Source of the DNA: a virus
IMG/VR virus record: IMGVR_UViG_3300045988_132703
DNA: 64,000 nt
Direction: 5' to 3' (one strand)
Shown here: positions 1 through 64,000 of the stretch, piece after piece
Numbering within the stretch: position 1 is the stretch's first letter
How the letters are laid out: each line of letters starts with the position of its first letter
Program-made: the position numbers and the translations under genes
Notes under the pieces: generated by a model
Database searches by the model: none
Told to the model about the DNA's origin: nothing
Seen by the model: the letters and a program-made list of their open reading frames with translations, nothing else

Positions 1-312
1 TGTACAATATATTATTTGCATAATAGTTTTGTTAATTTAGCGCTGAATCGTTTTGGCAAAGAGATTGGTAAAAATCTTGATATGCCATTGAGTGCGACAA
101 TAGATAATGCGACATTTGCACTTGATGATAATAAAAGAATTGTTGTTTAGACAATTAAAGGTTTATCTCGTGGCTCAATGGCGAGTTGCAGGTCAACTTA
201 TGCTATTGTTGAAGGCGCACTTATAACACCAGAAACAGTGGATATTTACAATCAGTTGGCCCAAACAACGGATGAAATATTCCTTTGGGAAGAAAGAGAG
301 TTGCAGGAGTAA
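1..312 (+). CDS. hypothetical protein (3' part; 5' end outside window)
   Basis: Frame 1 open from window edge to TAA 310-312 when TAG 148-150 is read through. Confidence 0.5.
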
Positions 313-320
313 TAATGTAA

Positions 321-1391
321 ATGGTAATTTTGTTCTCTGTGATAGGAGCACTCGTTGGCGCAATTATAGTTTATATTATAATGCGCGGGCGCCAAGAGGA
401 AGTTAAACAAATCAATAGAGCGCAATTAGAAGCGTTTGATAAAGAAGTTCAAGAGAAAAAGGTAGTTACTTAGCGTTTAATAGATTCTTATAATGAATCG
501 CTTGAGCGTGCGAAACAAGAAAATAATAAGGCATTAGAACACGCGAGACGATATAATCAAGAACAATTAAAGCAAGTTCAATCAGATTATTATAATAAAG
601 TTCAAGATTATACAGATAAAGCAGAAGAACAAAAGACTTTTCTAAACAGGGATATTGCTGAGCTTCAAGCTAAGATTGTTGCTCTTGAAAAAGACTATGA
701 CCATAAGATTGCTGATTTTGATAGGCAATGGTAGTCTTTGATGAAAGAACGCCGTGAAGCGATGGATAAATTAGAAGAAGAGAATTTGGACGATTATCTT
801 GATTAGCAAATGTCTCTTGAATCTCAATATCAAAAGGACAAAGTAAAACTTTAGTCTGAGATTAATAATTTGTCTGCTTTGCGCGCGAGTCTTATTGAAG
901 CGCAAATTCGTGAACAAAAGCTCAAAGATGAACAAGACTTTTATCGTATTCATCTCTCTGTTGATGCTCAAGAGGATATTGATAAATTACTTCGTTTCGC
1001 TAAAGAGTGTCACAGTCAACAACCTTTGCGCAAATTGATTTGGAGTGAGTATTTCTTAAAACCTTTTGGTGAAATGGCTGGACGCATCCTTGGCAAAGAT
1101 AAAATTTCTGGTATTTACAAAATTACTAATATTAAAGATGGCAAGATATATATTGGACAGAGTACTGATGTAAAAACTCGTTGGTCCAATCATATCAAAG
1201 CCGCGCTCAAAATAGATTCAATAGCTCATTCAAGAGTCCACGATGCGATGGGTGAAGAAGGTATTTGGAACTTTACTTTTGAGTTATTGGAGCAATGCCC
1301 AAAGGAGAAGCTAAATGAGCGAGAGAAATATTATATAGAATTTTATCAATCAAATATCTATGGATATAATAAGACTATTGGTGGAGCTTAA
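321..1391 (+). CDS. membrane-anchored coiled-coil protein with C-terminal GIY-YIG/T5orf172-like domain
   Basis: ATG 321; hydrophobic N-terminus VILFSVIGALVGAIIVYII; Q/E/K-rich middle; GIYKITN..GKIYIGQS..R.SNH near C-terminus; 4 in-frame TAG (471, 732, 804, 852); track ORF 870-1391 is its 3' part. Confidence 0.7.
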
Positions 1392-1717
1392 TGGATATTC
1401 TTAATAAAATGTATTTTCAAAGTGGGACTGCGAGATTAAGAAATGACGGACTTATTGATTTGTCTCTTAATTATATATACAATAATGGAAAAGAAGATAA
1501 GTCTTTTAGTTTAAAAGGAGTTGTCGATAATCCAGTTGTTACAATCGAGAATGCCTATCGCGGCCCGAAAGAAAGAACCACAGAAATGTTGACTGATAAC
1601 CGTAATTATAAACTAAACGGAATTGTTTCCTTTGAATTTATAGCAGATGAAGGTACAGGTAATCTTTATATGCTTGAAATAGCAGATATTCAAAAAATAG
1701 AGGGAATTGATAAATGA
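1391..1717 (+). CDS. hypothetical protein
   Basis: Track ORF; ATG overlaps upstream TAA (TAATG). Confidence 0.6.
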   Translation: MDILNKMYFQSGTARLRNDGLIDLSLNYIYNNGKEDKSFSLKGVVDNPVVTIENAYRGPKERTTEMLTDNRNYKLNGIVSFEFIADEGTGNLYMLEIADIQKIEGIDK

Positions 1718-2043
1718 CTTATTCTGATATATTGGAAGAAATGGGACGTCATGGCATGGACGAGTTTTATATCGAGCGTTACGAAGTTGAAACTATTGCA
1801 CCCAATAAATATCTTATTCATATTATTTTCGATGGCAAAAAGAAAAAGATGTATTTGACCGCGCGGGCAACTGACGTAATTGAATCTCATACTTTTGAAA
1901 CAACTTCTGCTTTTGGTGGAATTAATGCTCAAAAAGTAATTGAGTATAAAGGGCCGATTGTTAAACTTGGGCTAAATACTTTTATTGATTTTAATAAAGA
2001 TACCCCCGTCACGTTTTATTTCGTTGACAAGGAGAAAAACTAA
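1714..2043 (+). CDS. hypothetical protein
   Basis: Track ORF; ATGA overlap with upstream gene. Confidence 0.6.
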   Translation: MTYSDILEEMGRHGMDEFYIERYEVETIAPNKYLIHIIFDGKKKKMYLTARATDVIESHTFETTSAFGGINAQKVIEYKGPIVKLGLNTFIDFNKDTPVTFYFVDKEKN

Positions 2044-2876
2044 TGCAATTTGATAATACGAGAACTTTTAATTGGGAAGGTGCTTTTCACGGTATGAGAG
2101 CGCCACTTGAGTCTTGGACAAAATCAGACAGTACTTTTGGTTATTGTTATGAAGATAATGAAGAAGATTTTGAGATTCTAAATACTTGGCGCGAATATGA
2201 TAAGTATGATGAAATGACTGAAGCCGAAAGGATGAAATATGATGAAGAAAAGTTGGCTTGGCTGGATAATAATGGTTGTATCTACTATGACGTTGGCTCT
2301 CGCGTTATGGAATATGCTTTTCTTGGACCGGCGGACTTGGATCTCGCTCAGCGATTGATTAAAGCTGGGCCAGAGCATAGGAAATTTTTGCGCCAAATTT
2401 TCGTTTCAGCTTATATTAGTTTGCCTTTGTCTATATGGAAATAGCTTGATACTTATAAAATTGGTACTGTAACCAATTCTACTTCTACTATGCATAAAAT
2501 TCAGTCTAAACCGCTCACAAGAGAAAGTTTCGAGATTGAGCAAATTCCTTATGAGGAACAGGAAGAAATGGAACAGCGCGATGGTATTTATTGTGCGGGT
2601 GAATTGGATGATTTGTTCAATGAAACAATCCAGACTTGTGAAGATTTGCGTAGAGCATTTAATCAGACAAAAGACAAGCGTTATTGGCGTAAGTTAATTG
2701 AATTGCTTCCTGAGTCTTATCTTCAAGCGCGTGAATATACCTTAAACTATGAGGTTCTTCGTTCTATTGTCCATCAACGCAAAGGGCATAAATTAGGCGA
2801 ATGGCAGAAATTTATTCATTGGGTTCATACTTTACCTTATGCAGAGGAGTTAATTTTCTATGATGGAGACAAGTAA
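2043..2876 (+). CDS. hypothetical protein with weak ThyX-like pattern (tentative)
   Basis: Track ORFs 2043-2444 and 2490-2876 share a frame and join through TAG 2442-2444; EHRKFLRQIFVS..LPLSIWKQLDTYK..NSTSTMH loosely resembles the ThyX core but has no RHR motif. Confidence 0.55.
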
Positions 2877-2877
2877 T

Positions 2878-3219
2878 ATGAATTATGAGGAACGTTCTTT
2901 GAACACTTCTAAAGCTATTGGGCAATGTGTTAATTAGATTTCATTGCTTGATCCTATTCAAGAGGATTCTGACAATGAACTTCACGAAGTTCCTAATGAT
3001 ATGATAGATCATCCTAACCATTATCAAGCTGGCGGTCTTGAGTGTATTGATGTTATGGAGCAACTTTATGGACGCGAAGCCGTTGAATCTTGGATTAAAT
3101 TAACTATTTTCAAGTATATCTGGCGCGCAGATAAAAAGGATGGCGCACAAGATGTTGATAAGATTCGTTGGTATTCCGAAAAATTGGTTAAAATGTTGAA
3201 AGAGGATGGTAAATATTGA
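2878..3219 (+). CDS. DUF3310-like phage protein
   Basis: ATG 2878; in-frame TAG 2935-2937; HPNHYQAGGLECIDVME...FKYIWRADKK pattern typical of DUF3310. Confidence 0.7.
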
Positions 3220-3422
3220 GCCGAAAAAGATTTATTAAGTTAATGATGTCAATTGGTTGGCAGCGTAATGAAGCTAATGATTATGTCCGATTGAAACCAG
3301 ATTATCTTTCTTATAAACGCTATTGGGATATTTATTGTCAATGGATTAAAAAGATGAAATATGCACTTGAAAATGATTCAACTGAGAAATTTATAAGAGA
3401 GTATTATCTTGTCACAGATTAA
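3216..3422 (+). CDS. hypothetical protein
   Basis: Track ORF; TTG start overlapping upstream TGA. Confidence 0.5.
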   Translation: MSRKRFIKLMMSIGWQRNEANDYVRLKPDYLSYKRYWDIYCQWIKKMKYALENDSTEKFIREYYLVTD

Positions 3423-3623
3423 ACCAATTTAGCAAAATGATTCAATTAAAGTTGAACTTGACGAAAAGACGCACAAACCTATAGAAGGCCTTTTTGGAGT
3501 AAAAATAGAATAAATTATTTAATTGCGTCGGATTTTATATCTGGCGCATTTTTATTTAATACTTATAATTAATGCCCAAAATTCTTACTTTACCATTAGA
3601 TAACTTCAATAGGAGGGAGAGGT

Positions 3624-3971
3624 ATGCTTTCTACACAAGGAACAAACATCACAATCACTCGTGGAGATAGTGCTTACATCACAGTTTCCATCACTGATTC
3701 CAAGGGCAACCCTTATACTCCAGGTCCCGACGATAAGATTCGCGCGCAAGTAAGACAGGATGCTTCTGCCACAAAAATATTGTTTGAGAGTCAAATTCCT
3801 TATGATACTCTTGTTTGGCATATAAAACCAGAAGATACCGCTCAAGCACAAATGGGCAAATCTTATGTTTACGACATGGAGATTGAGACTGCCGAAGGCG
3901 ATGTTTTTACTTTTATTCCTTTGTCTAGTTTCACTGTAAGTAAGGAAGTGACTAGAATTGGAACAGAATGA
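3624..3971 (+). CDS. putative virion structural protein
   Basis: Track ORF; GGAGGGAG SD upstream; first gene after a 200-nt non-coding gap. Confidence 0.6.
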   Translation: MLSTQGTNITITRGDSAYITVSITDSKGNPYTPGPDDKIRAQVRQDASATKILFESQIPYDTLVWHIKPEDTAQAQMGKSYVYDMEIETAEGDVFTFIPLSSFTVSKEVTRIGTE

Positions 3972-4032
3972 AATTTTATATGGAGCAATAAAGAATTAGT
4001 CTTCTCTTGAAGGCGTACTTGATGCCGGGGCG

Positions 4033-4545
4033 TTGAGCGGCGATATTGCTTGTTATTCAACGCTTTCTGGCGCGCTTGCCGAGGATGGTAGTATATCGGG
4101 CGCACTATCCAATCCTATTTTGCGCGGCTACTCTGCCTATGCTATTGCAGTTATGCATGGCTTTAAAGGCACAGAGAAAGAATGGCTAGATAGCTTAAAG
4201 CCCGTAAATGGAGTCGATTACTTCATTGATGAAGACAAAATCGTCGAAACAGTTAAAGCCGATTTAAAAGATACTTTTGTTGTAAGACGAGATGGCTATT
4301 CTTTAATCTCTTTAATTGATATTGCTAAATTAACTAATATTGCTGATAGAGCGACTCGCGTAGAACCATCTACTATTAATGGTAATATTATTATCAATGG
4401 TAAAGAAACAAAGGTTTATCGCGGGCTTCCTCTTGATGATTCTGAATATATAAAGAAACAAGATGAGGTTCGATTGTGCTCTGGTGGCGCCGCAGATGAT
4501 TATGGCTTCGGTAAAGAGGACGATACATTCATCTTTGAGGGGTGA
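4033..4545 (+). CDS. tail-fibre-associated protein (start uncertain)
   Basis: SAYAIAVMHGFKGTEKEWLDSLK motif shared with 21262-21540; frame is open upstream to 3970 (TAG 3997) but has no ATG there. Confidence 0.55.
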   Translation: MSGDIACYSTLSGALAEDGSISGALSNPILRGYSAYAIAVMHGFKGTEKEWLDSLKPVNGVDYFIDEDKIVETVKADLKDTFVVRRDGYSLISLIDIAKLTNIADRATRVEPSTINGNIIINGKETKVYRGLPLDDSEYIKKQDEVRLCSGGAADDYGFGKEDDTFIFEG

Positions 4546-4550
4546 GATAA

Positions 4551-6392
4551 ATGCCGGGTAAAACACTAAAAACTAGAATACAAAACAAAGTTGATTCATT
4601 AGCTAACTTACAAGCTAACAATCCCTATATCCTTGCGGGCGAGCTTGTAACTGCTTACACTACCGTTGGAGTTAAGCAAGAGGATGGTAACGTAGTTCAA
4701 AAGAGAGTCGCTTATATCTATGTAGGTCCGGGCAACTTTAACGATTTGTATCCTATTGTAGGACCTTCTGCCGATGTTAAGGCTTGGGCTAAGGTTGATA
4801 ATTTCGTTGATGTCGTCATTGAAAAATTAACTAAGACTGACGAGAAAGGCGACATTGCCGAGAATGATACAGTTAATACAATGATTAACCGTATCAATAA
4901 TAATTTCGCGCAAATTAAAACTGATATGCCATCTAAGACTTCCGATTTAACCAATGATGGCGAAGGTGCTGAAATCCCTATTAAGGATTTTATTACTGGA
5001 TATGAATCTTATTAGTTTGTAAGTCGGGATTCAGTTAAAAATTATATTGACACTTTTGGTTTGCAAGATCTAACGGAAATCAAAAAGAAACTTGCTGAAC
5101 TCGAAAAGAAAGTCGATGATAATTTAAAGGCGATTGATGAACGCTTTAAGTTATATTATACTAAGACTGAAATTAACGATTTACTTGCCGGTTATCTTAA
5201 AGGCGTTCAGATTGGCGATAAAGACGGTGGAGTTGTACTTAGTCCTGCTTCTACTGTGGTTACTTCTGAACAGATTTGGACTTAGATTAAAGATACTTCT
5301 CAAACAGATATTGAGAAGATTGCAGATGCAGCTGCTTCTACTGCTCTTAGCCAAGCCAAGACTTATACTGATACTAAGTTAAGTGAGTTTATCACTATTT
5401 CTTATAAAGGCCCTTATGATTCTTATGCAGCTTTACTTGCGGATAATGTTGATGGTGGCAAAGCTGGCATTATTTATCTTGTAAATCATAATCATAATGA
5501 TAATGACAGTTATGATTCAACAGATAGCGATATATTTGATGAGTACATTTGGGTTACACGTCAAGATGGCGGACAGCCTGGCTTTGAAAAAGTTGGTAAC
5601 ACAGATGTCAAGTTAAGCAACTATCTTCAGGCTGCGCTTAAAGAAGATAAAACTGGCGTTCTTGAAGGCGACGAAGGCTCTGTCTCTAAGATTGAGGTTG
5701 TTGAAGACCCAGTTGGTAGCGGCAACAAGTTCTTTAAAGTAACTTATAAGACTTTAATCAAGAGCGAGACATTTGATGCAGGTAAAGTTGCTGTTGGCTT
5801 TGGCAATGGAGCATTAAAGTCATCTGCTTTAGTTAATATTCCTTTAGCCGGTATCGCAGCAGGTAGTACAGAATCTGATATTAACGAAACTACTACACTT
5901 GGTGGAGCAATCAGAAACTTAGAAACTAAGATTGATGATGCAAAAGCCGACGGTGTTAAAGAAGTTGATATTGCTACTGATGGTGGTGTTGATGTTAGTG
6001 GTGGCCCGATTACCAATAAGGGCACATTAAAGGTTAGTCACTCTTTAAGAGCAACTGCAACTTCTGCTGTTAGTGATACTGTTGGTTCTGCGGATGAGCG
6101 CACTTATGTTAAAGAAATTGCGCTCGATAAATATGGTCATATTGTTAGTGTTACTACTGGTAAAGAAACTAATGTTGATAGTTATGCTACTGGTGGTTCA
6201 TTTGCCGCGGACAATACAAAAATTGAATTAACCGTTACTGGTACTGGTCCTAATTTTAAGACATTCAAAGCAGGACTTAATAAATTGCCTGCTATGTTAT
6301 TATCTCAAACTGATGCCGAAGATGATTTCTTAGTACTTTATTGCGGCACTAGTAACATTTTAGCTTCAACAGAGCAAGTCAATTATACCTAA
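4551..6392 (+). CDS. tail fibre protein
   Basis: Track ORFs 4551-5015 and 5061-5285 plus 1.1 kb of Met-free open frame are one frame; TAG at 5013 and 5283; TAA 6390-6392; coiled-coil segment then G/T/S-rich repeats. Confidence 0.7.
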
Positions 6393-6407
6393 TAAGGTGG
6401 TGAGTTG

Positions 6408-6809
6408 ATGCTCAAGGCTAGAATACAACTTAAAAAAGACACCAGCAAGGCTTGGCGCATCAATAATCCTGTTCTATTGGATGGCGAAGCTGGTTATGAA
6501 TCAGATACAAATCTAATGAAAGTTGGCGATGGAATCCATCGTTGGCTTGAATTAGACTATACAAACTCTGGCGCGACTGCAATAGCAAGCACAGCTAACT
6601 ATGCTATTAACGCAGGTGCACTAGGCGGAACTTCTGCGGCTGATTGGGCTAAGAAGTTCGATAATTATGTTTTAAATACTCGAATTGAAGCCGTTATGTC
6701 AACTGCTTCAGCCGCGGACAAAATACCAACTTCAATAGCAGTTACTAATTGGGTTAAGTCGCAAAATTTCGCGGGTGCTGGTGATATTACTACTTGGGAG
6801 GACTTTTAA
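6408..6809 (+). CDS. tail-fibre N-terminal-domain-like protein
   Basis: KKDTSKAW..NPVLLDGEAGYESDTNLMKVGDG pattern common at N-termini of phage fibre proteins; SD AAGGTGGTGA. Confidence 0.6.
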   Translation: MLKARIQLKKDTSKAWRINNPVLLDGEAGYESDTNLMKVGDGIHRWLELDYTNSGATAIASTANYAINAGALGGTSAADWAKKFDNYVLNTRIEAVMSTASAADKIPTSIAVTNWVKSQNFAGAGDITTWEDF

Positions 6810-9800
6810 TGGCTAATAAATTATTAAAACCAAAGAGAGGTAGAGTAGAGAACCTGCCAAAATTGGCTGTTGAGGATGGTTCTCTTATTTTTGCTTATGA
6901 TACTAAGTCTCCAACTAGTACTGTTTTAGTTGATGTTGGAGAAACTAGATATGAGTTATCTGCTGCAACGGCGAAGAAAGCAGATGATTCTAACGCTCTT
7001 GGCGGCAGTAGTCTTCAAAATATTGTTGATAAGATTGACAATGCGACAGGTGATGGAACTGCTTTTACTGGTTTAGACACTACTACTAATAATAAAGTAA
7101 AGCTAACAAGAGCTAATGGAACCACAGTCGAAAAAACGGTTAATAATGTCTCCAATGCTTCGACTGCTGATTACGCAAAAGTGAGTAATAAAATTGGAAC
7201 AGGAACTGTTGGTTCATCAACTAAGCCAGTTTATATTAATGCTGGTACTCCTACTGCGATTAGTTCTATTCCATCTACTTTTGTTACAGCGCAGCAAATA
7301 AATGGTATTAATCTTGATACTTTGCGCACGCCAGGCAGATATTTTGCAAACGGGAGTAATACCAATACTGGTAAGCCAACTGGTGTTGATGCTTTTGCGC
7401 TGGAGATTCTTTAGAGTGCGGCCGGATGGTATACTCAAATTTGCTATGCTTCTGATGATTAGGAGAAGCAATTTGTTCGTTATTATAATTCCGGTACTTC
7501 TTCTTGGAGCGATTGGGTTGAACAAAATCGTTTAAACACTAAGACTCAAAGTGGTTATGCTCCCGCGCCAAATGCAGCAAATAAAGTTTATCGAACTGAC
7601 GCAAGTGGTAATCCTGGTTGGGGCACATTGAACGATGGTTCTATTGGTAAACTTGCGTCTACTGTTACTCTTGGTTACGGTAATGGTGCAATGATTGACT
7701 AGAATAGCGATACTTATCGTCAGCGTATCAATATTTTTGATAATGCAACAGCTAATGATGCAGTATTTAGTTTCTAGCAATCAACAGACGCCGGAAAAAC
7801 CTATAAAGATTTATTTGTTATTAATGATAATGGTACTGTAGTCGCATCAACATTCCAAGGTGCGCTTAAAGGAACAGCAGATTATTCGAAGAACTCTGGT
7901 GCTCTTGGTGGCAGTAGTCTTTAGAACATTGTTGATAAAATTAATAACTCTACTGGTGATGGAACTGCTTTTACTGGTTTAGATACAACTACAAACAATA
8001 AGGTTAAATTAACTAGAGCCAATGGCGGCACAGTTGAAAAGACAATTAATAATGTATCTAATGCTTCAACTGCGGATTATGCAAAAGATTCAGATAAATT
8101 AGATGGATACCATGAAACAGATTTTCTTCGTTATCGTGGCGCGACGGGTACATCTGCGGACTCTTTATGGAATCAAATTGGAATTAAAGAATTTGATAAT
8201 TGTTATCCAGATGGATTAAACGGTATCTATCCTTACGGAGCAGTAGTTTCTTTACCAACTCCAAATGTTCGTTTTGATATTTGGGTAAATCGTCAGTCGT
8301 CTAATGGCGTAACAAATGGCTTACAATATCGTTCTGGTTGGACTACTGATAAAAGGCCTTGGAGAATGTTATTAGATAGTGTTAATTTTACACAATATGC
8401 AGCAAATAAAAACGCTTACAATAGTGCATCAGTTTCCAATGCAACTATTACTCTTGGTCGTTCTGATGGTTCAACTGGTACAACTTTAACTGTCAACAAT
8501 GTAGCTCATGCAACCAACGCTGATCTAGCTAAAAATTCTAACGCTCTTGGCGGTTCTTCACTCAAGAATATTACTGATAGAATTGATTCCTCTATTGCTG
8601 CTAATGACGCCATGCACTACATGGGCACTCTTGGTGCAACAGCTCAAAAACCAACCATTACAGCTTTACCTACAACTGCACGAATTGGCGATGCTTATAA
8701 GGTTATAACTGCCGGAACTTATTCTTCAATAGCAGCTGAAGTAGGAGATTTATTTATTTACTCTGGCTCTTGGACATTAATTCCATCCGGTGATGATGGC
8801 AATGTTTATGTTGGAGATTCAAAGAGTTCAAAATTTGCTGCAAAGAGCAATAATATTGTTGTTGCAGTTGGTGATTAGAAAGTAGCGAGTGCAGCAAATG
8901 TAAGTGCCAATGCAGGTACAATTAGCGCATTATAGAGTACTATGACGTAGTTGAAAGCTAATCAAGGTACTGTTACAACTTTAAATGGTAGTAAAGCTAC
9001 TTTTAGTACAGTTAATGGTTATTTAAATGGTAATGCAGATAGTGCAACTAGATTAAAATCACAAGGAAAATTAACCACTGCTTTATCTGGCACAATGATG
9101 GATACCCAGAAAGGACTTTGGATGACCGAAGCATATGCAACTACTAATGCAAATCCTTGTACTTATGGAAATGTGCTTCATCTATCAGGCGTAAATGCTG
9201 GTGGGCAAAATGAAATTTTCTTCGGTTGGCAGGGCGGAGGTTCTGTAATGCCGGGAGTTTTTGTACGTAGCCATAGAAATTTTGTAGGCTCAGCAGATGA
9301 CACTTGGTCAGCTTGGACCAAATTAATTAGTGGTGCAGACGCTCTTCAAACTTCAGCTTCTGCTATTGCTTCTACTAATAATTACTTTACTGCTGGGGCG
9401 ACTACTGCTTATGTTGCAGCAAAAACCGCAAGTGCAGTTGGTAATTATTTGCCCTTATCTGGTGGAACAATGAATGGAACTGCAATAATTAGTTGGGCAG
9501 ATTCTGGTACTTGGGGAAATACCACAACTTTTCCAGTTAAACGAGGAGGTTTATCTTGGACTGGTTAGTCAGATGGCGTTGAATTATTTGCGGAAGAAAC
9601 TGGCGGTGACAATCTCGAGCTAATTGCAAAATTTACTGATGATAATTCAAACGGTTTTACAATTCGTAATGCTAGTAATAATCAAGTAATTCGTTTGGCT
9701 GCTTCTGGCGCGATTACAGGTGGAAGTTTAGATGTCTCTGGAGGAATTTCGGGCAGTAACTTATCCCTTTCCGGCAGAGGCGTTCAATTAAATAGAAAAA

Positions 9801-10279
9801 GCGGGGCGGCCAATGGGCGAATTTCATGGTGGGATTCAGGTTATCATACTTGGGTTAGTTATATGTCAGTTCCAATTGATGGCGCAGCGCCAACGGGTGG
9901 AAAACCATCTGTTTTTGGAGATGTAATATCTTGGGCATAGAGAAGTTTAATTTAGAATAGTCCTGGTTTCGGATGGATTTGGGAGTCTGCGACAGAAGGA
10001 ACAATGACTTCTACTTTAGCCGTTACTCCTTTAATGTCTCTTGGCTCTGCTACCGGTAATTTAAAGGTTAAGGGTACTGTTACTGCTACTACCGTAAATG
10101 CTTATTTAAATGGAACTGCTAAAAATGCCGATACAGTAGATGGTTTCCACGCAGTCGATTCCAATAGTTTGACAGCATCGGCAACTAGTGCTAAAATAGT
10201 ATTAGCAAAGAATGTAGTATCCTATATTAGTTCATTAGGCTTGGCTACAACATCTCAACTCGAATGGATTGAATTTTAA
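6809..10279 (+). CDS. giant tail fibre protein (1156 codons)
   Basis: GGAGG then ATG 6809; five track ORFs (6794-7414, 8366-8878, 8951-9568, 9695-9940, 10004-10279) all in frame 2, joined by 11 in-frame TAG (7412, 7460, 7700, 7775, 7922, 8876, 8933, 8948, 9566, 9938, 9953); no TAA/TGA in frame. Confidence 0.75.
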
Positions 10280-10293
10280 AAGGAGGGAGTCAC

Positions 10294-12432
10294 ATGAGTC
10301 GTTTCAAGATGAAAAGAGGTCAGGAGAGCAAAGTAAATTCACTGGCTAAGGAGGACGGCTCCCTCATTTTTTCATTAAATGGAGCTAATAATAGCACAGT
10401 TAGATTAGATCAAACAGTTAATGGAACTGTGCAGAGATTGGGAATTGCGGTTGATAAAGCAAAAGATGCCGATGGCGTTATTGATTATAATGAACCAACT
10501 AGGCATATTAAAATTGGTTATGCTGGTGCAGGGCTAAGTACTTCTAATTTAAATTATATTGCTGGATATACTAATAACGGTACGCAAATTAAAGATGTAT
10601 CGAAAGATGTTCTTAAAAACTGGTTAGGCACAATGGGTAGTGCAGATAGCGCGAAAGTTATTGAGCCTTTTGAAAATGCAACTGCCAATGCTTCGCGCAA
10701 TGTATGGTTTAGTGATTCAGAGGTTAGAAATAAGCCTGTTTATAACGATAATTTTAAATATAATCCTATAACTCAAATTTTAACTACTAACATTAGTGGT
10801 TCAGCTGAATTTGCTAATCTAATAAAATATTATCAATCGGATAGCCAGTTTTATGCTTCTGGAGATACTCATATTATGGAATTGGGTTATCTGAAATGTG
10901 ATGGCAGTTATTAGAATTTAACTCTTTATATTACGAGTGCTTTTTGGGGTAATTAGCGCGGTTCTGCAGATTTTATTAATATTTAGTAGGATACTAATAC
11001 AAATAGTTCTGCAACTGTTCAATCTTATGTTCATGCAATTAGGATTGGCGGAAATTATGATAGAACTTTTTACGCTTATAAAGATTAGACTAATAAAAGA
11101 CTTTATCTTTATGTCCAAGTCATTGGTGGAAATTCTTACGGCAAATGGAACGTATCTGTTATTCAATGTTCAAGTGGATATAATGCTTGGGTATCCGAAT
11201 TTGGTTTTAATAAAACTTTACCAATGGGCTATGAAACCGTTTCAAAAACATTTTTAGGTACGGCTGATAATTCTAACGCTCTTGGAGGTTCCTCTCTAAG
11301 CCAAGTCCTCGCTTCTGCTGGTGGCGGCAATGCCTTTACGGGTTTAGACACAATCACTAATAACAAAATCAAACTCACTCGCGCGAACGGTCAAACAGCA
11401 GAAAAAACCATCAACAATGTTTCTAATGCATCTTCTGCTGGTTTCGCATCAACAGCAACCCTAACTGCTTATCCTCAAGGTTTCGATTCTCACACAACTT
11501 CTGCTACTTGGGGCAACACAACGGGTACTTTTTTGACTGGTTGGCATACTTCGTCTGGCGGCGATGTTGCCTTCATGGATAATAATCCGTCAAGTGGAAA
11601 AGTTTCAATGAAGCTTGATGGTTATTTCTATCAAAACGAAGGCGCGAATAGGGTTCTTGATACCAGTGACGCGGCCAATTATGTTAAAAAATCTGGCGAC
11701 ACCATGACTGGCGCACTCAATTTTGCAAATAATACATGGAATAAAGTTGGCGACGATGTTAAAATTGGAGATCATAATATCGCGGGTAGCTTAGGCGTTA
11801 TTGGTGCTAATGGACAAACTCGTATTGATTGGTGTCAATATGATAATGCTAGCAAATATCAAGGCATTGTTTATGATGGCACAAAACTAGCAACTAGCGG
11901 CACATTCAAAGCTGATTATTTTGAGGGTACTATCGCTAATGCAACCAGCGCGGAAAATGCTTCTCATCTAGGTGGCAAACCATCTTCTGATTATGCTTTA
12001 AAGGCTGAATTATCAGGAGATATTAACGTTTTATCTGCTAAGCGCTTGCCGTCTTATCAATCAGTCTCCGTAGCTAACTCTTTCTTTTATCGCTATGGTA
12101 CAGCTGGCAATACTTCTGATGGCGGAGCTTGGACTGGATTTCCTTCAGCAACTCTCTATTCTGAAGCCTCGACAGCAAATGGTTTTGGTAGCGCACTCTT
12201 CCAAAAGAAAGTTGGTGTTCTTCATCTTGCTTCTGGTTCTTCTGCGCATGACCTTGTATTCCAAGCCGGTGGCACCAATGGCGGTATTGCTTATGTTGCA
12301 ACTGGACGCAATCCCGCTTACATTCTCGATACTCTTAACTACAAAGATAAAGCATACACATTCAACAAATTAACTGCATCAAGTACATTTACTGCAACTA
12401 GTGGTGTAGTTATCGACGGAGGAAGTTATTAA
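10294..12432 (+). CDS. tail fibre protein
   Basis: Track ORFs 10294-10914 and 11224-12432 share a frame; joined via TAG 10912, 10954, 10984, 10987, 11086; carries a third copy of the GGSSL..FTGLDT.TNNK.KLTRANG module. Confidence 0.7.
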
Positions 12433-13235
12433 TGGCTTTACAATTAATGGGTGCAGCGCCTTCAGTAAAAGAAATCGGAAGCTATTTGGACTTCCACGTA
12501 GATGCGAATAAAGGTGCAAAAGATTATGATGTAAGACTTCAAGCCAAAGATAGTGAACTTGATATTCTTGGTTCAAAAGGTGATTCAAGCACTGTTCTCA
12601 AAGTGGGCAATAATTTCATGGCTTGGACAGATTCCGAAGGTGGCAATATCCGTATTTATTCTCCATCTCAAGCCTATTTTTATGAGATGGATGCATATAA
12701 TCATAGTTTAAGAGTTGGTGGTAAACAAGTAAGCAATGGTACTTTTAAAAGTATTACGCTCCTTGACACTAATGGTTATTCGACCTTTAATCGTGCCTAT
12801 AATGCCGTCTATAACGATTATGCTGAATTTTTCCCACGTGGAGAGGATACAGAGCCTGGCGACATCATCGCTCTTGATGATTCTGTTGACCAAGAACAAT
12901 ACATCAAGGCTACTATTAATTCTTGTCGAGTTGTTGGAATTCATTCTAATGAATACGCTTTTTTGATTGGCGGTGAAAATCCACCAGAAGGGCAAGACTT
13001 TTATTCCTACAACATTTCTAAGTACATTCCGATTGGTTTAGCAGGACGTTGTAGAGTTAAAGTTCTTGGCCCTATTTATAAAGGTTAGGATATAATTCCT
13101 ACTTCTATCCCTGGTATTGGGCGTGCGTTCAATAGAGAAAAAGACAATCCGTCACTTCTTTATTTATCGGTTGGTTTTGCTGTTGAAAACTCAACAGACG
13201 AATCAATTAAACTAGTCCGCGCGAAATTAAAGTGA
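12432..13235 (+). CDS. fibre-associated protein, peptidase-G2/intramolecular-chaperone-like C-terminus (tentative)
   Basis: TAATG overlap; TAG 13086 read through to TGA 13233; GDIIALDD...VVGIHS..YAFLIGG...IPIGLAGRCRVKVLGPI..G pattern. Confidence 0.55.
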
Positions 13236-13246
13236 GGTAAAAATCA

Positions 13247-14185
13247 ATGGCTATTCAAATGAAACGCCAAGGCGGAGGGGCGTCAAATAATGCAGCTGCG
13301 ACTATTCCTACTGCTCTTGCCTATGGTGAGATTGGTATTGATAGTGCAGGGAATATTTATTGCGGCAATGGTAAAGCTCAAGTCACCTCACAAGTTAAAA
13401 ATGCTGCTAACGTTCTTTTCTTGTACAAAGGGACTTATAAGAAAGACGGATGGGTTGAGAATAGTGCAAATAGTACTTGGTCTTAGACGGTCGCAATTAC
13501 CGCTCAAGATGGTGGTCCTGCAATTAAAGCAGATTTTACATTATCTGCGCCTATGGCCGCGCAAACGGATAATCGCACGACAAATGAATAGCGCCAAAAT
13601 GCTCTTGGTATAATTTCAGTAGGAAAATGTACTCCGAATGATAGTGGTCAAATTACTTGCTTAGTATTTGAAAAACCATCAATAGACCTTGATGTTTATT
13701 GGTATGCGCGATTGTCTGGCGGTTATGATTCAATGGTAGATGCGCAAGGCGTTGGTACTATCGTTGATTCGGCTGTAAACAAAGCAATAGATGATTTAAA
13801 ATCAAACATTACTTCTATTGTCAATGATGCAATTAACGATAACAATATTTATACTAAAATTAATAGTGTCTGTGCAGTTTATCGCGCGAAGTATTTAGCT
13901 TCAGGTTGGACAGCGGTATCTTCTAATGGTTATAGTTATTACCAAGAAGTAACTACTTCTAAAGTGTCTGACGGCAATGCCAATTTAAATGCGTCAAGTA
14001 TATTCTTGACTCCTGGTTTCTTTTTGCCAAGTGGCGCAGCATCAACTGATGCAGCTTACGCGCGAGCAATGGGCATTATTAATGACGGTTATTCAACAAG
14101 CGGTACAAATAAAATTATGACCTATACTACAACTAAACCAACTAGTGACATATGGGTCTATTGGGTGGTTAGAGAAGCAGTATGA
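13247..14185 (+). CDS. hypothetical virion protein
   Basis: Track ORFs 13247-13486 and 13712-14185 share a frame; TAG 13484 and 13589. Confidence 0.6.
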
Positions 14186-14754
14186 TTTATGACGAATTAA
14201 CTGGCGAAGTAATTGAGAATCCAGACCTTACAAAAGGCAAAGTTTATACTGAAGAAAAAGTTATTGGGCATAAAGAAGCTCAACGAGTTCTTCTTGAAGG
14301 TAGTATAACTAATTTTGACCCAGAGGGCTGTTGGATGGAGATACCTGCCGAGGATATAACTGAAACTATTGAGAAATATCACAAGTATACTATCGACGAA
14401 TTGATTGAATAGTAGTAGACTGCGATTAAACCAAATGATACTTCAATTTCTCAAGAAAAAAAACTTGAGCTATTGCTTAATGCTATACCTACTGCCACAT
14501 ATCCAACTGAATCACCCAAGGCAGGCTATAAATGGTCTCCAACGTATAATAGCGAAGCGGGATTTGGTTGGGAAATGGTAATTGATCCTGACGCTTTTGG
14601 CACCCAAGAAAGACCTTTATATTGGAAAGAGGGTATGGAAGTTAAAGCTGGATATTATTATAAAGATGAAAGTGGGCGACTGATGTTTGCTGTTGAGAAT
14701 GGAGTACCTGATTATTTTGGTTAGTACACTTTTATGGAAGAAATATTTAGTTAA
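14182..14754 (+). CDS. hypothetical virion protein
   Basis: Track ORFs 14182-14412 and 14473-14724 share a frame; three consecutive TAG 14410-14418 and TAG 14722; TAA 14752. Confidence 0.55.
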
Positions 14755-14767
14755 GAGATATAAGTTT

Positions 14768-15216
14768 ATGGGTACTTTATCTAGGTGGGGCTATAATGCC
14801 CTTACCTCGTTGGAGATATTTATATAAAGATTCGAAGTGAAAATTCTTCGAATCTTTGGTAGGGGACAACTTGGGAGAAACTTGGGAGCGGACGGGCGTT
14901 AATGAGTGCAGATAGTAGCCATGGAGTTGGAACTACGGTTGATAGTGGATTGCCGGATATTCAAGGTACTCATAAGATTGGCTGGGGAGATAAAAGTGGC
15001 GGCGGTGTCATTATATCTTCTAATTCAACTACTGGTGCTTTTTATTCCGCGCGTGATGGCAGTGCTATTTTTAGTGCGGGAACTTATGAATCGACTAGTG
15101 ACAACCATAGAAATTAGGTTGGTTTTAAAGCTAGTAATTATAATTCTATCTATAACAAAAGCTCTATAGTTCAACCTCCTGCTTTCTTCTGTTATTTTTG
15201 GAAACGATTAAGTTAA
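14768..15216 (+). CDS. tail-collar-domain paralog 1 (frame-disrupted)
   Basis: ATG 14768 frame stops at 14825; the paralog-like sequence PYLVGDIYI..WQGTTWEKLGSGR continues in the -1 frame from 14797 (CCC run 14799-14801); TAG 14860 and 15115; TAA 15214. Confidence 0.45.
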
Positions 15217-15229
15217 GGAGTATAATATT

Positions 15230-15721
15230 ATGGCATCTTTAGCACGGGGAGGGCTAGATTTAGATAAAATCTGGCCTATTGGTTCAGTCTATATAAGTGT
15301 CAATTCGACTAACCCTAGTAGTTTATTCGGCGGGAAATGGGAGCAGCTAAGTGGAAGATTTTTAATAGGAGTTGGAACTGGAACAGCTAACACTACCAAC
15401 TTTTGGGGTGATGATAGCTGGGATCATCTAATTGGAACAGTAGAAGAAAAAGGCGGATAGGCCTGGCATACATTAACTGAAGCAGAGTTACCAGTTATTG
15501 ATGGTTCTTTTCGTACTCCAGTTGTAGCAAACCACAATACTTATGGCGTTAGAGGTCATGCTTATGGTTCGAATTGGTCTGATAATAGAACTACTAATGA
15601 ATATTCAAGTGGTAGTGGAGCTGTTATGAATTGGGGCTATGGCTATAAGTTTGGCGGAGGTCAAGCCCATAATAATATGCCTCCCTATCTTGCCGTTTAT
15701 ATGTGGAAAAGAGTGTCATAA
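15230..15721 (+). CDS. tail-collar domain protein
   Basis: PIGSVYISV..LFGGKWEQLSGRFLIG...HTLTEAELP...GGGQAHNNMPPYLAVYMWKR; TAG 15458. Confidence 0.75.
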
Positions 15722-15742
15722 TATGTTCTAAGGAGCATTATT

Positions 15743-16187
15743 ATGTCAAATGTAGGAAAGATGAGTCAAGTGCTTAATGCTTATCCAGTTGGCTCGATTT
15801 ATATGAGTGTGAATAGTACGAATCCTGGTGAGTTATTTGGTGGTACTTGGGAACAGATTCAAGGAAGATTTTTACTTGGATAGGGTTCGGGTTATTCTGC
15901 GGGCGCGACTAGCAGAGAAGTGAATCATGTTTTGAGCATAAATGAAATGTCAGAGTGTAATCACTGGGTTCATATCCTTGCTAAAGGTTATAGCAGATGG
16001 GGCAGTGATGGCTATTCAAATGGCGAATATTCAACAAACTAGCTGGAGTAACCCGCCAGCTTATGTCGGTTCTTATACAAATACCACTCATATTTTAATG
16101 GGACAAACTGGGAAAGATGGTGGTAGTCAATCTCATAATAATATGCCGCCTTATCTTGTAGTATATATCTGGAAACGAATAGCTTAA
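15743..16187 (+). CDS. tail-collar-domain paralog 3 (frame-disrupted)
   Basis: N-terminal part (YPVGSIYMSV..FGGTWEQIQGRFLLG) in frame 2 ends at TAA 16049; C-terminal motif GGSQSHNNMPPYLVVYIWKR is in the +1 frame (track ORF 15942-16187). Confidence 0.45.
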
Positions 16188-16195
16188 TCATTAAT

Positions 16196-16224
16196 TTGAC
16201 TTTTCTTTCTACTGATGATATAAT
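16196..16224 (+). promoter_or_regulatory. sigma70-type promoter, early-cassette-like, inside the late module
   Basis: TTGACT-17 nt-TATAAT with TGa extension. Confidence 0.55.
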
Positions 16225-16256
16225 AAAATAGTAATCAAGTATTAAGGATGATTTTT

Positions 16257-16611
16257 ATGGGGTAAATTCCTAATTTTAGTGCCCCCCCCCCCAGATAGTA
16301 GTTTAACGGTATCTGGTAAGGCAGCTGATGCCAAAGTGGTGGGCGATAAAATTAACATAATTAATTAGATACTTTCTTCTTTGCAAACAACAAAAATTAC
16401 GTCTGGAGATTGGACTTGTATTACTCTTGATTGTGGAATAAAAATGTGTTTTTTCAAAGGACAATATGGAAATACTGATATAACAAGATCTGAGGGTTCT
16501 CTTTATTGGGCGTCTTTTTCAAAGGCTCTTCCAGCTGGATTTTTTCTGAATACTCTTGTGTTTAGTGTCAGTGTGAAGTAGAATCTGGTTGGGCTTTATA
16601 GTTAGTTTTAA
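16257..16611 (+). CDS. small fibre-like protein containing a poly-C tract (start frame uncertain)
   Basis: Frame 1 open 16252-16611 (TAG 16366, 16579, 16603); LTVSGKAADAKVVGDKI motif; ATG 16257 is one nt out of frame (GGGG run); C11 at 16282-16292 encodes PPPP. Confidence 0.4.
16282..16292 (+). repeat. homopolymeric C11 tract
   Basis: Eleven consecutive C read directly in the sequence. Confidence 0.9.
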
Positions 16612-16755
16612 ATCCTAATAGTTCAACTAGCACATTAAATGGTTGGTTTTATACAAGCTAACCTAAAACAGTTAATCCTTATATTCATATTTTTTGTATA
16701 GGAATTTAATTTTATTAAAATTCTTAAATTTATTTCATATAAAATTCTTAATGTT

Positions 16756-16788
16756 AGTGCTCTCCATATTGGAGAGCACTTTTATTTT
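16756..16788 (+). terminator. rho-independent terminator
   Basis: AGTGCTCTCCA-tat-TGGAGAGCACT then TTTATTTT. Confidence 0.65.
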
Positions 16789-16818
16789 AGAACAGAATTT
16801 TTATAGGAGGAAATCGCA

Positions 16819-19176
16819 ATGGACATACTCCTTTTCGGGACTCTTCGAAAATATATTGACGACACTCTTCAAGGTGCTGGTGCGCTTAAAGGTGAAAAAG
16901 GCGACCGCGGAGAAAAAGGTGTTCAAGGTCCAAAAGGTGATAAAGGTGATAAGGGAGACACCGGCCCGCAAGGACTTCGTGGTATTCAGGGCTTAACTGG
17001 CGCTACTGGTGCGAAAGGCGAGCGTGGTGCGCAAGGTGTCCAAGGATTGACTGGACCTCAAGGTATTCCTGGCGTACAAGGTATCCAAGGTCCAAAGGGC
17101 GAGAAAGGTGACAAAGGCGAAACCGGTCCCATTGGCAAACGCGGTGTTCCTGGAGTCAATTATAATATTAAATATTTTTTGTCTACTCTTAACGAATTAA
17201 ATGCCATCACTCCTGCTACTGGTTATGACGAAGCTATTTTTGCTTACGTAGCAGAAAACAAATCAATCTACTATTCTTATGAAAGCTCTCCTTGGACTTT
17301 TTTCTCTGATGCGTCTAATCTTTAGTTTGCGCGCGGAGAGCAAGGTGAGCAGGGTCCAAAAGGTGAGAAAGGCGACAAGGGTGACCGAGGCATTCAAGGT
17401 ATCCAAGGACCTCAAGGTATCCAAGGTCCTCAAGGTCTTCAGGGCATTCAAGGTCCAAAGGGTGATAAAGGTGACAAAGGCGACAAAGGCGACTCGCTTA
17501 CTTGGAATGAAGTTCCAGAAGCTGCGCGTAAAGAACTTAAAGGTGAAAAAGGCGATAAAGGCGATACTGGCGATTCTGGTGTTTATTATGGTCCAACTGA
17601 GCCAGAAATTAATCAAGAAAAACTTGTTTGGATTGATTCATCAGTAGAAGAACCGGCTACTACAATTGACATTGCTAACATTCCTGGACTTCAAAAGGAA
17701 CTTGATTCTAAAGTTCAACTCCCCTCTAAAATTGAAAATGGTACTCAGCTATTTCCCGTTGCAACTTCAAAAGGTACGTCATGGGTCGCTCTTGAAGAAA
17801 CTGTCAACGGAATTGTTAGTGAATGTGTAAATATCATTGTGCGTGGCACAGATAATGCAACTCTTAAAGGCACTGAAATTTATCTTCATGACGTAACAGC
17901 TAACACTATATCTACTTTTGAATGGAATGGGACCAGTTTGACTGTTTATGTTTTAAATGGACATAAATATTTTATCAGTGGCGCCGAAGTTGAAGGATAT
18001 GAGCCTGTTGCGGATAGTTTACAATATATTGCGCGAGCTGCATAGACTCGTACAATCATTTTATCTTATCCTTGCTCAGAAGAAGCAGAGTATGGTATTC
18101 GATTCTTAATTGAATCATCAGATCCGTCATGCGAGCGCGTTGTAATTAAGAATAATATTACAACTTATGGTGAAGATACTGGTTTAGTGGCTGCTATTGG
18201 TAGTAAACTCGTTATGCCCAAGAATAGTTTTGATGATATTTATCCTTGGTCAGATATTCGCATTGTAACCGACTCTGATAATGCTGCCGAGGCCGCGCAA
18301 ATAATGGTTAAAATTCCAAAGTATTATGTCAAGGTTACTGTTGATGATACCTATGAAACTTGGATGATTAGTCGCTACAAAAAAGCAGGTTATCGTGTCG
18401 CAAAAATGTTTGCTCGTCCTGACGGAACCGAAGCAGACTATTATGAATATGCTCGTTACGAGACTAGTGATACCAATCGTTCTCAAACTGGCGTTACTCC
18501 TCAAAATTCAACCACTATTGAAGCATTTAGAACTGCCGCTCTTGAGTTAGGTGATAATTGGCATCTAGCTGGACTTGCAGACCGTACTGATGGACTTCAG
18601 ATGCTAATGACTATTGAATTTGCTACTCGCAATATCCAGTCAATAGCAGAAGGTTTGGTTAATTCTAGGACTGTTTCTGATTGCGGTTTGACTGATGGTT
18701 TAACCATTACCGAAGATTCAAAGGGAATTAAGCCTTATTCTGGTATTGTTAAAAATGCTTTTTCTTATCGTGGAATTGAAAATCCTTACGGTAATTTACT
18801 TGAATACGCTGATGGTATTATTTTGAACAATTCTCGTGTGTACTATTGCGACGATTGGACTCGTTGGAGTAATTCAATTAATTCAAGTTACGTTCAAGCT
18901 GTTGGCACGATCCCAACTTTAAGCGGATTTATTACTAAATTGAATTATAATGAAGCTAATCCTTGGATGCGTTTGCCTAGCGAAGTAATTACTGCTGGCG
19001 ATAGCGATAGTAATTATAGCGACTATTATAATGCTCCAACCGCAGATTATACCTTGCCAGTTTATGGTGGCGGTTATTCTACCAATTTGCGCGCGGGCTT
19101 ATTCCACTGGAATTGTACTCGTACTTTTAGTGAAACAAATAGAGATATTGGTTCTCGTTTGGCTCGTAGTTTTTAA
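16819..19176 (+). CDS. collagen-like tail fibre protein
   Basis: Track ORFs 16819-17325, 17839-18045 and 18187-19176 share a frame; TAG 17323 and 18043; two Gly-X-Y tracts ([19 protein letters not shown]...). Confidence 0.75.
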
Positions 19177-19188
19177 GAGGTGATTGAA

Positions 19189-19512
19189 ATGAGAATATCA
19201 AAAGCAGCAAGCGAAATTCGTCCTCAAAATACTATTGAGCAATTATCAGCTAATCGTTTTTCTTGTCGCATTTGCGCGGACGTTGTTGAAACTGTTGATG
19301 GTTTTAATTTCACTAGTTATCGAGATTCATTCAGCGCATCTTCTTATCCAGAATTACTTGCGAATATCATTCATACTCGTTATACTTATGATGACGAAAA
19401 TAATTTTATTAACGATTATATTGCGGAAGGCATGACTAAAAAATATAAAGACTACCGTGATTTTGTTGCTTGGGCTAAATCCCAAGCAAAATCTTATTTT
19501 AAGGAGGACTAA
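19189..19512 (+). CDS. hypothetical protein
   Basis: Track ORF; ATG 19189 lies 7 nt after AAGAGG. Confidence 0.55.
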   Translation: MRISKAASEIRPQNTIEQLSANRFSCRICADVVETVDGFNFTSYRDSFSASSYPELLANIIHTRYTYDDENNFINDYIAEGMTKKYKDYRDFVAWAKSQAKSYFKED

Positions 19513-19515
19513 CCT

Positions 19516-20175
19516 ATGCCTATAATGCAGTTATATGATAAAAATACAAGCACTTGGCAAGAAGTTCCTGCTTTAAAAGGTAGTGCCGCGAAAGTAGAAA
19601 TTGGCGCAGTAAAAACCGTACCAGCTACAGAACAAGCAAAAGTAACCAATGTTGGCACAAATACTAATGCAATTTTTGATTTCCAACTTCCTCGCGGCAT
19701 GGATGGTATTACTCCCATTCGTGGTACTGATTACTGGACAACCGCGGACCAATAGCAAATCATTAAGGACGTATCTGATAAAATGAATTATCAATTTACA
19801 GATTTGATGAATGCTATTCAAAATAAACCAATCACTTACATTTTTGATGATAAGACTTCTCTTGATGGGGCACTTAATTTAGCTGATAATACTGTCACTT
19901 ATAACGGAAAAGAGTGTAAGTTAAATCCAGGTGATATGTTCCTTTTGGTTTCGATTAATGAACCAGACTATTGGTTTGGAGAGGATTCTAATGGCGAGAA
20001 ACTCCATGAGCTTGACGCGCGTAAAATAGAATTAACTGAATATGTTAAATCAAGTCAATTTCAAGTGATGGATATTGATGCTTATAATGCTATTGCTACA
20101 AAAGATCCAAATACTTTTTATTTCATCATTGAAAAATCAGATTCGACTTCAAATGACGGGGAGGCAACAATCTAA
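19516..20175 (+). CDS. hypothetical virion protein
   Basis: Track ORFs 19516-19755 and 19783-20175 share a frame, joined by TAG 19753; shares ITPIRGTDYWT motif with 21262-21540. Confidence 0.6.
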
Positions 20176-21008
20176 TGCCTATCTTCATTGACAATAAACG
20201 AGTTTAGCTTATCTACAAAGGTGAAACTCCTATTGAGGAAATTCATACTCAAAATGCGACTATTTGGACTCCAAAAGCAGATTTTTCTACTGCTTCGTGG
20301 GCTGAAATTAAAAAGTGGATTGAAAAGGGTACTTGGAAAGAATAGAATTGGAGCGAAGGAGATACTCATACTATTCATATGAAGGATGGCCATATTCTCA
20401 CCGCTCGAATTCTTGCAATATATGATGGCCGCGAGGAAAAAGCAACTTACAAAGGTCAGATTGATAGAGATGAGAATAATGCAAAACCGCACATGGTTCT
20501 TGAACTAGTCACTTGCTTGCCGGATTCTTATCCTATTAATTCAGAGCCAGAAGTAGAAAACACTCATCAATCTTGGGGTACTTCAAACCTTTACAAGTTA
20601 ATGTCTCCTGGCGGCGAAATATATGATAATCTGCCAAATGAACTCCAATCAATGATGATTCCTGTAATGAAAAAATCTGGCATTAGTGGCAAGATCCAAA
20701 ATTCAAGTCCTGAAATCACCAAATCCTATCTTTTCCCGCTCTCAATTCGAGAGTATGTCGCAAAAGACAATATTACAAGCGAAATTAATAATAGCGAGGG
20801 TTCTCAATATCAATACTATATTGATCATCCTAGTCACGTTGTTAAAAAAGAATATGCTGGCGATAAAAATATCGTCTATTACACTCGTTCCGCGATGCAA
20901 GCTGAAAATGAACTTTATGAATACTTTTGGGCTATTGGCGGTGCGAATAATTATGCAACTTATCCATCCTATATTAGTTTGGGAACAAGTTTTGCATTTT
21001 GTATTTAA
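20175..21008 (+). CDS. hypothetical virion protein
   Basis: TAATG overlap; TAG 20205 and 20343 read through into track ORF 20379-21008. Confidence 0.6.
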
Positions 21009-21018
21009 GGAGGTTCTT

Positions 21019-21195
21019 ATGGCTTTTAGCACTTTTAAACAAAAAGCAGATAGTTATTATGAGTTTCTTTGTGATGAAGAAACTGACTTATAGAACTTGC
21101 CAACCGATTGTGCTCCGGGGTCTGTTGCCTTCGTAGTGAATGGTGCGCTTGTTTATATACTTAATAATAAAGAATAGTGGGTCTCATTATTGTGA
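21019..21195 (+). CDS. hypothetical small protein
   Basis: AAGGAGG then ATG 21019; TAG 21091 and 21175; TGA 21193; followed by a hairpin terminator. Confidence 0.4.
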
Positions 21196-21202
21196 TGATT
21201 AG

Positions 21203-21250
21203 GCCGCAATCAAAAAAATAGGTTCTTTCTCTTGATTGCGGCTTTATGTT
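21203..21250 (+). terminator. hairpin terminator (long loop)
   Basis: GCCGCAATCAA...TTGATTGCGGC then TTTATGTTT. Confidence 0.45.
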
Positions 21251-21261
21251 TGGTGATATGA

Positions 21262-21540
21262 ATGAAGTTATCTGGAAATATTACTAGTGAAAGTTCTATA
21301 AGCGGTTCTATTATGTCTGGAGATATTTCTGGGGCGCTTTCTAATCCTTTAGCTATTGGACCATCAGCTTACGAAGTTGCAGTTGCTAATGGATTCGATG
21401 GAACTGAACAAGAATGGCTTAAAAGTCTAAAAGGATATACTCCAATAAGAGGGGTAGATTATTGGACAAAAGCCGACATAGAAAAAATAAAAATGGAACT
21501 TGAAGATTATATTAACGCTTTATTAAAAGACAAGGAGTGA
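21262..21540 (+). CDS. tail-fibre-associated protein
   Basis: Track ORF; SAYEVAVANGFDGTEQEWLKSLKG motif, paralogous to 4033-4545. Confidence 0.6.
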   Translation: MKLSGNITSESSISGSIMSGDISGALSNPLAIGPSAYEVAVANGFDGTEQEWLKSLKGYTPIRGVDYWTKADIEKIKMELEDYINALLKDKE

Positions 21541-21544
21541 AGAT

Positions 21545-23560
21545 ATGGATTTAATAAATTTAGCCCTTGTGTAGAAAGCTGTTCGAGATGCTCACGTTGA
21601 TCACATCGGTCCTCAGGGTCCAAAAGGTGATAAAGGAGATAAGGGAGATTCGCTTACATGGGATGACTTAACCGAAGAACAAAAAGCATCACTAAAGGGC
21701 GAGAAAGGCGATAAAGGAGATAAAGGTGATCAAGGTCCTCAAGGAATCCAAGGAATCCAAGGAATCCAAGGAATCCAAGGAGAGAAAGGCGATACTGGCC
21801 CCCAAGGAGAGAAAGGTATTAATGGCACTAATGGTCTTTCTGCTTTTGAAGTATGGCTTGAAACCAATCCCGGAAAAACCGAAGCTGATTTCTTTTTAGC
21901 AATAAAAGGAGATAAAGGCGATAAAGGCGATAAGGGAGATACTGGTGAACAAGGAATCCAAGGAGAAATTGGACCTCAAGGTATCCAAGGAATCCAAGGA
22001 GAGAAAGGTGAGAAAGGTGAAACTGGCGAACAAGGACCTAAAGGCGAATAGGGACCACAAGGCATTCAAGGCATATAGGGTATCCAAGGCGAGAAAGGTG
22101 AAACTGGTGATACTGGACCACAAGGAGAAATTGGACCTCAAGGACCTCAAGGAGTCCAAGGAGAACGTGGAGAGCCTTTCTCAATAAAGAAAATCTACTA
22201 TTCTATTGGTGAGATGAATTCGGATTTTAGTAATACTGATGTTAATATTGGAGAATTTGTACTTATCAATACAGGAAATGTAGAAGACGAGGATAACGCT
22301 AAGTTATTTGTTAAAACCGAGACAGAATATTCTTTTATAACTGATTTATCTGGCACTGCTGGTATTCAAGGTCCTCAAGGAATCCAAGGTATTCAAGGTC
22401 CTCAAGGAATCCAAGGTATCCAAGGAATCCAAAGAGAGAAAGGAGATACCGGTCCGCGGGGAGAAACTGGGCCCGCCGGTTCTGACGGTAAAACCCCGGA
22501 ATACGGCGTTGACTACGGCACGCCGGAGCAGATTGCCGGGATTGCCCAGCAGGCGTCGGAGATTTTGAAACCGGATGTTAATCAGATAAAGGATGATATT
22601 GCTGGGCTGAAAGACTCCAAACAGGACAAGCTTATTGCCGGTACTGGAATCACGATTGCAGAGGATGGGAAGACCATTTCAGCGTCTGGAGGCGAAATCC
22701 TGATTGCGCACAAAGTGTGGGCAGACTGCTACATTGAATTAACCCCAGTGGAAATCGACTACGAAAACTATACAATTACTGTAGCCGATGCATCTGGTGT
22801 GCCGCTGGAAATATCCGGAAGTTGTGTTGATTATATATCTATTACAGACTGGTCCGGGAAAAATGCAACACTTGATATTGCTCCAGTCGAATTGTTTCCA
22901 GTTCAGCTTTTTGCTATCCATGTCGGTGATAACAGGTTACAGTTTTACAATTCGCAGAAAGCGCTAATCCGATTTACAGCCAATGACAACGTTGATATCA
23001 ATCGGTTCAAGATTTATGTTAAGAAGCAAAATGCAACTAGATTATCAGTAGCAAATCTTTATCAAAATCACGCATATCGCATTGTGATGGTTAAACGCGG
23101 ATTTAATCATTTTGTAAGTGGATTCAGTATCAATAATAGTAATAATCGTGATTGGGGCTATTCGTATGGCAATAAGGGTGGAGTTAAATCGTTTGGACTT
23201 GGTTCCAACAACGCAGGCAATTCGTTTTCCTCTACTCAGGTAAATCTCTACGAAACATTTTCTTTTCGTAGTATACCTTATGGTGACACTGTTACGTGTT
23301 CGTTTTTTCCATCCATCATCGATGTCGAAATAGTACCGTCTAAAAACGGAAGTGTATTCGAGCATTGGCTTCATTGGAGAATGTCGTATGTGCAGAGAGG
23401 CAGTAGCACCGTTAAAGAAATAGAATACAGATATACTACAGGAACGCTATTTATGCCATATGAAATTGGATCGATTGTGTCACAATCTGGCAATGCAGGC
23501 AATTATTTTGGGAATGGTACGGAAATGTTAGTGTTTGATAAGGGGGAATGGGTTGAATGA
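21545..23560 (+). CDS. collagen-like tail fibre, chimeric (AT-rich recoded N-part, GC-richer C-terminal domain)
   Basis: ATG 21545 in the same frame as track ORF 22214-23560; TAG 21572, 22049, 22076; long GIQ/GEK Gly-X-Y tracts; composition shifts at about 22440. Confidence 0.75.
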
Positions 23561-23742
23561 TTGTCGAACAGATTGATGCAAGAACAGGCAACGTGGCACT
23601 TTTTGAACAGCCTGACAAGCCTGTTATTGAATGCGATATGGAAGTAATTCCGAAACCCACCCCGGAGGAACGGCTGGACGCGCTGGAAACTACCACGGAT
23701 GACATGATTCTGCTGATGGCAGAACTGATTGGAGGGAACTGA
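23557..23742 (+). CDS. hypothetical protein
   Basis: Track ORF; ATGA overlap; inside the GC-richer segment. Confidence 0.5.
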   Translation: MIVEQIDARTGNVALFEQPDKPVIECDMEVIPKPTPEERLDALETTTDDMILLMAELIGGN

Positions 23743-23744
23743 TT

Positions 23745-23900
23745 ATGAAAACACTTTCCGCGCTGAAACTGAAAATCATGGTGCGGGCGTTCCGCATCCG
23801 CATCAAAAACGGTGAGGATTTTGCTGACATCGCCGCAGACTATCCGGCTCTGACTGCTGACGATTTGGAATCCATCCGGGAAGCTCTGAACGTGGCTTAA
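23745..23900 (+). CDS. hypothetical small protein
   Basis: 51-codon ORF MKTLSALKLKIMVRAF...; GC-richer segment; below the track length cut-off. Confidence 0.4.
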   Translation: MKTLSALKLKIMVRAFRIRIKNGEDFADIAADYPALTADDLESIREALNVA

Positions 23901-23938
23901 TCCGATAAAGCAGACTTTATGTGATTAAGGAGTAAACC

Positions 23939-24088
23939 ATGGCAGACACCGCCCATTATCAAACGGACTTAAAACTGGAAGAAATGGAAAAGCGGCTGTC
24001 TGCCATTTATTCCAGGGCGGAAAAGGAAATCGGGAAACGATGGAAAGAGTATTTGGCGGAATCGCAGGAAGAAATTAACGAACTTTAA
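23939..24088 (+). CDS. 49-codon ORF resembling the N-terminus of a head-morphogenesis (SPP1 gp7-like) protein; probably a truncated remnant
   Basis: MADTAHYQTDLKLEEMEKRLSAIYSRAEKEIGKRWKEYL...; ends where GC-richer sequence ends, just before terminator 24110. Confidence 0.3.
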   Translation: MADTAHYQTDLKLEEMEKRLSAIYSRAEKEIGKRWKEYLAESQEEINEL

Positions 24089-24109
24089 AAAGCTTATAAA
24101 CTGGCAAAA

Positions 24110-24140
24110 AGAGCCTAGAATAAAATCTAGGCTCTTTTTC
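24110..24140 (+). terminator. rho-independent terminator fused to cassette promoter
   Basis: AGAGCCTAG-aataaaat-CTAGGCTCT then TTTTC. Confidence 0.7.
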
Positions 24141-24142
24141 TA

Positions 24143-24171
24143 TTGACTTTTTAATGACCTTATGATATAAT
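24143..24171 (+). promoter_or_regulatory. early cassette promoter
   Basis: TTGACT-17-TATAAT, TGa extension, then ATTTATAGAAAA leader. Confidence 0.7.
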
Positions 24172-24204
24172 ATTTATAGAAAATAAAGAAAGGAAGAATG
24201 AGTA

Positions 24205-24513
24205 TTGGGTTTTGATTTTATTATCTACGATTATGACAATCAAGAGACTGTTTGTCATGTTGAAGGGTACGATATATCCGATATTAAAGAAATTTTTATT
24301 TGGATTATAACTGGTGATGAAACTGGCAGTCTAACAATGCAAGATGGTACCGTTTATAATTTTGACGCTTCGGATAATCGTTTTGAAGATTTTAATGATG
24401 GCTCCTATACTGTTGAGGGAAAGGAAAACATCGAGAAATGGCTTAATTTTCAGCCGACTGAAAAGGAGTCTCATCTCACTTTTTCTTATGTGCGCCAAGA
24501 GAAATGGGGTTAA
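24205..24513 (+). CDS. hypothetical protein
   Basis: Track ORF; TTG start 8 nt after AGGAAG of the cassette leader. Confidence 0.55.
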   Translation: MGFDFIIYDYDNQETVCHVEGYDISDIKEIFIWIITGDETGSLTMQDGTVYNFDASDNRFEDFNDGSYTVEGKENIEKWLNFQPTEKESHLTFSYVRQEKWG

Positions 24514-24722
24514 TGTTTATGTGGCTTGTTCGTTATAAAGCAAAAGCAGATACTAGCTGGGCGACTTTCATTTCCAATGCTGCTTTGATGAATTTTGCTG
24601 CACAGGATTTTATTGATTACTGGTTTAAACAGCATGATAAAACTCCGCCGCAGATTAAAGATTTCCACGAAGCCCGTAAAGTTATGTGGAATGAAGGTAT
24701 AGATTTTTATATCACCTTGTGA
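24504..24722 (+). CDS. hypothetical protein
   Basis: Track ORF. Confidence 0.5.
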   Translation: MGLMFMWLVRYKAKADTSWATFISNAALMNFAAQDFIDYWFKQHDKTPPQIKDFHEARKVMWNEGIDFYITL

Positions 24723-24737
24723 GAAAGGAAGATTATT

Positions 24738-25187
24738 TTGATTGTTTCTGAGATTGAAATGAATATGAAAGCCGCGCTGAAACAGGATAGAATGGAAGAT
24801 AAAAATGATTATTCTTATCTTTTGTCTCGCTTTCGCGCGAAAGAAGTTGAGCTTCGCCGTGAATTGACTGATGATGAAGCCATTGACGTCATTCGCAAGG
24901 AAGTCAAACAGATGCAGAAAGACTATAATGCAATGTCTGGTGATTTGCTCAACACCCATTATGCTAAGGGCCTGAAGCGTCAGATTGACCTTTATTCAAT
25001 CTATTTGCCTAAAATGATGTCTTATGATGAGGTTTTGGATTATTTGCGCGGAATGGATACTGAGTGCATGCTCCCGACTGCTTTTGGCGCAGCTATGAAA
25101 GCCGTTCGTGCGGAAATTGGTACTAAAGCAGATGGCAAGACTATCTCTCAGGCGTTGAAAAATTATATGGCTCAGGAGAAAAATTAA
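24738..25187 (+). CDS. GatB/YqeY-domain protein
   Basis: Length and pattern match YqeY: N-terminal ..MKAALK.., ELTDDEAIDVIRKEVKQ, YLPK..S.DEV, G.KADGKTISQALK. Confidence 0.65.
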   Translation: MIVSEIEMNMKAALKQDRMEDKNDYSYLLSRFRAKEVELRRELTDDEAIDVIRKEVKQMQKDYNAMSGDLLNTHYAKGLKRQIDLYSIYLPKMMSYDEVLDYLRGMDTECMLPTAFGAAMKAVRAEIGTKADGKTISQALKNYMAQEKN

Positions 25188-25559
25188 ATGAAGATTTTTA
25201 GAATGAAACGTGGAGAAGGCAAAACCTCTCGTTTAATTGAGGAGAGTGCAAATTCTGGCGTTCCTATTTTTGCTATTAACGATCATCGACGACACGTTTT
25301 GATGGAAAAGGCAAATGTGATGGGTTACAAAATTCCTTCGCCCGTTACTTTCGAGGACTTGTCGACTGCAACGAATGTACATTTTGATAGAATTATTGTT
25401 GACGATGCAGAGTATACTTTGCCTGCTATTCTCAATTATTTTCTCGGTATTACAATTGCAGCTGAAGCATTTTCCACCAATACTCTTGAAGATAGATTAA
25501 TTGACTTCAGAACGATTTTATGTGATAATATTTATAGAAAATCAAGAAAGGATATTTGA
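25188..25559 (+). CDS. small P-loop-like protein (tentative)
   Basis: RGEGKTSRLI (Walker-A-like) and RIIVDDAEY (Walker-B-like). Confidence 0.45.
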   Translation: MKIFRMKRGEGKTSRLIEESANSGVPIFAINDHRRHVLMEKANVMGYKIPSPVTFEDLSTATNVHFDRIIVDDAEYTLPAILNYFLGITIAAEAFSTNTLEDRLIDFRTILCDNIYRKSRKDI

Positions 25560-25562
25560 ATT

Positions 25563-26093
25563 ATGATTAAGTTTATTCCTGCTGTTTCTCGTTATACTGC
25601 TAAGTCCAAGGACGATTATGTTTATGAGAAGCCAAGTTTTTCATATTTTATTGATCGAGATAAGACCGGTTGTATCAATGGTCGGCTGTACCATGGCGTT
25701 GTAGTAGCTAAGCTGAGTGGTGGTGCTCGCGACTTGGCAAATATCTGGACTAAGCGTGACGCTTTCAAGATTCGTGAGCTAGAGGATATTGCTTCTCTGC
25801 TTCATGTTAATTCCGATCTTGGTTCTGCTTATCTTGAGTTTGAAGGCAAGGCTTACTGTTCGGTTGATGATAAGTGGGACGAGGATGAGGGTATGAAGAT
25901 TGCTCGTCGCAAGGCTTGGACTCAGTATTATCATGCTCTGGCGAATTACACTTATGACTATCAGAAGCGTGTCGCCGCGCTGTATGAGCAGATTACTAAG
26001 TATGCTGATTTCGCTGCAAAGCGTAGTCACGAGCTGGATATGGAGAATACCGAAGTCCAGAAGATGATTGAGGAAATGTCGGGAACTGTTTAA
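25563..26093 (+). CDS. hypothetical protein
   Basis: Track ORF. Confidence 0.6.
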   Translation: MIKFIPAVSRYTAKSKDDYVYEKPSFSYFIDRDKTGCINGRLYHGVVVAKLSGGARDLANIWTKRDAFKIRELEDIASLLHVNSDLGSAYLEFEGKAYCSVDDKWDEDEGMKIARRKAWTQYYHALANYTYDYQKRVAALYEQITKYADFAAKRSHELDMENTEVQKMIEEMSGTV

Positions 26094-26122
26094 TTGACTT
26101 TTTTTAAAAATCGTGATATAAT
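26094..26122 (+). promoter_or_regulatory. early cassette promoter (tRNA operon)
   Basis: TTGACT-17-TATAAT, TGa extension. Confidence 0.7.
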
Positions 26123-26204
26123 ATTTATAGAGTTTGGGAATTGATTCCTACTCTTTTTATACATACCTCTTTCTTTTAGGGAGAAGCAATTCTCCCTTTA
26201 ATAT

Positions 26205-26288
26205 GCGACTGTGGCCCAGTGGACAAAGGCGGGTGCCTGCAAAGTACTTAATTTTTTATCGTTGGTTCAAATCCAACCAGTCGCTCCA
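26205..26288 (+). tRNA. tRNA-Cys (GCA), unusual 12-nt AT-rich variable region
   Basis: Acceptor GCGACTG/CAGTCGC; anticodon arm GGTGC-CTGCAAA-GTACT (two G.U); T arm GTTGG-TTCAAAT-CCAAC; encoded CCA. Confidence 0.7.
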
Positions 26289-26409
26289 GAACGGAGTTCC
26301 CTACTAGATTCCCAATGGGAATTGAACTTCACGGTTTGGTTGAGTTAGTCCGTCGTCCTCGGTATTGAGTAGACAATCAAGAGGGAAAGATACGAAAACT
26401 CTTTATTAT

Positions 26410-26485
26410 GCGCGAGTAGTCGAATGGCATAGACACTACGCTAAGGACGTAGGATTTGTGGGTTCAAATCCCACCTTGCGCACCA
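26410..26485 (+). tRNA. class I tRNA, anticodon AAG by canonical numbering (identity uncertain)
   Basis: Acceptor GCGCGAG/CTTGCGC, A73, CCA; anticodon arm CTACG-CTAAGGA-CGTAG; T arm GTGGG-TTCAAAT-CCCAC; 5-nt variable loop. Confidence 0.65.
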
Positions 26486-26503
26486 ATAGAAAGGAAAGTT
26501 GCT

Positions 26504-26734
26504 ATGGGCAAATTAAAAATGACCAAGATAGTTTATGGTCGGGCAATGGTTGGAACTGATGCTTATAAAAAGAATTTATCTAGTAAGCGTTCAAAGTGTA
26601 ATGACCAGAAGAGAAAACGAAACTATCGTTCAGCCACAATCAAAACCAATCTGACTTGGGAACAGAAATTGATTCGATGGTTTGAAAAAGTTGAGAAATG
26701 GTTTTTAGATTATTTTGAAAGGTTTTTCGATTGA
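26504..26734 (+). CDS. hypothetical basic protein
   Basis: ATG 26504 after GAAAGGAAAG; upstream part of track ORF 26456-26734 overlaps a tRNA. Confidence 0.5.
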   Translation: MGKLKMTKIVYGRAMVGTDAYKKNLSSKRSKCNDQKRKRNYRSATIKTNLTWEQKLIRWFEKVEKWFLDYFERFFD

Positions 26735-27024
26735 TGAAAATTTTGACTGCACCAGTTATTGATTATGGAGTTCTTGAGGACGAGCTAGTTGACGCTGGTA
26801 TTCTCAAGAGAGAAGATGTTGAAGAAGATTATTCATACATTCTCGGTTTGCTTTTTGCAGATAATTGGAGTTACGATTGTTATTTGAAACTTTATCTCAA
26901 TGACAAGCCTATTCCAAAGAATCTTGACATAAGTGCGACTGTTTATCTGAAAAAGTGCAATGAGATTTATGCTTATTTGCGCGAGAAGGCTCCAGGTTAT
27001 CCGTTCATTTTGATTGAAACTTAA
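26731..27024 (+). CDS. hypothetical protein
   Basis: Track ORF; overlapping start. Confidence 0.55.
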   Translation: MMKILTAPVIDYGVLEDELVDAGILKREDVEEDYSYILGLLFADNWSYDCYLKLYLNDKPIPKNLDISATVYLKKCNEIYAYLREKAPGYPFILIET

Positions 27025-27037
27025 AGAAAGGATTAAA

Positions 27038-27448
27038 ATGAGTAAGAAGAAAAAGAATACTCCTGTAAGTGATTGGGTCTATGACGACTTAATGGAATTT
27101 TACGAGTTTTGCTTTGGCGGCACCCACGTTTTTCGTTCAAACAAAGCTAAAAAGTACCTTTTTGAGATTCTTACTCACGATTCTAATTGGACTGTTGAAA
27201 ATGTTCATAATGAATATTATGTTCTTTATCACAATCCAGTTTATCAACCTCGTGCGAAAATTCATATTCAAGCAAAAGATACTAATTTGATTTGGCTTTT
27301 GTGGATTGCATATACGCATGATTTCTACAAGTATAACAAACTTCCTTTTGAAAAAGGAAAAGGCAAAGACTATTGGCGTTTCGTTGAAGATTTTAAACGT
27401 TATCTTACTTATAAAGGTCTTCATTGGACAGAAGATGACTTTCAATGA
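27038..27448 (+). CDS. hypothetical protein
   Basis: ATG 27038 after AAAGGA; track ORF 27014-27448. Confidence 0.55.
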   Translation: MSKKKKNTPVSDWVYDDLMEFYEFCFGGTHVFRSNKAKKYLFEILTHDSNWTVENVHNEYYVLYHNPVYQPRAKIHIQAKDTNLIWLLWIAYTHDFYKYNKLPFEKGKGKDYWRFVEDFKRYLTYKGLHWTEDDFQ

Positions 27449-27449
27449 T

Positions 27450-27478
27450 TTGACTTTTGATAGATAATATGCTATAAT
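27450..27478 (+). promoter_or_regulatory. early cassette promoter
   Basis: TTGACT-17-TATAAT, TGc extension. Confidence 0.7.
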
Positions 27479-27484
27479 ATTTAT

Positions 27485-27635
27485 AGAAAATGAGATTTAT
27501 TCGTAGATAAGAATTAAAAATCGCTAAAGACAATAATGTTGCTCTAATGTGGGAACGTGAAGGTTACGGTATATCCGATACTGTTAAACGAAATCCCTAT
27601 GAGCTTGCGTGAGATTGAAACTGCTCACCGAATGA
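27485..27635 (+). ncRNA. candidate promoter-driven non-coding transcript
   Basis: Full cassette promoter 27450-27478 is followed by only 6- to 20-codon ORFs until the next cassette. Confidence 0.3.
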
Positions 27636-27636
27636 A

Positions 27637-27665
27637 TTGACTTTTTATGATTTCTATGATATAAT
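27637..27665 (+). promoter_or_regulatory. early cassette promoter
   Basis: TTGACT-17-TATAAT, TGa extension. Confidence 0.7.
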
Positions 27666-27671
27666 ATTTAT

Positions 27672-27853
27672 AGAAAATGAAAGACAGAAGCAGCAAATAC
27701 TTCTAACAACTTGAACTTAAAATTCAAATATTGGTAAGAAGCTGTCTTGATGTGGGTTGAAATGAGATTCTAAGACGATTTCTGCAAACTTTTAATGTTT
27801 TGATTGAATTATTAGATGATAAAAACGAAAAAGTCGTCTTGATTTTTTATTAT
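27672..27853 (+). ncRNA. candidate leader or small RNA upstream of tRNA-Asn
   Basis: Cassette promoter 27637-27665, no ORF over 9 codons; paired segments AGACAG/CTGTCT and AAGACGA/TCGTCTT. Confidence 0.3.
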
Positions 27854-27928
27854 GGATGGTTCGTACAACGGTTAGTACAAGAGACTGTTAATCTCCTAAT
27901 GGGGTTTCGACTACCTCACCGTCCGCCA
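27854..27928 (+). tRNA. tRNA-Asn (GTT)
   Basis: Acceptor GGATGGT/ACCGTCC; D arm GTAC-AACGGTTA-GTAC; loop CTGTTAA; T arm GGGGT-TTCGACT-ACCTC; CCA. Confidence 0.8.
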
Positions 27929-27963
27929 AAAGCGATAACAGAACGCTTCTTAATATCCCATTG

Positions 27964-28027
27964 CCAATAGGGGAGCATTGAGTAGCTATCAATGAGATTA
28001 AGGTGCCTCCACACCGGCCTTATATTT
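27964..28027 (+). repeat. conserved structured leader upstream of GIY-YIG gene, copy 1
   Basis: CCAATAGGGGAGCATTGAgTaGCtATCAATGAGATTAAGGTgCcTCC..ACCGGCCTTATATTT; nested stems GGAG/CTCC and CATTGA/TCAATG. Confidence 0.7.
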
Positions 28028-28043
28028 AATTATTCTGGAGGGA

Positions 28044-28961
28044 ATGGTTATGAAAGTTATTTGCGGGATTTATAAAATTACTAATCAAGTTAATGGTAAA
28101 TGTTACATTGGACAGAGCGTAAATATCGCTCGTCGATGGAGAGACCATAAAAAGACAAGTTCTGATGCAAGCTATAATGCTTATGATAGTGTGTTGCATA
28201 AAGCATTTAGAAAATATGGAATAGAAAATTTTTCTTTTGAAGTATTAGAAGAATGTTCTCAAGAAAGTTTAAATGCTAAAGAAATTTATTGGATAAATTA
28301 TTTTAATTCAGATGATTCTTAGAGAGGATATAATTTAACTCCTGGTGGAGATAATGTTGGTTAGAAATGTCGAAAATTAACTGACGAGCAGCTTTAGGAA
28401 TTAAAGCGTCTTTTAAAAACTACATTAATATCTCAAACTGATTTAGCAAAGTAGTTTAATATTAGCCAAATGGCAGTTAGTGATATTAATAGAGGAATAA
28501 GTTATCCAGATTTAAATGAAGATTATCCTTTAAGAGATTCTAATGCAATTCGAGGTTGGAATTTGCATCCAGAGAAGAACGGATTAAAAACAGAATCAAA
28601 AGTTGATAAATCTAATAAGTCTAGTAAATCTGAAGAGTTTATTAAAAGTAAAGATAAAGATAAACCTTTTCCAAAAGTAAAAATTAAAAATATAAAAATT
28701 TGTCCTGTTTGTGGAAAGGAATACGATAGTAAAGCAAAAACTTGTTCTGTTAAATGCGGAAGAATTCGTGTTAAAAAAGTTAAAATTGTTCCTAAACGGA
28801 GTGCTTTAAAGTACTTAATTCGCAATTACTCGTTCGAATGGATTGGTCGTTAGTTTGGTGTAACTGGAAATGCAATAAAGAAATATTGTGATAAATTTGA
28901 TTTACCAAGAACTAAAAAAGAAATTAATTCTTACTCGAATGAAGAATGGAAAAAGATTTAA
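28044..28961 (+). CDS. GIY-YIG homing endonuclease (Seg/I-TevI-like) with Zn-ribbon and HTH tail
   Basis: CGIYKITNQVNGKCYIGQS..RWRDHK, GYNLTPGG; 5 in-frame TAG (28320, 28362, 28395, 28452, 28851) join track ORFs 28044-28322 and 28470-28853; TAA 28959. Confidence 0.8.
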
Positions 28962-28985
28962 AATTTGCCGGCTTGCCGGCTTTAT

Positions 28986-29060
28986 GCATCTGTAGTTCAA
29001 TGATAGAATAACAAACTTTTAATTTGTATGATGCCAGTTTGACTCTGACCAGATGCACCA
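28986..29060 (+). tRNA. tRNA-Lys (TTT)
   Basis: Acceptor GCATCTG/CAGATGC; anticodon arm ACAAA-CTTTTAA-TTTGT; T loop TTTGACT; CCA. Confidence 0.75.
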
Positions 29061-29121
29061 TTAGCTCGTCTATCATGTGTAGAAAGAGTCTCTGAAACCG
29101 TTTATACGGTTTCTATTTTAT

Positions 29122-29207
29122 CCCTCATTAGACCATAAGGATTGGGGCTGGACTGTAAATCCAGTGTGTTTTACGCCGGGATGGTTCGATACCATCATGA
29201 GGGACCA
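29122..29207 (+). tRNA. tRNA-Tyr (GTA), class II
   Basis: Acceptor CCCTCAT/ATGAGGG; anticodon arm CTGGA-CTGTAAA-TCCAG; long variable arm; T arm GATGG-TTCGATA-CCATC; CCA. Confidence 0.85.
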
Positions 29208-29230
29208 TTTATTTTAAGAAAGGATATATT

Positions 29231-29515
29231 ATGGACTTTTTTGTTGGAAATTTTGCTGACTGGTTCAATAGTTATGCTAGGAATAAGTTATTTCGTCTTT
29301 GGTATAAGGAGGATGAAAAACTTGGTCTGGATGATGGCTATGATGGAGTTTGTCAGTATGTTTATCTGCGACAAGCGATCAATCTTGGTAACGATTGGTT
29401 GATTGGTTATGCTGTATTTGATGAACGAGAAAAAGATAATATGTATCCTAGTTTGAATTGGGCTAGATTGAGTGAAATTGATTTGGCCTGGTACAAAGAT
29501 GATGAGGAAAAGTAA
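29231..29515 (+). CDS. hypothetical protein
   Basis: Track ORF between tRNA-Tyr and tRNA-Asp. Confidence 0.55.
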   Translation: MDFFVGNFADWFNSYARNKLFRLWYKEDEKLGLDDGYDGVCQYVYLRQAINLGNDWLIGYAVFDEREKDNMYPSLNWARLSEIDLAWYKDDEEK

Positions 29516-29530
29516 TTTTCCTCTTTATAA

Positions 29531-29614
29531 TGTCCTGTAGCGCAAATGGATAGAGCGCCACCCTGTCACGGTGGAGGTATATTATTGCCGGTTCGAACCC
29601 GGTCAGGACAGCCA
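29531..29614 (+). tRNA. tRNA-Asp (GTC), unusual 12-nt AT-rich variable region
   Basis: Acceptor TGTCCTG/CAGGACA; anticodon arm CCACC-CTGTCAC-GGTGG; T arm GCCGG-TTCGAAC-CCGGT; CCA. Confidence 0.75.
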
Positions 29615-29904
29615 GATGCAATTCGGAAGGATTGCGAGTCTTGCGCCTAGGAGATAAGGCGTCAAATTGGATGATTTGTGACCTAAGCAGGTCGTTAAAA
29701 GGCTCAGTTTGGTAAAGACTGTAAAAAATTACCAGCCGAGAGAGGATGGATTTGAGGTAAACTACCACCGGCGCTTAGCGATATGTGGCTTAGTCATTTG
29801 TATTCGGCTTAATACAAAGAAAACGAAAGTAACCTTGAACGCATAGGAGTTCTAAAACTCTATGGACTAGACGTGAGGGATAGTCTGAAAACTCCCTCTT
29901 ATAT
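29615..29904 (+). ncRNA. structured non-coding spacer between tRNA-Asp and tRNA-Gly
   Basis: 290 nt with no plausible ORF; many local hairpins (GCGCC/GGCGT, GACC/GGTC, TGGTAA/TTACCA, GAGGG/CCCTC). Confidence 0.3.
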
Positions 29905-29979
29905 GTGCGAGTGGTATAACGACAATTATCCTTGCCTTCCAAGCAAGGGACGAGGGTTTAACTCCCTTCTCGCACACCA
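29905..29979 (+). tRNA. tRNA-Gly (TCC)
   Basis: Acceptor GTGCGAG/CTCGCAC; anticodon arm CTTGC-CTTCCAA-GCAAG; T arm GAGGG-TTTAACT-CCCTT; CCA; D loop lacks GG. Confidence 0.65.
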
Positions 29980-30464
29980 TTAATCAAAGTTTCTAATTAG
30001 GTTCAATCCTCCCAGAGGATTATAGCTGAAGTGGAGCAATGCCTGGGCTAGACACGCATTGTACGGTACACTGAAACACCAAATAGACCGCGGTATAATA
30101 GGTGTTATAATGCCGAATACTTAATTAAAGTAAAAGAACACCAATCTTTGATTAAATTGGGCTGGAGTTTATCTCCTTGGTCCACCAATCCAGTGGAATT
30201 TCTACTGGCGGCTTTATGACAGGCACGTAAGAAATCTGTCCCTCTGAATAGATACTTGCATAACAGCAAACTTTTCTAGTTGGAAGAATAAAAGTATTAC
30301 TTGATAATACTTTGATCGCTCGCGCATTCAAACTAGAGGTATCTAGTAATAAAAGAGGTCTGGAATGAATGTGTGAGTGTAGATTCTCAGTAATTACAGA
30401 ATGAGGATCGGTTCTTCACCGCCTAAGAGTGAACCCTCGCGGGAGTGGGTATCTCCCGTTTCAT
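29980..30464 (+). ncRNA. structured non-coding region downstream of tRNA-Gly
   Basis: 485 nt with no plausible ORF; composition less AT-rich than flanks; hairpins e.g. AATCCTC-CCA-GAGGATT. Confidence 0.3.
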
Positions 30465-30537
30465 GTCTCCTGAGCTGGGAACTCACGGATGTTTCATAAG
30501 CAACCTATGCACAGTTCAATTCTGTGAGGAGACACCA
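30465..30537 (+). tRNA. tRNA-like element, possible CAT anticodon (non-canonical D region)
   Basis: Acceptor GTCTCCT/AGGAGAC, A73, CCA; T arm CACAG-TTCAATT-CTGTG; candidate anticodon arm GATGT-TTCATAA-GCAAC; D arm does not fold canonically. Confidence 0.35.
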
Positions 30538-30587
30538 TTTACAGTTATAGCGGTGGCTGTAACAGAAATTTTTATCGTTTTAACAAA

Positions 30588-30617
30588 GGCCTCGGAGTAA
30601 AATCTGAGGTCTTTTTT
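30588..30617 (+). terminator. terminator fused to cassette promoter
   Basis: GGCCTCGGA-gtaaaa-TCTGAGGTC then TTTTTT. Confidence 0.7.
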
Positions 30618-30618
30618 A

Positions 30619-30647
30619 TTGACTTTAAGACAAATTTATGATATAAT
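30619..30647 (+). promoter_or_regulatory. early cassette promoter
   Basis: TTGACT-17-TATAAT, TGa extension. Confidence 0.7.
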
Positions 30648-30678
30648 ATTTATAGAAATCAAGAAAGGAAGTTGGAGA

Positions 30679-30912
30679 ATGACAGTTAAAGATTTGCTCA
30701 ATGTACTGTGCAAGTATCAGTGGATTGAGATTGCTGGCGATTTTTATAGTGAAAGTCCTCATTTCACGGGAACTGTAAAAGATTTAATGGGCGAAGATGA
30801 ATATGAGTTCCTTTGCGCGCAGAAAGTTAATGGAATATTTTCTGAAGCTGAAGATAAAAGCCATTATATTCTTGTTTATTATAATGATTCTGAGTTAGGA
30901 CAGGTGTGGTAA
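30679..30912 (+). CDS. hypothetical protein
   Basis: ATG 30679 after AAAGGAAGTTGGAG of the cassette leader. Confidence 0.55.
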   Translation: MTVKDLLNVLCKYQWIEIAGDFYSESPHFTGTVKDLMGEDEYEFLCAQKVNGIFSEAEDKSHYILVYYNDSELGQVW

Positions 30913-31130
30913 TGATTTTTAATGGAAAAGAAGTTGGAGAACTTCATCATCTAACCTTTCGCCATAGTAATTTTCCTAATAAGCAAAATTTTGCTCCAAC
31001 TGATTTATTTGGCGTAAAGAAATTCTTACGCGATCATCCAAAAGTTAATGTGCTTGATTTTTCGCAATTCTGCTCGGATAACACAGTCTATACCACTGTC
31101 TGGTATACTGTCCCGCGCAATCAAAATTAA
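30912..31130 (+). CDS. hypothetical protein
   Basis: TAATG overlap; track ORF 30906-31130. Confidence 0.5.
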   Translation: MIFNGKEVGELHHLTFRHSNFPNKQNFAPTDLFGVKKFLRDHPKVNVLDFSQFCSDNTVYTTVWYTVPRNQN

Positions 31131-31149
31131 ACTCAAAAGGAGGAGCATT

Positions 31150-31341
31150 ATGGAAATGTTTGCTTGGACTTTGTATTACACTTATACCAAGGATGGTAAA
31201 TCTACTCGACGAGTTTCTACCATTAATGCCCCTACTCTTGGACGAGCATTTCAGATCTTACGTCATTATATGATTAAAAATTCTGACGAATATATTACTG
31301 ATCTTTGCGCAGAGCGCAAGAAAATTAAGAAAGAGGATTAA
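31150..31341 (+). CDS. hypothetical protein
   Basis: AAAGGAGGAG then ATG 31150. Confidence 0.55.
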   Translation: MEMFAWTLYYTYTKDGKSTRRVSTINAPTLGRAFQILRHYMIKNSDEYITDLCAERKKIKKED

Positions 31342-31342
31342 A

Positions 31343-31852
31343 GTGAAAGAATTTTTAAAAACGGCAATAGCAGTTATTTTGTCAGCTATAATTATTTTTG
31401 GATGCTGTTTTTATACTTATGCTGACAAAGAATTGCCTGGTAAGGAAAAACAAATTACTGTCACGTCAGAATATAATGACAATGTGACTATTAAGAAGTT
31501 GGCTGAGCAATATCGAGGAGCATGGCAAGAGGGAACAGATTTTTCTCCTATCGCGCGGCGAATGGATTTAAAATTCGAAGGCAAAATTCAGGCTGACCAA
31601 ATTTCTGTCTCTGAAGATGGACGATTGATTGCTTCTACCAAAGATTTTTATTGGGACTATGGTAAAATCCCTGGATTTTATGCTATCTGTAATACCGAAA
31701 GTGATCCTTCTCCCTATGGCGCAAAGATTGTAATTTATCTCAATAGCACTAATCAAAAAAAGTTCAGTACAGGGCAGACTATTAAATTTAAAGCTGACTT
31801 TTGGAGGATGGATGGACGTACAATGGTTTTAACGAATGGAGTACTTGAATAA
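31343..31852 (+). CDS. membrane-anchored or secreted protein
   Basis: GTG start; N-terminal hydrophobic segment AIAVILSAIIIFGCCFY. Confidence 0.55.
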   Translation: MKEFLKTAIAVILSAIIIFGCCFYTYADKELPGKEKQITVTSEYNDNVTIKKLAEQYRGAWQEGTDFSPIARRMDLKFEGKIQADQISVSEDGRLIASTKDFYWDYGKIPGFYAICNTESDPSPYGAKIVIYLNSTNQKKFSTGQTIKFKADFWRMDGRTMVLTNGVLE

Positions 31853-32481
31853 TGCTTTTGCTTTTGATTGTCCACATTATAATTTTTATTATAATGGGTT
31901 TTATTTCTTCTTTGTGCGGCGTAACATATGACGAAGATGAACTTATAGGTATGATATGTCCTTTTATTGGAATTGCAACAACTATTTATGCTATTCAAAC
32001 AGCAATAGAAAAGAAATTAGATAAATATGATTTGATTGATGTTGATTTTAAAGATGTAAATGATAATATTATTCGAGAAGATGACAGGTCGATTCATATA
32101 GACCATAAAGTATGCTTGTCTTACAAACAGTTTGTCGATTTTTATTCTATTAATCCAGCGCGTTGGAACATTGTCAAGCAAACATATCCTGAAAGGCGCT
32201 ATTTGAGATTTAAAGACGGCGAAACTTGGTACTGGGTTTATTTTAAAACTGCTAAGGAATATAGAGCCGCAGTAAAATATTATTATATGCGAGAAGAAGT
32301 AAGAAATGGTCCTCGCGCAGTTAATTATAACCCGCAAGAAAAAGAAAAACTCGACAAAGATACGGCTGCTTTACTTCGTTGTGTTCAAGCTGACATCAAT
32401 AAAATTAAATTCCAAGCAGAATCTGAGATCAATGAAGCTACCGATGGTATCAAAAAAATTTCAGAACGTCTAAATAATTAA
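31852..32481 (+). CDS. membrane protein
   Basis: Two N-terminal hydrophobic helices; TAATG overlap. Confidence 0.55.
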   Translation: MLLLLIVHIIIFIIMGFISSLCGVTYDEDELIGMICPFIGIATTIYAIQTAIEKKLDKYDLIDVDFKDVNDNIIREDDRSIHIDHKVCLSYKQFVDFYSINPARWNIVKQTYPERRYLRFKDGETWYWVYFKTAKEYRAAVKYYYMREEVRNGPRAVNYNPQEKEKLDKDTAALLRCVQADINKIKFQAESEINEATDGIKKISERLNN

Positions 32482-32488
32482 TTTTAAG

Positions 32489-32519
32489 TCAATAGGTATC
32501 TAGCCTATTGACTTTTTTA
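32489..32519 (+). terminator. terminator overlapping -35
   Basis: TCAATAGG-tatctag-CCTATTGA then CTTTTTT. Confidence 0.55.
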
Positions 32520-32536
32520 TTTATATATGGTATAAT
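32508..32536 (+). promoter_or_regulatory. early cassette promoter
   Basis: TTGACT-17-TATAAT, TGg extension; -35 overlaps the terminator stem. Confidence 0.7.
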
Positions 32537-32569
32537 ATTTATAGAAAATGAGAAAGGAAGAATGATGAG

Positions 32570-33394
32570 ATGATAATGAAAGAACTTGCTACTTTTGATG
32601 AAAAAGTTTTTAATCAGATGATGCGCCATGTCAAGTTTGCAGAATCAAAAGGTTATGATGTTATTTTGGCGTCAGTTTATGGTTCTCAGAATTATGCTCT
32701 TGAGACTAAGGAATCTGATGTTGATTCTTATTTGATTGTCATGCCTTCTCTTGAAGATTTAGCTTTGAATCGTAAACCTATTTCAAAAGAATTGATGTAC
32801 GTTGACGAAAAGGGTGTTCCTAATGATGAACACGTTGTTATCAAAGATTTTCGCGTTTTCGTTGAAGCATTGATGAATGCAGATTTTCATGCTCTTGAAG
32901 TTGTAAGTTCTAAATATACTACTACCATTCGTTGGACTGATTTAGATGAAAAAGTAAATCCTTTCGAGGATATGGATTGTTTTACTGCCGTCTTACCTAA
33001 ATTTTATTGGCGCGTAGTGAATTGTTTTGAGAGCGCGCTTAAGAGTAGAAAGTTGGAATGTTTAGATTGGAATAAGAAAGGCGACCGCAAAACTTTGGTT
33101 GATATTGTTTTGCATTATTTCGTTTTTCTTCATGCTTTTGAGCGCGATAAATATCCTTATTCGACTTATTCTAAAAATTTGCGTGACACTCTTCTTGAGA
33201 TTAAAAATGGTTCAATGTCTAAAGAAGATGCTCTTGCGATGTTTGATTTGAATACCATGCTCTACAATGTGCGCGACCGCTGGGAACATGACCAGCCCGC
33301 AGATAAAGGAAAAACTGAAAACCAGCTTCATAAAGAGTTAAATCAAATGTTAATTGAACAATTTGAAGTTAAATTTGAGGAGCAATGTTTATGA
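32570..33394 (+). CDS. Pol-beta-superfamily nucleotidyltransferase (RNA-repair-associated Nuc-transf/RlaP-like, tentative)
   Basis: VYGSQNYALETKESDVDSYLIV = G[SG]-x(n)-D.D nucleotidyltransferase signature near the N-terminus; about 270 aa. Confidence 0.6.
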   Translation: MIMKELATFDEKVFNQMMRHVKFAESKGYDVILASVYGSQNYALETKESDVDSYLIVMPSLEDLALNRKPISKELMYVDEKGVPNDEHVVIKDFRVFVEALMNADFHALEVVSSKYTTTIRWTDLDEKVNPFEDMDCFTAVLPKFYWRVVNCFESALKSRKLECLDWNKKGDRKTLVDIVLHYFVFLHAFERDKYPYSTYSKNLRDTLLEIKNGSMSKEDALAMFDLNTMLYNVRDRWEHDQPADKGKTENQLHKELNQMLIEQFEVKFEEQCL

Positions 33395-33771
33395 ATCATC
33401 CTCGTACTCGTGCAGAACGTCGAATCGCGAAGAAAAAAGAGTTCAATAGAAAGTATTTTTTGAGCCAGAATGCTGACTATCCAGCACCTTATTTTTTAAC
33501 TTATGCTCGGAACAAAGGGCGGCGTCGGACTTTACATACTAAACTTCCTGTTGATTATGATTTTAAAGTACCTGGAGAATATAGAAATTATCATTCTTGG
33601 CGCGGAAAGTACAGAGTTGAAAAAATTTATTTTCGTCAGCTTGGTCATGCTAGTCGTTATCATTATTTCAAGAGGAAAGCAAATCAAGCCGTACGTAGGA
33701 ACAAGAATTTTTCGACTCGGAAAAGTAATGATTATCGTAGAGTTTATGAATATGCTTGGATGGTGGATTAA
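33385..33771 (+). CDS. highly basic protein
   Basis: Track ORF; R/K/Y-rich throughout. Confidence 0.5.
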   Translation: MFMNHPRTRAERRIAKKKEFNRKYFLSQNADYPAPYFLTYARNKGRRRTLHTKLPVDYDFKVPGEYRNYHSWRGKYRVEKIYFRQLGHASRYHYFKRKANQAVRRNKNFSTRKSNDYRRVYEYAWMVD

Positions 33772-34067
33772 TGGATAATTATATTGTAAGTGTTTCACTT
33801 CCCGCTGCGCCGGCAATGACTCCTCAAGGACCGATTTTGCCAACTGACAGCTTGGTAACTTTCTTTTGTTCTTGCGGCGGGCGCATTGATTTTAATGATA
33901 TGAATATTGCTAGTGAAGCAATTAATGAGGATAGGGTCATTTGTCCGCAATGTCACCAAAAGCATAAAAGAAAAGATTATATGTGGCTATTTGGCGGAAA
34001 AGGGCAAATCATCGCTTTGCCGCAATCAATGTATAAAGAGGTAGAAAATGAAAATGAAGAAGGATAA
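33771..34067 (+). CDS. zinc-ribbon protein
   Basis: CSCGG...CPQC; TAATG overlap. Confidence 0.5.
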   Translation: MDNYIVSVSLPAAPAMTPQGPILPTDSLVTFFCSCGGRIDFNDMNIASEAINEDRVICPQCHQKHKRKDYMWLFGGKGQIIALPQSMYKEVENENEEG

Positions 34068-34245
34068 TAATCTTCAGTTGACTCCTGATGGAGAAAGATT
34101 TAAAAATTATTTGCAAGATATGTTGAACGGTGAACAGTATAGAGTAGCCCTTTTTGAAGAAAATATTAAAGAGTTGGGCGACAAAATGGGACTTGAGCGT
34201 ATGGATATGATTAAGGCTTTTCTGGTAGTAATGGAGGAACTTTAA
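34048..34245 (+). CDS. hypothetical protein
   Basis: Track ORF. Confidence 0.5.
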   Translation: MKMKKDNNLQLTPDGERFKNYLQDMLNGEQYRVALFEENIKELGDKMGLERMDMIKAFLVVMEEL

Positions 34246-34634
34246 TGGCTTATTTGATTTTGTTTTCGATGCTGTTTCTTCATTTGATTGCTGATTATAA
34301 CCTTCAAGGCATTCTCGCGCAATTCAAGCAAAAGGAATGGTGGAAGAAAAATTATCCTCAGCCAAAATATAAACACGACTGGATAATTGCCCTTATTGAA
34401 CACTCTTTTATGTGGAGTTTTTTAGTTTACCTACCTGTGTTTGCGTATATGGGTATGACTAGCGATTGGGAAACAGCTAGTTATTTATTCATTTATTGCA
34501 TTATATTAAATACTGGAATTCATGCGGTGGTAGACAATGAGAAAGCCAATGATGGAAGTCTTAGTTTGTTTGGTGACCAGTTTTTACATTTTGTGCAGAT
34601 TTTTGCAACTTGGCTATGCCTTTTGATTAAATGA
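34245..34634 (+). CDS. DUF3307-like membrane protein
   Basis: FLHLIADYNLQG motif and several hydrophobic helices. Confidence 0.55.
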   Translation: MAYLILFSMLFLHLIADYNLQGILAQFKQKEWWKKNYPQPKYKHDWIIALIEHSFMWSFLVYLPVFAYMGMTSDWETASYLFIYCIILNTGIHAVVDNEKANDGSLSLFGDQFLHFVQIFATWLCLLIK

Positions 34635-34663
34635 TTTACTTTTCTCCAATCTTATGCTATAAT
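34635..34663 (+). promoter_or_regulatory. early cassette promoter (variant -35 TTTACT)
   Basis: TTTACT-17-TATAAT, TGc extension. Confidence 0.6.
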
Positions 34664-34674
34664 TATTATAGAAA

Positions 34675-34995
34675 ATGAGGAAAGGAAATGAGATTATGAG
34701 TGAAAAGAATTATGAGACTAAATGGCATACTGTTCGTGAATCTTATCTTCGAATGCTTATTGGTAAAGCTATGAAATACGACATTCTTATGGATGAAGAT
34801 TCTAAAATTGAAATCAATAGCGAAGATTTCTATGGTGAAATTTATCGAGGTCTAACTGGTGAGGAACTCACTATTCCCAATGATCAAGCTCACTTTATCA
34901 AGCGCGTAAATTCCGTCAACAGCGAAATCATCAAGCAGACTGATGAGACTCTTGAAAAACTTGATCTTGCCGTTAAGAAACATGGATTTGAATAA
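34675..34995 (+). CDS. hypothetical protein
   Basis: Track ORF directly after cassette promoter 34635. Confidence 0.55.
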   Translation: MRKGNEIMSEKNYETKWHTVRESYLRMLIGKAMKYDILMDEDSKIEINSEDFYGEIYRGLTGEELTIPNDQAHFIKRVNSVNSEIIKQTDETLEKLDLAVKKHGFE

Positions 34996-35024
34996 TTGAC
35001 TTTTCTTCAAATCTATGCTATAAT
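34996..35024 (+). promoter_or_regulatory. early cassette promoter (tRNA/HNH unit)
   Basis: TTGACT-17-TATAAT, TGc extension. Confidence 0.7.
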
Positions 35025-35031
35025 ATTTATA

Positions 35032-35506
35032 GAAAGTTAAGGAAAGATTACTTAATTTTTACGACAGTTTTGTTGGCAGACACTTCACTGAGTAAAAATG
35101 TGAGCTGCTAGGTTTACGAGAGGGGTCACAGGCTACCAGAAATGGAGCTGAACCGAGCCAAACCTCCTAACGCAGAAGTTGCGTTCATAAATTACTTGCA
35201 ATCTTAGCTTAAAGTGACAGGGCGCTAAAAGATTGTTTTGCCACTCTTAATTGAGTGGTAAGGTTCACTATAATTGATACCTCCACGCGGTGTGAACTGG
35301 ACAATCTGATGAACTTGGAAGTCAGATTGACGAAAATCAATAGACATGAAAGACGAAATGAATACAAGCTCTCTTTCGTCGGTTAAATTGCACCAGCTTC
35401 GATGGTAGAATGAATTAACGTTCTGATAATTGTCGGCGCAATGCGCATCTACGGCACGGGTAAAGACGTCCCCTGCAAAAGCAATTAGACCATGTCGTTT
35501 TATTAT
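35032..35506 (+). ncRNA. promoter-driven non-coding region upstream of tRNA-Glu-like gene
   Basis: Starts at cassette promoter 34996-35024; no + strand ORF; only a - strand ORF (35225-35632) that overlaps the tRNA-like gene. Confidence 0.3.
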
Positions 35507-35583
35507 GACCCCTTCGTCTAAAGGTGAGGATAGGAGATTTTCAATCTCCCGATGCATTGGGTTCAAGTCCCGCAGGGGGGCCA
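35507..35583 (+). tRNA. tRNA-Glu (TTC)-like, irregular acceptor end
   Basis: GACCCCTTCGTCTAAAGG.. resembles bacterial tRNA-Glu 5' half; anticodon arm GGAGA-TTTTCAA-TCTCC; T loop TTCAAGT; only 5 of 7 acceptor pairs. Confidence 0.5.
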
Positions 35584-35606
35584 CCACTTTTAATTGAGGA
35601 TAACTT

Positions 35607-36344
35607 ATGGATTCTTTGGTAGATAAATACACTTAGCAAGAGTTAGAATAGATAGTTTAGCTATCTACATCTTATAAAGATTTAGCTCAAAAGTTAGGTT
35701 ATACTGCATTTTCCAGTGATTTAAAATATTTTTTAGAAAATAAATTTTCTGATTTTGATACTTCGCATTTTCAAACAAGAGTTTCAAAAGAAAAGCGGGT
35801 AGAAAGAACAGAGGAAAATGTTTTTATAGAAGATTCTACAGCTTCTCAGCAAACTTTAAGAAGATGGTATCGAAAAGGTAATTATACTCCTTATTAGTGT
35901 TCTATTTGCCATCTTGAACCAATCTGGCAAGGTAAGCCATTGACTTTAATCCTTGACCATATTAATGGCATCAATAATGACGACAGATTAGAAAATCTTC
36001 GATGGGTTTGCCCAAATTGTAACCAATAGCTTGAAACAACTAATGGTAAGAATCGAAAAAATTATTCTAAAAAATATTATTGCATTGATTGTGGAAAAGA
36101 ACTTTCTGGGGATTTCCAAAGATGTAAAAGTTGCGCTGGGAAAATTAGAATTGTTCCTGTTACAGAAATGAGTGTTTCAAGAGATGAATTGAAATCTTTA
36201 ATCCGAAATAAAACTTTTGTTGAGATAGGAAAAGATTTTGGAGTTTCCGATAATGCTGTTCGAAAATGGTGTGATAAGTTAAATTTGCCAAGAACCAAAT
36301 CTTTAATTAAAACCTATTCTGATGAAGAATGGGATAAGCTATGA
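35607..36344 (+). CDS. HNH homing endonuclease with Zn-ribbon and HTH tail
   Basis: LDHINGINNDDRLENLRWVCPNCN; GAGGA then ATG 35607; 5 in-frame TAG (35634, 35649, 35658, 35895, 36027); no standard-code ORF in the track. Confidence 0.75.
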
Positions 36345-36358
36345 AAGTAGCTTTATTT

Positions 36359-36435
36359 ACTCCGATAGTTTAATTGGTGAAAATTTTCGACTGATAATCG
36401 AAAGAGTGCCTGTTCGATTCAGGCTCGGAGTACCA
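36359..36435 (+). tRNA. tRNA-Ile (GAT)
   Basis: Acceptor ACTCCGA/TCGGAGT; anticodon arm TTCGA-CTGATAA-TCGAA; T arm GCCTG-TTCGATT-CAGGC; CCA. Confidence 0.8.
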
Positions 36436-36568
36436 GTTGCGTGACAGTCGTAGAACTCCTATCGGCTGTCTAAAGAACTAGGGTAAGGCTTATGAGTGGA
36501 GTTCGCTCATAAGACGCGCGAGAAAACGTTGCCCAGAGTTTTGCTTCAAAGTCACTCGCGCATTATAG
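36436..36568 (+). ncRNA. structured spacer between tRNA-Ile and the class II tRNA
   Basis: Stems GACAG/CTGTC, CTTATGAG/CTCATAAG, GCGCGAG/CTCGCGC. Confidence 0.3.
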
Positions 36569-36660
36569 CGGCCACTGGAAGAAGCGGTTAAATTCGCCTG
36601 GCCCTCAACCAGGAGTTCTCGTAAGAGATATTGCCAGTTCAAATCTGGCGTGGTCGACCA
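36569..36660 (+). tRNA. class II tRNA with non-canonical anticodon loop CCCTCAA (CTC by numbering; Leu-CAA if the U-turn is shifted)
   Basis: Acceptor CGGCCAC/GTGGTCG, A73, CCA; 3-bp D stem; anticodon stem CCTGG/CCAGG; variable arm TCTC-GTAA-GAGA; T arm GCCAG-TTCAAAT-CTGGC. Confidence 0.6.
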
Positions 36661-36842
36661 AAGTATTGATACCTTCAAGCCTCAAGAAACAGTTTAATAG
36701 AATACTAGTTGCCTATTGAATTAAAGTATTGAGAAACTATAAATCAAAAGATATGTTGTGGAACGGGAATGATACTAACCGGAAAGCGTAAATCGTATTA
36801 GAGAAAAATGGTCTGGAACTCTTTAAATTATCGGACTACCGT

Positions 36843-36928
36843 GCCGGAGTCGTATAGTGGTCGATTACAACGGTTTTGTAAGCCGTCAGCATATGCTCGC
36901 GGGAGTCCGAATCTCCCCTCCGGCTCCA
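36843..36928 (+). tRNA. tRNA-Thr (TGT) with 14-nt variable arm
   Basis: Acceptor GCCGGAG/CTCCGGC; anticodon arm ACGGT-TTTGTAA-GCCGT; variable CAGCATATGCTCGC; T arm GGGAG-TCCGAAT-CTCCC; CCA. Confidence 0.6.
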
Positions 36929-36932
36929 TTAT

Positions 36933-37007
36933 GCGTTTGTAGTTCAATGGAAGAATCGCAGACTCTTAATCTGTCAGATGCAGGTTCAAGTCCTGTCAAA
37001 CGCACCA
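36933..37007 (+). tRNA. tRNA-Lys (CTT)
   Basis: Acceptor GCGTTTG/CAAACGC; anticodon arm GCAGA-CTCTTAA-TCTGT; T arm GCAGG-TTCAAGT-CCTGT; CCA. Confidence 0.8.
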
Positions 37008-37135
37008 TTTAAAGACCATCACAGCATCTGAAATTGGCTTATAACCCGTTGATTCCAGTTCGAATCTGGTGGTTCTATCTTAAAAAGAGGAACTTAGCTC
37101 AATGGTAGAGCAGCGTATTGTTGGTCTTGTTTTAT

Positions 37136-37212
37136 GCGCTCATGGCTCAATTGGAAAGAGTACTCGGCTACGAACCGAGAGATTAAGAGTTCAAGTCTCT
37201 TTGAGCGTACCA
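37136..37212 (+). tRNA. tRNA-Arg (ACG)
   Basis: Acceptor GCGCTCA/TGAGCGT; anticodon arm CTCGG-CTACGAA-CCGAG; T arm AAGAG-TTCAAGT-CTCTT; CCA. Confidence 0.85.
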
Positions 37213-37286
37213 CTTGTAATTTCTACGAATCTTATACAAATCTCCTTGTCGTTCGCGGCTCGACGCTAATAAAGCCGCACTCCTAT

Positions 37287-37363
37287 GCGGCTGTAATTCA
37301 GTTGGATAGAATATCGGACTTCTAATCCGAAAGTCAAGAGTTTGAGTCTCTTCAGCCGCCCCA
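37287..37363 (+). tRNA. tRNA-Arg (TCT)
   Basis: Acceptor GCGGCTG/CAGCCGC; anticodon arm TCGGA-CTTCTAA-TCCGA; T arm AAGAG-TTTGAGT-CTCTT; CCA. Confidence 0.85.
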
Positions 37364-37427
37364 ATAGGGGAGCATTGATTCGCGATCAATGAGATTAAGG
37401 TACTCCTAATACCGGCCTTATATTTTA
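37361..37427 (+). repeat. conserved structured leader upstream of GIY-YIG gene, copy 2
   Basis: Same about 64-nt sequence as 27964-28027 with loop differences; begins at the CCA of tRNA-Arg(TCT). Confidence 0.7.
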
Positions 37428-37450
37428 TTTATCATTTAGGAGTGATAGAT

Positions 37451-38296
37451 ATGCCTATTTGTGGTATTTATAAAATTACTAATTAGATCAATGGGAAATG
37501 TTATATTGGACAAAGTATAAACATTAAACAAAGATGGAGAGCGCATAAAACAAAAGCCTTTAGTCCCTCTAATTCATAGTATGAATGTCCTTTATATAGA
37601 GCCATTCGAAAATATGGCTTAGAGAATTTTTCTTTTGAGGTTTTAGAAGAATGCCCAGCAGAAGAATTGAATCAAAAAGAATAGCAGAATGTTTCTTTCT
37701 TTTAGTCTAATAATCCATCTTTTGGTTATAACTTAACTCCAGGCGGCGATGCCTAGGGAGATAAATGTAGAAAATTAACTGAATTACAAGTTAAAGAAGT
37801 TCAAGATTTGCTACTTTTTAGTTTATTATCTCAAGAAGAAATAAGTAAAAAATTTGGAGTTACTCAAAGAACTATCAGTTCAATAAATACTGGAGAATGT
37901 TATTTTGATCCAAAAATAAATTACCCAATCCGTTCTCACCAAGAAGGAGCGAGAGTCTCCTTTTTGAAAAAGGGACAAGAAATTTCTCCAGACAATTATA
38001 TAACAAAATTATCTGATTCTTTATTTAAAAAATGTGAATATTGTGGTAAAAATATTTAGCATTCTGACAATAAACGCTTTTGTAGTTAGAAGTGCGCACA
38101 AATGGCAAGTCGAATTGTAGAAAGACCAAGTAGAGAAATTTTAAAAAGTGAAATTCGAGAGTAGCCTTTTACGTCTTTAGGTAAAAAATATAGTGTCTCA
38201 GATAATGCAGTTAGGCGCTGGTGTAAAACTTATAATTTACCATTTAAAAAATCAGAAATTAAATCCTATTCAGATGAGCAATGGGATAAAATATAA
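37451..38296 (+). CDS. GIY-YIG homing endonuclease with Zn-ribbon and HTH tail
   Basis: CGIYKITN[TAG]INGKCYIGQS..RWRAHK, GYNLTPGG; 8 in-frame TAG; track ORF 37808-38059 is an internal piece; TAA 38294. Confidence 0.75.
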
Positions 38297-38332
38297 ATTC
38301 TAAGTTTCTGGCTTTGATAAAGCCAGATTTTA

Positions 38333-38408
38333 TGCGCGGATAGTTCAATTGGATAGAACACGTTCCTCCTAAGAATGAAATGTGGTTTCAAGTACCGCTC
38401 GGCGTACC
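38333..38408 (+). tRNA. tRNA-Arg (CCT)
   Basis: Acceptor GCGCGGA/TCGGCGT (one G/G mismatch); anticodon arm CGTTC-CTCCTAA-GAATG; T arm GTGGT-TTCAAGT-ACCGC; CCA. Confidence 0.7.
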
Positions 38409-38447
38409 ACGATTAACTAATAAGTGTCTCCTTTCTTTTCTCATCTT

Positions 38448-38479
38448 GGAGCCTAGTCTGTAATGGACTAGGCTCTTTT
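38448..38479 (+). terminator. terminator fused to cassette promoter
   Basis: GAGCCTAGTC-tgtaatg-GACTAGGCTC then TTTTC. Confidence 0.7.
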
Positions 38480-38482
38480 CTA

Positions 38483-38511
38483 TTGACTTATGCGAAAAGA
38501 TATGATATAAT
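38483..38511 (+). promoter_or_regulatory. early cassette promoter
   Basis: TTGACT-17-TATAAT, TGa extension. Confidence 0.7.
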
Positions 38512-38540
38512 ATTTATAGTAAATGAAAAGGAGAAATAAA

Positions 38541-38795
38541 ATGACCATTCGAGAATTTGTTGAAAAATGCTCAGTTGTCACTGAGATTGGCATTACCAAC
38601 TGCGGCGATAAAGATGCCATTTATCCCTACGAAATTGAAGACTTTGATGCTATTGGTTTCAATAGACAAATTCTTGAGGGTAAGCGCGGAAAGTATGTTT
38701 GTGATAATGGTATCTTGGATAAAGAAGTTTGTGCTTTTCGAGATACAATGGATTTGAACGATCCATTTCGCGGTATTATTGTTTTTTATAAATAA
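38541..38795 (+). CDS. hypothetical protein
   Basis: ATG 38541 after AAAGGAGAAATAAA. Confidence 0.55.
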   Translation: MTIREFVEKCSVVTEIGITNCGDKDAIYPYEIEDFDAIGFNRQILEGKRGKYVCDNGILDKEVCAFRDTMDLNDPFRGIIVFYK

Positions 38796-38801
38796 GAAAG
38801 G

Positions 38802-39137
38802 ATGAAGATAATGAAACCTATTAAATGGAGTGGTGATAATTTTCTTGAAGCTTTTGATAGCGGCTATAAATTTTCAGAATTTGAGCTATCTGAGCTTGCT
38901 TATGAAAATAGTATTGAAACTACCTATGGAGAGAATGAACGTTGGGTTCGACCCGTAACAACGATTATAGAATTTAATGGTCGTTATTTTCAAATTGATT
39001 GGTGTGAAGGATTGACAGAAATACAGCCTAATGAATTTTTTGACTAGCCGTTTGAAGTAAAAAAGGAATCGCATGAAGAGACTATTACTGTTACTGTAAC
39101 TAATTGGATTCCTCTGGAGAAGGATAAAAATAATTAA
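38802..39137 (+). CDS. hypothetical protein (TAG read-through extension)
   Basis: Track ORF ends at TAG 39045; frame stays open for 29 more codons (PFEVKKESHEETITVTVTNWIPLEKDKNN) to TAA 39135. Confidence 0.5.
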
Positions 39138-39161
39138 GCCCGTTTATAACTTTAAAGCTAA

Positions 39162-39190
39162 TTGACTTTTGAACGAAATTATGCTATAAT
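39162..39190 (+). promoter_or_regulatory. early cassette promoter
   Basis: TTGACT-17-TATAAT, TGc extension. Confidence 0.7.
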
Positions 39191-39220
39191 TATTATAGAA
39201 AATGAGAAAGGGGATTAGAT

Positions 39221-39619
39221 ATGAGTTTCAAGTTGAGAAAAGCCACTCAGCGAAAGTTCAATGCTGATATGCGTTTTGTCAATCGAGTCATTGAAAATGA
39301 TGATTTGTGGCAAGGGCGTTTTGTAGTCCATCAAAAGAAAGCTGATTGGCATTCTTTCGATGATGGGAGTGGTGGCATACTTTTCACTATTGTTGATTTC
39401 TATGACAAGAAAACTAAGAAGCATACCACTCGTATGTATGAGAAACTTGCGGGCGAGCCTTTTAATTTCTGTGTGAGCAAGTTGCTCCGAGATATGAATA
39501 CTTTTATCGTTGAGGATTTGGATGTTTGGAAAAACGAAAAACCTTACGATGAAAAGCAAGATTGGCGAAATGTCCCTTATGAGAGAGAAGGAGAAGTGAT
39601 TTATCCTTGGCGCGCCTAA
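39221..39619 (+). CDS. hypothetical protein
   Basis: Track ORF after cassette promoter 39162. Confidence 0.6.
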   Translation: MSFKLRKATQRKFNADMRFVNRVIENDDLWQGRFVVHQKKADWHSFDDGSGGILFTIVDFYDKKTKKHTTRMYEKLAGEPFNFCVSKLLRDMNTFIVEDLDVWKNEKPYDEKQDWRNVPYEREGEVIYPWRA

Positions 39620-39933
39620 GTGAAGAAAAAATTAAGCAGATTCAAGAGGAATATGCTAAAGATCCTGTATATAGTCACGTCGCAAAGAAGTGTGGAACAA
39701 CCGCGGCAACCGTAAAGAAATATGTATCTGGTGAAGTACCAGCTCCCGCAAAGAAAAAGAAAGATGCCGATCTCATTTATTTTGAAGACATTTCTAAACG
39801 GCTTCTTGAAGATGGCCCTATTGAGCCGCTTCCAGTCGACCAGATTAAACTCCCCGATAATTTCAAGTCGTGGACTATCCTCACCGATGCTGAACGCGCA
39901 GCGATGAATCTTAACTATATTTCAAAATATTAA
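39607..39933 (+). CDS. putative HTH DNA-binding protein
   Basis: SHVAKKCGTTAATVKKYVSG helix-turn-helix-like segment. Confidence 0.45.
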   Translation: MARLSEEKIKQIQEEYAKDPVYSHVAKKCGTTAATVKKYVSGEVPAPAKKKKDADLIYFEDISKRLLEDGPIEPLPVDQIKLPDNFKSWTILTDAERAAMNLNYISKY

Positions 39934-39948
39934 GAAAGCGAGTAAGCA

Positions 39949-40248
39949 ATGAAATATTTTCAGTGTATTGAGCATCCTTGCGACCTCTCTAAATACACTT
40001 ATGCTGTAACTGATGACTTATGTAAAGAGTTTGGTCCTCTTTGCGGTACTTATCGGATTCTTCCCGCGCGATTGCTTGGTTTGAGTTATGAGAACTATGT
40101 CGCTTATTTGTTTAAGCGATTTGGTAAAGAAATTTGCCTTCCTCATTATCTCGGTGGTCCAATGTTTAATAAGCGCGAGGATGCGATGAAAATGGCAGAA
40201 ATGCTTGAAAATAGATTTGTTTATCTCTTGGAGAATAAAAATGATTGA
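39949..40248 (+). CDS. hypothetical protein
   Basis: Track ORF. Confidence 0.55.
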   Translation: MKYFQCIEHPCDLSKYTYAVTDDLCKEFGPLCGTYRILPARLLGLSYENYVAYLFKRFGKEICLPHYLGGPMFNKREDAMKMAEMLENRFVYLLENKND

Positions 40249-40567
40249 CCCAAAGTATTATGGTGATGAACCTTTCTATGTGTGTAAAGACGAATTTGCG
40301 CCTGGCAAGTTCCGTATTAAAGAAAGTGTTATCGCTGAGAAAAAACTAGATCCAAATGGAGACCTCGGTTTTATGGACGTCGCTCAAGCACGAGTTCTCG
40401 GTTTGGACTATCCGGTATATATGAAGTTTTGTGAGAAAAATTATAGTGGGCGCGCGAATGAATCAAAGCATGGATGGACTTCACCTGTTATCCGTTTTGA
40501 AAATGAAACGCTTGCTAATTCACTATGTTTGCTCTTGAATAAGAGGTGGGGTGAATTATTTGGTTAA
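40241..40567 (+). CDS. hypothetical protein
   Basis: ATG 40241 after GGAGAATAAAA. Confidence 0.55.
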   Translation: MIDPKYYGDEPFYVCKDEFAPGKFRIKESVIAEKKLDPNGDLGFMDVAQARVLGLDYPVYMKFCEKNYSGRANESKHGWTSPVIRFENETLANSLCLLLNKRWGELFG

Positions 40568-42068
40568 TGAATTTTTTATTACAGTTCAGTTCAAGAGAAA
40601 TAAAGGTGATTTTGGCGGAAAGAACTATGTTTATAAACTAATTTCGCCAATGTATATTGGTAAACATGATGAACTGTTAATTCTTAAAGACCCAGTAAAT
40701 GAAAAAGGTTACAGTTACAATAACGAGATACTTGTTACTGGCGTCTTCGACAATTATGAAGCATATCAGAAGTATTGTAAGTTAAAGAATGTTTTTGCTT
40801 GCGCTTATGAAGATATTCTTTTCTTGCAGTATTTTAAAATTAAATATTCTGATGATATTGATTTAGTATATGAGGATCAAAATAAAACTGGGACAGTATT
40901 TTATCCTAAGATTAGTGCAATTTGGAACAATGATAAAAAATTAGCTATCATGGCTTGGCGTCCAGAGGATCAAGATATTTTAATCGATCATCAGACAATG
41001 AGTAAATTGATTGCTGATAGAACTATAAGCTGCGGACATTGCCTCCATAATTCTTATTGTGAAGAAGATTGCAAGTCTTGTTTTAATTTTGATTCTAAAA
41101 TGCCTTTTGCTTATCAGCCAAAATGTGGTCATGGCGATCTTGGTCCTATTGATACAACTAAGCAGCTTTTGAAAGTTACCGCTAAAACAGATGGAACTAT
41201 TACGAATTCTATCTCTATTGGTTCTGATTGGGTGCATAAAATGATTGCTGACCTAAAAGACCAAGTAAATAAAGAAGTTGCTGATGCATTTAACGAAAAA
41301 GAAAAAGAAAAAGAAAAGGAGTCCAAAATGGATTTTTCTAAGATGCTAAATATTGATTTTGGTAAGGTTCCTCATACTGCTGAACTTAAACCGTCTATTT
41401 ATGGCGTTGCAGTTCTTGGTTTTGATAACCGCTACCGTGCATATGATAAGATTAATGATAAGGTCATGGATGTTACTGGTATGACCTTTGATACCGATAT
41501 GTTGTTCAAGATTCCCGTGGCGGTATCTCAGGTGCGTGTTGGTGATGTCATTATTAATGCCAGTAACTATGTAACTGTTACCAATGTTCATCCCGATGGT
41601 ACTTTTACTGTTGTTGATCCCAAAGCAAGTGAACAGAAGATTGCCATTCCTGCAAAGAATATGTTTGGTTTTGATTTCGTAACTAAAATCATGTATCCTT
41701 TTGAGAATATGGTTCAGCCGAGTGACGATAATCCGTTTGGTCTGAATCCGATGACTATGATGATGCTTTCTGATGGCGCAGATATGGATATGTCTACTAT
41801 TCTGGCTCTGTCTATGATGAATGGTAATAGCGGCATGATGGATCAGAATATGCTCGTTCCGCTTATGTTGATGGGCAATAGTAAAGGCGGTAGCAAGGAT
41901 TCTCTGATTCTTGCTCTAGCAATGATGAATCAGTCTCGCCCAACTAAGAAAATCAAGCAAGAAATTCAGTCTAATGCTTTTGCAGCCCTTGAATCTTGTC
42001 CTGTCCCTCCTGAAGCTGATGAAAAGGAACCGCCCGTAGGAGTAACCGCTTGCGAAGATGACGACTAA
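40551..42068 (+). CDS. large hypothetical protein with Cys cluster and Met-rich C-terminal region
   Basis: 505-aa track ORF; CGHCLHNSYCEEDCKSC; NPMTMMMLSDGADMDMS..MMNGNSGMMDQNMLVPLMLMG. Confidence 0.65.
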   Translation: MNYLVNEFFITVQFKRNKGDFGGKNYVYKLISPMYIGKHDELLILKDPVNEKGYSYNNEILVTGVFDNYEAYQKYCKLKNVFACAYEDILFLQYFKIKYSDDIDLVYEDQNKTGTVFYPKISAIWNNDKKLAIMAWRPEDQDILIDHQTMSKLIADRTISCGHCLHNSYCEEDCKSCFNFDSKMPFAYQPKCGHGDLGPIDTTKQLLKVTAKTDGTITNSISIGSDWVHKMIADLKDQVNKEVADAFNEKEKEKEKESKMDFSKMLNIDFGKVPHTAELKPSIYGVAVLGFDNRYRAYDKINDKVMDVTGMTFDTDMLFKIPVAVSQVRVGDVIINASNYVTVTNVHPDGTFTVVDPKASEQKIAIPAKNMFGFDFVTKIMYPFENMVQPSDDNPFGLNPMTMMMLSDGADMDMSTILALSMMNGNSGMMDQNMLVPLMLMGNSKGGSKDSLILALAMMNQSRPTKKIKQEIQSNAFAALESCPVPPEADEKEPPVGVTACEDDD

Positions 42069-42078
42069 TTAAAATCTA

Positions 42079-42108
42079 GCCAGTAGATAGAAAATCTACT
42101 GGCTTTTC
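42079..42108 (+). terminator. terminator fused to cassette promoter
   Basis: GCCAGTAGAT-agaaa-ATCTACTGGC then TTTTC. Confidence 0.7.
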
Positions 42109-42110
42109 TA

Positions 42111-42139
42111 TTGACTTTTTAGCATAAGTATGCTATAAT
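42111..42139 (+). promoter_or_regulatory. early cassette promoter
   Basis: TTGACT-17-TATAAT, TGc extension. Confidence 0.7.
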
Positions 42140-42169
42140 TATTATAGAAAATGAGAGAGGAGATAAGGA

Positions 42170-42460
42170 ATGGAGAACTTTGATAGTGTAATTGAGGTTA
42201 TTCACGAAGCAATTAGTGGTTATCTTGAAGTTTTTACTACAAAAGAAGATGTCGAGCGCGCAATCAAGGAAGATATGAGTGTTATGGAAATTCCTTACAC
42301 TCTCTTTTGGAAACAGGATTATATTTCTAATTATGATGATTTAGCTGATCATGAAGCTGATGTTGTCCATATTCCGAAGTTGATCGTGCGCGGGAAGTAT
42401 CTTGGTACTTGTTTCTTTATGGAATTTTATTTTAAAAATGCAAAGGAGTTTAACTTTTAA
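42170..42460 (+). CDS. hypothetical protein
   Basis: Track ORF after cassette promoter 42111. Confidence 0.55.
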   Translation: MENFDSVIEVIHEAISGYLEVFTTKEDVERAIKEDMSVMEIPYTLFWKQDYISNYDDLADHEADVVHIPKLIVRGKYLGTCFFMEFYFKNAKEFNF

Positions 42461-42721
42461 ATGATTCTTGGTACTGCTGTTTCTCTCCAGGGTGCTCACT
42501 GGGTTCTTATCACTTTGACGACAAAGAAAGCAAAAGGCGTAGTTACGTCTAAGGTTTTTCGTCGTTTGAATCCACGCCCGAACATGAATATTAAGGAGAA
42601 GCCTTATACTCATGCCCGCGAGGCGCTATGCGAAGTGATTAATCTGAGTGAACTAAACAAACAGGAAACCGCTGATTATCAGCAATTGAAGAATTGGTGT
42701 TTTAATGTAAGGGAAAACTAA
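42461..42721 (+). CDS. hypothetical protein
   Basis: Track ORF. Confidence 0.5.
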   Translation: MILGTAVSLQGAHWVLITLTTKKAKGVVTSKVFRRLNPRPNMNIKEKPYTHAREALCEVINLSELNKQETADYQQLKNWCFNVREN

Positions 42722-42889
42722 ATGAGTAAAGCAAAATTGTTATCGCCTGAATGGTCTTCTATTGCCAAATGGTGCGAAGAAGTTGGGGTAAATCAATCAT
42801 CCGAACTGTTAAAATCAATGAGGACATGACAGATATTTATATGGATTTGCTTTCTGATGAATGGTTTGATGAAGAGAAAGGAAAAGAAT

Positions 42890-43555
42890 ATGGATTTTAA
42901 TAAGTATCCGAAAATCGAGACTTGTTTTCAGCGTTCTCTTGAGACTAAAAAACTGCTTAATGATGTCTGGCGCTCGGATGAGCTTCAGTACCTCAAGGAT
43001 TGTGAGTGGATTTGGACTGAGAAGGTCGATGGCACCAATATCCAGATTCATTGGGATGGGCATCGAGTTGAGTTCGGTGGTCGTACTGAGCGTGCGAACA
43101 TTCCTCAGCCGCTGATGGATTATCTTGAGACTACTTTTGGCGGAGAGGTTAATGAGGAGATTTTCGAGCAGCTCTTTGGCGAGACTGAGGTTGTCCTCTT
43201 TGGTGAGGGTTACGGTCCGAAGATTCAGAGTGGTGGCGGCTATCGTAAAGATGTTAGCTTTATTCTGTTCGATGTGAAGATTGGCAACTTCTGGCTTCTG
43301 CGTGACAAGGTTGAGGAGATTGCTAAGCAGCTTAACATTGATGTGGTTCCGCTGATTGGCTATGGGCCTATCCAGTTTGCTATTGATTTTGTCGAGGAGC
43401 ATCCAATGTCGCGGGTTGCACAGAATAATGGCGGCAGTGGTTGTTATATGGAGGGTTTGGTTGGCACTCCGACTGTGGGACTACTTCGCCGTAATGGTGA
43501 GCGCATCCAGGTGAAAATTAAGTGGAATGATTTTAAAGAGTTTGTAGAGGAGTAA
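42890..43555 (+). CDS. ATP-dependent RNA ligase-like nucleotidyltransferase
   Basis: Motif I EKVDGTN (KxDGxN), FGEGYG, EGLVG, QVKIKW; ATG 42890 inside track ORF 42857-43555. Confidence 0.7.
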   Translation: MDFNKYPKIETCFQRSLETKKLLNDVWRSDELQYLKDCEWIWTEKVDGTNIQIHWDGHRVEFGGRTERANIPQPLMDYLETTFGGEVNEEIFEQLFGETEVVLFGEGYGPKIQSGGGYRKDVSFILFDVKIGNFWLLRDKVEEIAKQLNIDVVPLIGYGPIQFAIDFVEEHPMSRVAQNNGGSGCYMEGLVGTPTVGLLRRNGERIQVKIKWNDFKEFVEE

Positions 43556-43558
43556 AAA

Positions 43559-44503
43559 TTGATTAATTTTATTTTTATTATTGGGCTGGCAGTGCTGGTT
43601 ATCGGCGCAATTGTTGCGTTCAATAAGGAATCGGTGATTGGAGCTATTACCTCGGTCATCCTTGGTGCAGCAATTGCCTTGTTTGGTATGTCGTTTGTTA
43701 TCATTCCTTCTGGCTATACTGGTGTAAAAACCACTTTTGGTCAGATTGCAGAAGAGACTTTGCCAAATGGTTTCAATTGGAAAGCTCCTTTCATTGAATC
43801 TATTGAGATTGTAAATAACAAGCAACAGGATGTTGGCTTCGCGCAGAAAGATTCCAAAATTTGGGGCGAGACCTCTGAAAAGGTTCCTGTTTATATGGCA
43901 GACGTAACTGTTACTTATCAGATTGATAATGAAAAGTCTGCATGGATTTATGCTAACGTCAGTGACTACAAGAGTCAGCTGATTAGTGACGCAATGGTTG
44001 CGAGCGCTCTAAAGAATGCTGCTGTTCAGTTTACTGCTGAACAGGTAACTATTCGCTCTAATATTGAGCCTACCGCGCAGAAAGAGCTTCAGGAATCCCT
44101 TAATAATAAATATGGCGAAAATGTTGTTCATATCCTCAAAGTTGTGATTAATAATATGGATTTTGAGGATAGTTACAACGAAGCTATCAATCAGAAGAAC
44201 CTTGCCGCGAAGCAGGCAGAAGCTCAGGCTATTCAGAACCAGATTGAGATTGATAAAGCAACTAAGGATGCTGAGACTCAGCGTATTGCCGCTGAAGCTC
44301 AGGCAACCGCAGAAACCGCAAAAGCACAGGGCGAAGCTGACGCAATTCGTATTAAGGTAGAAGCCGAAGCTGAAGCAAACCGTAAGCTGTCTGAAAGTTT
44401 AACTGATAATGTTTTGCGAAACAAACTGTACGATAAGTGGAACGGTGAACTTCCCAAAGTTAGCAATGATTCTGCGCCGCTTGTAAGCATTCCTCTTGAA
44501 TAA
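43559..44503 (+). CDS. SPFH/band-7 (prohibitin/HflC-like) membrane protein
   Basis: N-terminal TM helices, GYTGVKTTFGQI start of the SPFH fold, C-terminal AEAQA/EAEA coiled-coil. Confidence 0.7.
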   Translation: MINFIFIIGLAVLVIGAIVAFNKESVIGAITSVILGAAIALFGMSFVIIPSGYTGVKTTFGQIAEETLPNGFNWKAPFIESIEIVNNKQQDVGFAQKDSKIWGETSEKVPVYMADVTVTYQIDNEKSAWIYANVSDYKSQLISDAMVASALKNAAVQFTAEQVTIRSNIEPTAQKELQESLNNKYGENVVHILKVVINNMDFEDSYNEAINQKNLAAKQAEAQAIQNQIEIDKATKDAETQRIAAEAQATAETAKAQGEADAIRIKVEAEAEANRKLSESLTDNVLRNKLYDKWNGELPKVSNDSAPLVSIPLE

Positions 44504-44510
44504 AAATGAA

Positions 44511-44539
44511 AGGGTTGGAGTAAAATCCAACCCTTTTTC
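44511..44539 (+). terminator. terminator fused to cassette promoter
   Basis: AGGGTTGGA-gtaaaa-TCCAACCCT then TTTTTC. Confidence 0.7.
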
Positions 44540-44541
44540 TA

Positions 44542-44570
44542 TTGACTTTTTAAGATATATATGATATAAT
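44542..44570 (+). promoter_or_regulatory. early cassette promoter
   Basis: TTGACT-17-TATAAT, TGa extension. Confidence 0.7.
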
Positions 44571-44600
44571 TATTATAGAAAATGAAGGAGGAAGTTGAAG

Positions 44601-44834
44601 ATGATTAATTGGATTATTTGGATTATTGCACTATTAACTACTTTCATGGCGTTGGATTTTTTCTTTATTACAGTTAGATTAACGTTGTCGGAAATTCATC
44701 GCGCGCGAGCAGCAAAGAATCCATTGTGGTTAAATTTTATTATTGCGGCATTGATGCTTATGCTTTGGGGTACAGCTATTTTTATTCTTGGCGCGACAGC
44801 AAGTCTTCTTTTTCATTTGATGATTGGAGTTTAA
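44601..44834 (+). CDS. small membrane protein
   Basis: Two to three hydrophobic helices. Confidence 0.55.
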   Translation: MINWIIWIIALLTTFMALDFFFITVRLTLSEIHRARAAKNPLWLNFIIAALMLMLWGTAIFILGATASLLFHLMIGV

Positions 44835-44835
44835 A

Positions 44836-45474
44836 ATGGATTGGTTTTTCTTGGAATTAGTTATTTTTGGTAGTGTTTTGGGTTGGGCAAAGGAATCCGA
44901 ACGTGTTCTTGGGCAACATGCAGTTCAAGAGGTAACAAAAGAAAAGGTTGGCCGTTTGATGATTACTGGCGGCTGGAGTGGATTACTTTTGTATGCTGCC
45001 AATGTATATGAAAAACCAGGAGTTGGCATTCCTTCAGTTGTATTTTTGATTATTCTTTATTCTTTTTTCTATTTCGGAGCCATGGGTGTAGAATTCAACG
45101 ATAAAAATACAGTAATTCGCAATTATAAAAATCAACGTTTGTTTTCTCAAAATTATGATTGTATTTCCTACAAAGTTGTACACAATATGTATCTAATGCA
45201 TCCTGAATTATTCAAATGGGATTACAATAGTATCTATCCTGCATTTAAAGGATTAGAATTTAGAATGACTTATTTTGACTTACTCCTTTTCTCGCTTTTG
45301 TATGATAGTCCAAAAATAAAGAAGAATGGTGTTGTCTCTCAAATGATGCTTGAGCAACTTGATAAAGACATGGCGCGCATTCAAAAGGAAAAAGAGAAAT
45401 CCATTCAAGAAATAAATCATGCTTCTACCGAATTAGCTGATATTATGGCTTCAATGAAAGGAGAAATGAAGTAA
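44836..45474 (+). CDS. membrane protein, paralog A
   Basis: N-terminal TM helices; C-terminal part alignable with 45474-46118 (..MHPELFKW.. / ..LHPDKFHF.., QKEKE coiled coil). Confidence 0.6.
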   Translation: MDWFFLELVIFGSVLGWAKESERVLGQHAVQEVTKEKVGRLMITGGWSGLLLYAANVYEKPGVGIPSVVFLIILYSFFYFGAMGVEFNDKNTVIRNYKNQRLFSQNYDCISYKVVHNMYLMHPELFKWDYNSIYPAFKGLEFRMTYFDLLLFSLLYDSPKIKKNGVVSQMMLEQLDKDMARIQKEKEKSIQEINHASTELADIMASMKGEMK

Positions 45475-46118
45475 TGATTGGCTGGACGATTTTTAACTGT
45501 CTTTGTTTGGGAGCTTGCTTAATTTTTATGTTTGGCTGTGATAAGAGTTATTTGTCTAAGTTATTAAAATATGACACTGCGATGGCTGCTTATATTTTTT
45601 CTTTTATTAATGCTTGGCGAGATATACCGTGGGAAAGTAATTTAACTAATTCTTCATTCCTCTGTATGGTTGTAATTTGCGGCTCTATTGTTGCTTATGC
45701 TTGCTCGATGCTTGTAATGATACTAAATGATGGTTTGCCCAATATTAATTTTGTTAAGAAATATTTCGGAATTGATAGAGATAACCCACGAATTAATTAC
45801 AAGTTGTTTAAGCAGATGTATACCCTTCATCCTGATAAATTTCATTTTTATTCCTCTAGTTGGTCTTACAATTTCATTAACTTTAGTTTAAACTTTTTTG
45901 ATTATTTGCGCGCCTCACTTCTGGTTGAATCCAAAGAACATAGTTCTAAAAGTAAAGACCGCCAAAAAGATTATCAGCGATTGGTTTCTGAAATGCAAGC
46001 TGATCTTGAAAAAGATTTGTTGGCCGTGCAGAAAGAAAAAGAACAAGCTTTTCAAGAAATAGAAGATGCAGCAAAAGACGCACATGAGCTTTTTAAAGCT
46101 CTTTCAAAATATAATTAA
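45474..46118 (+). CDS. membrane protein, paralog B
   Basis: TAATG overlap; paralog of 44836-45474. Confidence 0.6.
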   Translation: MIGWTIFNCLCLGACLIFMFGCDKSYLSKLLKYDTAMAAYIFSFINAWRDIPWESNLTNSSFLCMVVICGSIVAYACSMLVMILNDGLPNINFVKKYFGIDRDNPRINYKLFKQMYTLHPDKFHFYSSSWSYNFINFSLNFFDYLRASLLVESKEHSSKSKDRQKDYQRLVSEMQADLEKDLLAVQKEKEQAFQEIEDAAKDAHELFKALSKYN

Positions 46119-46126
46119 TTGATTTT

Positions 46127-46159
46127 CCGCTCAGATTAAAAATCTGGGCGGTTTCTTTT
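46127..46159 (+). terminator. terminator fused to cassette promoter
   Basis: CCGCTCAGATT-aaa-AATCTGGGCGG then TTTCTTTT. Confidence 0.7.
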
Positions 46160-46188
46160 ATTGACTTTTGAACAAAATTATGCTATAA
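46160..46188 (+). promoter_or_regulatory. early cassette promoter
   Basis: TTGACT-17-TATAAT, TGc extension. Confidence 0.7.
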
Positions 46189-46221
46189 TATTTATAGAAA
46201 ATGAAGAAAGGAGATTAGAAA

Positions 46222-46713
46222 ATGAAGATTAAAGTTCTTCCGCGTGCTGAGTGTTTTGCCGCGGCACATGGTTGGGGAATCGAGTACGGTATTGCAGATT
46301 TTGATATTCCTACTTTGATTATTTCAATTTCTAGTTATGATACTCCTATTCCCAATGCTCTTGCTATTGATGCTAAGAAAAAGCCCGACATTATTAAGCA
46401 CGTTGAGTATTGTCAGTTTGACGATATTGATTGCAAAGAGCCTGTAAAAGGTCTGATTCCTATGCGCGATGTGGACGCGCAAAGAATTATTCGTGCAGTT
46501 GAGCAATGGAAAGACAAAGTTGAGCAGATTGTGGTTCATTGTGATGCTGGTTATTCTCGTAGTCCTGCTGTTGCAGCGGCTTTGGCTCTTGCTTTAAATG
46601 GCAAGGGCGCAGATGATGAGTTCTTTGTTAAAGGCAACTATTGCCCGAATATGCACGTTTACAATACAATGTTGAAAGAACTGGATGCGCGAGGTTATTT
46701 CAATGACCTATGA
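46222..46713 (+). CDS. Cys-X5-Arg phosphatase-like protein
   Basis: VHCDAGYSRS = HCxxGxxR(S/T) P-loop of Cys-based phosphatases. Confidence 0.6.
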   Translation: MKIKVLPRAECFAAAHGWGIEYGIADFDIPTLIISISSYDTPIPNALAIDAKKKPDIIKHVEYCQFDDIDCKEPVKGLIPMRDVDAQRIIRAVEQWKDKVEQIVVHCDAGYSRSPAVAAALALALNGKGADDEFFVKGNYCPNMHVYNTMLKELDARGYFNDL

Positions 46714-46753
46714 AGACCTTTAGTTATATGTAAATAATCAATATACAAACGCA

Positions 46754-47074
46754 ATGCAAGTTGGAATGTTAGGTACTGACGTTGTGATTTCAAAAGAAGA
46801 TTACTTTTCTCTTTTGGAAATTTGTAATGAATGGGATATACGATGTACGCCAGTTATTCTTGGTTTTAATTCTGTTACATATATTGAGAAAGATGGAAAA
46901 TTAGACCCAAAACCTCATTGCACATTTCTTGAAGGTATTCAAAATGCTTGTGATAAATATCTAAGAGTAATTCTTGAATGGGACGAAGATAATGCTAGTG
47001 AAGATGAAGTTTTTGAAATCATCTGGTATCCCGAAGATGAAAGCGAGGACGAAAATGACGAGGAAGAGATTTGA
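46754..47074 (+). CDS. hypothetical acidic protein
   Basis: Track ORF; DESEDENDEEEI tail. Confidence 0.5.
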   Translation: MQVGMLGTDVVISKEDYFSLLEICNEWDIRCTPVILGFNSVTYIEKDGKLDPKPHCTFLEGIQNACDKYLRVILEWDEDNASEDEVFEIIWYPEDESEDENDEEEI

Positions 47075-47240
47075 AAAATTGCTCCGTGCTGAATATACTT
47101 GGCTTTGGATGCGCGCTCCGCTTAGTTTTAGTGACTCGATGCCCATTTCGCGGATGTATCGTGACATCCCTAAGATGAGCGCGTTTGCTCGAAAAATGGG
47201 TAGATATGATACTCTTTATGACTATATGACTAATAGCTAA
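47055..47240 (+). CDS. hypothetical protein
   Basis: ATG 47055 within track ORF 46974-47240. Confidence 0.45.
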   Translation: MTRKRFEKLLRAEYTWLWMRAPLSFSDSMPISRMYRDIPKMSAFARKMGRYDTLYDYMTNS

Positions 47241-47258
47241 GAAAGGTTGGTAATTTAA

Positions 47259-47546
47259 ATGTATATGAAGTCTATGCGCGTTAAAGACGTGAATGGTAAT
47301 GAAGTTGTGGTTGGTGGCGAAGAGATTTTCCGTGCTTATAAAGATTTGGTTCAGTGGTTTATGGAGACTCGTTTTGTTTGGATTTTCAATAATTTTGGCG
47401 AACGATTTAACAGAACTGCAATCAAGCATTGCGCGCGGAAATGTACCGAAGTCGTAACTATCAATCCTGAAACGACTTCTACTTCTGAGCCAGATGATTT
47501 TGAAATGGCTGTATTTAATAAATACAGAAATGGTGATTTTGATTGA
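47259..47546 (+). CDS. hypothetical protein
   Basis: Track ORF. Confidence 0.5.
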   Translation: MYMKSMRVKDVNGNEVVVGGEEIFRAYKDLVQWFMETRFVWIFNNFGERFNRTAIKHCARKCTEVVTINPETTSTSEPDDFEMAVFNKYRNGDFD

Positions 47547-47621
47547 CTTAAAGATTGGGAACTGGAAACTAAAGTGATTGTTATTAAAGAAGATAATAAG
47601 TCTCAGGAGGACTAAAAACAT

Positions 47622-47852
47622 ATGACTCAGATTAAGACTAAAATTCGTGAAGCTCTTGACCCCAATGGCAAGAAAATTTATATTGAGCAGACTTATGTGT
47701 TGCCGCGCAAGATTCAGCGTGAGAAGGCTCGCCAGAAGCTAAAGGCAATGGGCGTACAGCATCCTAATAAGAAGCGCTGGAATGCTTATACTAGAGAGTT
47801 TGACCCGTCTCCGCTTGCAGAGCATTGGCGTGAGTATGGCGTGGAAGTTTAA
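47622..47852 (+). CDS. hypothetical basic protein
   Basis: AGGAGG then ATG 47622. Confidence 0.55.
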   Translation: MTQIKTKIREALDPNGKKIYIEQTYVLPRKIQREKARQKLKAMGVQHPNKKRWNAYTREFDPSPLAEHWREYGVEV

Positions 47853-47860
47853 TTGATTTT

Positions 47861-47886
47861 GCTGGGTAGTAATACCCAGCTTTTTC
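47861..47886 (+). terminator. terminator fused to cassette promoter
   Basis: GCTGGGTA-gtaa-TACCCAGC then TTTTTC. Confidence 0.7.
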
Positions 47887-47893
47887 TATTATA

Positions 47894-47922
47894 TTGACAA
47901 ATGAATAAAAGTATGATATAAT
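47894..47922 (+). promoter_or_regulatory. early cassette promoter
   Basis: TTGACA-17-TATAAT, TGa extension. Confidence 0.7.
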
Positions 47923-47970
47923 ATATATAGAAAATCAAAAGAAAAGAAATAAAAGGTGGTATGATATTGA

Positions 47971-48126
47971 ATGGTTTTTGCAAGTGTTCTTTTGATTGCG
48001 GCATTGATTATGAATGTACTTGCATTTGCAGTTTATGGTTTTTTATGGTTTAATTTTATTGTTTGTATTGTAGATGCAATTTTGTTAATTGTAAATTTTG
48101 TATTCTTTTTCTTTAGGGAAAAATAA
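47971..48126 (+). CDS. small membrane protein (51 aa)
   Basis: MVFASVLLIAALIMNVLAFAVYGFLWFNFIVCIVDAILLIVNFVFFFF; below the track cut-off. Confidence 0.45.
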   Translation: MVFASVLLIAALIMNVLAFAVYGFLWFNFIVCIVDAILLIVNFVFFFFREK

Positions 48127-48563
48127 TGGCGCAAAAGAATTTCTACCCGAAAAAAATTTTATATAGCTAGAAGCCACGAAAACATATTGTTTTCAACGAA
48201 AAAGATGGCTCTCTTGGAGAACAACGGATTCGAAAAATCCTTACGCAAAATCTATGTAATTTTGTCGAATAGAAGACTTTCGACGGATTGAAAGATTAGA
48301 AGCCGCTTAGATTTGATTTTTCGTTAGAGTTTAATGGTAAGGTTGTATGCTTAATTGAGTATCAAGGAGAACAGCATTTTAAAGCTGTTGAACATTTCGG
48401 TGGAATGGAAGGATTTTAGTTGCGCCAAAAGCATGATGCGATGAAATTTCAATATTGCCAATAGCATAAGATTCCGTTGTTTTATATAAGATATGATGAA
48501 GATTTAGATTAGCGGCTCGCGCAAATAATTCAATGGTATACAGTTTTTAAATGGATGGTGTAA
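48126..48563 (+). CDS. PD-(D/E)xK-like endonuclease (probable free-standing homing endonuclease)
   Basis: RFDFSLEFNGKVVCLIEYQGEQHF core; 6 in-frame TAG; no standard-code ORF in the track; TAA 48561. Confidence 0.55.
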
Positions 48564-48828
48564 ATGATGATTAAGTATATTGAAGATTTGTTTTATCCAA
48601 TTGAATATCGTTTTTTTGAGTGCCTTTTGGCCTTGTAAAAAGTTTGAAGTAAATAAAGTAATTGATAAAGCGACGAAATATTGCCAGCAACATCATGTAA
48701 AATATAATGTAGGGAAAATTCAGAATATAGACATGAAAACTTATTATATAGTTTTCAATTATATCAAGCCTGAAAATGGAGAGATTCAGGGTCATGTAGT
48801 ATGGTGCGAAAATGAAAACAATCGTTAA
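48564..48828 (+). CDS. hypothetical protein (frame break in T7 run)
   Basis: ATG 48564 frame stops at 48636; track ORF 48580-48828 continues in the +1 frame; switch point is T7 at 48611-48617. Confidence 0.4.
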
Positions 48829-49105
48829 TCCTTTTTTGAGAAAGATTTGTAGATTAGACAGTTTTGATAAGATTCAGCAGAACATTAAGGATTATTACAA
48901 GAAATGGTTAGCTTTGGTTAAAGTTTACGATCCTGATGCTGATAACTATTACGATGATATTTGTGACTATCTTGAAAAACAACGGGTGCCTTATATGGAT
49001 TTCTCTTGTGATGAAGGAGATTACATTGAACGCACTTTGTTTACTTGGACCGATGGGAAGAGAATTTATGATGCTTACTTTGCGAGGGAGAAATTGCAGA
49101 CGTGA
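48812..49105 (+). CDS. hypothetical protein
   Basis: Track ORF; its 3' end is the left copy of the 42-bp direct repeat. Confidence 0.55.
   Translation: MKTIVNPFLRKICRLDSFDKIQQNIKDYYKKWLALVKVYDPDADNYYDDICDYLEKQRVPYMDFSCDEGDYIERTLFTWTDGKRIYDAYFAREKLQT
49055..49097 (+). repeat. direct repeat, left copy, flanking the GC-richer cassette
   Basis: GGGAAGAGAATTTATGATGCTTACTTTGCGAGGGAGAAATTGC. Confidence 0.8.
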
Positions 49106-49224
49106 TGCTTTGCGTGAGCGAATATCTTGATTGTAAAGGGCCTGATTATCTTGATCGCGTCATGCTGATGAAGCTCAAAAATCATGAGCGCTGGAAACAG
49201 CGATTGAAGGAGGATGGCAAATGA
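49105..49224 (+). CDS. hypothetical small protein
   Basis: 39-codon ORF; TGATG and ATGA overlaps; first gene of the GC-richer cassette. Confidence 0.4.
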   Translation: MLCVSEYLDCKGPDYLDRVMLMKLKNHERWKQRLKEDGK

Positions 49225-49436
49225 ACAACATACGATTTGATACCGAAAACAGCAAATGCGTTTCCGCCGAACAGATGATGCCGGACGAATTGCGCCAGCT
49301 GCACCGTCTGGCAATTGAGCGCCGCCTCGAAGCCTGTTTGGGCTGCGGGCTGGAACATAATTGCTCCGTGCATGGATGTGCCGTCATCCGCAAAGCATTG
49401 CGACTGTTAGGAGGTGAGGCGGATGCCTGTCTTTGA
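49221..49436 (+). CDS. hypothetical Cys-rich protein
   Basis: Track ORF; GC-richer. Confidence 0.5.
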   Translation: MNNIRFDTENSKCVSAEQMMPDELRQLHRLAIERRLEACLGCGLEHNCSVHGCAVIRKALRLLGGEADACL

Positions 49437-49689
49437 TTCTAACTGTATTTACGTCATTAAGTGCCTGGCCCTTGTGTTTGTTGTGGCCCCATGCGTGCTC
49501 TTTGCGGGCGGTATGCTGATCTGTGGGCTGATGTGGTGCGGATTGCGCATCACCCGTGCGATGCATCTGCGGCTGCTGGGACTGCCGCGGTGTGAGCGCT
49601 GCCGTTACTGGGGCACCGTCCAGTGCCCGCTGCATGGCCGCAACACGCCGGATGATTTTTGTAGTCGCGGTGAAAGGTGGGGTGACTGA
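49423..49689 (+). CDS. membrane protein with Cys-rich tail
   Basis: Track ORF 49414-49689; hydrophobic CLALVFVVAPCVLFAGGMLICGLMW. Confidence 0.5.
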   Translation: MPVFDSNCIYVIKCLALVFVVAPCVLFAGGMLICGLMWCGLRITRAMHLRLLGLPRCERCRYWGTVQCPLHGRNTPDDFCSRGERWGD

Positions 49690-49847
49690 TGGATATTCTG
49701 CTTTTGATCATCGGCAGTGCCGTTCTGGCCGCGCTGCTAGCCGCCGCCTACACCGCCGGGCTATGCGCCGGAAAAGCCGCTGCCCACATGGACGAGGACG
49801 ACGAACCGAAGATCTACATGGATCGCACGTATGGAGGTAAGGATTGA
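49689..49847 (+). CDS. small membrane protein
   Basis: 52-codon ORF MDILLLIIGSAVLAALLAAAY... Confidence 0.4.
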   Translation: MDILLLIIGSAVLAALLAAAYTAGLCAGKAAAHMDEDDEPKIYMDRTYGGKD

Positions 49848-50233
49848 TGGATGTTAGGGAAAAGCTGGTGGAGTTGCTTGATGATATGCAGAGAAGCGGA
49901 ACAGGTTATTTTGGCAGTGCTATCGAAAATAAAAAAATTGCCGACTATCTTATTCGACACGGCGTAACGGTGCAGGATTGGGTTTCGGTCAAGGATAGAT
50001 TGCCTGACGAGCACGAATCGTTATTTGCACGTTATAAGGACACAGACAAATGGCGCAATGCAATGTTCACAACGATTTCTGACCGTGTTATTGTATGCGC
50101 AGAGTATGAAAACGGAAAGCGTATAGTAAAAACGGCTAATACGGTTGATGGTGTTTGGAAGGTAAAAGATATTTTTCACCCGTGTAAAGTAACCCACTGG
50201 ATGCCAATGCCATATCCGCCGAAAGGAGAATGA
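49847..50233 (+). CDS. DUF551-like phage protein
   Basis: WVSVKDRLPDE ... VTHWMPMPYPP. Confidence 0.65.
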   Translation: MDVREKLVELLDDMQRSGTGYFGSAIENKKIADYLIRHGVTVQDWVSVKDRLPDEHESLFARYKDTDKWRNAMFTTISDRVIVCAEYENGKRIVKTANTVDGVWKVKDIFHPCKVTHWMPMPYPPKGE

Positions 50234-50239
50234 TTAAAT

Positions 50240-50482
50240 ATGGTTGAAAATGTTTGTGCTACTGTGAGCAATTACGCAACAGAAGCATTGCAAGACACCT
50301 TGAATTTCTATGGGAAAGAAGGTTTTTCTTTGGTTTCAACTCAAATGGCATCGGATAAATATGGGAGCCAAGTGATGTATTTGTTCTTTGTTCGGAACAC
50401 TGGAACAAATTGTATCCGCCGGAAGAAGAATGATTATGGACTTCAACAGCAAAGAGTGCCTATATCGGATTTTGTTTGCTAA
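50240..50482 (+). CDS. hypothetical protein
   Basis: Track ORF. Confidence 0.45.
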   Translation: MVENVCATVSNYATEALQDTLNFYGKEGFSLVSTQMASDKYGSQVMYLFFVRNTGTNCIRRKKNDYGLQQQRVPISDFVC

Positions 50483-50572
50483 AAAGTTTGATGTTCACGT
50501 TTGGAAAGAGGACTGCGACAGATATGAAACTGATTATTGCAAGAAACAGAAATCTCAGAAAGGAAAATAACA

Positions 50573-50848
50573 ATGGATGAGTATATCAATCGGGAATCGG
50601 TTTATGAAGATTTTGAGAAGTGCAATAGTGAAAATCCAAAATGGACACCGAGTAGGGTTAAGACGCTTATATCTCGTCAAAAAGCCGCAGACGTTGCCCC
50701 GGTGCGTCATGGGCGATGGGAATGTGGAAAGCCATGCCCCGTTTGCGGAGAGAACAGATTTAAGGGGCTTGATGCCGATATATGGGCTGATTGGGAGCCA
50801 CCTTATTGTCCAAATTGCGGCGCAAAAATGGATAGAGATGCTGACTGA
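50573..50848 (+). CDS. zinc-ribbon protein
   Basis: CPVCG...CPNCG; ATG 50573 within track ORF 50537-50848. Confidence 0.55.
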   Translation: MDEYINRESVYEDFEKCNSENPKWTPSRVKTLISRQKAADVAPVRHGRWECGKPCPVCGENRFKGLDADIWADWEPPYCPNCGAKMDRDAD

Positions 50849-51165
50849 TGGGTGTTAGAGGAAAGCTGATTGATTTGATTCTGGATGCAAAGAGAACAGA
50901 CCACGAAACAGGAAGCTTTACTGAATATCTTGCAGACTATCTTATCAGCAATGGCGTAACGGTGAAGGAGTGGATTTCGATTAAAGATAGGATGCCGGAA
51001 TATCCAGGGCATTATCTCATATGCACCAGTATCAATTACTGGTATGGCGGGTGCATGGAAATAAATGAAAACCATAAATATTATCCAAACGGTACGCCAG
51101 CTGGTTATGATGGCTCTACAATGAGTGTGATTAATTGTTACTACGATTGGGAAGAGAATTTATGA
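50848..51165 (+). CDS. DUF551-like paralog, C-terminus replaced at the cassette junction
   Basis: N-terminal 60 aa alignable with 49847-50233 (GVTVKEWISIKDRMPE); 3' end runs into the right direct repeat. Confidence 0.55.
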   Translation: MGVRGKLIDLILDAKRTDHETGSFTEYLADYLISNGVTVKEWISIKDRMPEYPGHYLICTSINYWYGGCMEINENHKYYPNGTPAGYDGSTMSVINCYYDWEENL

Positions 51166-51190
51166 TACTTACTTTGCATGGGAGATTTGC
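51149..51190 (+). repeat. direct repeat, right copy
   Basis: GGGAAGAGAATTTATGATACTTACTTTGCATGGGAGATTTGC; about 37 of 43 positions identical to the left copy. Confidence 0.8.
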
Positions 51191-51192
51191 TA

Positions 51193-51375
51193 ATGAATTG
51201 GCTAATTTTGATTGTAGGATATGTAATTATTCTTGGAGTATTTCTTAGCGCGAATGCGAATGCGAAAGCCTATAAAGACGAAGATGATGATGCTCCTTGG
51301 GTAGGAAATATGCTGTTAATGATGATTTTTGAATTGTTGTGGATTATTATTTGGGCCAATGCTTTTGGGATATAA
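51193..51375 (+). CDS. small membrane protein
   Basis: ATG 51193; two hydrophobic helices. Confidence 0.5.
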   Translation: MNWLILIVGYVIILGVFLSANANAKAYKDEDDDAPWVGNMLLMMIFELLWIIIWANAFGI

Positions 51376-51376
51376 A

Positions 51377-51679
51377 ATGAAAAATGGATTAATTCATATT
51401 GACGATTTGCGCGAAATGGATAAAATCGCGGCAAGCATGGATAAAGATTATACTCTTGAAGATTTGATTCAAGCGGTTGAATGCAAAGGAGAGTTTACTC
51501 GTCCGCATTCATTTGTTGTTAGAGCAAAAGCAGAAAAAATATGCTCTGCGCGAGAAAATGAACAGTATCTTGAGTGCGACCATTGTAAGCATAAAGTTGA
51601 TTGGAATAAATGGAACTCTGAATGGAATTATTGTCCATTCTGTGGGTTCCCAATTATTCGATGGACGGAGGAAGATTGA
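51377..51679 (+). CDS. zinc-ribbon protein
   Basis: CDHCKH...CPFCG; ATG 51377. Confidence 0.5.
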   Translation: MKNGLIHIDDLREMDKIAASMDKDYTLEDLIQAVECKGEFTRPHSFVVRAKAEKICSARENEQYLECDHCKHKVDWNKWNSEWNYCPFCGFPIIRWTEED

Positions 51680-51870
51680 TGACTGCTTTAGAAGCTAAAA
51701 GAGCCGCGGACAATTTTAATCAAACTTATTCAAAAGAATGACGGAAAAACAGCAGAGTACTTGAATAAGAAAATTGAGGAAGCTGCTTATCAAGGTAATT
51801 AATTGGGACATTCTCAAAAAGAGCAACCAAAAGAAGAGAAAAAGAAATGGTTTTGGTAGAAAGGTTGATT
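51679..51870 (+). pseudogene. decayed copy of the 51874-53377 paralog family
   Basis: MTALEAKRAADNF.. start resembles 51874 gene (MISAKEAKSFADEV); frame break at A4 run near 51735, in-frame TAA 51800, ends ..KKWFW like the family. Confidence 0.35.
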
Positions 51871-51873
51871 TGA

Positions 51874-52248
51874 ATGATTAGTGCAAAAGAAGCTAAAAGT
51901 TTTGCTGACGAAGTGACCATTGCCGCACGCCAGCGCAAAGAATATCCGATTTTGATTGGTGACATCGAACGAGAGATTACTCGTGCGGCAAAGATGGGTA
52001 GATACTCTATTCATTATTGGTTGACTGATGTTTCTTTTGGTATGATGGAGAGTTCTTTGAATTTGAATGATCCAGTAGTGAGCGCGCAGTTTAATAATAG
52101 ATCGGATTCTTCTTTGTATGCAAAGATTAAAAATGATTTAATTGAAGCTGGTTACGAAGTTGATGAAGATTTTGGTCCTGCTTCGATGTATTACTGGACT
52201 ATTAAGTGGGATAAAGAGGATGATGGTTATGATTTTATTCGGATCTGA
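51874..52248 (+). CDS. paralog family member 1 (..EAGYEV..W)
   Basis: Track ORF; LIEAGYEVDEDFGP..YYWTIKW. Confidence 0.6.
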   Translation: MISAKEAKSFADEVTIAARQRKEYPILIGDIEREITRAAKMGRYSIHYWLTDVSFGMMESSLNLNDPVVSAQFNNRSDSSLYAKIKNDLIEAGYEVDEDFGPASMYYWTIKWDKEDDGYDFIRI

Positions 52249-52525
52249 AGATGCTATTGGAGTTTCTCAACTCAATAGAGAGATTATGGATTTTCTCGCT
52301 ATTGCAGAACCAGCAGTAATGATGAAGATTAAAGAAGCAGCTAATCGTGGAGAGTTTGGCTTTTGGTGGTCGAGTAAGAAGAATAAAAAGGTTGCTGATA
52401 TTCTTTTTTCTGATAAGATAGGTGTTGAACCTGATAGTAAGTTTATGGCAGCTTTGTTCCATTCGTTGAAAGAAGCAGGTTATAAAGTTAAAACTGATTG
52501 TATAGGTGATTTAAATGAATATTGA
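52223..52525 (+). CDS. paralog family member 2
   Basis: LKEAGYKVKTD; start chosen after AAAGAGGA (track ORF 52142-52525). Confidence 0.55.
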   Translation: MVMILFGSEDAIGVSQLNREIMDFLAIAEPAVMMKIKEAANRGEFGFWWSSKKNKKVADILFSDKIGVEPDSKFMAALFHSLKEAGYKVKTDCIGDLNEY

Positions 52526-52811
52526 TGCCACCACTGCGGACAGAATTGCTTATGTAATAAATAATAATTATATTGAAGAATTTTCAGGTGAAGATACCGG
52601 AGAAGCAGTATCAACAATTGATTTTATAATGAAACAAATTATTAAAGCCGCGCTCCATGGGGAATATAGTTTGGAAATTATTTGGACTCGTAATGATAAT
52701 AATGAACAACTAACTCAAGAAGTTGAGGATTACTTAATTTACAAAATGGGTTATAACATTGAAGAACGATTTCCCGATGGTCCTAACGGTAGTATTGTGA
52801 TTAAATGGTAA
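52515..52811 (+). CDS. paralog family member 3
   Basis: YKMGYNIEERF..IVIKW. Confidence 0.55.
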   Translation: MNIDATTADRIAYVINNNYIEEFSGEDTGEAVSTIDFIMKQIIKAALHGEYSLEIIWTRNDNNEQLTQEVEDYLIYKMGYNIEERFPDGPNGSIVIKW

Positions 52812-52829
52812 ATCAAAAGGAGAATTAAT

Positions 52830-53084
52830 ATGTATTTTAGTGCTAAACGAGCAGATTGGTTGAGAGAGAATGGTTACTGTCCTGAAGTAGGTTCTTTCAA
52901 AGAAGCTCAGCGAGTTCTTGATTGGCTGATGGCTGATATTTATGTAGCTGCGATAGCCGGAGATACGAAAATTGAAATGTATTGCCCAGATAAACATTCG
53001 ATTGAAATTGAGGATAAGTTGAAGGATTTGGGGTATGAAGTTGAATATGATGGCGGTGCCGAAGTGCTGAAGGTTCAATGGTGA
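52830..53084 (+). CDS. paralog family member 4
   Basis: LKDLGYEVEYDGGAEVLKVQW. Confidence 0.6.
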   Translation: MYFSAKRADWLRENGYCPEVGSFKEAQRVLDWLMADIYVAAIAGDTKIEMYCPDKHSIEIEDKLKDLGYEVEYDGGAEVLKVQW

Positions 53085-53089
53085 GTTAA

Positions 53090-53377
53090 ATGAAATTTGA
53101 TTGCAGAATTCCTCGTGCTCTTATGATGCCTAGGGTGTCTAATTTCCCCTTTAAAGAAGCTCAAGAAATTTATTGTCAGCAAAGAATCTTGGATGATATA
53201 ATGGAAAGAATTTATGACAATTCTTGCCGTAAAATCGGTTGTGCAAAATTTAAGATGCGTGACGGTAAGACTTTTTCAGTCATTTATAATGAATTGAAAA
53301 GTCTCGGGTATGACGTAGAGTATGAGAAAGAACCGCTTGAAGACGGAGTTTTAGTAAAAATGAAGATAATGTGGTAA
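53090..53377 (+). CDS. paralog family member 5
   Basis: LKSLGYDVEYEKEPLEDGVLVKMKIMW. Confidence 0.6.
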   Translation: MKFDCRIPRALMMPRVSNFPFKEAQEIYCQQRILDDIMERIYDNSCRKIGCAKFKMRDGKTFSVIYNELKSLGYDVEYEKEPLEDGVLVKMKIMW

Positions 53378-53382
53378 CTTCA

Positions 53383-53407
53383 AGAGAGGAAAATCCTCTC
53401 TTTTTTA
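53383..53407 (+). terminator. terminator closing the + strand early region
   Basis: AGAGAGGA-aaa-TCCTCTCT then TTTTT. Confidence 0.65.
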
Positions 53408-53498
53408 TTGCGCGGGAAGATGAAAATTTTTAGAATTTCCTTTTATGCTTACTACTCTTTAAATGATTCTGAGGGAAATTCCTATCTAAATTATAATT

Positions 53499-54130
53499 AA
53501 AAGAGAAAATTAAGAGAAAGAAAGAAAGAAAGAAAGGACGAAGCCTTAACCATCGGGGATAATGCAGCGCTAGTGAGCGAGATTGGGCTTGCCGCAAGCG
53601 CAGCGGGAGGCAAGGCGAATAACGAAGCGAACGGTGCGAGCGACAGCGAGCGCTCAAATGAAATAATAAATTAGAAAAGAAAAAGAGAACCCTATCGCTG
53701 CACTAAAAAGCGATAGGGTTCAATTTATATAATTAAGAAATTAAATAAAGAGAAAGAGAGAGAAAAAGAGGGAGGTGGGAGAGGGAGAAGAAAGAGGGAG
53801 AGGGAAGGGAAGAGAAGAAGAGAAAAGAAGAAAGAGGGAGAGGAAAATGGGATAAGAAGGAGAGAAAAAGAAGGAGAGAAAATGAAAAATGAAAATAAAA
53901 TGAGAGGGAGAGGGGTACAATTCGGGCTAAAGAGAGAAAATCAAAGCAATCCAAAATCCAAAAATTAGAAAAAAATGACACTTAGAGGGAGAGGGAGAGG
54001 GATTGAAGTTAAGAAATTAAATAGAAAGAGAAGGAAAAAGAAAGAAAGAAAAGAAAAATGAAAAAGAGGGAGAGGGAAAAAGAAGGATAAAGAGAGAGAG
54101 AAAAAGAGGAAGAACGAGAAAACTCCCCGC
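53499..54130 (+). repeat. polypurine (A/G) tract on the + strand with AGAGGGAGAGG iterons
   Basis: 53733-54130 is over 90 percent purine by eye; AGAGGGAGAGG at 53793, 53833, 53903, 53983 (tandem) and 54065; TTAAGAAATTAAATA at 53732 and 54008. Confidence 0.85.
53687..53721. other. 13-bp perfect hairpin inside the purine-rich region
   Basis: GAACCCTATCGCT-gcactaaaa-AGCGATAGGGTTC. Confidence 0.6.
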
Positions 54131-54332
54131 CCGACCACCGACGGAGAAACCCAACGTCACCATCCATCCCGTGGCTCCGGCTAATTATATAATGATTTTT
54201 AATGGGCCGAAAAGTAAAACCCGCCCACCTAAAATTTTTGGTAGCGGGATTGATTGGGATGGATGGGAATCCTCTGAAATGAGCTAGTCCACAACTCTTT
54301 ACAAAAGTCAAGTATTAAACTCAATAAAAAAT

Positions 54333-54365
54333 ATAAAAAAAAGAGCCACGAATCCCGTGGCTCCG
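54333..54365 (-). terminator. terminator of the leftward unit ending at 54374
   Basis: Minus strand GAGCCACG-ggatt-CGTGGCTC then T8. Confidence 0.7.
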
Positions 54366-54373
54366 GATCATAA

Positions 54374-54613
54374 TTATTGCGCGGAACGCATTTTCAGCTT
54401 ATCATTCCAATCCTCAACCGCATCATCAATGTCGAAGTTCTTCTTGGCAGTGAGCGAAAAGACAACCCAAATTTCCTCTCCGTTGACTTCCTCAAGAGAA
54501 GCCCATTTATAATCGTCAATCTGGATGCAATCGCTGACAAAATCTTTGCATCGTTCCTTTGTTAAATCCTTGGCGGCTTTGAGTTTTTGCTGCTGATTCA
54601 TCTTATTTTTCAT
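54374..54613 (-). CDS. small protein related to the basic-tail family
   Basis: ATG at 54613 after AAAGGAAAAA; N-terminal KLKAAK stretch; track ORF 54374-54658. Confidence 0.5.
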   Translation of the reverse strand: MKNKMNQQQKLKAAKDLTKERCKDFVSDCIQIDDYKWASLEEVNGEEIWVVFSLTAKKNFDIDDAVEDWNDKLKMRSAQ

Positions 54614-54797
54614 TGGTTTTTCCTTTCTTTGCGCGCGGAGTATAGTCATTTCTGCCACAAATCGCGCATGGAAAAACAGAAATGTAGCCTTCGCTATTGG
54701 TAAAAGTGTTCAAAACTGTATTGAATTTGAGACATTTTTTTGCCCCGAACTGAAGACTAGTACAGCCGTTGCAAATTTCGTCGCGTGAAATCTTCAT
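54603..54797 (-). CDS. zinc-ribbon protein
   Basis: AGGAGA then ATG at 54797; CNGC...CAIC. Confidence 0.5.
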   Translation of the reverse strand: MKISRDEICNGCTSLQFGAKKCLKFNTVLNTFTNSEGYISVFPCAICGRNDYTPRAKKGKTNEK

Positions 54798-54830
54798 TTT
54801 CGATTCTCCTTTTATCTTCTTTATAATTAT

Positions 54831-54859
54831 ATTATACCACAAAGTTGCGCTTTTGTCAA
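54831..54859 (-). promoter_or_regulatory. sigma70-type promoter
   Basis: Minus strand TTGACA-17-TATAAT, TGg extension. Confidence 0.6.
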
Positions 54860-54894
54860 TATTTGGCGCTGATTTAAAAAAGTTTTTTTTGCTT

Positions 54895-54923
54895 ATTATA
54901 TCATACTTTTGAGTAAAAGTCAA
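54895..54923 (-). promoter_or_regulatory. sigma70-type promoter (tandem, cassette-like)
   Basis: Minus strand TTGACT-17-TATAAT, TGa extension. Confidence 0.6.
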
Positions 54924-54943
54924 GTTTTTGAGTTCGGCGCGAA

Positions 54944-54980
54944 TAAAAAAAGATGCGCAGAATCATCCGCGCATCCTTTT
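54944..54980. terminator. bidirectional hairpin terminator
   Basis: A7-GATGCGC-(10 nt)-GCGCATC-CTTTT. Confidence 0.45.
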
Positions 54981-55293
54981 GATGTACTACTCGATCTTTT
55001 TAAACTCAATCAGCTGAGATTCTAATTGAGTTATGCCATTTTGAATTTGATTTGTACTTTTGAGTTGATCATTTTGATTGAAAACTCTTGACTTTGGCTG
55101 GCTTTTGGAGCTTAAAACTCCAGAATTTTGAGCACCTTCGCTCTCAAAACCCTACCAGTCAAGTAGAAAATGAGCGCCAAACTGATTTGACGATACTACG
55201 CACTTTTTATTTGGCGTAGCTACGTCGATTTTTTCAACGCTGGAACGCGATTTATTTTCATCGTTCCTATGTCTTTTCTCATTTTCTATAAAT

Positions 55294-55322
55294 ATTATAT
55301 CATATATTTGCTCTTGAGTCAA
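55294..55322 (-). promoter_or_regulatory. early cassette promoter copy on the minus strand
   Basis: Minus strand TTGACT-17-TATAAT followed by ATTTATAGAAAATGAGAAAAG leader; no convincing ORF downstream. Confidence 0.6.
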
Positions 55323-55408
55323 TAATTTGACGTAGCAGCGTTATTTTTGGCTTGAAAAGTTACGATTTAGGTACAATTTTGCGCATTTTTATTCATTTGT
55401 GCGCCCGA

Positions 55409-55430
55409 TTGTTAAATTTTTAACAAAGTT
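55409..55430. repeat. module A (AT-rich palindrome)
   Basis: TTGTTAAATTTTTAACAAAGTT. Confidence 0.6.
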
Positions 55431-55538
55431 CGCGCTAAAAAATAACGATAAGACGCGAAAAATTGCTGGAAATAACTGGAAAATTGAATTTTTGAATAAA
55501 TATTCAAGAAAAAAGTTTTATTTTACTCGAAAAAATAC

Positions 55539-55567
55539 TTGACATATTGCAAAAAGTATGGTAAAAT
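55539..55567 (+). promoter_or_regulatory. sigma70-type promoter facing the repeat array
   Basis: TTGACA-17-TAAAAT, TGg extension. Confidence 0.55.
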
Positions 55568-55596
55568 GGTATTGTGGAAGAGTGTTGACTATTTTT

Positions 55597-55702
55597 GGCC
55601 CGGTTAGTTAGCTATGACTAACTTTGCCCGGGTGAAACTAGTTAATCATGCCTAACCTCTTGCCCGGGTAAAATTGCCGGGACGAGTTAGTTATAACTAA
55701 CC
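55597..55702. repeat. array of three C-type palindromes interleaved with four (G)CCCGG(G) boxes
   Basis: GGCCCGG-GTTAGTTAGCTATGACTAAC..GCCCGGG..AGTTAATCATGCCTAAC..GCCCGGG..GCCGGG..AGTTAGTTATAACTAAC. Confidence 0.75.
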
Positions 55703-55723
55703 ATAGAGTTCTCCTCCCCTTTT

Positions 55724-55752
55724 ATTATAACATAAAAGATAGGACTTGTCAA
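55724..55752 (-). promoter_or_regulatory. sigma70-type promoter facing the repeat array
   Basis: Minus strand TTGACA-17-TATAAT, then GGAGGAG and a 5-codon ORF. Confidence 0.55.
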
Positions 55753-55755
55753 GCC

Positions 55756-55805
55756 TGTTATTTATTTAACAATGTTTTGCCCGGGCAAGTTAGGCATGAC
55801 TAACT
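55756..55805. repeat. A-B-C intergenic module
   Basis: TGTTATTTATTTAACAATG / GCCCGGGC / AGTTAGGCATGACTAACT. Confidence 0.75.
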
Positions 55806-55811
55806 TCGAGT

Positions 55812-55843
55812 CAAAAGAAAAGAGGGTGAATCACTTCACCCTC
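55812..55843 (-). terminator. terminator of 55851-56171
   Basis: Minus strand GAGGGTGAA-gtga-TTCACCCTC then TTTTCTTTT. Confidence 0.65.
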
Positions 55844-55850
55844 GATTCTG

Positions 55851-56171
55851 TCAAGCCTTCTTCTTGGCGGCACGCTCCTGAGCCTTGCGTTCCTTTTCAG
55901 CGGCCTTTTCCACGGCTACGCGCTCCTTTTCCTCGCGCTCAAATTCCCAATCACCGCAAGCCTGCTCAATGTCGAACGCAGGCACCTTGTCAGTGGCAAT
56001 AGGGTTGGCGCAAGTAAACGCAATCTTTACCCAGCAGGTCACACCGTCAACCTCAGTAGGCAGTGCAAAAGTCGATGCGCCAATCTGACGCGCACTCTCA
56101 GGCAGAATCATGCCGATGATGTTAGACTTAGCAGTGGACAGAATCTCGGACTTCTTCATAGTGGTAGCCAT
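55851..56171 (-). CDS. small protein with Lys/Ala/Glu-rich basic tail, paralog 1
   Basis: MATTMKKSEILS.. N-domain; tail EKERVAVEKAAEKERKAQERAAKKKA; GC-richer. Confidence 0.65.
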   Translation of the reverse strand: MATTMKKSEILSTAKSNIIGMILPESARQIGASTFALPTEVDGVTCWVKIAFTCANPIATDKVPAFDIEQACGDWEFEREEKERVAVEKAAEKERKAQERAAKKKA

Positions 56172-56245
56172 AGTAAACCTCTTTCTCCTACACTTTCGGC
56201 AGTAGGCGCTCTGTTTTAAGTTCTGCTCTCTTTGAGAACATATTC

Positions 56246-56274
56246 ATTATACCATAGGTTGCGAAGTTTGTCAA
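56246..56274 (-). promoter_or_regulatory. promoter of 55851-56171
   Basis: Minus strand TTGACA-17-TATAAT, TGg extension. Confidence 0.65.
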
Positions 56275-56380
56275 GAGTTTTTTGAATTTTTCCTGTTGCT
56301 CTGTCGTTGAGTTATTCGCTCTCTTGAAGTTTCCGTTCCCTTTGGAGTGATTATAGTATATCATACTCTCAGGAAAATAG

Positions 56381-56430
56381 ACATAGACAAATCAATCAAG
56401 AATATGGACAAACGTTGCACCGCGCCCGGG
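56381..56430. repeat. about 50-bp intergenic repeat, copy 1
   Basis: ACATAGACAAATCAATCAAGAATATGGACAAACGTTGCACCGCGCCCGGG. Confidence 0.7.
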
Positions 56431-56456
56431 CGCGCTTCGTTAAATTTTTAACAAAG
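56424..56456. repeat. B-A module
   Basis: GCCCGGGC then CGTTAAATTTTTAACAAAG. Confidence 0.7.
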
Positions 56457-56464
56457 TAGAATAT

Positions 56465-56492
56465 AAGAAAAGGGGCAAGATTTTCTTGCCCC
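56465..56492 (-). terminator. terminator of 56499-56903
   Basis: Minus strand GGGGCAAG-aaaat-CTTGCCCC then TTTTCTT. Confidence 0.7.
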
Positions 56493-56498
56493 AATTCA

Positions 56499-56903
56499 TT
56501 ACTGCTCGACAGAATCGCCCTCGGCGTCAGTGTTTGCGGCTTCACGCTTGGCCTTCTTGGCGGCTTTTACCGCGTCACGCTGGGCTTTCGCGCGTGCCTT
56601 TTCAGCGTCTTTACGCGCCTTTTCAGCAAGGCGTGCCTGCTTTGCGTCCTCACGCGCCTTAACAGTGAAGTCATACTCCTCCGAGGCAGCGGCAAGATCA
56701 TAAGCCTTTGCCTTTTCAGTATCCGCATAGCGGTGTGCGGCAACCTTAACGGTCATCGGCACATCAATCTCGGTCTCACCGTCTTTGACGGTGACATACA
56801 TACCGAACTCTGCACCATCAACCTGATACGGCAGGTCTGCCAGCTTCAGCTGGGCGATAATCTGCTGACGGGCGGCTTCCATAATTTCAAACTGCTTCAT
56901 CAT
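56499..56903 (-). CDS. small protein with basic tail, paralog 2
   Basis: ATG at 56903 after AAAGAGG; tail AKQARLAEKARKDAEKARAKAQRDAVKAAKKAKREA. Confidence 0.65.
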   Translation of the reverse strand: MMKQFEIMEAARQQIIAQLKLADLPYQVDGAEFGMYVTVKDGETEIDVPMTVKVAAHRYADTEKAKAYDLAAASEEYDFTVKAREDAKQARLAEKARKDAEKARAKAQRDAVKAAKKAKREAANTDAEGDSVEQ

Positions 56904-56969
56904 AAGTGTACCTCTTTCTCTCACTCTTGGCTGTGAGCGCCTTGTTCTGTACCCCTTTGGAGTATCTTT

Positions 56970-56998
56970 ATTATATCACAGTCAGTGGAATTTGTCAA
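56970..56998 (-). promoter_or_regulatory. promoter of 56499-56903
   Basis: Minus strand TTGACA-17-TATAAT, TGa extension. Confidence 0.65.
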
Positions 56999-57085
56999 GC
57001 GTTTTTTTAGAATTTCTTTTGAAGTTCTTCGCTTGCTTTCCTCTCTTGACTGTATATATAGTATACCATAGCAATGCATAAATGA

Positions 57086-57134
57086 ACATAGACAAATCAT
57101 GCAAGAACATGGATAAATGTTGCAGGCGCCCGGG
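57086..57134. repeat. about 50-bp intergenic repeat, copy 2
   Basis: ACATAGACAAATCATGCAAGAACATGGATAAATGTTGCAGGCGCCCGGG. Confidence 0.7.
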
Positions 57135-57156
57135 CGCGAGTTAGGTATGACTAACT
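57128..57156. repeat. B-C module
   Basis: GCCCGGGC then AGTTAGGTATGACTAACT. Confidence 0.7.
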
Positions 57157-57160
57157 CAAA

Positions 57161-57197
57161 AGAAAAAGAAAAGAGCCGTTCTGATTTTGAACGGCTC
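57161..57197 (-). terminator. terminator of 57204-58004
   Basis: Minus strand GAGCCGTTC-aaaatca-GAACGGCTC then TTTTCTTTTT. Confidence 0.7.
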
Positions 57198-57203
57198 AAT
57201 TTT

Positions 57204-58004
57204 TTATAGTGCGGCCAACTTTTTACGCAGTTCCTTCAACTCTTTTTCGAGTTCTTCAATTTCGGACTGAATCTCAATTTTCTTCGCGGCAACTTTCTTT
57301 TGATTGCGGCGATTGATTTTTTGCGCCTTCTGCCATACGCCACCACGCGGAGTTTTGTCCAGCTTTTTGTGCATAGCTAAGCACTTTTTCAAAATTAACG
57401 CTTCTATGTTGGAATCGTCAATGCCTTTGTGCTGTTCGACAAACTCAAAATTTCCAGTCAAAAAACGGTAGGCACATTCCGCATTTGTAAGAATGTTTCC
57501 CTTTTCAGATACCCAGCCCTGCGCAATAGCGGTCTTATAGTAGTCATTACCAGCAAGGAACGCACAAGCGGCCATATTCCAAATACAGTACAGCCGAACG
57601 CCCTTTTTCCAAAACCATTTATAACGACCGTCCGTTGAAAAATTCATGAGATTGTTAAGAGCGCGGCGGTCAAAAGCCATGTTGTAAGCGTAGCACTCTT
57701 TGCAATTAAACTGCGCTAAATCGTCGAAAAAAGTCTTTCGCGCGAAATATGCGCTGACAAGTTGTTTTTTGCCTGCCCAAATATCCTCCCAATAAGAAGG
57801 AACCTTTTGAACGTAATAGGCCGAATCCATCAGCGTATTATCGAGAAAAATTTCTTTAATAACAAAAGAACGGCGGCAAATCTCGCGCATCTCTGCGCCC
57901 TCGTACAAAATGTAAGAGAAGTCATAAGGGAGGGGCTTATTCAAACCCCCTGCAGTTTCAGTATCGAGAACGCAACGAATCTTTTTTTTACTCAATGGGT
58001 GCAA
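57204..58004 (-). CDS. DEDDh (DnaQ-like) 3'-5' exonuclease with C-terminal coiled coil
   Basis: VLDTETAG (ExoI), YNMAFDRRAL (ExoII), HKGIDDSNIEAL (ExoIII, H-x4-D). Confidence 0.7.
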   Translation of the reverse strand: MHPLSKKKIRCVLDTETAGGLNKPLPYDFSYILYEGAEMREICRRSFVIKEIFLDNTLMDSAYYVQKVPSYWEDIWAGKKQLVSAYFARKTFFDDLAQFNCKECYAYNMAFDRRALNNLMNFSTDGRYKWFWKKGVRLYCIWNMAACAFLAGNDYYKTAIAQGWVSEKGNILTNAECAYRFLTGNFEFVEQHKGIDDSNIEALILKKCLAMHKKLDKTPRGGVWQKAQKINRRNQKKVAAKKIEIQSEIEELEKELKELRKKLAAL

Positions 58005-58035
58005 CCTCTTTCTGTTAATTTTTTAGAACATTATT

Positions 58036-58064
58036 ATTATAACAGACTGTATACAATTTGTCAA
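58036..58064 (-). promoter_or_regulatory. promoter of 57204-58004
   Basis: Minus strand TTGACA-17-TATAAT. Confidence 0.6.
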
Positions 58065-58118
58065 GTCAAAAGACAAAAGAATTTTCAAATGAATTTTATG
58101 CAATATGCCGAAAATGAG

Positions 58119-58172
58119 AGTTAGGCTTGACTAACCGCGTCCGGGCAGCCGCTTGTTAAATTTTTCACAAAG
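58119..58172. repeat. C-B-A module
   Basis: AGTTAGGCTTGACTAACC / TCCGGGC / TTGTTAAATTTTTCACAAAG. Confidence 0.7.
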
Positions 58173-58217
58173 TTGGGTCAAAAGAAAAGAGAGCGCATTT
58201 CTGCGCCCTCAATTCTA

Positions 58218-58586
58218 TCAAGCCTTTTCGGCGTCACGAGCCGCCTTTTCTGCGGCACGCTTGGCACGGCGGTCAGCGTCAGCCTTGACCTTATCGTCAT
58301 GCTTGCGCTTGCGCTCTGCGGCCTTTGCGGCGGATTCCGCCAGCTCTGCCTGATACTTCTCGACCGCATCGTCAAGGTCGAACGCGGCGACCTTTTCGGT
58401 GGCAATGGGGTTCGCGGCAGTCACCGCAATCTTGGTGTAGGTCTGGTTGCCCTCATAGTCGATAGAGGGGATAGCCCACAGGCCAGAGCCAATCTGGACA
58501 GCACCGAGGGCTTCCAGATTCAGCTTTGCAAGGGTGTCAGCCTTGATAGCGGAAAGCAGGTCGGACTTCTTCATAGTGTTAGCCAT
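58218..58586 (-). CDS. small protein with basic tail, paralog 3
   Basis: MANTMKKSDLLS.. N-domain closely matches 55851-56171; tail AAERKRKHDDKVKADADRRAKRAAEKAARDAEKA. Confidence 0.65.
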   Translation of the reverse strand: MANTMKKSDLLSAIKADTLAKLNLEALGAVQIGSGLWAIPSIDYEGNQTYTKIAVTAANPIATEKVAAFDLDDAVEKYQAELAESAAKAAERKRKHDDKVKADADRRAKRAAEKAARDAEKA

Positions 58587-58654
58587 AAGATACCTCTTTC
58601 TCTTGCAGTCAGTCGCAAGTCACTTTGTTTTTCTGTTCCTCTTGGAACATCTTT

Positions 58655-58683
58655 ATTATAGCACAGTCGAGAGCGTTTGTCAA
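58655..58683 (-). promoter_or_regulatory. promoter of 58218-58586
   Basis: Minus strand TTGACA-17-TATAAT, TGc extension. Confidence 0.65.
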
Positions 58684-58778
58684 GAATTTTTTTTATTTTT
58701 TTTTGAACTCTTTGTGAGTGATTTCTTATTCCGTTCCCTTGACTGTATATATAGTATAGCACAACTAAACGCTAATGG

Positions 58779-58826
58779 ACATAGACAAATCGTGCAAGAA
58801 CATGGATAAATGTTGCGCCGTGCCCG
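58779..58826. repeat. about 50-bp intergenic repeat, copy 3
   Basis: ACATAGACAAATCGTGCAAGAACATGGATAAATGTTGCGCCGTGCCCGG. Confidence 0.7.
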
Positions 58827-58830
58827 GACG

Positions 58831-58856
58831 AAAAAGAAGTCCCATAAAAGGGACTC
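58831..58856 (-). terminator. terminator of 58864-59268
   Basis: Minus strand AGTCCC-ttttat-GGGACT then TCTTTTT. Confidence 0.55.
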
Positions 58857-58863
58857 CAATTTG

Positions 58864-59268
58864 TTACACCAAAGAGTAGTAAGCATTTGTATTTTTAACA
58901 ACCAGCTTTGTGTGGTCGCTATTAAATTTACATCTATTACCACAAGCCTGGCAATTTCTGGTATCCGCTGAATAGCTACACCAATCTTCAAGGGGAATTT
59001 CCAGCGTGCCTTCGTCAACTTCTTCACGCTTAACAAGTCCCATCTTGACGAGCCGCCGACAACAAGCAGCAATCATCTCAACAGTAACACCGCGAGGGAA
59101 ACCAACATTATCATTGACCCACTGGCGAATTTCTTTGCATCGTACAGGGCGATTCATATCTTGAAGCGCGTGATAAACGCAATCAGTGCACATGAGCTGC
59201 CACGCAGGAGCGGACAGCATAGGGAAAGCGCGAAGAATGTTTTCGTTGCAATCAATAACAATAGACAT
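58864..59268 (-). CDS. putative winged-helix protein with C-terminal Cys cluster
   Basis: ATG at 59268 after GAAAGAGG; ..RRLVKMGLVKRE.. then C..CQACGNRC. Confidence 0.5.
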   Translation of the reverse strand: MSIVIDCNENILRAFPMLSAPAWQLMCTDCVYHALQDMNRPVRCKEIRQWVNDNVGFPRGVTVEMIAACCRRLVKMGLVKREEVDEGTLEIPLEDWCSYSADTRNCQACGNRCKFNSDHTKLVVKNTNAYYSLV

Positions 59269-59310
59269 ATTAGTTACCTCTTTCTTTCTTTTCTCTCTTG
59301 GTGTACCTAT

Positions 59311-59339
59311 ATTATATATCATTTGCTCTTGAATGTCAA
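59311..59339 (-). promoter_or_regulatory. promoter of 58864-59268
   Basis: Minus strand TTGACA-17-TATAAT. Confidence 0.6.
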
Positions 59340-59353
59340 TAGGTAAAGTGAAA

Positions 59354-59403
59354 GTTATTTATTTAACAATGTCTTGCCCGGGCGCAGTTAGGCTTAACTA
59401 ACT
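59354..59403. repeat. A-B-C module between divergent promoters
   Basis: GTTATTTATTTAACAATG / GCCCGGGC / AGTTAGGCTTAACTAACT. Confidence 0.75.
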
Positions 59404-59421
59404 ATTTTGCAAAAATAATGC

Positions 59422-59450
59422 TTGACTTTTGAACGCGGCTGTGCTATACT
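59422..59450 (+). promoter_or_regulatory. promoter of kinase-like gene
   Basis: TTGACT-17-TATACT, TGc extension. Confidence 0.6.
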
Positions 59451-59475
59451 AATAATAAAGAAAGCGAGGTACGCA

Positions 59476-60111
59476 ATGAAAATCACAAAACTCAAATTTG
59501 AAACCGATTTTCCTATCGACTTTTTCTTGGTCCTCAATACTTGCCCTCGGAATAAAGAGAAACGTTATTGGTGGGCAATCAATTTTGCTAAAGAATGGGG
59601 GCTTGAAGTTCACAGCGGCATGACGCGCGTTGCTTTTGTGTTTGATGATTTTGCAATCAAACTTGATATTAACTCTACCACTAACGGTTGTGAGGAAGAA
59701 TACAAGCGTTTCCAGGTTGCACGCGAATATGGAATTGAACGAATCCTTTTGACCATTGAAAAATGGTACACCTCGCCGCGTGGTGTTACTTTTTACATTC
59801 AGCCCAAATGCGGCGAATTGGTGTACGATTATGATGCCGATGAATATACAGACACCTTTAATGCAGTAGCAAGCACTTTGGAACATCAAGGTTATTGCAG
59901 GCGTAAAATTAGACGCTATATCGATAAAATGCCTTACGAAATCGAGGAGATGGAATGGGTAGGTCGTTGTGTGCAATATTACGGTTGGAAATTTATGCAC
60001 CGTCTGATGGACTGGATGCAAGATTATAACATCACGGATTTGCACGGCGGGAATATTGGCTTTGTAGCGCACAATCGCCCTGTAATTTTTGATTACGCAG
60101 GCGTGAGATAG
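59476..60111 (+). CDS. protein-kinase-fold protein
   Basis: FAIKLD (beta3 Lys), EEEYKRF (helix C Glu), TDLHGGNIG (catalytic loop), IFDYAG (DFG-like); ends at TAG 60109, next in-frame TAA 60127. Confidence 0.6.
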   Translation: MKITKLKFETDFPIDFFLVLNTCPRNKEKRYWWAINFAKEWGLEVHSGMTRVAFVFDDFAIKLDINSTTNGCEEEYKRFQVAREYGIERILLTIEKWYTSPRGVTFYIQPKCGELVYDYDADEYTDTFNAVASTLEHQGYCRRKIRRYIDKMPYEIEEMEWVGRCVQYYGWKFMHRLMDWMQDYNITDLHGGNIGFVAHNRPVIFDYAGVR

Positions 60112-60117
60112 TCAGCT

Positions 60118-60149
60118 GGGTCACATTAAATGTGACCCTTTTATTTTTT
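60118..60149 (+). terminator. terminator of kinase-like gene
   Basis: GGGTCACAT-taa-ATGTGACCC then TTTTATTTTTT. Confidence 0.7.
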
Positions 60150-60155
60150 ATGCAG

Positions 60156-60202
60156 AGTTAGGTGCAACTAACTGTGCCCGGGTGGATTAGGTACGACTAA
60201 CT
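60156..60202. repeat. C-B-C module
   Basis: AGTTAGGTGCAACTAACT / GCCCGGG / ATTAGGTACGACTAACT. Confidence 0.7.
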
Positions 60203-60212
60203 ACACACAAAA

Positions 60213-60233
60213 TAAAAACCCGCCGAAGCGGGC
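60213..60233 (-). terminator. terminator of 60238-60456
   Basis: Minus strand CCCGC-ttcg-GCGGG then TTTTT. Confidence 0.6.
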
Positions 60234-60237
60234 AAAT

Positions 60238-60456
60238 TCATTCCTTAAACTTTACATTCATAAAGACTTCTACTTTTTCATCAGCCGTGAAGAATACGGG
60301 CAAACCATTCGAGAGCATCACGGCATTATACAGTCGATTCTGCGCGATAAAACGCGGAACAACCAAACACAGTCTACCGTGAGGATAACGAACATAATCA
60401 CCCACCTCTGTATTACCAAACAGAGATAAAGTTTTTTCGGTAAGGTTAATCTGCAT
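60238..60456 (-). CDS. small beta-rich protein, family member
   Basis: Track ORF; FGNTEVGDYV...NAVMLSNG..VFF pattern shared with 62491, 63388 and 63633 genes. Confidence 0.55.
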   Translation of the reverse strand: MQINLTEKTLSLFGNTEVGDYVRYPHGRLCLVVPRFIAQNRLYNAVMLSNGLPVFFTADEKVEVFMNVKFKE

Positions 60457-60556
60457 AGATACCAGCTCCTATTGATAAATTAAAATGCTTGACGGGAGTT
60501 TTCTGGCTTGACTATTGCCTTGCCTACCCGTTAGTTCATTTCCTTTTGATGTATTT

Positions 60557-60585
60557 ATCATATCATACTTAATCCCGATTGTCAA
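60557..60585 (-). promoter_or_regulatory. promoter of 60238-60456
   Basis: Minus strand TTGACA-17-TATGAT, TGa extension. Confidence 0.55.
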
Positions 60586-60742
60586 GAGCTTTGCGGCAAA
60601 TTTCTTTGTTGATTTTGCGCATCTTACGCGTACAGTCATGCTTATCTTGACGGATAGAGTTTAACCGCGCGTGCTGACAGTAAAAGTGACGCGCAAACTT
60701 ATCCTCAAAGGTCAGTTTCTTTTTCTCGTTTTTTGCAGCCAT
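60569..60742 (-). CDS. hypothetical small basic protein
   Basis: 57-codon ORF MAAKNEKKKLTFEDKF..; AAAGGAGA SD; own promoter 60764-60792. Confidence 0.4.
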   Translation of the reverse strand: MAAKNEKKKLTFEDKFARHFYCQHARLNSIRQDKHDCTRKMRKINKEICRKALDNRD

Positions 60743-60763
60743 ACTATCGTCTCCTTTTTCTAT

Positions 60764-60792
60764 ATTATACTATATATAAAGTAAAATGTTAA
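60764..60792 (-). promoter_or_regulatory. promoter of 60569-60742
   Basis: Minus strand TTAACA-17-TATAAT. Confidence 0.5.
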
Positions 60793-60794
60793 GC

Positions 60795-60844
60795 GTTATT
60801 TATTTAACAAAGTTCGCCCGGCGGATGGTTAGGCATAACTAACT
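60795..60844. repeat. A-B-C module between divergent promoters
   Basis: GTTATTTATTTAACAAAG / GCCCGGC / GGTTAGGCATAACTAACT. Confidence 0.75.
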
Positions 60845-60857
60845 TTAAAAATAATGC

Positions 60858-60886
60858 TTGACATTTCGGGATAATTATGCTATAAT
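60858..60886 (+). promoter_or_regulatory. promoter of 60907-61251
   Basis: TTGACA-17-TATAAT, TGc extension. Confidence 0.65.
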
Positions 60887-60906
60887 AAATACATCAAAAG
60901 GAGGTA

Positions 60907-61251
60907 ATGAATATGAAGAAAATGATCGAAATGGATTGCTGCGATGTTTGCGGCAAACCGATATATATGTCGCCTAAGTATATTAACAGCTATGCTTTCA
61001 AGAACGGCAATGGACAGCAATTTGATGCAGTTCTTTGTGAGGATTGTTTAGAAAATAACAAAGTCTTTGAGTGCGCAGGTTGCGGTTGCTATCTGCGTAA
61101 TGAAGATGCTTTCCATGTAGATTGCTACGACTACTGTGAGCAGTGTGCTGAAGAAGTGCTCGAAGATAAGCGTCAGGAAATCAAAGATCTGGAGGGTAAT
61201 TTGAAAAACGCAAGAGAAGCGTTCGAACGCCGTAAGGTAGAGAGGGAGTAA
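60907..61251 (+). CDS. Cys-rich zinc-binding protein
   Basis: CCDVCG...CEDC...CAGCGC...CEQC; GGAGG SD. Confidence 0.6.
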   Translation: MNMKKMIEMDCCDVCGKPIYMSPKYINSYAFKNGNGQQFDAVLCEDCLENNKVFECAGCGCYLRNEDAFHVDCYDYCEQCAEEVLEDKRQEIKDLEGNLKNAREAFERRKVERE

Positions 61252-61268
61252 TCCCTCTTTTTTATTTT
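61241..61268 (+). terminator. terminator of 60907-61251
   Basis: AGAGGGA-gtaa-TCCCTCT then TTTTTATTTT. Confidence 0.65.
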
Positions 61269-61269
61269 G

Positions 61270-61320
61270 ATTAGTTAGTCATAACTAATTTGCCCGGGTA
61301 GCAGTTAGCTTTAACTAACT
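61270..61320. repeat. C-B-C module
   Basis: ATTAGTTAGTCATAACTAAT / GCCCGGG / AGTTAGCTTTAACTAACT. Confidence 0.7.
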
Positions 61321-61329
61321 CTTGATATT

Positions 61330-61353
61330 AAAAAAGAGGGCTTTTCAGCCCTC
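61330..61353 (-). terminator. terminator of 61358-61648
   Basis: Minus strand GAGGGCT-gaaa-AGCCCTC then TTTTTT. Confidence 0.65.
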
Positions 61354-61357
61354 AAAA

Positions 61358-61648
61358 TTATTTTGACTTAATCGAGATACCTCCGCGAAGCAAAGCGAAA
61401 GCAATATAAATGCCCCAGAAATTAAGCTCTGGAATTGCTGGCAGAAATGTAAACCACGGTAAGAGCATTAGCACATAAAAGGCATACCATAAATGCGCAC
61501 TAAGCAACAAAAGTGCGATGCAAAGTCCAAGGGCGCTCAGCATCAAGCCCATGCTGTCTTTATTTTCATTTAAGGCTTGTAACAGCTCAACAAAAACCAA
61601 CAGCCCGACAAAGTACGCAATCAGCAAAAACCAAAACATTAGATACAC
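61358..61648 (-). CDS. membrane protein (3 TM)
   Basis: Track ORF; almost entirely hydrophobic. Confidence 0.55.
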   Translation of the reverse strand: MYLMFWFLLIAYFVGLLVFVELLQALNENKDSMGLMLSALGLCIALLLLSAHLWYAFYVLMLLPWFTFLPAIPELNFWGIYIAFALLRGGISIKSK

Positions 61649-61827
61649 CCCTTTACCTTGTATGTCATAATGTAATTACGGCGATTCTTGCACTTTTCGT
61701 AGCGCTGGCGTTCCTTTGCTTGGCGATAGGCAATTTCGGGATTGCCCTTAAACTCGATAGGGTCGAGCTTACCACAATTTAGGACAAAGCCATAGTTTTC
61801 ATCAACTTCATAACCGAAAACCTGCAT
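61639..61827 (-). CDS. hypothetical protein
   Basis: Track ORF behind promoter 61860-61888. Confidence 0.5.
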   Translation of the reverse strand: MQVFGYEVDENYGFVLNCGKLDPIEFKGNPEIAYRQAKERQRYEKCKNRRNYIMTYKVKGCI

Positions 61828-61859
61828 TTTATTTTACCTCTCTTTCAGTTTCTATAATT

Positions 61860-61888
61860 ATTATACCATACATTCGCACCATTGTCAA
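61860..61888 (-). promoter_or_regulatory. promoter of 61827-61358 unit
   Basis: Minus strand TTGACA-17-TATAAT, TGg extension. Confidence 0.65.
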
Positions 61889-61891
61889 GAG

Positions 61892-62314
61892 TTATTTCCA
61901 TTCAATATCTTGCGATTCAATCTCTTGCACATCGTAATTTTCATCGAGGGTAAACATTTTGTCTGCGGTCATGAACATCAAACTATAAGGTCCGATGTCA
62001 TTGTCTGCGGCAACAAGCCAAACCTCTTTACCTTTTGCCTTTGCATAACCAATCTCCCACGCCGCACCGTCATCGGATTTATAACCATAGGAGATACACA
62101 CGACAAGGTCAGCCGCATCAAGCTGTTTATGGTCTTCCTCAAAGATTTTCTTTGCCCAAACATGGTTGGGCAGTTCCCATGCATTGGGCACTTGAAAATC
62201 CTGCGGGCAGTAGATAGTTGCGCCGCGGAAAATGGTTTTCAGCCACTTTTCAATGTGCTTAACATTTCTCTGTTCCCATTTGTGAAAAAGCGGACTTGCG
62301 ATGTAGATATTCAT
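61892..62314 (-). CDS. nucleoside 2-deoxyribosyltransferase-like protein
   Basis: MNIYIASPLF N-terminus and DDGAAWEIGYAKAKGK typical of the NDT/Rcl fold. Confidence 0.6.
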   Translation of the reverse strand: MNIYIASPLFHKWEQRNVKHIEKWLKTIFRGATIYCPQDFQVPNAWELPNHVWAKKIFEEDHKQLDAADLVVCISYGYKSDDGAAWEIGYAKAKGKEVWLVAADNDIGPYSLMFMTADKMFTLDENYDVQEIESQDIEWK

Positions 62315-62347
62315 TTTCTTTGTTCCTTTCTCTCTTGGTGTAATTAT

Positions 62348-62376
62348 ATTATACAGTATTGAACGCGAAATATCAA
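62348..62376 (-). promoter_or_regulatory. promoter of 61892-62314
   Basis: Minus strand TTGATA-17-TATAAT. Confidence 0.55.
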
Positions 62377-62428
62377 GGATTATTTTATGAAGATTTGTAT
62401 TATTGATTTGTACTTTTGATGCGCGGCA

Positions 62429-62454
62429 CCCGGGCGAGTTAGATATAACTAACT
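62429..62454. repeat. B-C module
   Basis: CCCGGG then AGTTAGATATAACTAACT. Confidence 0.7.
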
Positions 62455-62461
62455 CTCAATC

Positions 62462-62484
62462 AAAAGAAAACCGCCCGAAGGCGG
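62462..62484 (-). terminator. terminator of 62491-62700
   Basis: Minus strand CCGCC-ttcg-GGCGG then TTTTCTTTT. Confidence 0.6.
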
Positions 62485-62490
62485 ATAGAA

Positions 62491-62700
62491 TCAAAGAACT
62501 TTTAATTCTATTTCAGTATCTTCAACCTCTTGATCAGAATCAAAATATGTTGTTTTTTCTCCTTTCAAAAGGTCAATGACGTCATTGGCACTAATTTTAA
62601 TATAAACTCTTCCTTCATACTGAAAAAATTCACCGAGTTTAAAAGTACCAAACGGAAGAAATACTTTAGAGGATATCAATTTTGCAAAAGACATAATCAA
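62491..62700 (-). CDS. small beta-rich protein, family member
   Basis: FGTFKLGEFFQYEGRVYIKI. Confidence 0.55.
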   Translation of the reverse strand: MIMSFAKLISSKVFLPFGTFKLGEFFQYEGRVYIKISANDVIDLLKGEKTTYFDSDQEVEDTEIELKVL

Positions 62701-63155
62701 AAACCACCTTTCTTAATCAGCTCAAAAAGTTTTTCAGCCGTTACGGCCTTGCCACCGTGTTTTTCCCACGCAGACAAATTCTGTTCTTCGTCATCAAAAA
62801 GAATCGTATTAGTGCGATTTTCTGGGCGGACAATCGACCATTTGGGAACGCCGTAAGCAACCACATGAATTTCTTCCGCATAGGGGAAAAACTTTGCAAG
62901 CCACGCCTTTTTTACCTTGCGGATTTCAGCGTTGAAACCCTTGTTATTTTCTTTAGAACACCAGCTGATAATGCCGATACCAAAACCCTGAGCCTGCAAA
63001 ATCTGCACGATTTCTGCAAACTGTTCAGTCGTGAACAGCGGCTCTGCCACAGCGTAGGGGCGAGGGTCATGAGCCATCAGACAGTCAAGCCAACCGTCCA
63101 CGCCGTAGAAGTTAGCAATCGTGCCATCCATGTCGAAGTAAGCCATTTTTTTCAT
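62697..63155 (-). CDS. HAD-family 5'(3')-deoxyribonucleotidase-like protein
   Basis: YFDMDGTIANF (DxDGT motif I), ILFDDEEQN (motif IV); ATG at 63155 after AAAGGAACAAACAG. Confidence 0.6.
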   Translation of the reverse strand: MKKMAYFDMDGTIANFYGVDGWLDCLMAHDPRPYAVAEPLFTTEQFAEIVQILQAQGFGIGIISWCSKENNKGFNAEIRKVKKAWLAKFFPYAEEIHVVAYGVPKWSIVRPENRTNTILFDDEEQNLSAWEKHGGKAVTAEKLFELIKKGGF

Positions 63156-63189
63156 ATCTGTTTGTTCCTTTCTCTCTTGGTGTATATAT

Positions 63190-63218
63190 AGTATAGCATA
63201 CCCTGCGGCTTTTGTCAA
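63190..63218 (-). promoter_or_regulatory. promoter of 63155-62491 unit
   Basis: Minus strand TTGACA-17-TATACT, TGc extension. Confidence 0.6.
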
Positions 63219-63269
63219 CAGATTTTTTTATGGACATTTATATTATTGATTTGTACTTTTGACGCAGCG

Positions 63270-63299
63270 GCCCGGGCAGCACTTTGTTAAATAATTAAC
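63270..63299. repeat. B-A module
   Basis: GCCCGGGC then TTTGTTAAATAATTAAC. Confidence 0.65.
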
Positions 63300-63313
63300 T
63301 TTCGTTTTGAGTA

Positions 63314-63342
63314 TTGACAAATGAGGAAAAGTATAGTATAAT
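63314..63342 (+). promoter_or_regulatory. promoter of 63388-63893 unit
   Basis: TTGACA-17-TATAAT. Confidence 0.65.
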
Positions 63343-63387
63343 ATAAGTACACCAAGAGAAAAGGACAAATGAAAGGAAATTTTAGTT

Positions 63388-63624
63388 ATGAAGGTTTCTG
63401 TTATTCCTGAGGATTATATCTCTTACGCCTTTGGAAATGTGAAAATTGGCGATATGTTTCAGGACAATGAAGGAACATGGTTTATGAAAGTTGAGTATGA
63501 GGATGAAAACTGCGATAGACAAGACGTATTTGGATTGAGCCTTGAAGATGGAACACTATACGTTTTTAATGATAAAGAACCTATCATGCGGTTTTTCACG
63601 CCGTCCGCAATCACTGTCCAATAA
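63388..63624 (+). CDS. small beta-rich protein, family member
   Basis: FGNVKIGDMFQDNEGTWFMKV...LEDGTLYVF. Confidence 0.55.
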   Translation: MKVSVIPEDYISYAFGNVKIGDMFQDNEGTWFMKVEYEDENCDRQDVFGLSLEDGTLYVFNDKEPIMRFFTPSAITVQ

Positions 63625-63632
63625 AAGGAGAA

Positions 63633-63893
63633 ATGAATATGAATAAAATTAAATGCGAAATCCCGAGCAACATTTTTGAAAATTTCCCCGTTGGCACTAT
63701 TTTCTCAAATGATGGCGATTTTTACATCAAAATCAATCAAGATGAAATTTTAAATAACCTTGAGTATTCAGAGGAAGTTGACAAGGGCAATATACCGAAT
63801 GCTGTTCGTTTAAGTGACGGTAAGGCTGCGTATTTCAATGATCGAGACAGAATTGACATGATTTATTTTAATACTACGCTATCAATCAGCTGA
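63633..63893 (+). CDS. small beta-rich protein, family member
   Basis: FENFPVGTIFSNDGDFYIKI...LSDGKAAYF. Confidence 0.55.
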   Translation: MNMNKIKCEIPSNIFENFPVGTIFSNDGDFYIKINQDEILNNLEYSEEVDKGNIPNAVRLSDGKAAYFNDRDRIDMIYFNTTLSIS

Positions 63894-63898
63894 ACTTC

Positions 63899-63925
63899 GC
63901 GCCCTTCATGGGCGCATTTTTTTTT
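63899..63925 (+). terminator. terminator of 63388-63893 unit
   Basis: GCGCCC-ttcat-GGGCGC then A-T9. Confidence 0.65.
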
Positions 63926-63933
63926 GTATCAAA

Positions 63934-63979
63934 AGTTAGTTGAGACTAATCCGCCCGGGCAAGTTAATCATGCCTAACT
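63934..63979. repeat. C-B-C module
   Basis: AGTTAGTTGAGACTAAT / GCCCGGGC / AGTTAATCATGCCTAACT. Confidence 0.7.
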
Positions 63980-64000
63980 CAAGGTAAAATTAAAACCGCC

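Follow-up and report, generated by a model that had tools for sequence, protein, structure and literature searches.

A conserved, terminator-bounded purine tract in large human-gut phages is most likely a non-coding RNA locus

In phage T4, early mRNAs are shut off through GGAG-type Shine-Dalgarno (SD) regions by the endoribonuclease RegB and the repressor RegA. Small RNAs (sRNAs) of the Rsa type have a 5' hairpin, unpaired UCCC motifs that bind SD sequences, and a classical 3' terminator (PMC2790875; see also PMC4132741). STAB-SD elements and the polypurine stabiliser of the SP82 early RNA are polypurine sequences that resemble an SD, have no gene behind them, bind ribosomes, and protect the RNA from 5' decay; SP82 is a large Firmicute (Bacillus) myovirus (PMC3997798, PMC7509114).

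The locus described here was found in the virus record IMGVR_UViG_3300045988_132703, of which a stretch of 64 kb was analysed (the window). It is a 0.9-kb gene-free gap between two converging early-gene blocks in a large phage of the human gut, the relatives of which are ~130–180 kb. It is a conserved non-coding locus, insulated by the terminators T0 and T1. Judged from its sequence, it most likely encodes non-coding RNA and serves neither as a replication origin nor as a genome end.

T0 (53382–53408, + strand) is the intrinsic terminator of the rightward early genes and has a 9-bp stem (53382–53402) followed by T6. It is also the left limit of homology: alignments to all relatives begin at 53384–53386, and the genes to the left of it are mosaic or absent in relatives. 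For the left-flank open reading frame (ORF) 53090–53377, no relatives were found, and it appears to be a window-specific insertion. At the other edge, T1 (54334–54364, − strand; 10-bp stem 54364→54342, then T8) terminates a leftward gene for a 79-aa protein and is invariant across relatives. This gene (54613→54374, − strand) is conserved and always adjacent to the locus; its product had no match in Pfam, PDB sequences, PDB folds, or BFVD, and its AF2 model was confident (pLDDT 92.5). The neighbouring genes were small ORFs with no family match.

The same architecture was present in at least 17 independent assemblies, from at least three clades, of related human-gut phages. By mean pairwise alignment, the conserved islands of the locus (90–97% identical) and the flanking genes (94–96%) were about equally preserved. 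The locus was confirmed to be real and maintained. An earlier note, made from the sequence alone, had described a non-coding, strand-asymmetric gap bounded by convergent terminators, all of which was borne out: the ORFs are broken in relatives and T0 and T1 were confirmed. The features it listed are all in the sequence, some with coordinates off by one, and the conservation check that it had named came out in its favour, as the tract was found in all close relatives and the objection that it might be absent from them fails.

Searches of deposited phages by blastn and megablast gave no match. Among characterised phages, the closest analogue in layout was Enterococcus phage H1, the convergent gap of which (575 nt, 50% purine) is without the tract; only short, weak, collinear matches were shared. 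An Rfam scan of the whole window at the gathering threshold returned tRNAs only, and a permissive scan (E ≤ 10) of 53300–54450 returned chance-level matches only; the locus matches no family in Rfam or in the literature searched. When IMG/VR was searched for the repeat AGAGGGAGAGG, with two copies required, 58 loci were returned. Among those examined, the loci outside this phage group were short tracts or period-3 coding repeats, the latter inside ORFs of 500–1500 aa and often in giant-virus bins, and none was comparable.

The tract (53733–54130) was 86.9% purine on the + strand (217 A, 129 G, 34 T, and 18 C). Its sub-run 53741–53910 was 94.1% purine with zero C, and the sub-run 53983–54120 was 92.0% purine; elsewhere in the 64 kb, no 100-nt stretch reached 80% purine or 80% pyrimidine. 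All six copies of AGAGGGAGAGG in the window were within the tract (53793, 53833, 53903, 53984, 53990, and 54065), spaced irregularly by 40, 70, 81, 6, and 75 nt, and the exact 11-mer occurred 0 to 6 times among relatives. TTAAGAAATTAAATA was present twice (53733 and 54009–54023), and only about three copies of GAGGGAGAGGG, located at island edges, were conserved. The earlier note had called these repeats iterons, which stands for the presence of the six AGAGGGAGAGG and two TTAAGAAATTAAATA copies but not for their spacing, their variable copy number, or the conservation of GAGGGAGAGGG. The other elements it named were recovered: the 13-bp hairpin at 53687–53721, the GC island at 53545–53662, CCATCCATCCC at 54160–54170, and GGGATGGATGG at 54256–54266. 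Elsewhere in the window, a search for tract repeats or specific long targets found only generic 11–14-mers resembling ribosome-binding sites (RBSs).

Purine run 1 (53501–53544, + strand) is of the (AAAG)n type and has an 8-nt length polymorphism, 9.8% gap columns, and a perfect mirror repeat (53516–53536). Run 2 (53748–53874) and run 3 (54024–54122), both assigned to the − strand and pyrimidine there, are hypervariable, with 65–76% identity and up to 36.5% gap columns in run 2 and 64.8% identity and 15.5% gap columns in run 3; their lengths in relatives were 92–178 nt and 98–136 nt, respectively. Across relatives, the purine runs were 306–396 nt, and purine stayed at 83–87% while sequence and length changed. 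Tract purity was kept despite heavy indel turnover, and its persistence in lineages with non-alignable runs suggests selection on composition; hypervariability of the runs is, however, also expected from neutral slippage. The tract breaks many metagenome assemblies of this abundant ~180 kb human-gut phage group, for which the invariant blocks flanking it are good markers.

The small ORFs of the region had frameshifting indels (8, 2, and 1 nt) or stop codons in relatives. The 26-aa ORF of Block A is broken by a 1-nt indel. The + strand ORFs starting MKIFRISF and MKNENKMRGRGV were rejected as genes, being broken or frame-shifted in relatives, the latter interrupted by stops in the window, L001, and L006; the − strand S/L/F/P-rich ORFs were rejected on the same grounds. 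A protein-coding low-complexity repeat was also rejected, as no period-3 repeat was present in a conserved long ORF and relatives had indels and stops.

The tract is rich in SD-like motifs, as the earlier note had claimed, and holds 26 GGAG/GAGG cores. SD-like sites were scored against an assumed Firmicute 16S tail. Of the 124 + strand sites that reached ≤ −10 kcal/mol in the window, 11 were in the locus, which makes up 1.4% of the window (~6-fold enrichment), and of the 37 that reached ≤ −12 kcal/mol, 6 were. The phage RBSs are Firmicute-type (AGAAAGGAG, GAGAAAGAGGT), and the repeat units of the tract fit their consensus AGAAAG(G)AGG, a match that had been missed before. Of the optimal SD cores, the tract + strand has AGGAGG 0 times and GGAGG once (CCUCC once on the complement) vs ~3 and ~5 expected by a rough estimate for a random purine mix.

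Between T0 and run 1, the non-coding Block A (53405–53500) had 94.3% mean pairwise identity, 81% invariant columns, and 0.3% gaps. It contains an inverted repeat, GAATTTCC (53433–53440) and GGAAATTC (53474–53481), and the palindromic AATTATAATT (53489–53498) with TATAAT at 53492–53497; a consensus −35 was absent from the block. Block A is a candidate promoter/operator for an RNA of the GC island (53545–53662, most likely + strand), itself a candidate small structured RNA. The consensus fold of the island was −28.5 kcal/mol on the + strand vs −19.3 on the − strand, and 99.4% of cells were paired, compared with 22–39% when control partners were slid by 1–3 columns. Two pairs were changed on both sides, the stem being CTTGCC/GGCAAG, CTTACC/GGTAAG, or CTTGGC/GCCAAG, and switches between G·U and G-C were tolerated on the + strand only. 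By these folding and alignment features, the GC island appears to encode a small structured RNA of its own, read rightward. The compensatory changes had not been noticed earlier. A Chi-like reading of the AGCG repeats of the island was rejected: AGCGG, the B. subtilis-type Chi, is present once and lost in the L001 clade.

The perfect 13-bp hairpin and its tail UCUUUUUCUUUUCU make up T3 (53673–53721, − strand). In 13/13 genomes the tail has 10/12 U on the − strand vs 5–6/12 on the + strand, and the block is 96.9% identical. Sequence variants in L084, L087/L004, and L089 are G·U-neutral on the − strand only; those in L002 and the L095 group are G·U-neutral on the + strand only. Its sequence marks T3 as a strong intrinsic terminator of leftward transcription that probably works in both directions, although on a T-rich strand any hairpin resembles a terminator. 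This role had escaped the earlier note. Beside T3 is an invariant box, TTATATAAT-TAAGAAATTAAATA (53725–53747), with TATAAT at 53728–53733.

Two conserved islands interrupt the hypervariable sequence. Island I2 (53833–53857, inside purine run 2; 90.8% identity) has an invariant SD and an AUG GGA UAA mini-ORF on the + strand (53847–53855). Island I3 (53875–54023; 91.8% identity) contains (GAAAAT)3, GAGAGGGAGAGGGGTACAATTCGGGC, ATCCAAAATCCAAAAAT, and TTAGAGGGAGAGGGATTGAAG, and one portion of it, GCCCGAATTRTACCCCTCT on the − strand, can be made out in L104, a distant relative. The 3' block (54123–54283, − strand) consists of, in this order, a C-rich stretch UUCCCAUCCAUCCCAAUCAAUCCC (54276→54253), the weak terminator T2 (54253→54224, then UUUUACUUUU), a −10-like box TATAAT (54190→54185), and a hairpin domain (54178→54120). 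In relatives the folding energy of T2 is about −4.3 kcal/mol, against −9.2 in the window, and its U·G pair on the − strand is invariant. The 3' block folds equally well on both strands (−28.0 vs −29.3 kcal/mol), and covariation gave no strand decision; its long-range helix CCAYCCATCCC/GGGATGGRTGG is kept in 12/12 on the + strand only. Every lineage, L014, L015, and L104 among them, has kept a −35-like element, CTTGACTTTTGT (54301–54312, − strand); no usable −10 accompanies this conserved element (TTGACTTTTGT) in the window clade.

The reading that we tentatively prefer, as possible rather than probable, is that the tract is read leftward as a CU-rich RNA of ~0.45–0.5 kb, which would pair with SD regions. 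We infer transcription of the locus, its direction, start site, and target from sequence features and folding models. The RNA would start near 54178, downstream of the −10-like box, and would run through the 5' hairpin domain, two pyrimidine runs and island I3 to its end at T3 (53721→53687 and U-tract). The CU-rich, G-poor complement of the tract would be its unstructured body, the UCCC motifs of which would pair with the purine-rich Firmicute-type RBSs of the phage and presumably of the host and so block or modulate translation initiation. The RNA would most plausibly come from a non-early promoter and could thus shut off early or host messages. In this model slippage in the runs would do no harm, since nothing but their composition and motif content would count. 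The GC-island RNA (+ strand) would converge on the same bidirectional terminator T3, and the gap would hold at least two RNA genes.

The modelled − strand RNA has 14 UCCC motifs, whereas the window background predicts 0.9 and composition-matched shuffles give 6.7 ± 2.1; relatives have 7–13, and CCUCUCCCUCU motifs number 2–6. In the predicted fold a structured 5' hairpin is followed by an unpaired CU body and the 3' terminator. In three distant lineages (L014, L015, and L106), a consensus sigma-A promoter directly after the terminator of the conserved gene fires leftward into their own repeat-rich non-coding DNA at the same position, and the −10 region of L014, TTATATAATTAACC, resembles the window box TTATATAATTAGCC. 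The polarity of the strand asymmetry is the same in L104 (74% aa identity), L020, and L013/14, where the DNA is pyrimidine- or T-rich on the strand of the gene; L104 has a CT tract of >450 nt and a homologous island. The leftward CU-rich RNA is favoured because of the leftward terminator T3, the leftward promoters of the three lineages, and the modelled 5' hairpin. Against it, no canonical sigma-A promoter was found before the tract on either strand in the window clade, the proposed −35 being TTTCGG (2/6), and the two T3 variants of L002 and the L095 group as well as the long-range helix of the 3' block favour the + strand. The motif is CUCCC/CCCUC and not the true anti-SD core, and a search of the window for a specific long target of the RNA gave generic RBS-like matches only. 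Distant relatives have AT-rich DNA or TTGACAA/CAGCTG repeats in place of the tract, so that an anti-SD function tied to sequence is not shared by the wider family.

Across lineages, the position is that of a non-coding module that diversifies rapidly, fixed beside a conserved small gene, with a kind of repeat that differs from lineage to lineage. The earlier note had offered three roles; an RNA, especially the "anti-SD-like complement", is the best supported of them, and the origin and terminal or packaging roles are without support.

A further-reaching form of the leftward reading, which we regard as doubtful, is a "soluble anti-Shine-Dalgarno": a long, G-free, unfoldable phage RNA, the dozen UCCC/CCUCUCCC sites of which would compete with 16S rRNA for host and early-phage RBSs. 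Their copy number would be tuned by slippage, the convergent structured RNA with its complementary purine leader could be an antagonist, and the long RNA would be the counterpart, in RNA form, of T4 RegA/RegB. If the tract is transcribed as proposed, global control of translation by anti-SD mimicry would be known for a phage RNA for the first time. The tract would also be an unusual RNA gene, with selection on composition and motif density rather than on sequence or fold, and a class of "low-complexity junk" found in the genomes of large phages would thereby have an explanation.

It is unlikely that the locus has no product of its own and is a terminator or insulator zone. The unstructured − transcript, extremely G-poor (C 32%, G 4.5%), would then be an ideal Rho loading site, and T2 and T3 would be fail-safe intrinsic terminators, so that read-through from ~ten consensus leftward promoters would be stopped before becoming antisense to the rightward early genes; otherwise the runs would be slippage-prone spacer in near-neutral evolution. 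The two convergent blocks that the tract exactly separates are indeed heavily promoted, with 29 consensus promoters that point the same way as their genes, the serial terminators all face leftward transcription, and the runs are ~65% alignable and indel-rich, the terminator regions being best conserved. T1, however, is already a strong terminator. Composition at the position differs between distant lineages, as if the sequence were unimportant, but the AT-rich relatives are not rut-like, and the consensus promoters of distant relatives start transcription into the region, which is the opposite of insulation. Insulation accounts neither for I2, I3, and Block A nor for the GC island and the compensatory changes in it, and purine purity is kept where run sequences no longer align.

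Transcription in the other direction, giving a rightward (+) purine-rich RNA that would expose 15–26 SD-like sites without genes behind them and bind 30S subunits, is considered rather improbable. Such an RNA would start from a weak promoter at 53640–53667 or from the TATAAT box at 53728, with its 5' end at or just past the 13-bp hairpin as a 5' stabiliser. It could be a self-stabilising RNA of the STAB-SD/SP82 polypurine type, or else a decoy for ribosomes, for a nuclease directed to SD sites, or for a protein that binds (AG)n, for example Hfq. The concentration of SD-like sites (11/124 and 6/37, in 1.4% of the window) and the fit of the repeat units to the phage RBS consensus agree with this, but the optimal SD cores are avoided. 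A candidate promoter, GCGACA-16-TGaAATAAT, is present at 53640–53667; its TG is lost in several relatives, and the promoters of distant relatives point the opposite way. One long-range helix and the GC island fit the + strand better, and the invariant SD and mini-ORF of I2 are sensible on that strand only. SD-like polypurine stabilisers are precedented in B. subtilis and in the phage SP82 early RNA (PMC3997798, PMC7509114). No + strand terminator follows the tract, T2 and T1 facing the opposite way, and a rightward RNA would therefore run antisense into the 79-aa gene.

A role of the DNA itself, as a transcription-activated origin or a non-B-DNA fork or recombination site, is improbable. Here a promoter would fire into a tract that unwinds easily or is prone to R-loops or triplexes, in the manner of T4 oriF/oriG, T7, and ColE1, and the AT-rich or iteron-bearing DNA of relatives would do the same job. 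The position indeed always combines, across lineages, a promoter with low-complexity, AT-rich, or iteron-like DNA behind it (4–5 AACTTGACAA repeats and many CAGCTG in L015, AT-rich repeats in L106 and L014), and many assemblies break at the tract. Hybrids of purine RNA and pyrimidine DNA are unusually stable, but leftward transcription would give the weak rY:dR hybrid, and the compensatory changes of the GC island indicate RNA. The earlier note had proposed an origin, which found no support: the region has no DnaA boxes TTATCCACA at ≤1 mismatch, any within 53009–60380 lying outside it (21 in the window vs 18.7 expected, chance level), no initiator or other replication gene was found near the tract, and an iteron-type origin was rejected on the same absences together with the spacing of 40/70/81/6/75 nt and the copy number of 0–6. 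Cumulative GC skew, a check it had suggested, peaks at the tract, as the switch of gene orientation alone would produce; the maximum at the convergence point is terminus-like, and a rough decomposition gave no reversal of a replication component. The triplex potential it had mentioned proved weak and not conserved. There are two perfect homopurine mirror repeats with arms ≥10 (53516–53536 and 53777–53804), the larger in a window-specific expansion, and canonical G4 motifs (G3+N1-7 x4) were absent from both strands; an H-DNA or G-quadruplex tract was rejected.

That the leftward RNA is instead the mRNA of a small, hydrophobic S/L/F/P-rich peptide (SD GGAG 54177→54174, AUG 54166) is very improbable. 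Its pyrimidine-only coding region would buffer the peptide against frameshifts, and the convergent GC-island RNA with a purine leader could be its antisense partner, in a layout like that of type I toxin-antitoxin systems with one shared bidirectional terminator. Both candidate RNAs converge on a single hairpin, the CU runs are complementary to purine run 1, and the AUG with a correctly spaced GGAG is conserved, with hydrophobic ORFs of 45–64 aa in all relatives; pyrimidine runs, however, are open in every frame anyway, and the SD is reduced to GAAG in L001 and L006. A 1-nt indel (CGTTGGG vs CGTTGG) shifts the frame of residues 8–16 while the nucleotides are invariant, and the constraint is therefore not on protein. 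The ORF spans run 3 only and leaves a 300-nt 3' tail.

A genome terminus, packaging site, terminal-repeat boundary, or contig-junction artefact, the first two and the last also raised in the earlier note, is extremely improbable: contigs do end inside the tract or at its edges (L013, L014, L019, L020, L023, L024, L092, L097, and L100), but such breaks are expected at a low-complexity, length-polymorphic tract with co-occurring strains (six tract variants stem from a single sample), 17 independent assemblies share the architecture, and at least ten long contigs (128–180 kb) read through the tract at differing offsets, which indicates permuted or circular assemblies; in most of the related contigs the tract is internal.

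Among known systems, T4 oriF/oriG and ColE1 are transcription-primed origins. Like them, the locus has a promoter-like box and then a strand-asymmetric, easily opened tract, on which a purine-rich transcript would form a stable R-loop; unlike them, it showed no origin hallmarks, and the favoured direction of transcription would give an unstable hybrid. The sponge RNAs CsrB, CsrC, and RsmZ are similar in being non-coding arrays of a short motif, variable in copy number, that titrate a translation factor. They differ in showing GGA to CsrA in the loops of hairpins, which an all-purine or all-pyrimidine run is unable to form, and no CsrA-type context was seen at the locus.

With STAB-SD elements and the SP82 stabiliser, the locus shares SD-like polypurine sites without a gene (11 sites ≤ −10 kcal/mol). 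Theirs is a single short site at the mRNA 5' end, whereas the locus has 15–26 sites over 0.4 kb, no downstream + strand gene or terminator, and under-represented GGAGG and AGGAGG. The locus was rejected as a STAB-SD 5' element, since no + strand gene follows and the next + strand feature is antisense to the 79-aa gene. T4 RegB/RegA provides the parallel of a lytic phage that targets its own early RBSs to switch programmes, with proteins there and a proposed RNA here.

In form, the locus resembles the Firmicute UCCC/C-rich sRNAs (S. aureus RsaA–K including RsaE/RoxS, the RNAIII hairpins, and Listeria LhrC), as the modelled − strand RNA combines a 5' hairpin, unpaired UCCC motifs, and an intrinsic 3' terminator. 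Those sRNAs are 60–500 nt and carry 1–4 motifs in loops of a defined fold, whereas the model has 7–14 UCCC in a G-poor, unfoldable stretch of ~300–400 nt, with motif number and spacing varying between close relatives. The locus RNA is predicted, is phage-encoded, and has no sequence or Rfam similarity to RsaE/RoxS and the others. It would be a multi-site version of the Firmicute UCCC/C-rich sRNAs.

Over positions 53733-54130 the + strand is 86.9% purine, and two near-pure purine runs lie on the + strand within this tract, at 53741-53910 (94.1% purine, C absent) and 53983-54120 (92.0%). No other 100-nt stretch in the 64 kb reached 80% purine or 80% pyrimidine. All sequence features that the earlier note had listed for the strand-asymmetric tract were present, and the copies of AGAGGGAGAGG (6/6) and TTAAGAAATTAAATA (2/2) in the window all fall inside the region. 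The convergent terminators bounding the non-coding gap were confirmed (T0, + strand, 53382-53402 followed by a T6 run; T1, the - strand terminator of a 79-aa gene, 54364->54342 followed by a T8 run), as were the 13-bp hairpin T3 (53687-53721) and the GC island (53545-53662).

Relatives were found via the neighbouring leftward gene (79 aa, 54613->54374), and comprised 6 IMG/VR contigs of 128-179 kb, one ENA clade on a 180-kb contig, and 10 more human-gut copies. Each shows homology that begins exactly at T0 (53384-53386) of the window and spans the entire non-coding region. The genes left of T0 are mosaic among the relatives, and the 95-aa ORF directly left of it (53090-53377) had no relatives in IMG/VR. 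Since homology resumes exactly at T0 in every relative, T0 is a mosaic (recombination) junction. Mean pairwise identity across 12 genomes was 94.3% for block A (53405-53500), 90.9% for the GC island, 96.9% for the T3 region, 90.8% and 91.8% for I2 and I3 (conserved islands within the tract), and 89.8% for the 3' block (54123-54283). Identity in the flanking genes (94-96%) and in their promoter region (96%) is about the same as in these blocks (90-97%). The purine runs were alignable only at ~65%, with 15-37% gap columns. The tract was nevertheless found in all relatives, and it was kept at 306-396 nt, 83-87% purine, and 15-26 GGAG/GAGG cores in every genome compared, which bears out the richness in SD-like motifs noted earlier.

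The tract edges are the end point of many shorter contigs, as expected for a low-complexity, length-polymorphic stretch with several strains per sample. At least nine independent metagenome contigs stop inside the tract or a few hundred bases from it (L013, L014, L019, L020, L023, L024, L092, L097, and L100), making it an assembly breakpoint for this phage group. One relative (L006) carries a ~50-nt tandem duplication that runs from the end of the GC island across the A-rich linker into the T3 hairpin, of which it covers the 5' arm (alignment A1 columns 280-330).

The window is part of a large tailed phage. Besides tail-fibre and tail proteins it encodes 14 tRNAs and a homing-endonuclease-like ORF; no close relative was found for it among deposited phages. 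That ORF, which resembles GIY-YIG-type homing endonucleases, is located at 870-1391, and a tail-fibre gene with collagen repeats at 22214-23560. Apart from the tract, SD-like purine matches cluster densely in the window only at these collagen repeats (bin 21501). Several findings suggest a Firmicute host: the distant protein matches are to phages of Enterococcus, Lactobacillus, Psychrobacillus, and Clostridium, the ribosome-binding sites are of the extended Firmicute type (AGAAAGGAG, GAGAAAGAGGT), and 29 near-consensus sigma-A promoters (TTGAC.-N16-18-TA.AAT) were detected, most with a TG extension. The related contigs came from human-gut metagenomes.

Promoter orientation matches gene orientation, with 16 promoters on the + strand at 10.2-51.4 kb and 10 on the - strand at 54.9-61.9 kb, and none of the 29 lies within 53410-54330. 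The tract is therefore the convergence point of two heavily transcribed early-type blocks. These look like two convergent 'host-takeover'-style early regions in the fashion of SPO1-like phages. The promoter-bearing arms (10169-51399, +; 54859-61888, -) contain many small ORFs in strict co-orientation. At 55746-57136, segments match several places per related locus at 68-87% identity, which suggests that the leftward arm holds a paralogous family of small early genes, or promoter-leader units in several copies. The 14-tRNA gene cluster (26205-38409, +) includes tRNA-Gly(UCC) (29905-29979), which reads the GGA codon of an invariant AUG GGA UAA mini-ORF within the tract (53847-53855); speculatively, the pair may be likened to the lambda bar minigenes (minigene/peptidyl-tRNA drop-off).

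The 79-aa protein (54374-54613, -) was modelled confidently (pLDDT 92.5) as a helix, three strands, and a helix; with no match in Pfam, PDB, or BFVD, it is a candidate orphan fold. Its homologs at 54-76% identity were used to locate the equivalent position in diverged phages. In L104 (74% identity), a CT-rich tract of >450 nt on the gene's strand contains (CT)12 and several elements that consist of a hairpin and a U-run, and an I3 homolog can be recognised in it; L020 and L013/14 are also pyrimidine-rich or T-rich on that strand. In L014, L015, and L106, the gene's terminator is closely followed by a consensus sigma-A promoter, aimed as the gene is (the window's - strand) into repeat-rich non-coding DNA. 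This DNA is U/C- and (UUA)n-rich in L014 and (TATATTA)n-rich in L106, and in L015 it has 4-5 AACTTGACAA repeats and many CAGCTG. The L014 -10 region (TTATATAATTAACC) is similar to a - strand box of the window (TTATATAATTAGCC, 54192->54179), and a -35-like CTTGACTTTTGT after T1 is kept in all lineages, in the window clade without a usable -10. Because these distant promoters are aimed into the region, entry of transcription from the right looks ancestral.

The repeat content of the region is different in each lineage. In the most distant one (L015 3745-4190, also L016 and L017), the promoter is followed by ~400 nt of non-coding DNA at the convergence point, with the AACTTGACAA repeats resembling -35 boxes without a -10, about ten CAGCTG-containing repeats, and a hairpin with a T-run at the end; this is a different repeat-bearing non-coding module in the same position. 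Elsewhere (L104 2268-2949, L014 4292-4823, L106 1552-1905), the low-complexity DNA is of the type (CT)12, (TATATTA)n, or (TTA)8, the last within a hairpin. One repeat type appears to replace another between lineages, at a position that stays fixed beside the 79-85 aa gene. Enterococcus phage H1 (L107) has an analogous convergent gap without such a tract. Five short collinear matches between the two gaps (L107 20790-21306, window 53878-54351), each weak (E 0.008-0.5) and including AATCCAAAATCCAAAAA, GAAAATGAAAA, and the terminator AAAAAAAGAsCCACGA, may be what is left of a distant homology, or chance similarity in A-rich DNA.

The GC island folds at -28.5 kcal/mol on the + strand vs -19.3 on the - strand (12 sequences). 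Its core stem occurs in three compensated versions (CTTGCC/GGCAAG, CTTACC/GGTAAG, CTTGGC/GCCAAG), with 99.4% of cells paired vs 22-39% when partners were slid by 1-3 columns as a control, and several G.U<->G-C switches are compatible with the + strand only. The T3 tail on the - strand (UCUUUUUCUUUUCU) has 10/12 U in 13/13 variants, and the + strand tail 5-6/12 U. Of the natural stem variants, three are neutral through wobble pairing on the - strand alone, and two on the + strand alone. We read T3 as a probable bidirectional terminator, the strong face of which would stop leftward transcription. The 3' block folds equally well on either strand, and T2, a leftward terminator-like hairpin (54253->54224), is convincing in the window only. 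Half of the T1 terminator stem, ATCCCGTGGCTCCGG, is duplicated within the 3' block (54166-54180 and 54352-54366; 23 nt and exact in L021), and ATTGCGCGG follows both T0 and T1 (53407, 54376; 3 copies in the window vs ~0.5 expected). Part of the non-coding region may therefore go back to a duplicated gene end with its terminator.

We tentatively favour a model in which a leftward CU-rich RNA from the tract would pair with SD regions and a separate rightward RNA would come from the GC island, T3 being common to both. The modelled - strand RNA (54180->53675) has 9.6% G; its predicted fold is structured at the 5' end, leaves the CU body unpaired, and closes with the T3 terminator. It contains 14 UCCC motifs, where the window background would give 0.9 and composition-matched shuffles gave 6.7 +/- 2.1; in relatives the count is 7-13. 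The weak points are the ambiguous strand of the 3' block and the different composition of the distant relatives' non-coding DNA. A canonical promoter for the leftward RNA is absent in the window clade, and no specific target was found in the window.

A terminator or Rho-loading insulator between the converging blocks, with T3 as one of its elements and runs evolving almost neutrally, is rather unlikely. A rightward SD-rich RNA acting as a decoy or stabiliser is also unlikely. The + strand repeat units (AGAAAGAGGGAGAGG, AGAAGGAGAGAAAA) are similar to the phage's own ribosome-binding sites, and predicted anti-SD pairing sites are enriched in the tract ~6-fold at <= -10 kcal/mol (11/124 of the window total) and ~11-fold at <= -12 kcal/mol (6/37); optimal SD cores are rare (AGGAGG 0, GGAGG 1). 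The closest precedent for this + strand reading is the SD-like polypurine stabiliser STAB-SD, one of which is known from phage SP82 early RNA (PMC3997798, PMC7509114).

A transcription-activated origin or other DNA-structure element is quite improbable. The iterons that the earlier note had seen exist as repeats, but their spacing is irregular and their copy number variable, and the origin role it suggested was not upheld: the region has no DnaA boxes, no initiator gene near the tract, and no conserved mirror-repeat or G4 potential, and the GC-skew polarity is terminus-like and accounted for by gene orientation. A hydrophobic peptide robust to frameshifts, in a layout like that of type I TA systems, is very improbable. 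Each small ORF of the region is broken in some relatives, in keeping with its non-coding nature: the 26-aa ORF of block A by a 1-nt deletion, and the recurrent + strand ORF MKNENKMRGRGV... by stops in L001, L006, and the window itself. The purine runs contain or adjoin indels of 8, 2, and 1 nt, and the - strand S/L/F/P-rich ORFs shift frame at a 1-nt indel surrounded by invariant nucleotides. A genome terminus or assembly artefact is highly improbable, the artefact being excluded because independent relatives share the same non-coding region with tract length and composition kept.

The tract locus had no match to an Rfam family or deposited phage, and the literature searched yielded no account of a phage with a non-coding polypurine or anti-SD array; the locus is outside any described family. 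Other IMG/VR tracts sharing the motif are, unlike this one, period-3 coding repeats within long ORFs. The Rsa sRNAs of S. aureus are reported to begin with a 5' hairpin and end in a classical terminator, and to block initiation by binding SD sequences through unpaired UCCC motifs (PMC2790875); the leftward RNA of the favoured model, as predicted from sequence, has the same design. If true, the mechanism would add to the known SD-directed RNA regulators a new variant, multi-site and defined by composition.

What the first reader, a model, noticed from the sequence alone, without database searches (positions are those of the whole stretch)
55400..63990. Modular intergenic repeat system: AT-rich palindrome (A), GCCCGGGC (B) and AGTTAG-N6-CTAACT (C)
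Nearly every intergenic region of the right arm carries combinations of three short modules. Module A is GTTA(A/T)(A/T)T(T/A)(T/A)TTTAAC, an inverted repeat. Module B is GCCCGGGC, a palindrome. Module C is AGTTAG-N6-CTAACT, with 6-bp inverted arms and a variable spacer. The observed orders are:
- A-B-C: 55756, 59354, 60795
- C-B-A: 58119
- C-B-C: 60156, 61270, 63934
- B-C: 57128, 62429
- B-A: 56424, 63270
The modules always lie between a terminator and the next promoter, or between divergent promoters. A abuts the leftward -35 and C abuts the rightward -35 at 59354-59432 and 60795-60863. A fourth motif, TTGATTTGTACTTTTGA, occurs at 55047, 62403 and 63246. The arm conservation with free spacers suggests dimeric DNA-binding-protein sites, i.e. 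a regulon-wide operator or activator code for this gene class. RNA hairpin or insulator roles are alternatives. None of these modules occurs in the 24-53 kb cassette promoters.
Basis: seen in the sequence. Interest (0 to 1): 0.7.

Follow-up and report, generated by a model that had tools for sequence, protein, structure and literature searches.

The report
Modular boundary motifs between phage early genes
The short repeats are real: in a large uncultivated group of gut and rumen phages, each early gene unit is bounded by a CCCGGG palindrome flanked by short protein-site-like palindromes, one of which matches the binding site of the host redox repressor Rex.

Summary
All copies of B (CCCGGG, 11), C (GTTAG-N6-CTAAC, 10 exact and 15 with one mismatch) and A (GTTA-W6-TAAC, 6) lie in 2.9 kb of intergenic DNA at 55.3-64 kb. 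Shuffles give at most 0.2 of each, and none is found in coding DNA.

The system is not private to this window. B-C pairs occur in 81 stretches of IMG/VR contigs, mostly 90-186 kb, including lineages that cannot be aligned with the window. B (YGCCCGGGCR) is the universal core. It sits between an incoming terminator (about 36 nt away) and an outgoing sigma-70-type promoter (about 45 nt away). The flanking palindromes differ by lineage.

Among close relatives, A and the C arms vary as little as promoter hexamers (3-9% of columns). C spacers vary in 57% of columns. C is symmetric through its centre. In one sub-clade C sits exactly 9 nt from the -35 in 31 promoters. A matches the clostridial Rex operator TTGTTAA-N4-TTAACAA.

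Indels between relatives break at B, at B-C, at promoters and at ribosome-binding sites, as described for T4 PeSL cassettes.

Best reading: these are double-stranded DNA protein-binding sites that regulate or insulate early transcription units and also act as recombination linkers. What recognises B is unknown.

The parts
55401..55426 (.). Degenerate B (GCGCCCGA), then A as a perfect 18-bp Rex-type box TTGTTAAATTTTTAACAA (55409-55426)
55539..55567 (+). Sigma-70-like promoter reading into the B/C array
55597..55701 (.). Array: b 55597-55603, C 55606-55623, B 55626-55633, C' 55640-55656, B 55662-55669, b 55676-55683, C 55685-55701. Kept in close relatives.
   Evidence: the folded strand has z-scores of -3.8 and -4.7
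55724..55752 (-). Consensus promoter converging on the array. An indel breakpoint lies at its -35 (55746-55756).
55757..55805 (.). A (55757-55770), B (55779-55786), C (55788-55805). On the minus strand the order is terminator-C-B-A-promoter.
56331..56420 (-). D3: about 100 nt of upstream region shared by the three paralogous cassettes (also 57036-57127 and 58729-58820), with direct repeats ACATRGAYAAAT
   Evidence: family D3
56424..56454 (.). B (56424-56431), then a Rex-like A (56437-54, 1 mismatch). B is the exact joint of a 390-760 bp cassette indel in relatives.
57128..57156 (.). B (57128-57135), then C (57139-57156), next to the terminator at 57173-57197. Relative 138203 has a 540-bp cassette indel here.
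58119..58170 (.). C (58119-58136), degenerate B (58139-58146), Rex-like A (58153-58170, 1 mismatch)
58821..58828 (.). Degenerate B alone (TGCCCGGA), between the terminator at 58836-58857 and D3
59354..59403 (.). A-B-C between divergent promoters (-35 hexamers at 59334-59339 on the minus strand and 59422-59427 on the plus strand)
60156..60203 (.). C-B-C between convergent terminators (60118-60138 plus strand, 60218-60233 minus strand)
60795..60844 (.). A (60795-60808), degenerate B (60816-60823), C (60827-60844), between divergent promoters
61273..61320 (.). C-B-C between convergent terminators (61239-61260 plus strand, 61336-61353 minus strand)
62403..62454 (.). D (62403-62419), B (62428-62435), C (62437-62454). 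On the minus strand the order is terminator-C-B-D-promoter.
63246..63301 (.). D (63246-63262), B (63270-63277), A (63286-63299; Rex-like with 2 mismatches), between divergent promoters
63934..63979 (.). C-B-C' after the terminator at 63899-63915. A minus-strand terminator begins at about 63990.
55047..55063 (.). Third exact copy of D, inside a promoter-to-terminator unit that has no ORF
58864..59268 (-). 134-aa protein with a weak PadR-like winged-helix fold and a Cys-rich C-terminus. It is encoded next to an A-B-C unit and is only a candidate binder.

Best explanation
The right arm is a run of self-contained early transcription units: sigma-70-type promoter, small gene(s), intrinsic terminator.

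**Layout**
- Every junction between units is built around B, a GC palindrome with consensus YGCCCGGGCR.
- Within 2-8 nt on each side of B lies a short operator-like element facing the neighbouring unit.
- On a terminator side this element is C or a Rex-type A box. On a promoter side it is A, C, D or D3.
- This gives the grammars T-C-B-X-P, P-A-B-C-P and T-C-B-C-T (T = terminator, P = promoter, X = any module).

**Proposed mechanism (inferred)**
- A, C and D are double-stranded DNA binding sites for dimeric or repeat-binding regulators.
- A is most likely bound by the host redox repressor Rex, or by a protein with the same specificity.
- C is most likely bound by a regulator encoded by the phage lineage.
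- Together they give these host-RNA-polymerase promoters a regulation that the module-free promoter class at 24-44 kb (scanned) does not have, and/or they block read-through between units.
- B is recognised by an unknown factor conserved across the clade and marks or insulates the boundary.

**Shown rather than inferred**
Because the same short sequences recur at every junction, they are also the places where cassettes are gained, lost and replaced by homologous or microhomology recombination.
For: **Reality and placement**
- All copies are intergenic and far above shuffles.
- Of 452 B clusters in related phage DNA, 96% have an outgoing promoter or an incoming terminator within 160 nt on at least one side, against 48% of random positions. 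Promoter-plus-terminator pairs make up 37% against 6%.
- The terminator stem ends 30-40 nt from B in 127 of 236 cases. The median distance from B to the -35 is 45 nt.
- 79% of B copies have a 5-bp-arm palindrome starting within about 10 nt on at least one side, against 25% at random.

**Selection among 5-8 close relatives, as variable alignment columns**
- A 3%, promoter hexamers 8%, terminators 8%, C arms 9%, B core 18%.
- Other intergenic DNA 35%, C spacers 57%.

**DNA site rather than hairpin**
- The C consensus is palindromic through the centre. Central pair complementarity is 135 observed against 90 expected.
- The modules lie downstream of terminator T-tracts and upstream of promoters.

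**Link to promoters**
- C ends exactly 9 nt before the -35 in 15, 9 and 7 promoters of three contigs of one sub-clade.
- A lies 14 nt from the -35 in 21 cases.
- The 11 TTGACT promoters found between 24 and 44 kb carry no module.

**A as a Rex operator**
- The published consensus is TTGTTAANNNNTTAACAA.
- The window has 1 exact copy and 2 copies with one mismatch, against 0.025 simulated.
- There are exact copies in at least three unalignable lineages.
- N4 spacing occurs in 36 unique copies, against 9 for N5 and 0 for N3. The TT..AA flanks are kept in about 75% of copies.

**Breadth**
- 81 stretches in IMG/VR contigs carry B-C pairs.
- B reaches 10-22 copies per 10-20 kb in lineages with unalignable flanks.
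- These lineages share a DEDDh exonuclease-like gene and a HAD-like gene at 25-47% identity.

**Recombination**
- Pure indels are flanked by direct repeats of 4-52 bp made of B, B-C, promoter or ribosome-binding-site sequence.
Against: - No binding protein has been identified or tested.
- The only HTH-like candidate in the window is confined to close relatives and matches the fold weakly (E 5e-3, TM 0.41-0.5).
- The distance from B to the -35 is not fixed. B also occurs between convergent terminators with no promoter nearby, so B is not a classical promoter element.
- The best Rex-like boxes lie on the terminator side of B, not over a promoter where Rex usually represses.
- The host is unknown. 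Binning only hints at Clostridia/Oscillospirales, so the presence of Rex in the host is unverified.
- B decays at some orthologous sites.
- The C spacers are more variable than neutral DNA. A simple operator model does not predict this.
Confidence: 0.5

Rival explanations
1. The motifs are mainly recombination linkers, like T4 PeSLs. They persist because they let ORFan cassettes be exchanged without breaking genes, and they have no regulatory role beyond the promoter and terminator themselves.
For: - Indel breakpoints between close relatives fall on B, B-C, -35 boxes and ribosome-binding sites, with duplicated joints of 4-52 bp.
- The cassettes encode ORFans.
- PeSLs are described the same way, including a remark on GGGC/GCCC motifs at T4 deletion endpoints.
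Against: - Exact sequences (CCCGGG, GTTAG/CTAAC, the Rex box) are kept across lineages whose flanks cannot be aligned. Selection for evolvability alone is a weak force for that.
- C is held at exactly 9 nt from the -35.
- The arms are constrained while the spacers are free. Homology patches would favour overall identity.
- Recombination also uses promoters and ribosome-binding sites, so the extra modules are not needed for it.
Confidence: 0.15
2. The modules are decoys. The replicating phage genome, and especially the B/C arrays, soak up host regulators such as Rex and so reprogram host metabolism, rather than regulating phage promoters.
For: - There are exact Rex consensus boxes away from promoters, on the terminator side of B.
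- There are arrays of 3-5 C copies with no gene, kept in relatives.
- Sites are confined to non-coding DNA.
Against: - C and A show fixed phasing to the -35 in many promoters.
- No host regulator is known for C or B.
- Only a handful of Rex boxes occur per genome.
Confidence: 0.1
3. The modules act as RNA or single-stranded DNA hairpins, serving as processing, stability or back-up termination signals in read-through transcripts.
For: - C can fold as a 5-7 bp stem with a 6-nt loop, and extended B as a 4-bp GC stem. Some units fold better than shuffles (z about -2.3).
- The array, which lies between two promoters, folds strongly (z -3.8 and -4.7).
- Single-arm changes are transitions compatible with G-U pairs.
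Against: - The modules lie after terminator T-tracts and before promoters.
- The stems are short and AT-rich.
- The consensus is symmetric through the 'loop'.
- No compensatory arm changes were seen. The arm sequence itself is conserved.
- Two of the four single units tested fold no better than shuffles on the strand tried (z -0.05 and -0.56).
- Rfam finds only tRNAs.
Confidence: 0.1
4. B is the core site of a dedicated site-specific cassette recombination system, like an integron but with self-expressed cassettes. C and A are accessory arms.
For: - At least two independent cassette indels are joined exactly at CCCGGG with only 7-13 nt duplicated.
- B is palindromic and present at every junction, whatever the gene orientation.
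- C has the 6-6-6 layout of a recombinase core site.
Against: - Other indels use promoters, ribosome-binding sites or 25-52 bp repeats.
- No recombinase was seen in the window among the proteins scanned.
- There are no cassette inversions of 180 bp or more among 7 relatives.
- The C spacers differ between copies, which would block tyrosine-recombinase exchange.
Confidence: 0.07
5. The units are selfish miniature mobile repeats, like REP/BIME or MITE elements.
For: The layout is a mosaic of short palindromes in extragenic DNA, as in E. coli BIMEs (from established knowledge of that family).
Against: - The units sit at the same orthologous positions in all relatives. No presence/absence of a unit alone was seen; indels always carry whole cassettes.
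- There are no target duplications and no transposase.
- The B-C pair is at or below my rough chance estimate in 596 Gb of bacterial genomes, apart from phage-like contigs.
Confidence: 0.04

Closest known systems
PeSLs (promoter-early stem-loops) of T4-type phages (Arbiol et al. 2010, PMC2839356; Comeau et al. 2014, PMC4122927)
   Same: - Composite terminator/promoter motifs between ORFan genes in plastic early regions.
- Sigma-70-like promoters.
- Indels and replacements between close relatives break inside the motifs.
- A GC-rich element (GGGG..CCCC there, GCCCGGGC here).
   Different: - A different, unrelated phage clade (Firmicutes-type, uncultivated).
- Extra sequence-specific palindromes (B, C, A, D) that are neither promoter nor terminator.
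- B is a loop-less 8-12 bp palindrome conserved across deep lineages.
- Units occur in both orientations.
- Mini-circles were not tested.
Rex operator (ROP) of Clostridia, TTGTTAA-N4-TTAACAA (Ravcheev 2012, as quoted in PMC5367854 and PMC9600882)
   Same: - Module A copies match the 18-bp consensus with 0-2 mismatches.
- They have the right N4 spacing and TT..AA flanks.
- This holds in several lineages.
   Different: - They lie in a phage early region.
- They are mostly upstream of promoters or just after terminators, rather than over the promoter.
- Binding, the NADH response and the host are unknown.
- Three window copies (GTTATTTATTTAAC) keep only one good half-site.
Stoperators of mycobacteriophage L5 and other Cluster A phages (from established knowledge)
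   Same: Many copies of a short repressor site in short intergenic spaces across a set of genes, acting on transcription that passes through.
   Different: - Stoperators are asymmetric 13-bp sites oriented with transcription.
- They are bound by the phage immunity repressor.
- They belong to temperate phages.
- The sites here are dyad-symmetric, of several kinds, and organised around B.
BIMEs/REP elements of enterobacteria (from established knowledge)
   Same: A mosaic grammar of short palindromic units and linkers in extragenic DNA, often after terminators, which bind host proteins.
   Different: - There is no REP-type sequence and no RAYT.
- The units are not dispersed in a bacterial chromosome.
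- The units here are tied to promoters and cassette boundaries.
Integron attC sites (from established knowledge)
   Same: Cassette boundaries marked by inverted repeats. GTTAGGC/GCCTAAC happens to fit the core-site pattern GTTRRRY/RYYYAAC.
   Different: - attC sites are 57-141 bp imperfect single-strand structures recombined by IntI.
- Integron cassettes have no promoter.
- None of this is seen here.
Host-takeover module of Bacillus phage SPO1 (from established knowledge)
   Same: A cluster of small early genes, each with a strong host-type promoter and a terminator.
   Different: No equivalent conserved boundary palindromes are known to me there, and there is no sequence relationship.

Membership tests
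PeSL-type regulatory cassettes | Composite of a sigma-70-like early promoter and a terminator stem-loop in intergenic DNA of a plastic region rich in ORFans | tested here: met
PeSL-type regulatory cassettes | Insertions, deletions and replacements between close relatives have their crossovers inside the motifs | tested here: met
   joints at B, B-C, -35 boxes, promoters and ribosome-binding sites, with 4-52 bp duplicated
PeSL-type regulatory cassettes | Belongs to T4-like myoviruses, with sequence similarity to the described PeSL consensus | tested here: not met
   No DNA match to any phage record. The nearest cultured protein relatives are Firmicutes phages.
PeSL-type regulatory cassettes | Formation of cassette mini-circles during infection | not testable with these tools
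   Needs inverse PCR on infected cells.
Rex operator (ROP) | 18-bp palindrome TTGTTAA-N4-TTAACAA with at most 2 mismatches | tested here: met
   copies at 55409 (0 mismatches), 56437 and 58153 (1), 55755 and 63284 (2). The excess is clear at up to 1 mismatch (3 copies against 0.025 simulated); at 2 mismatches a coding-region hit (61044) and 3 hits elsewhere in the window show that chance matches occur. N4 spacing and TT..AA flanks.
Rex operator (ROP) | Lies in a promoter region so that the bound repressor blocks initiation | tested here: inconclusive
   Two copies lie 4 and 14 nt upstream of a -35. The three best copies lie on the terminator side of B, 90-160 nt from the next promoter.
Rex operator (ROP) | Bound by Rex and released by NADH; the host encodes Rex | not testable with these tools
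   The host is unknown. MAG binning points to Clostridia.
Stoperators (Cluster A mycobacteriophages) | Asymmetric site whose orientation follows the direction of transcription | tested here: not met
   A, B and C are dyad-symmetric. The weak polarity of the C spacer does not follow gene orientation.
Integron attC | Imperfect inverted repeats of 57-141 bp, promoterless cassettes, and an IntI integrase | tested here: not met
   Units are 16-50 bp perfect dyads and every cassette has its own promoter. No integrase was found among the scanned proteins.
Intrinsic terminators | GC-rich stem followed by a T-run | tested here: not met
   C stems are AT-rich and have no T-run. The real terminators lie beside them.
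REP/BIME or MITE | Unit-level insertion polymorphism; dispersal in host genomes; a cognate transposase | tested here: not met

The most novel reading that the evidence does not exclude
A whole clade of large Clostridia phages builds its early region from orientation-free expression cassettes. These are joined at a universal palindromic boundary site (YGCCCGGGCR) read by a still unknown conserved factor, acting as an insulator or a recombination joint. The phages also wire, or soak up, host regulators through captured operator sites. The Rex box would make early phage gene expression, or host metabolism, respond to the cell's NADH/NAD+ state.
Probability: 0.2. Interest if true: 0.8.

Novelty: new variant of a known kind. 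Interest (0 to 1): 0.55.

Why it matters
- It gives a readable 'grammar' for the least understood part of large phage genomes, the ORFan-rich early region. This holds for a clade known only from gut and rumen metagenomes.
- It extends the PeSL idea (regulatory motifs that double as shuffling joints) from T4-like phages of Gram-negative hosts to an unrelated group.
- It yields two concrete, cheap experiments: does host Rex bind phage DNA, and what binds CCCGGG and GTTAG-N6-CTAAC?
- If Rex binding holds, it would be an example of a virulent-type phage reading, or rewiring, host redox state through a host repressor.
- The motifs are also a practical marker for finding and delimiting early regions of this clade in metagenomes.

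Tried and rejected
**Searches that found nothing useful**
- Megablast of the arm against 50,697 phage records gave no match.
- Rfam at gathering threshold found only tRNAs.
- Pfam and PHROGs on 25 or more window proteins showed mostly ORFans, with no recombinase, Rex or classical HTH family.
- A literature search for the C and E motif strings returned nothing.
- The search combining CCCGGG with phage terms returned nothing relevant.

**Cultured phages**
- Those sharing the exonuclease-like gene (Enterococcus phage H1, Phass-1) do not have the CCCGGG system.

**Candidate binders**
- Basic-tailed paralogs: the AF2 model is confident (pLDDT 89) but no PDB fold match reaches significance.
- A search for a protein family co-occurring with C across lineages, using crude ORF clustering of the fetched tiles, found only exonuclease, HAD, packaging genes and some unknown families. 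No convincing binder emerged, and the tiles are incomplete.

**Ideas tested and not supported**
- Cassette inversion through the palindromic joints: none of 180 bp or more among 7 relatives.
- Strand polarity of the C spacer: 10:2 in the window, but not significant across independent lineages.
- Integron attC, TnrA (wrong spacing) and CIRCE resemblances were considered from memory and dropped.

Full report
**What the window is.** The window is part of a large phage-like genome.
- Tail genes lie at 18-23 kb, 14 tRNA genes at 26-38 kb, and genes are on the + strand up to about 54 kb.
- A right arm follows (54.3-64 kb) of small genes on both strands. Each has a near-consensus sigma-70-type promoter and an intrinsic terminator.
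- No phage record matches the DNA. The small proteins are ORFans.

**Check of the observation.** The motifs are present as described.
- Exact counts are CCCGGG 11, GCCCGGGC 6, GTTAG-N6-CTAAC 10 and TTGATTTGTACTTTTGA 3.
- All B, C and A copies lie in 55.4-64 kb and none in the other 55 kb.
- Within the arm all copies lie in 2945 bp of intergenic DNA and none in coding DNA. Dinucleotide shuffles of the intergenic pieces give 0.17, 0.006 and 0.008 copies against 11, 10 and 6 observed.
- 12 of 14 intergenic regions carry a cluster.
The real A is the 14-mer GTTA-W6-TAAC.

**Grammar in the window.** I combined the sequence with the promoter and terminator scan.
- Every junction between transcription units is centred on B, with one element on each side.
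- Tandem junctions read terminator-(C or A)-B-(A, D, D3 or C)-promoter.
- Divergent junctions read promoter-A-B-C-promoter or promoter-D-B-A-promoter.
- Convergent junctions read terminator-C-B-C-terminator.
- So the modules are not only promoter-proximal. One element always faces a terminator when a gene ends there.

**The system is widespread.**
- A scan of IMG/VR for CCCGGG-N2-6-AGTTAG-N6-CTAAC found 81 stretches on several dozen contigs. Many are 90-186 kb and come from rumen and gut samples.
- Seven contigs are close relatives (85-95% identity). Others align with the window only over the motifs themselves.
- Even so, these carry 10-22 CCCGGG per 10-20 kb.
- They share a DEDDh exonuclease-like gene (57204-58004) and a HAD-like gene (62697-63155) at 25-47% identity.
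- The same scan of 596 Gb of bacterial genomes gave only 79 stretches. Most were single hits in high-GC genomes, at or below my rough chance estimate. The rest were short, CCCGGG-rich contigs binned into Clostridia MAGs (Acutalibacteraceae, Oscillospiraceae, Ruminococcus and others).
- The system is therefore phage-specific, and the host is probably a member of the Clostridia.
- Cultured phages that share the exonuclease gene lack the system.

**What is universal and what is lineage-specific.**
- Over 457 unique copies, B is YGCCCGGGCR.
- In 452 B clusters, 96% have an outgoing promoter or an incoming terminator within 160 nt on at least one side, against 48% of random positions. 37% have one of each, against 6%.
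- The terminator stem ends 30-40 nt from B in 127 of 236 cases. The -35 lies a median of 45 nt away.
- 79% of B copies have a 5-bp-arm palindrome starting within about 10 nt, against 25% at random.
- The flanking palindromes change with lineage: C; A; TTGTGCA/TGCACAA; TGGAAA..TTCCA; 'ggttaca' repeats.

**DNA site or hairpin?**
- Over 293 unique copies, C is GTTAG-YYWWRR-CTAAC. It is symmetric through its centre: the central pair is complementary in 135 copies against 90 expected. A dimer on duplex DNA explains this; a hairpin loop does not.
- In alignments of 5-8 close relatives, the share of variable columns is A 3%, promoter hexamers 8%, terminators 8%, C arms 9%, B core 18%, other intergenic DNA 35% and C spacers 57%.
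- No compensatory arm changes were seen.
- The single units fold weakly as RNA. Only the array folds strongly, because B copies pair with each other.
- The modules lie after terminator T-tracts and before promoters.

**Link to promoters.**
- In one sub-clade (three contigs, 76-80% identical where alignable), C ends exactly 9 nt before the -35 in 15, 9 and 7 promoters. B lies 3-5 nt upstream of C.
- In the window the C-to-(-35) spacings are 13 and 18 nt by eye (14 and 19 in the script's convention). A lies 14 nt from the -35 in 21 cases.
- The window's other sigma-70-like promoter class (TTGACT-17-TATAAT, fused to an upstream terminator; 24-44 kb scanned) has no module. The modules therefore distinguish a promoter class and are not needed for promoter function as such.

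**Module A and Rex.**
- The Rex box consensus used for Clostridia is TTGTTAANNNNTTAACAA (Ravcheev 2012, quoted in PMC5367854 and PMC9600882). The second paper applies it to an Oscillospiraceae species.
- The window has an exact copy at 55409, one-mismatch copies at 56437 and 58153, and two-mismatch copies at 55755 and 63284. There are none with up to 1 mismatch elsewhere, and simulation gives 0.025.
- Exact copies recur in relatives, including unalignable lineages.
- N4 spacing dominates, with 36 unique copies against 9 for N5 and 0 for N3. The TT..AA flanks are kept.
- No Rex-like protein was found among the window proteins scanned.
- Host Rex, or a protein with the same specificity, is therefore the obvious candidate for A. 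This is inferred, not shown.
- The best boxes lie on the terminator side of B, which is not the usual repressor position.

**Recombination.**
- Comparison of the window with seven relatives shows many cassette indels and replacements.
- Pure indels are flanked by direct repeats of 4-52 bp that are B itself (for example at 56424-56431, with inserts of 390-760 bp), B-C, a -35 or whole promoter, or the conserved 5' leader and ribosome-binding site.
- This is the PeSL pattern. It argues for homologous or microhomology exchange at any conserved regulatory sequence, not for a B-specific recombinase.
- No inversions of 180 bp or more were found.

**Candidate binders.**
- 58864-59268 gives a moderate AF2 model (pLDDT 72) with weak PadR-like winged-helix matches (E 5e-3, TM 0.41-0.5). 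It is found only in close relatives, where it diverges faster than its neighbours.
- The three 'basic-tailed' paralogs give a confident model with no significant fold match.
- Nothing points to a B binder.

**Verdict.**
- The finding is real, conserved and under selection.
- The best reading is a modular set of duplex-DNA protein sites organised around a universal boundary palindrome. They regulate or insulate early cassettes and serve as shuffling joints.
- It is a new variant of known kinds (PeSL-like cassettes; operator regulons). There is one concrete new lead, the Rex boxes, and one open question, what reads CCCGGG.

Noticed in passing
window 53730-54110: About 380 nt of almost pure purine on the + strand. 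On the - strand this is CU-rich, with many CCUC/CUCC motifs that resemble an anti-Shine-Dalgarno sequence. A strong - strand terminator follows at 53715-53675. The tract is kept at 87-90% identity in relatives, and the GC skew of the window flips here.
   Followed up: partly
window 54940-55322 (- strand): A consensus promoter (55322-55294) leads to a terminator (about 54975-54940) with no convincing ORF, so this may be a non-coding RNA of about 330 nt. It contains the third exact copy of motif D, at 55047.
   Followed up: no
window 24000-44000: A second cassette class: 11 promoters TTGACT-17(TG)-TATAAT, all on the + strand. At least several are fused to the T-tract of an upstream terminator (...TTTCTATTGACT). 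They are interspersed with 14 tRNA genes and have no B, C or A modules.
   Followed up: partly
window 55851-56171, 56499-56903, 58218-58586 (- strand): Three paralogous small proteins, each behind the same 100-nt upstream region (D3). The AF2 model (pLDDT 89) shows a helix plus three-strand domain followed by a 50-residue charged helix. No significant PDB match was found; the top, non-significant hit is the anti-Thoeris sponge Tad1.
   Followed up: partly
window 55539-55752: Two consensus promoters face each other across a 105-nt array of B and C copies with no gene. The layout is kept in relatives. Relatives also have a second array (5 C plus 2-3 B) beyond the window's end.
   Followed up: partly
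window 55684-55717 (- strand): A strong ribosome-binding site (GGAGG) and an ATG at 55698-55700 (- strand) open a 5-codon ORF (MVSYN*) that runs into a C module. The ATG is not kept in all relatives, so this is probably the remnant leader of a lost cassette.
   Followed up: no
window 57204-58004 and 62697-63155 (- strand): A DEDDh exonuclease-like protein (the homologue in Enterococcus phage H1 is annotated exodeoxyribonuclease) and a HAD-like phosphatase are the only right-arm genes conserved across the whole clade. They make useful marker genes.
   Followed up: yes
C modules, window and close relatives: C spacers vary in 57% of alignment columns, against 35% for other intergenic DNA. In the window they keep a strand polarity (G/C...A on the + strand, 10:2) whatever the gene orientation. 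Both features are unexplained.
   Followed up: partly
window 61892-62314, 42857-43555, 43559-44503: Nucleoside 2-deoxyribosyltransferase, RNA ligase and SPFH/Band-7 genes. With the HAD-like enzyme, these hint at nucleotide salvage or DNA base modification.
   Followed up: no
relatives, about 16-19 kb beyond window position 54000 (e.g. 3300045988_146933 tile positions 17120-19526): The module-bearing arm ends at a conserved 450-aa protein whose C-terminus looks, by eye, like sigma region 4, and at a Zn-finger protein. In other contigs of the clade the fetched tiles also hold terminase-like and portal-like ORFs. By that estimate the arm is about 16 kb long, and the window shows roughly the first half to two-thirds of it.
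   Followed up: partly
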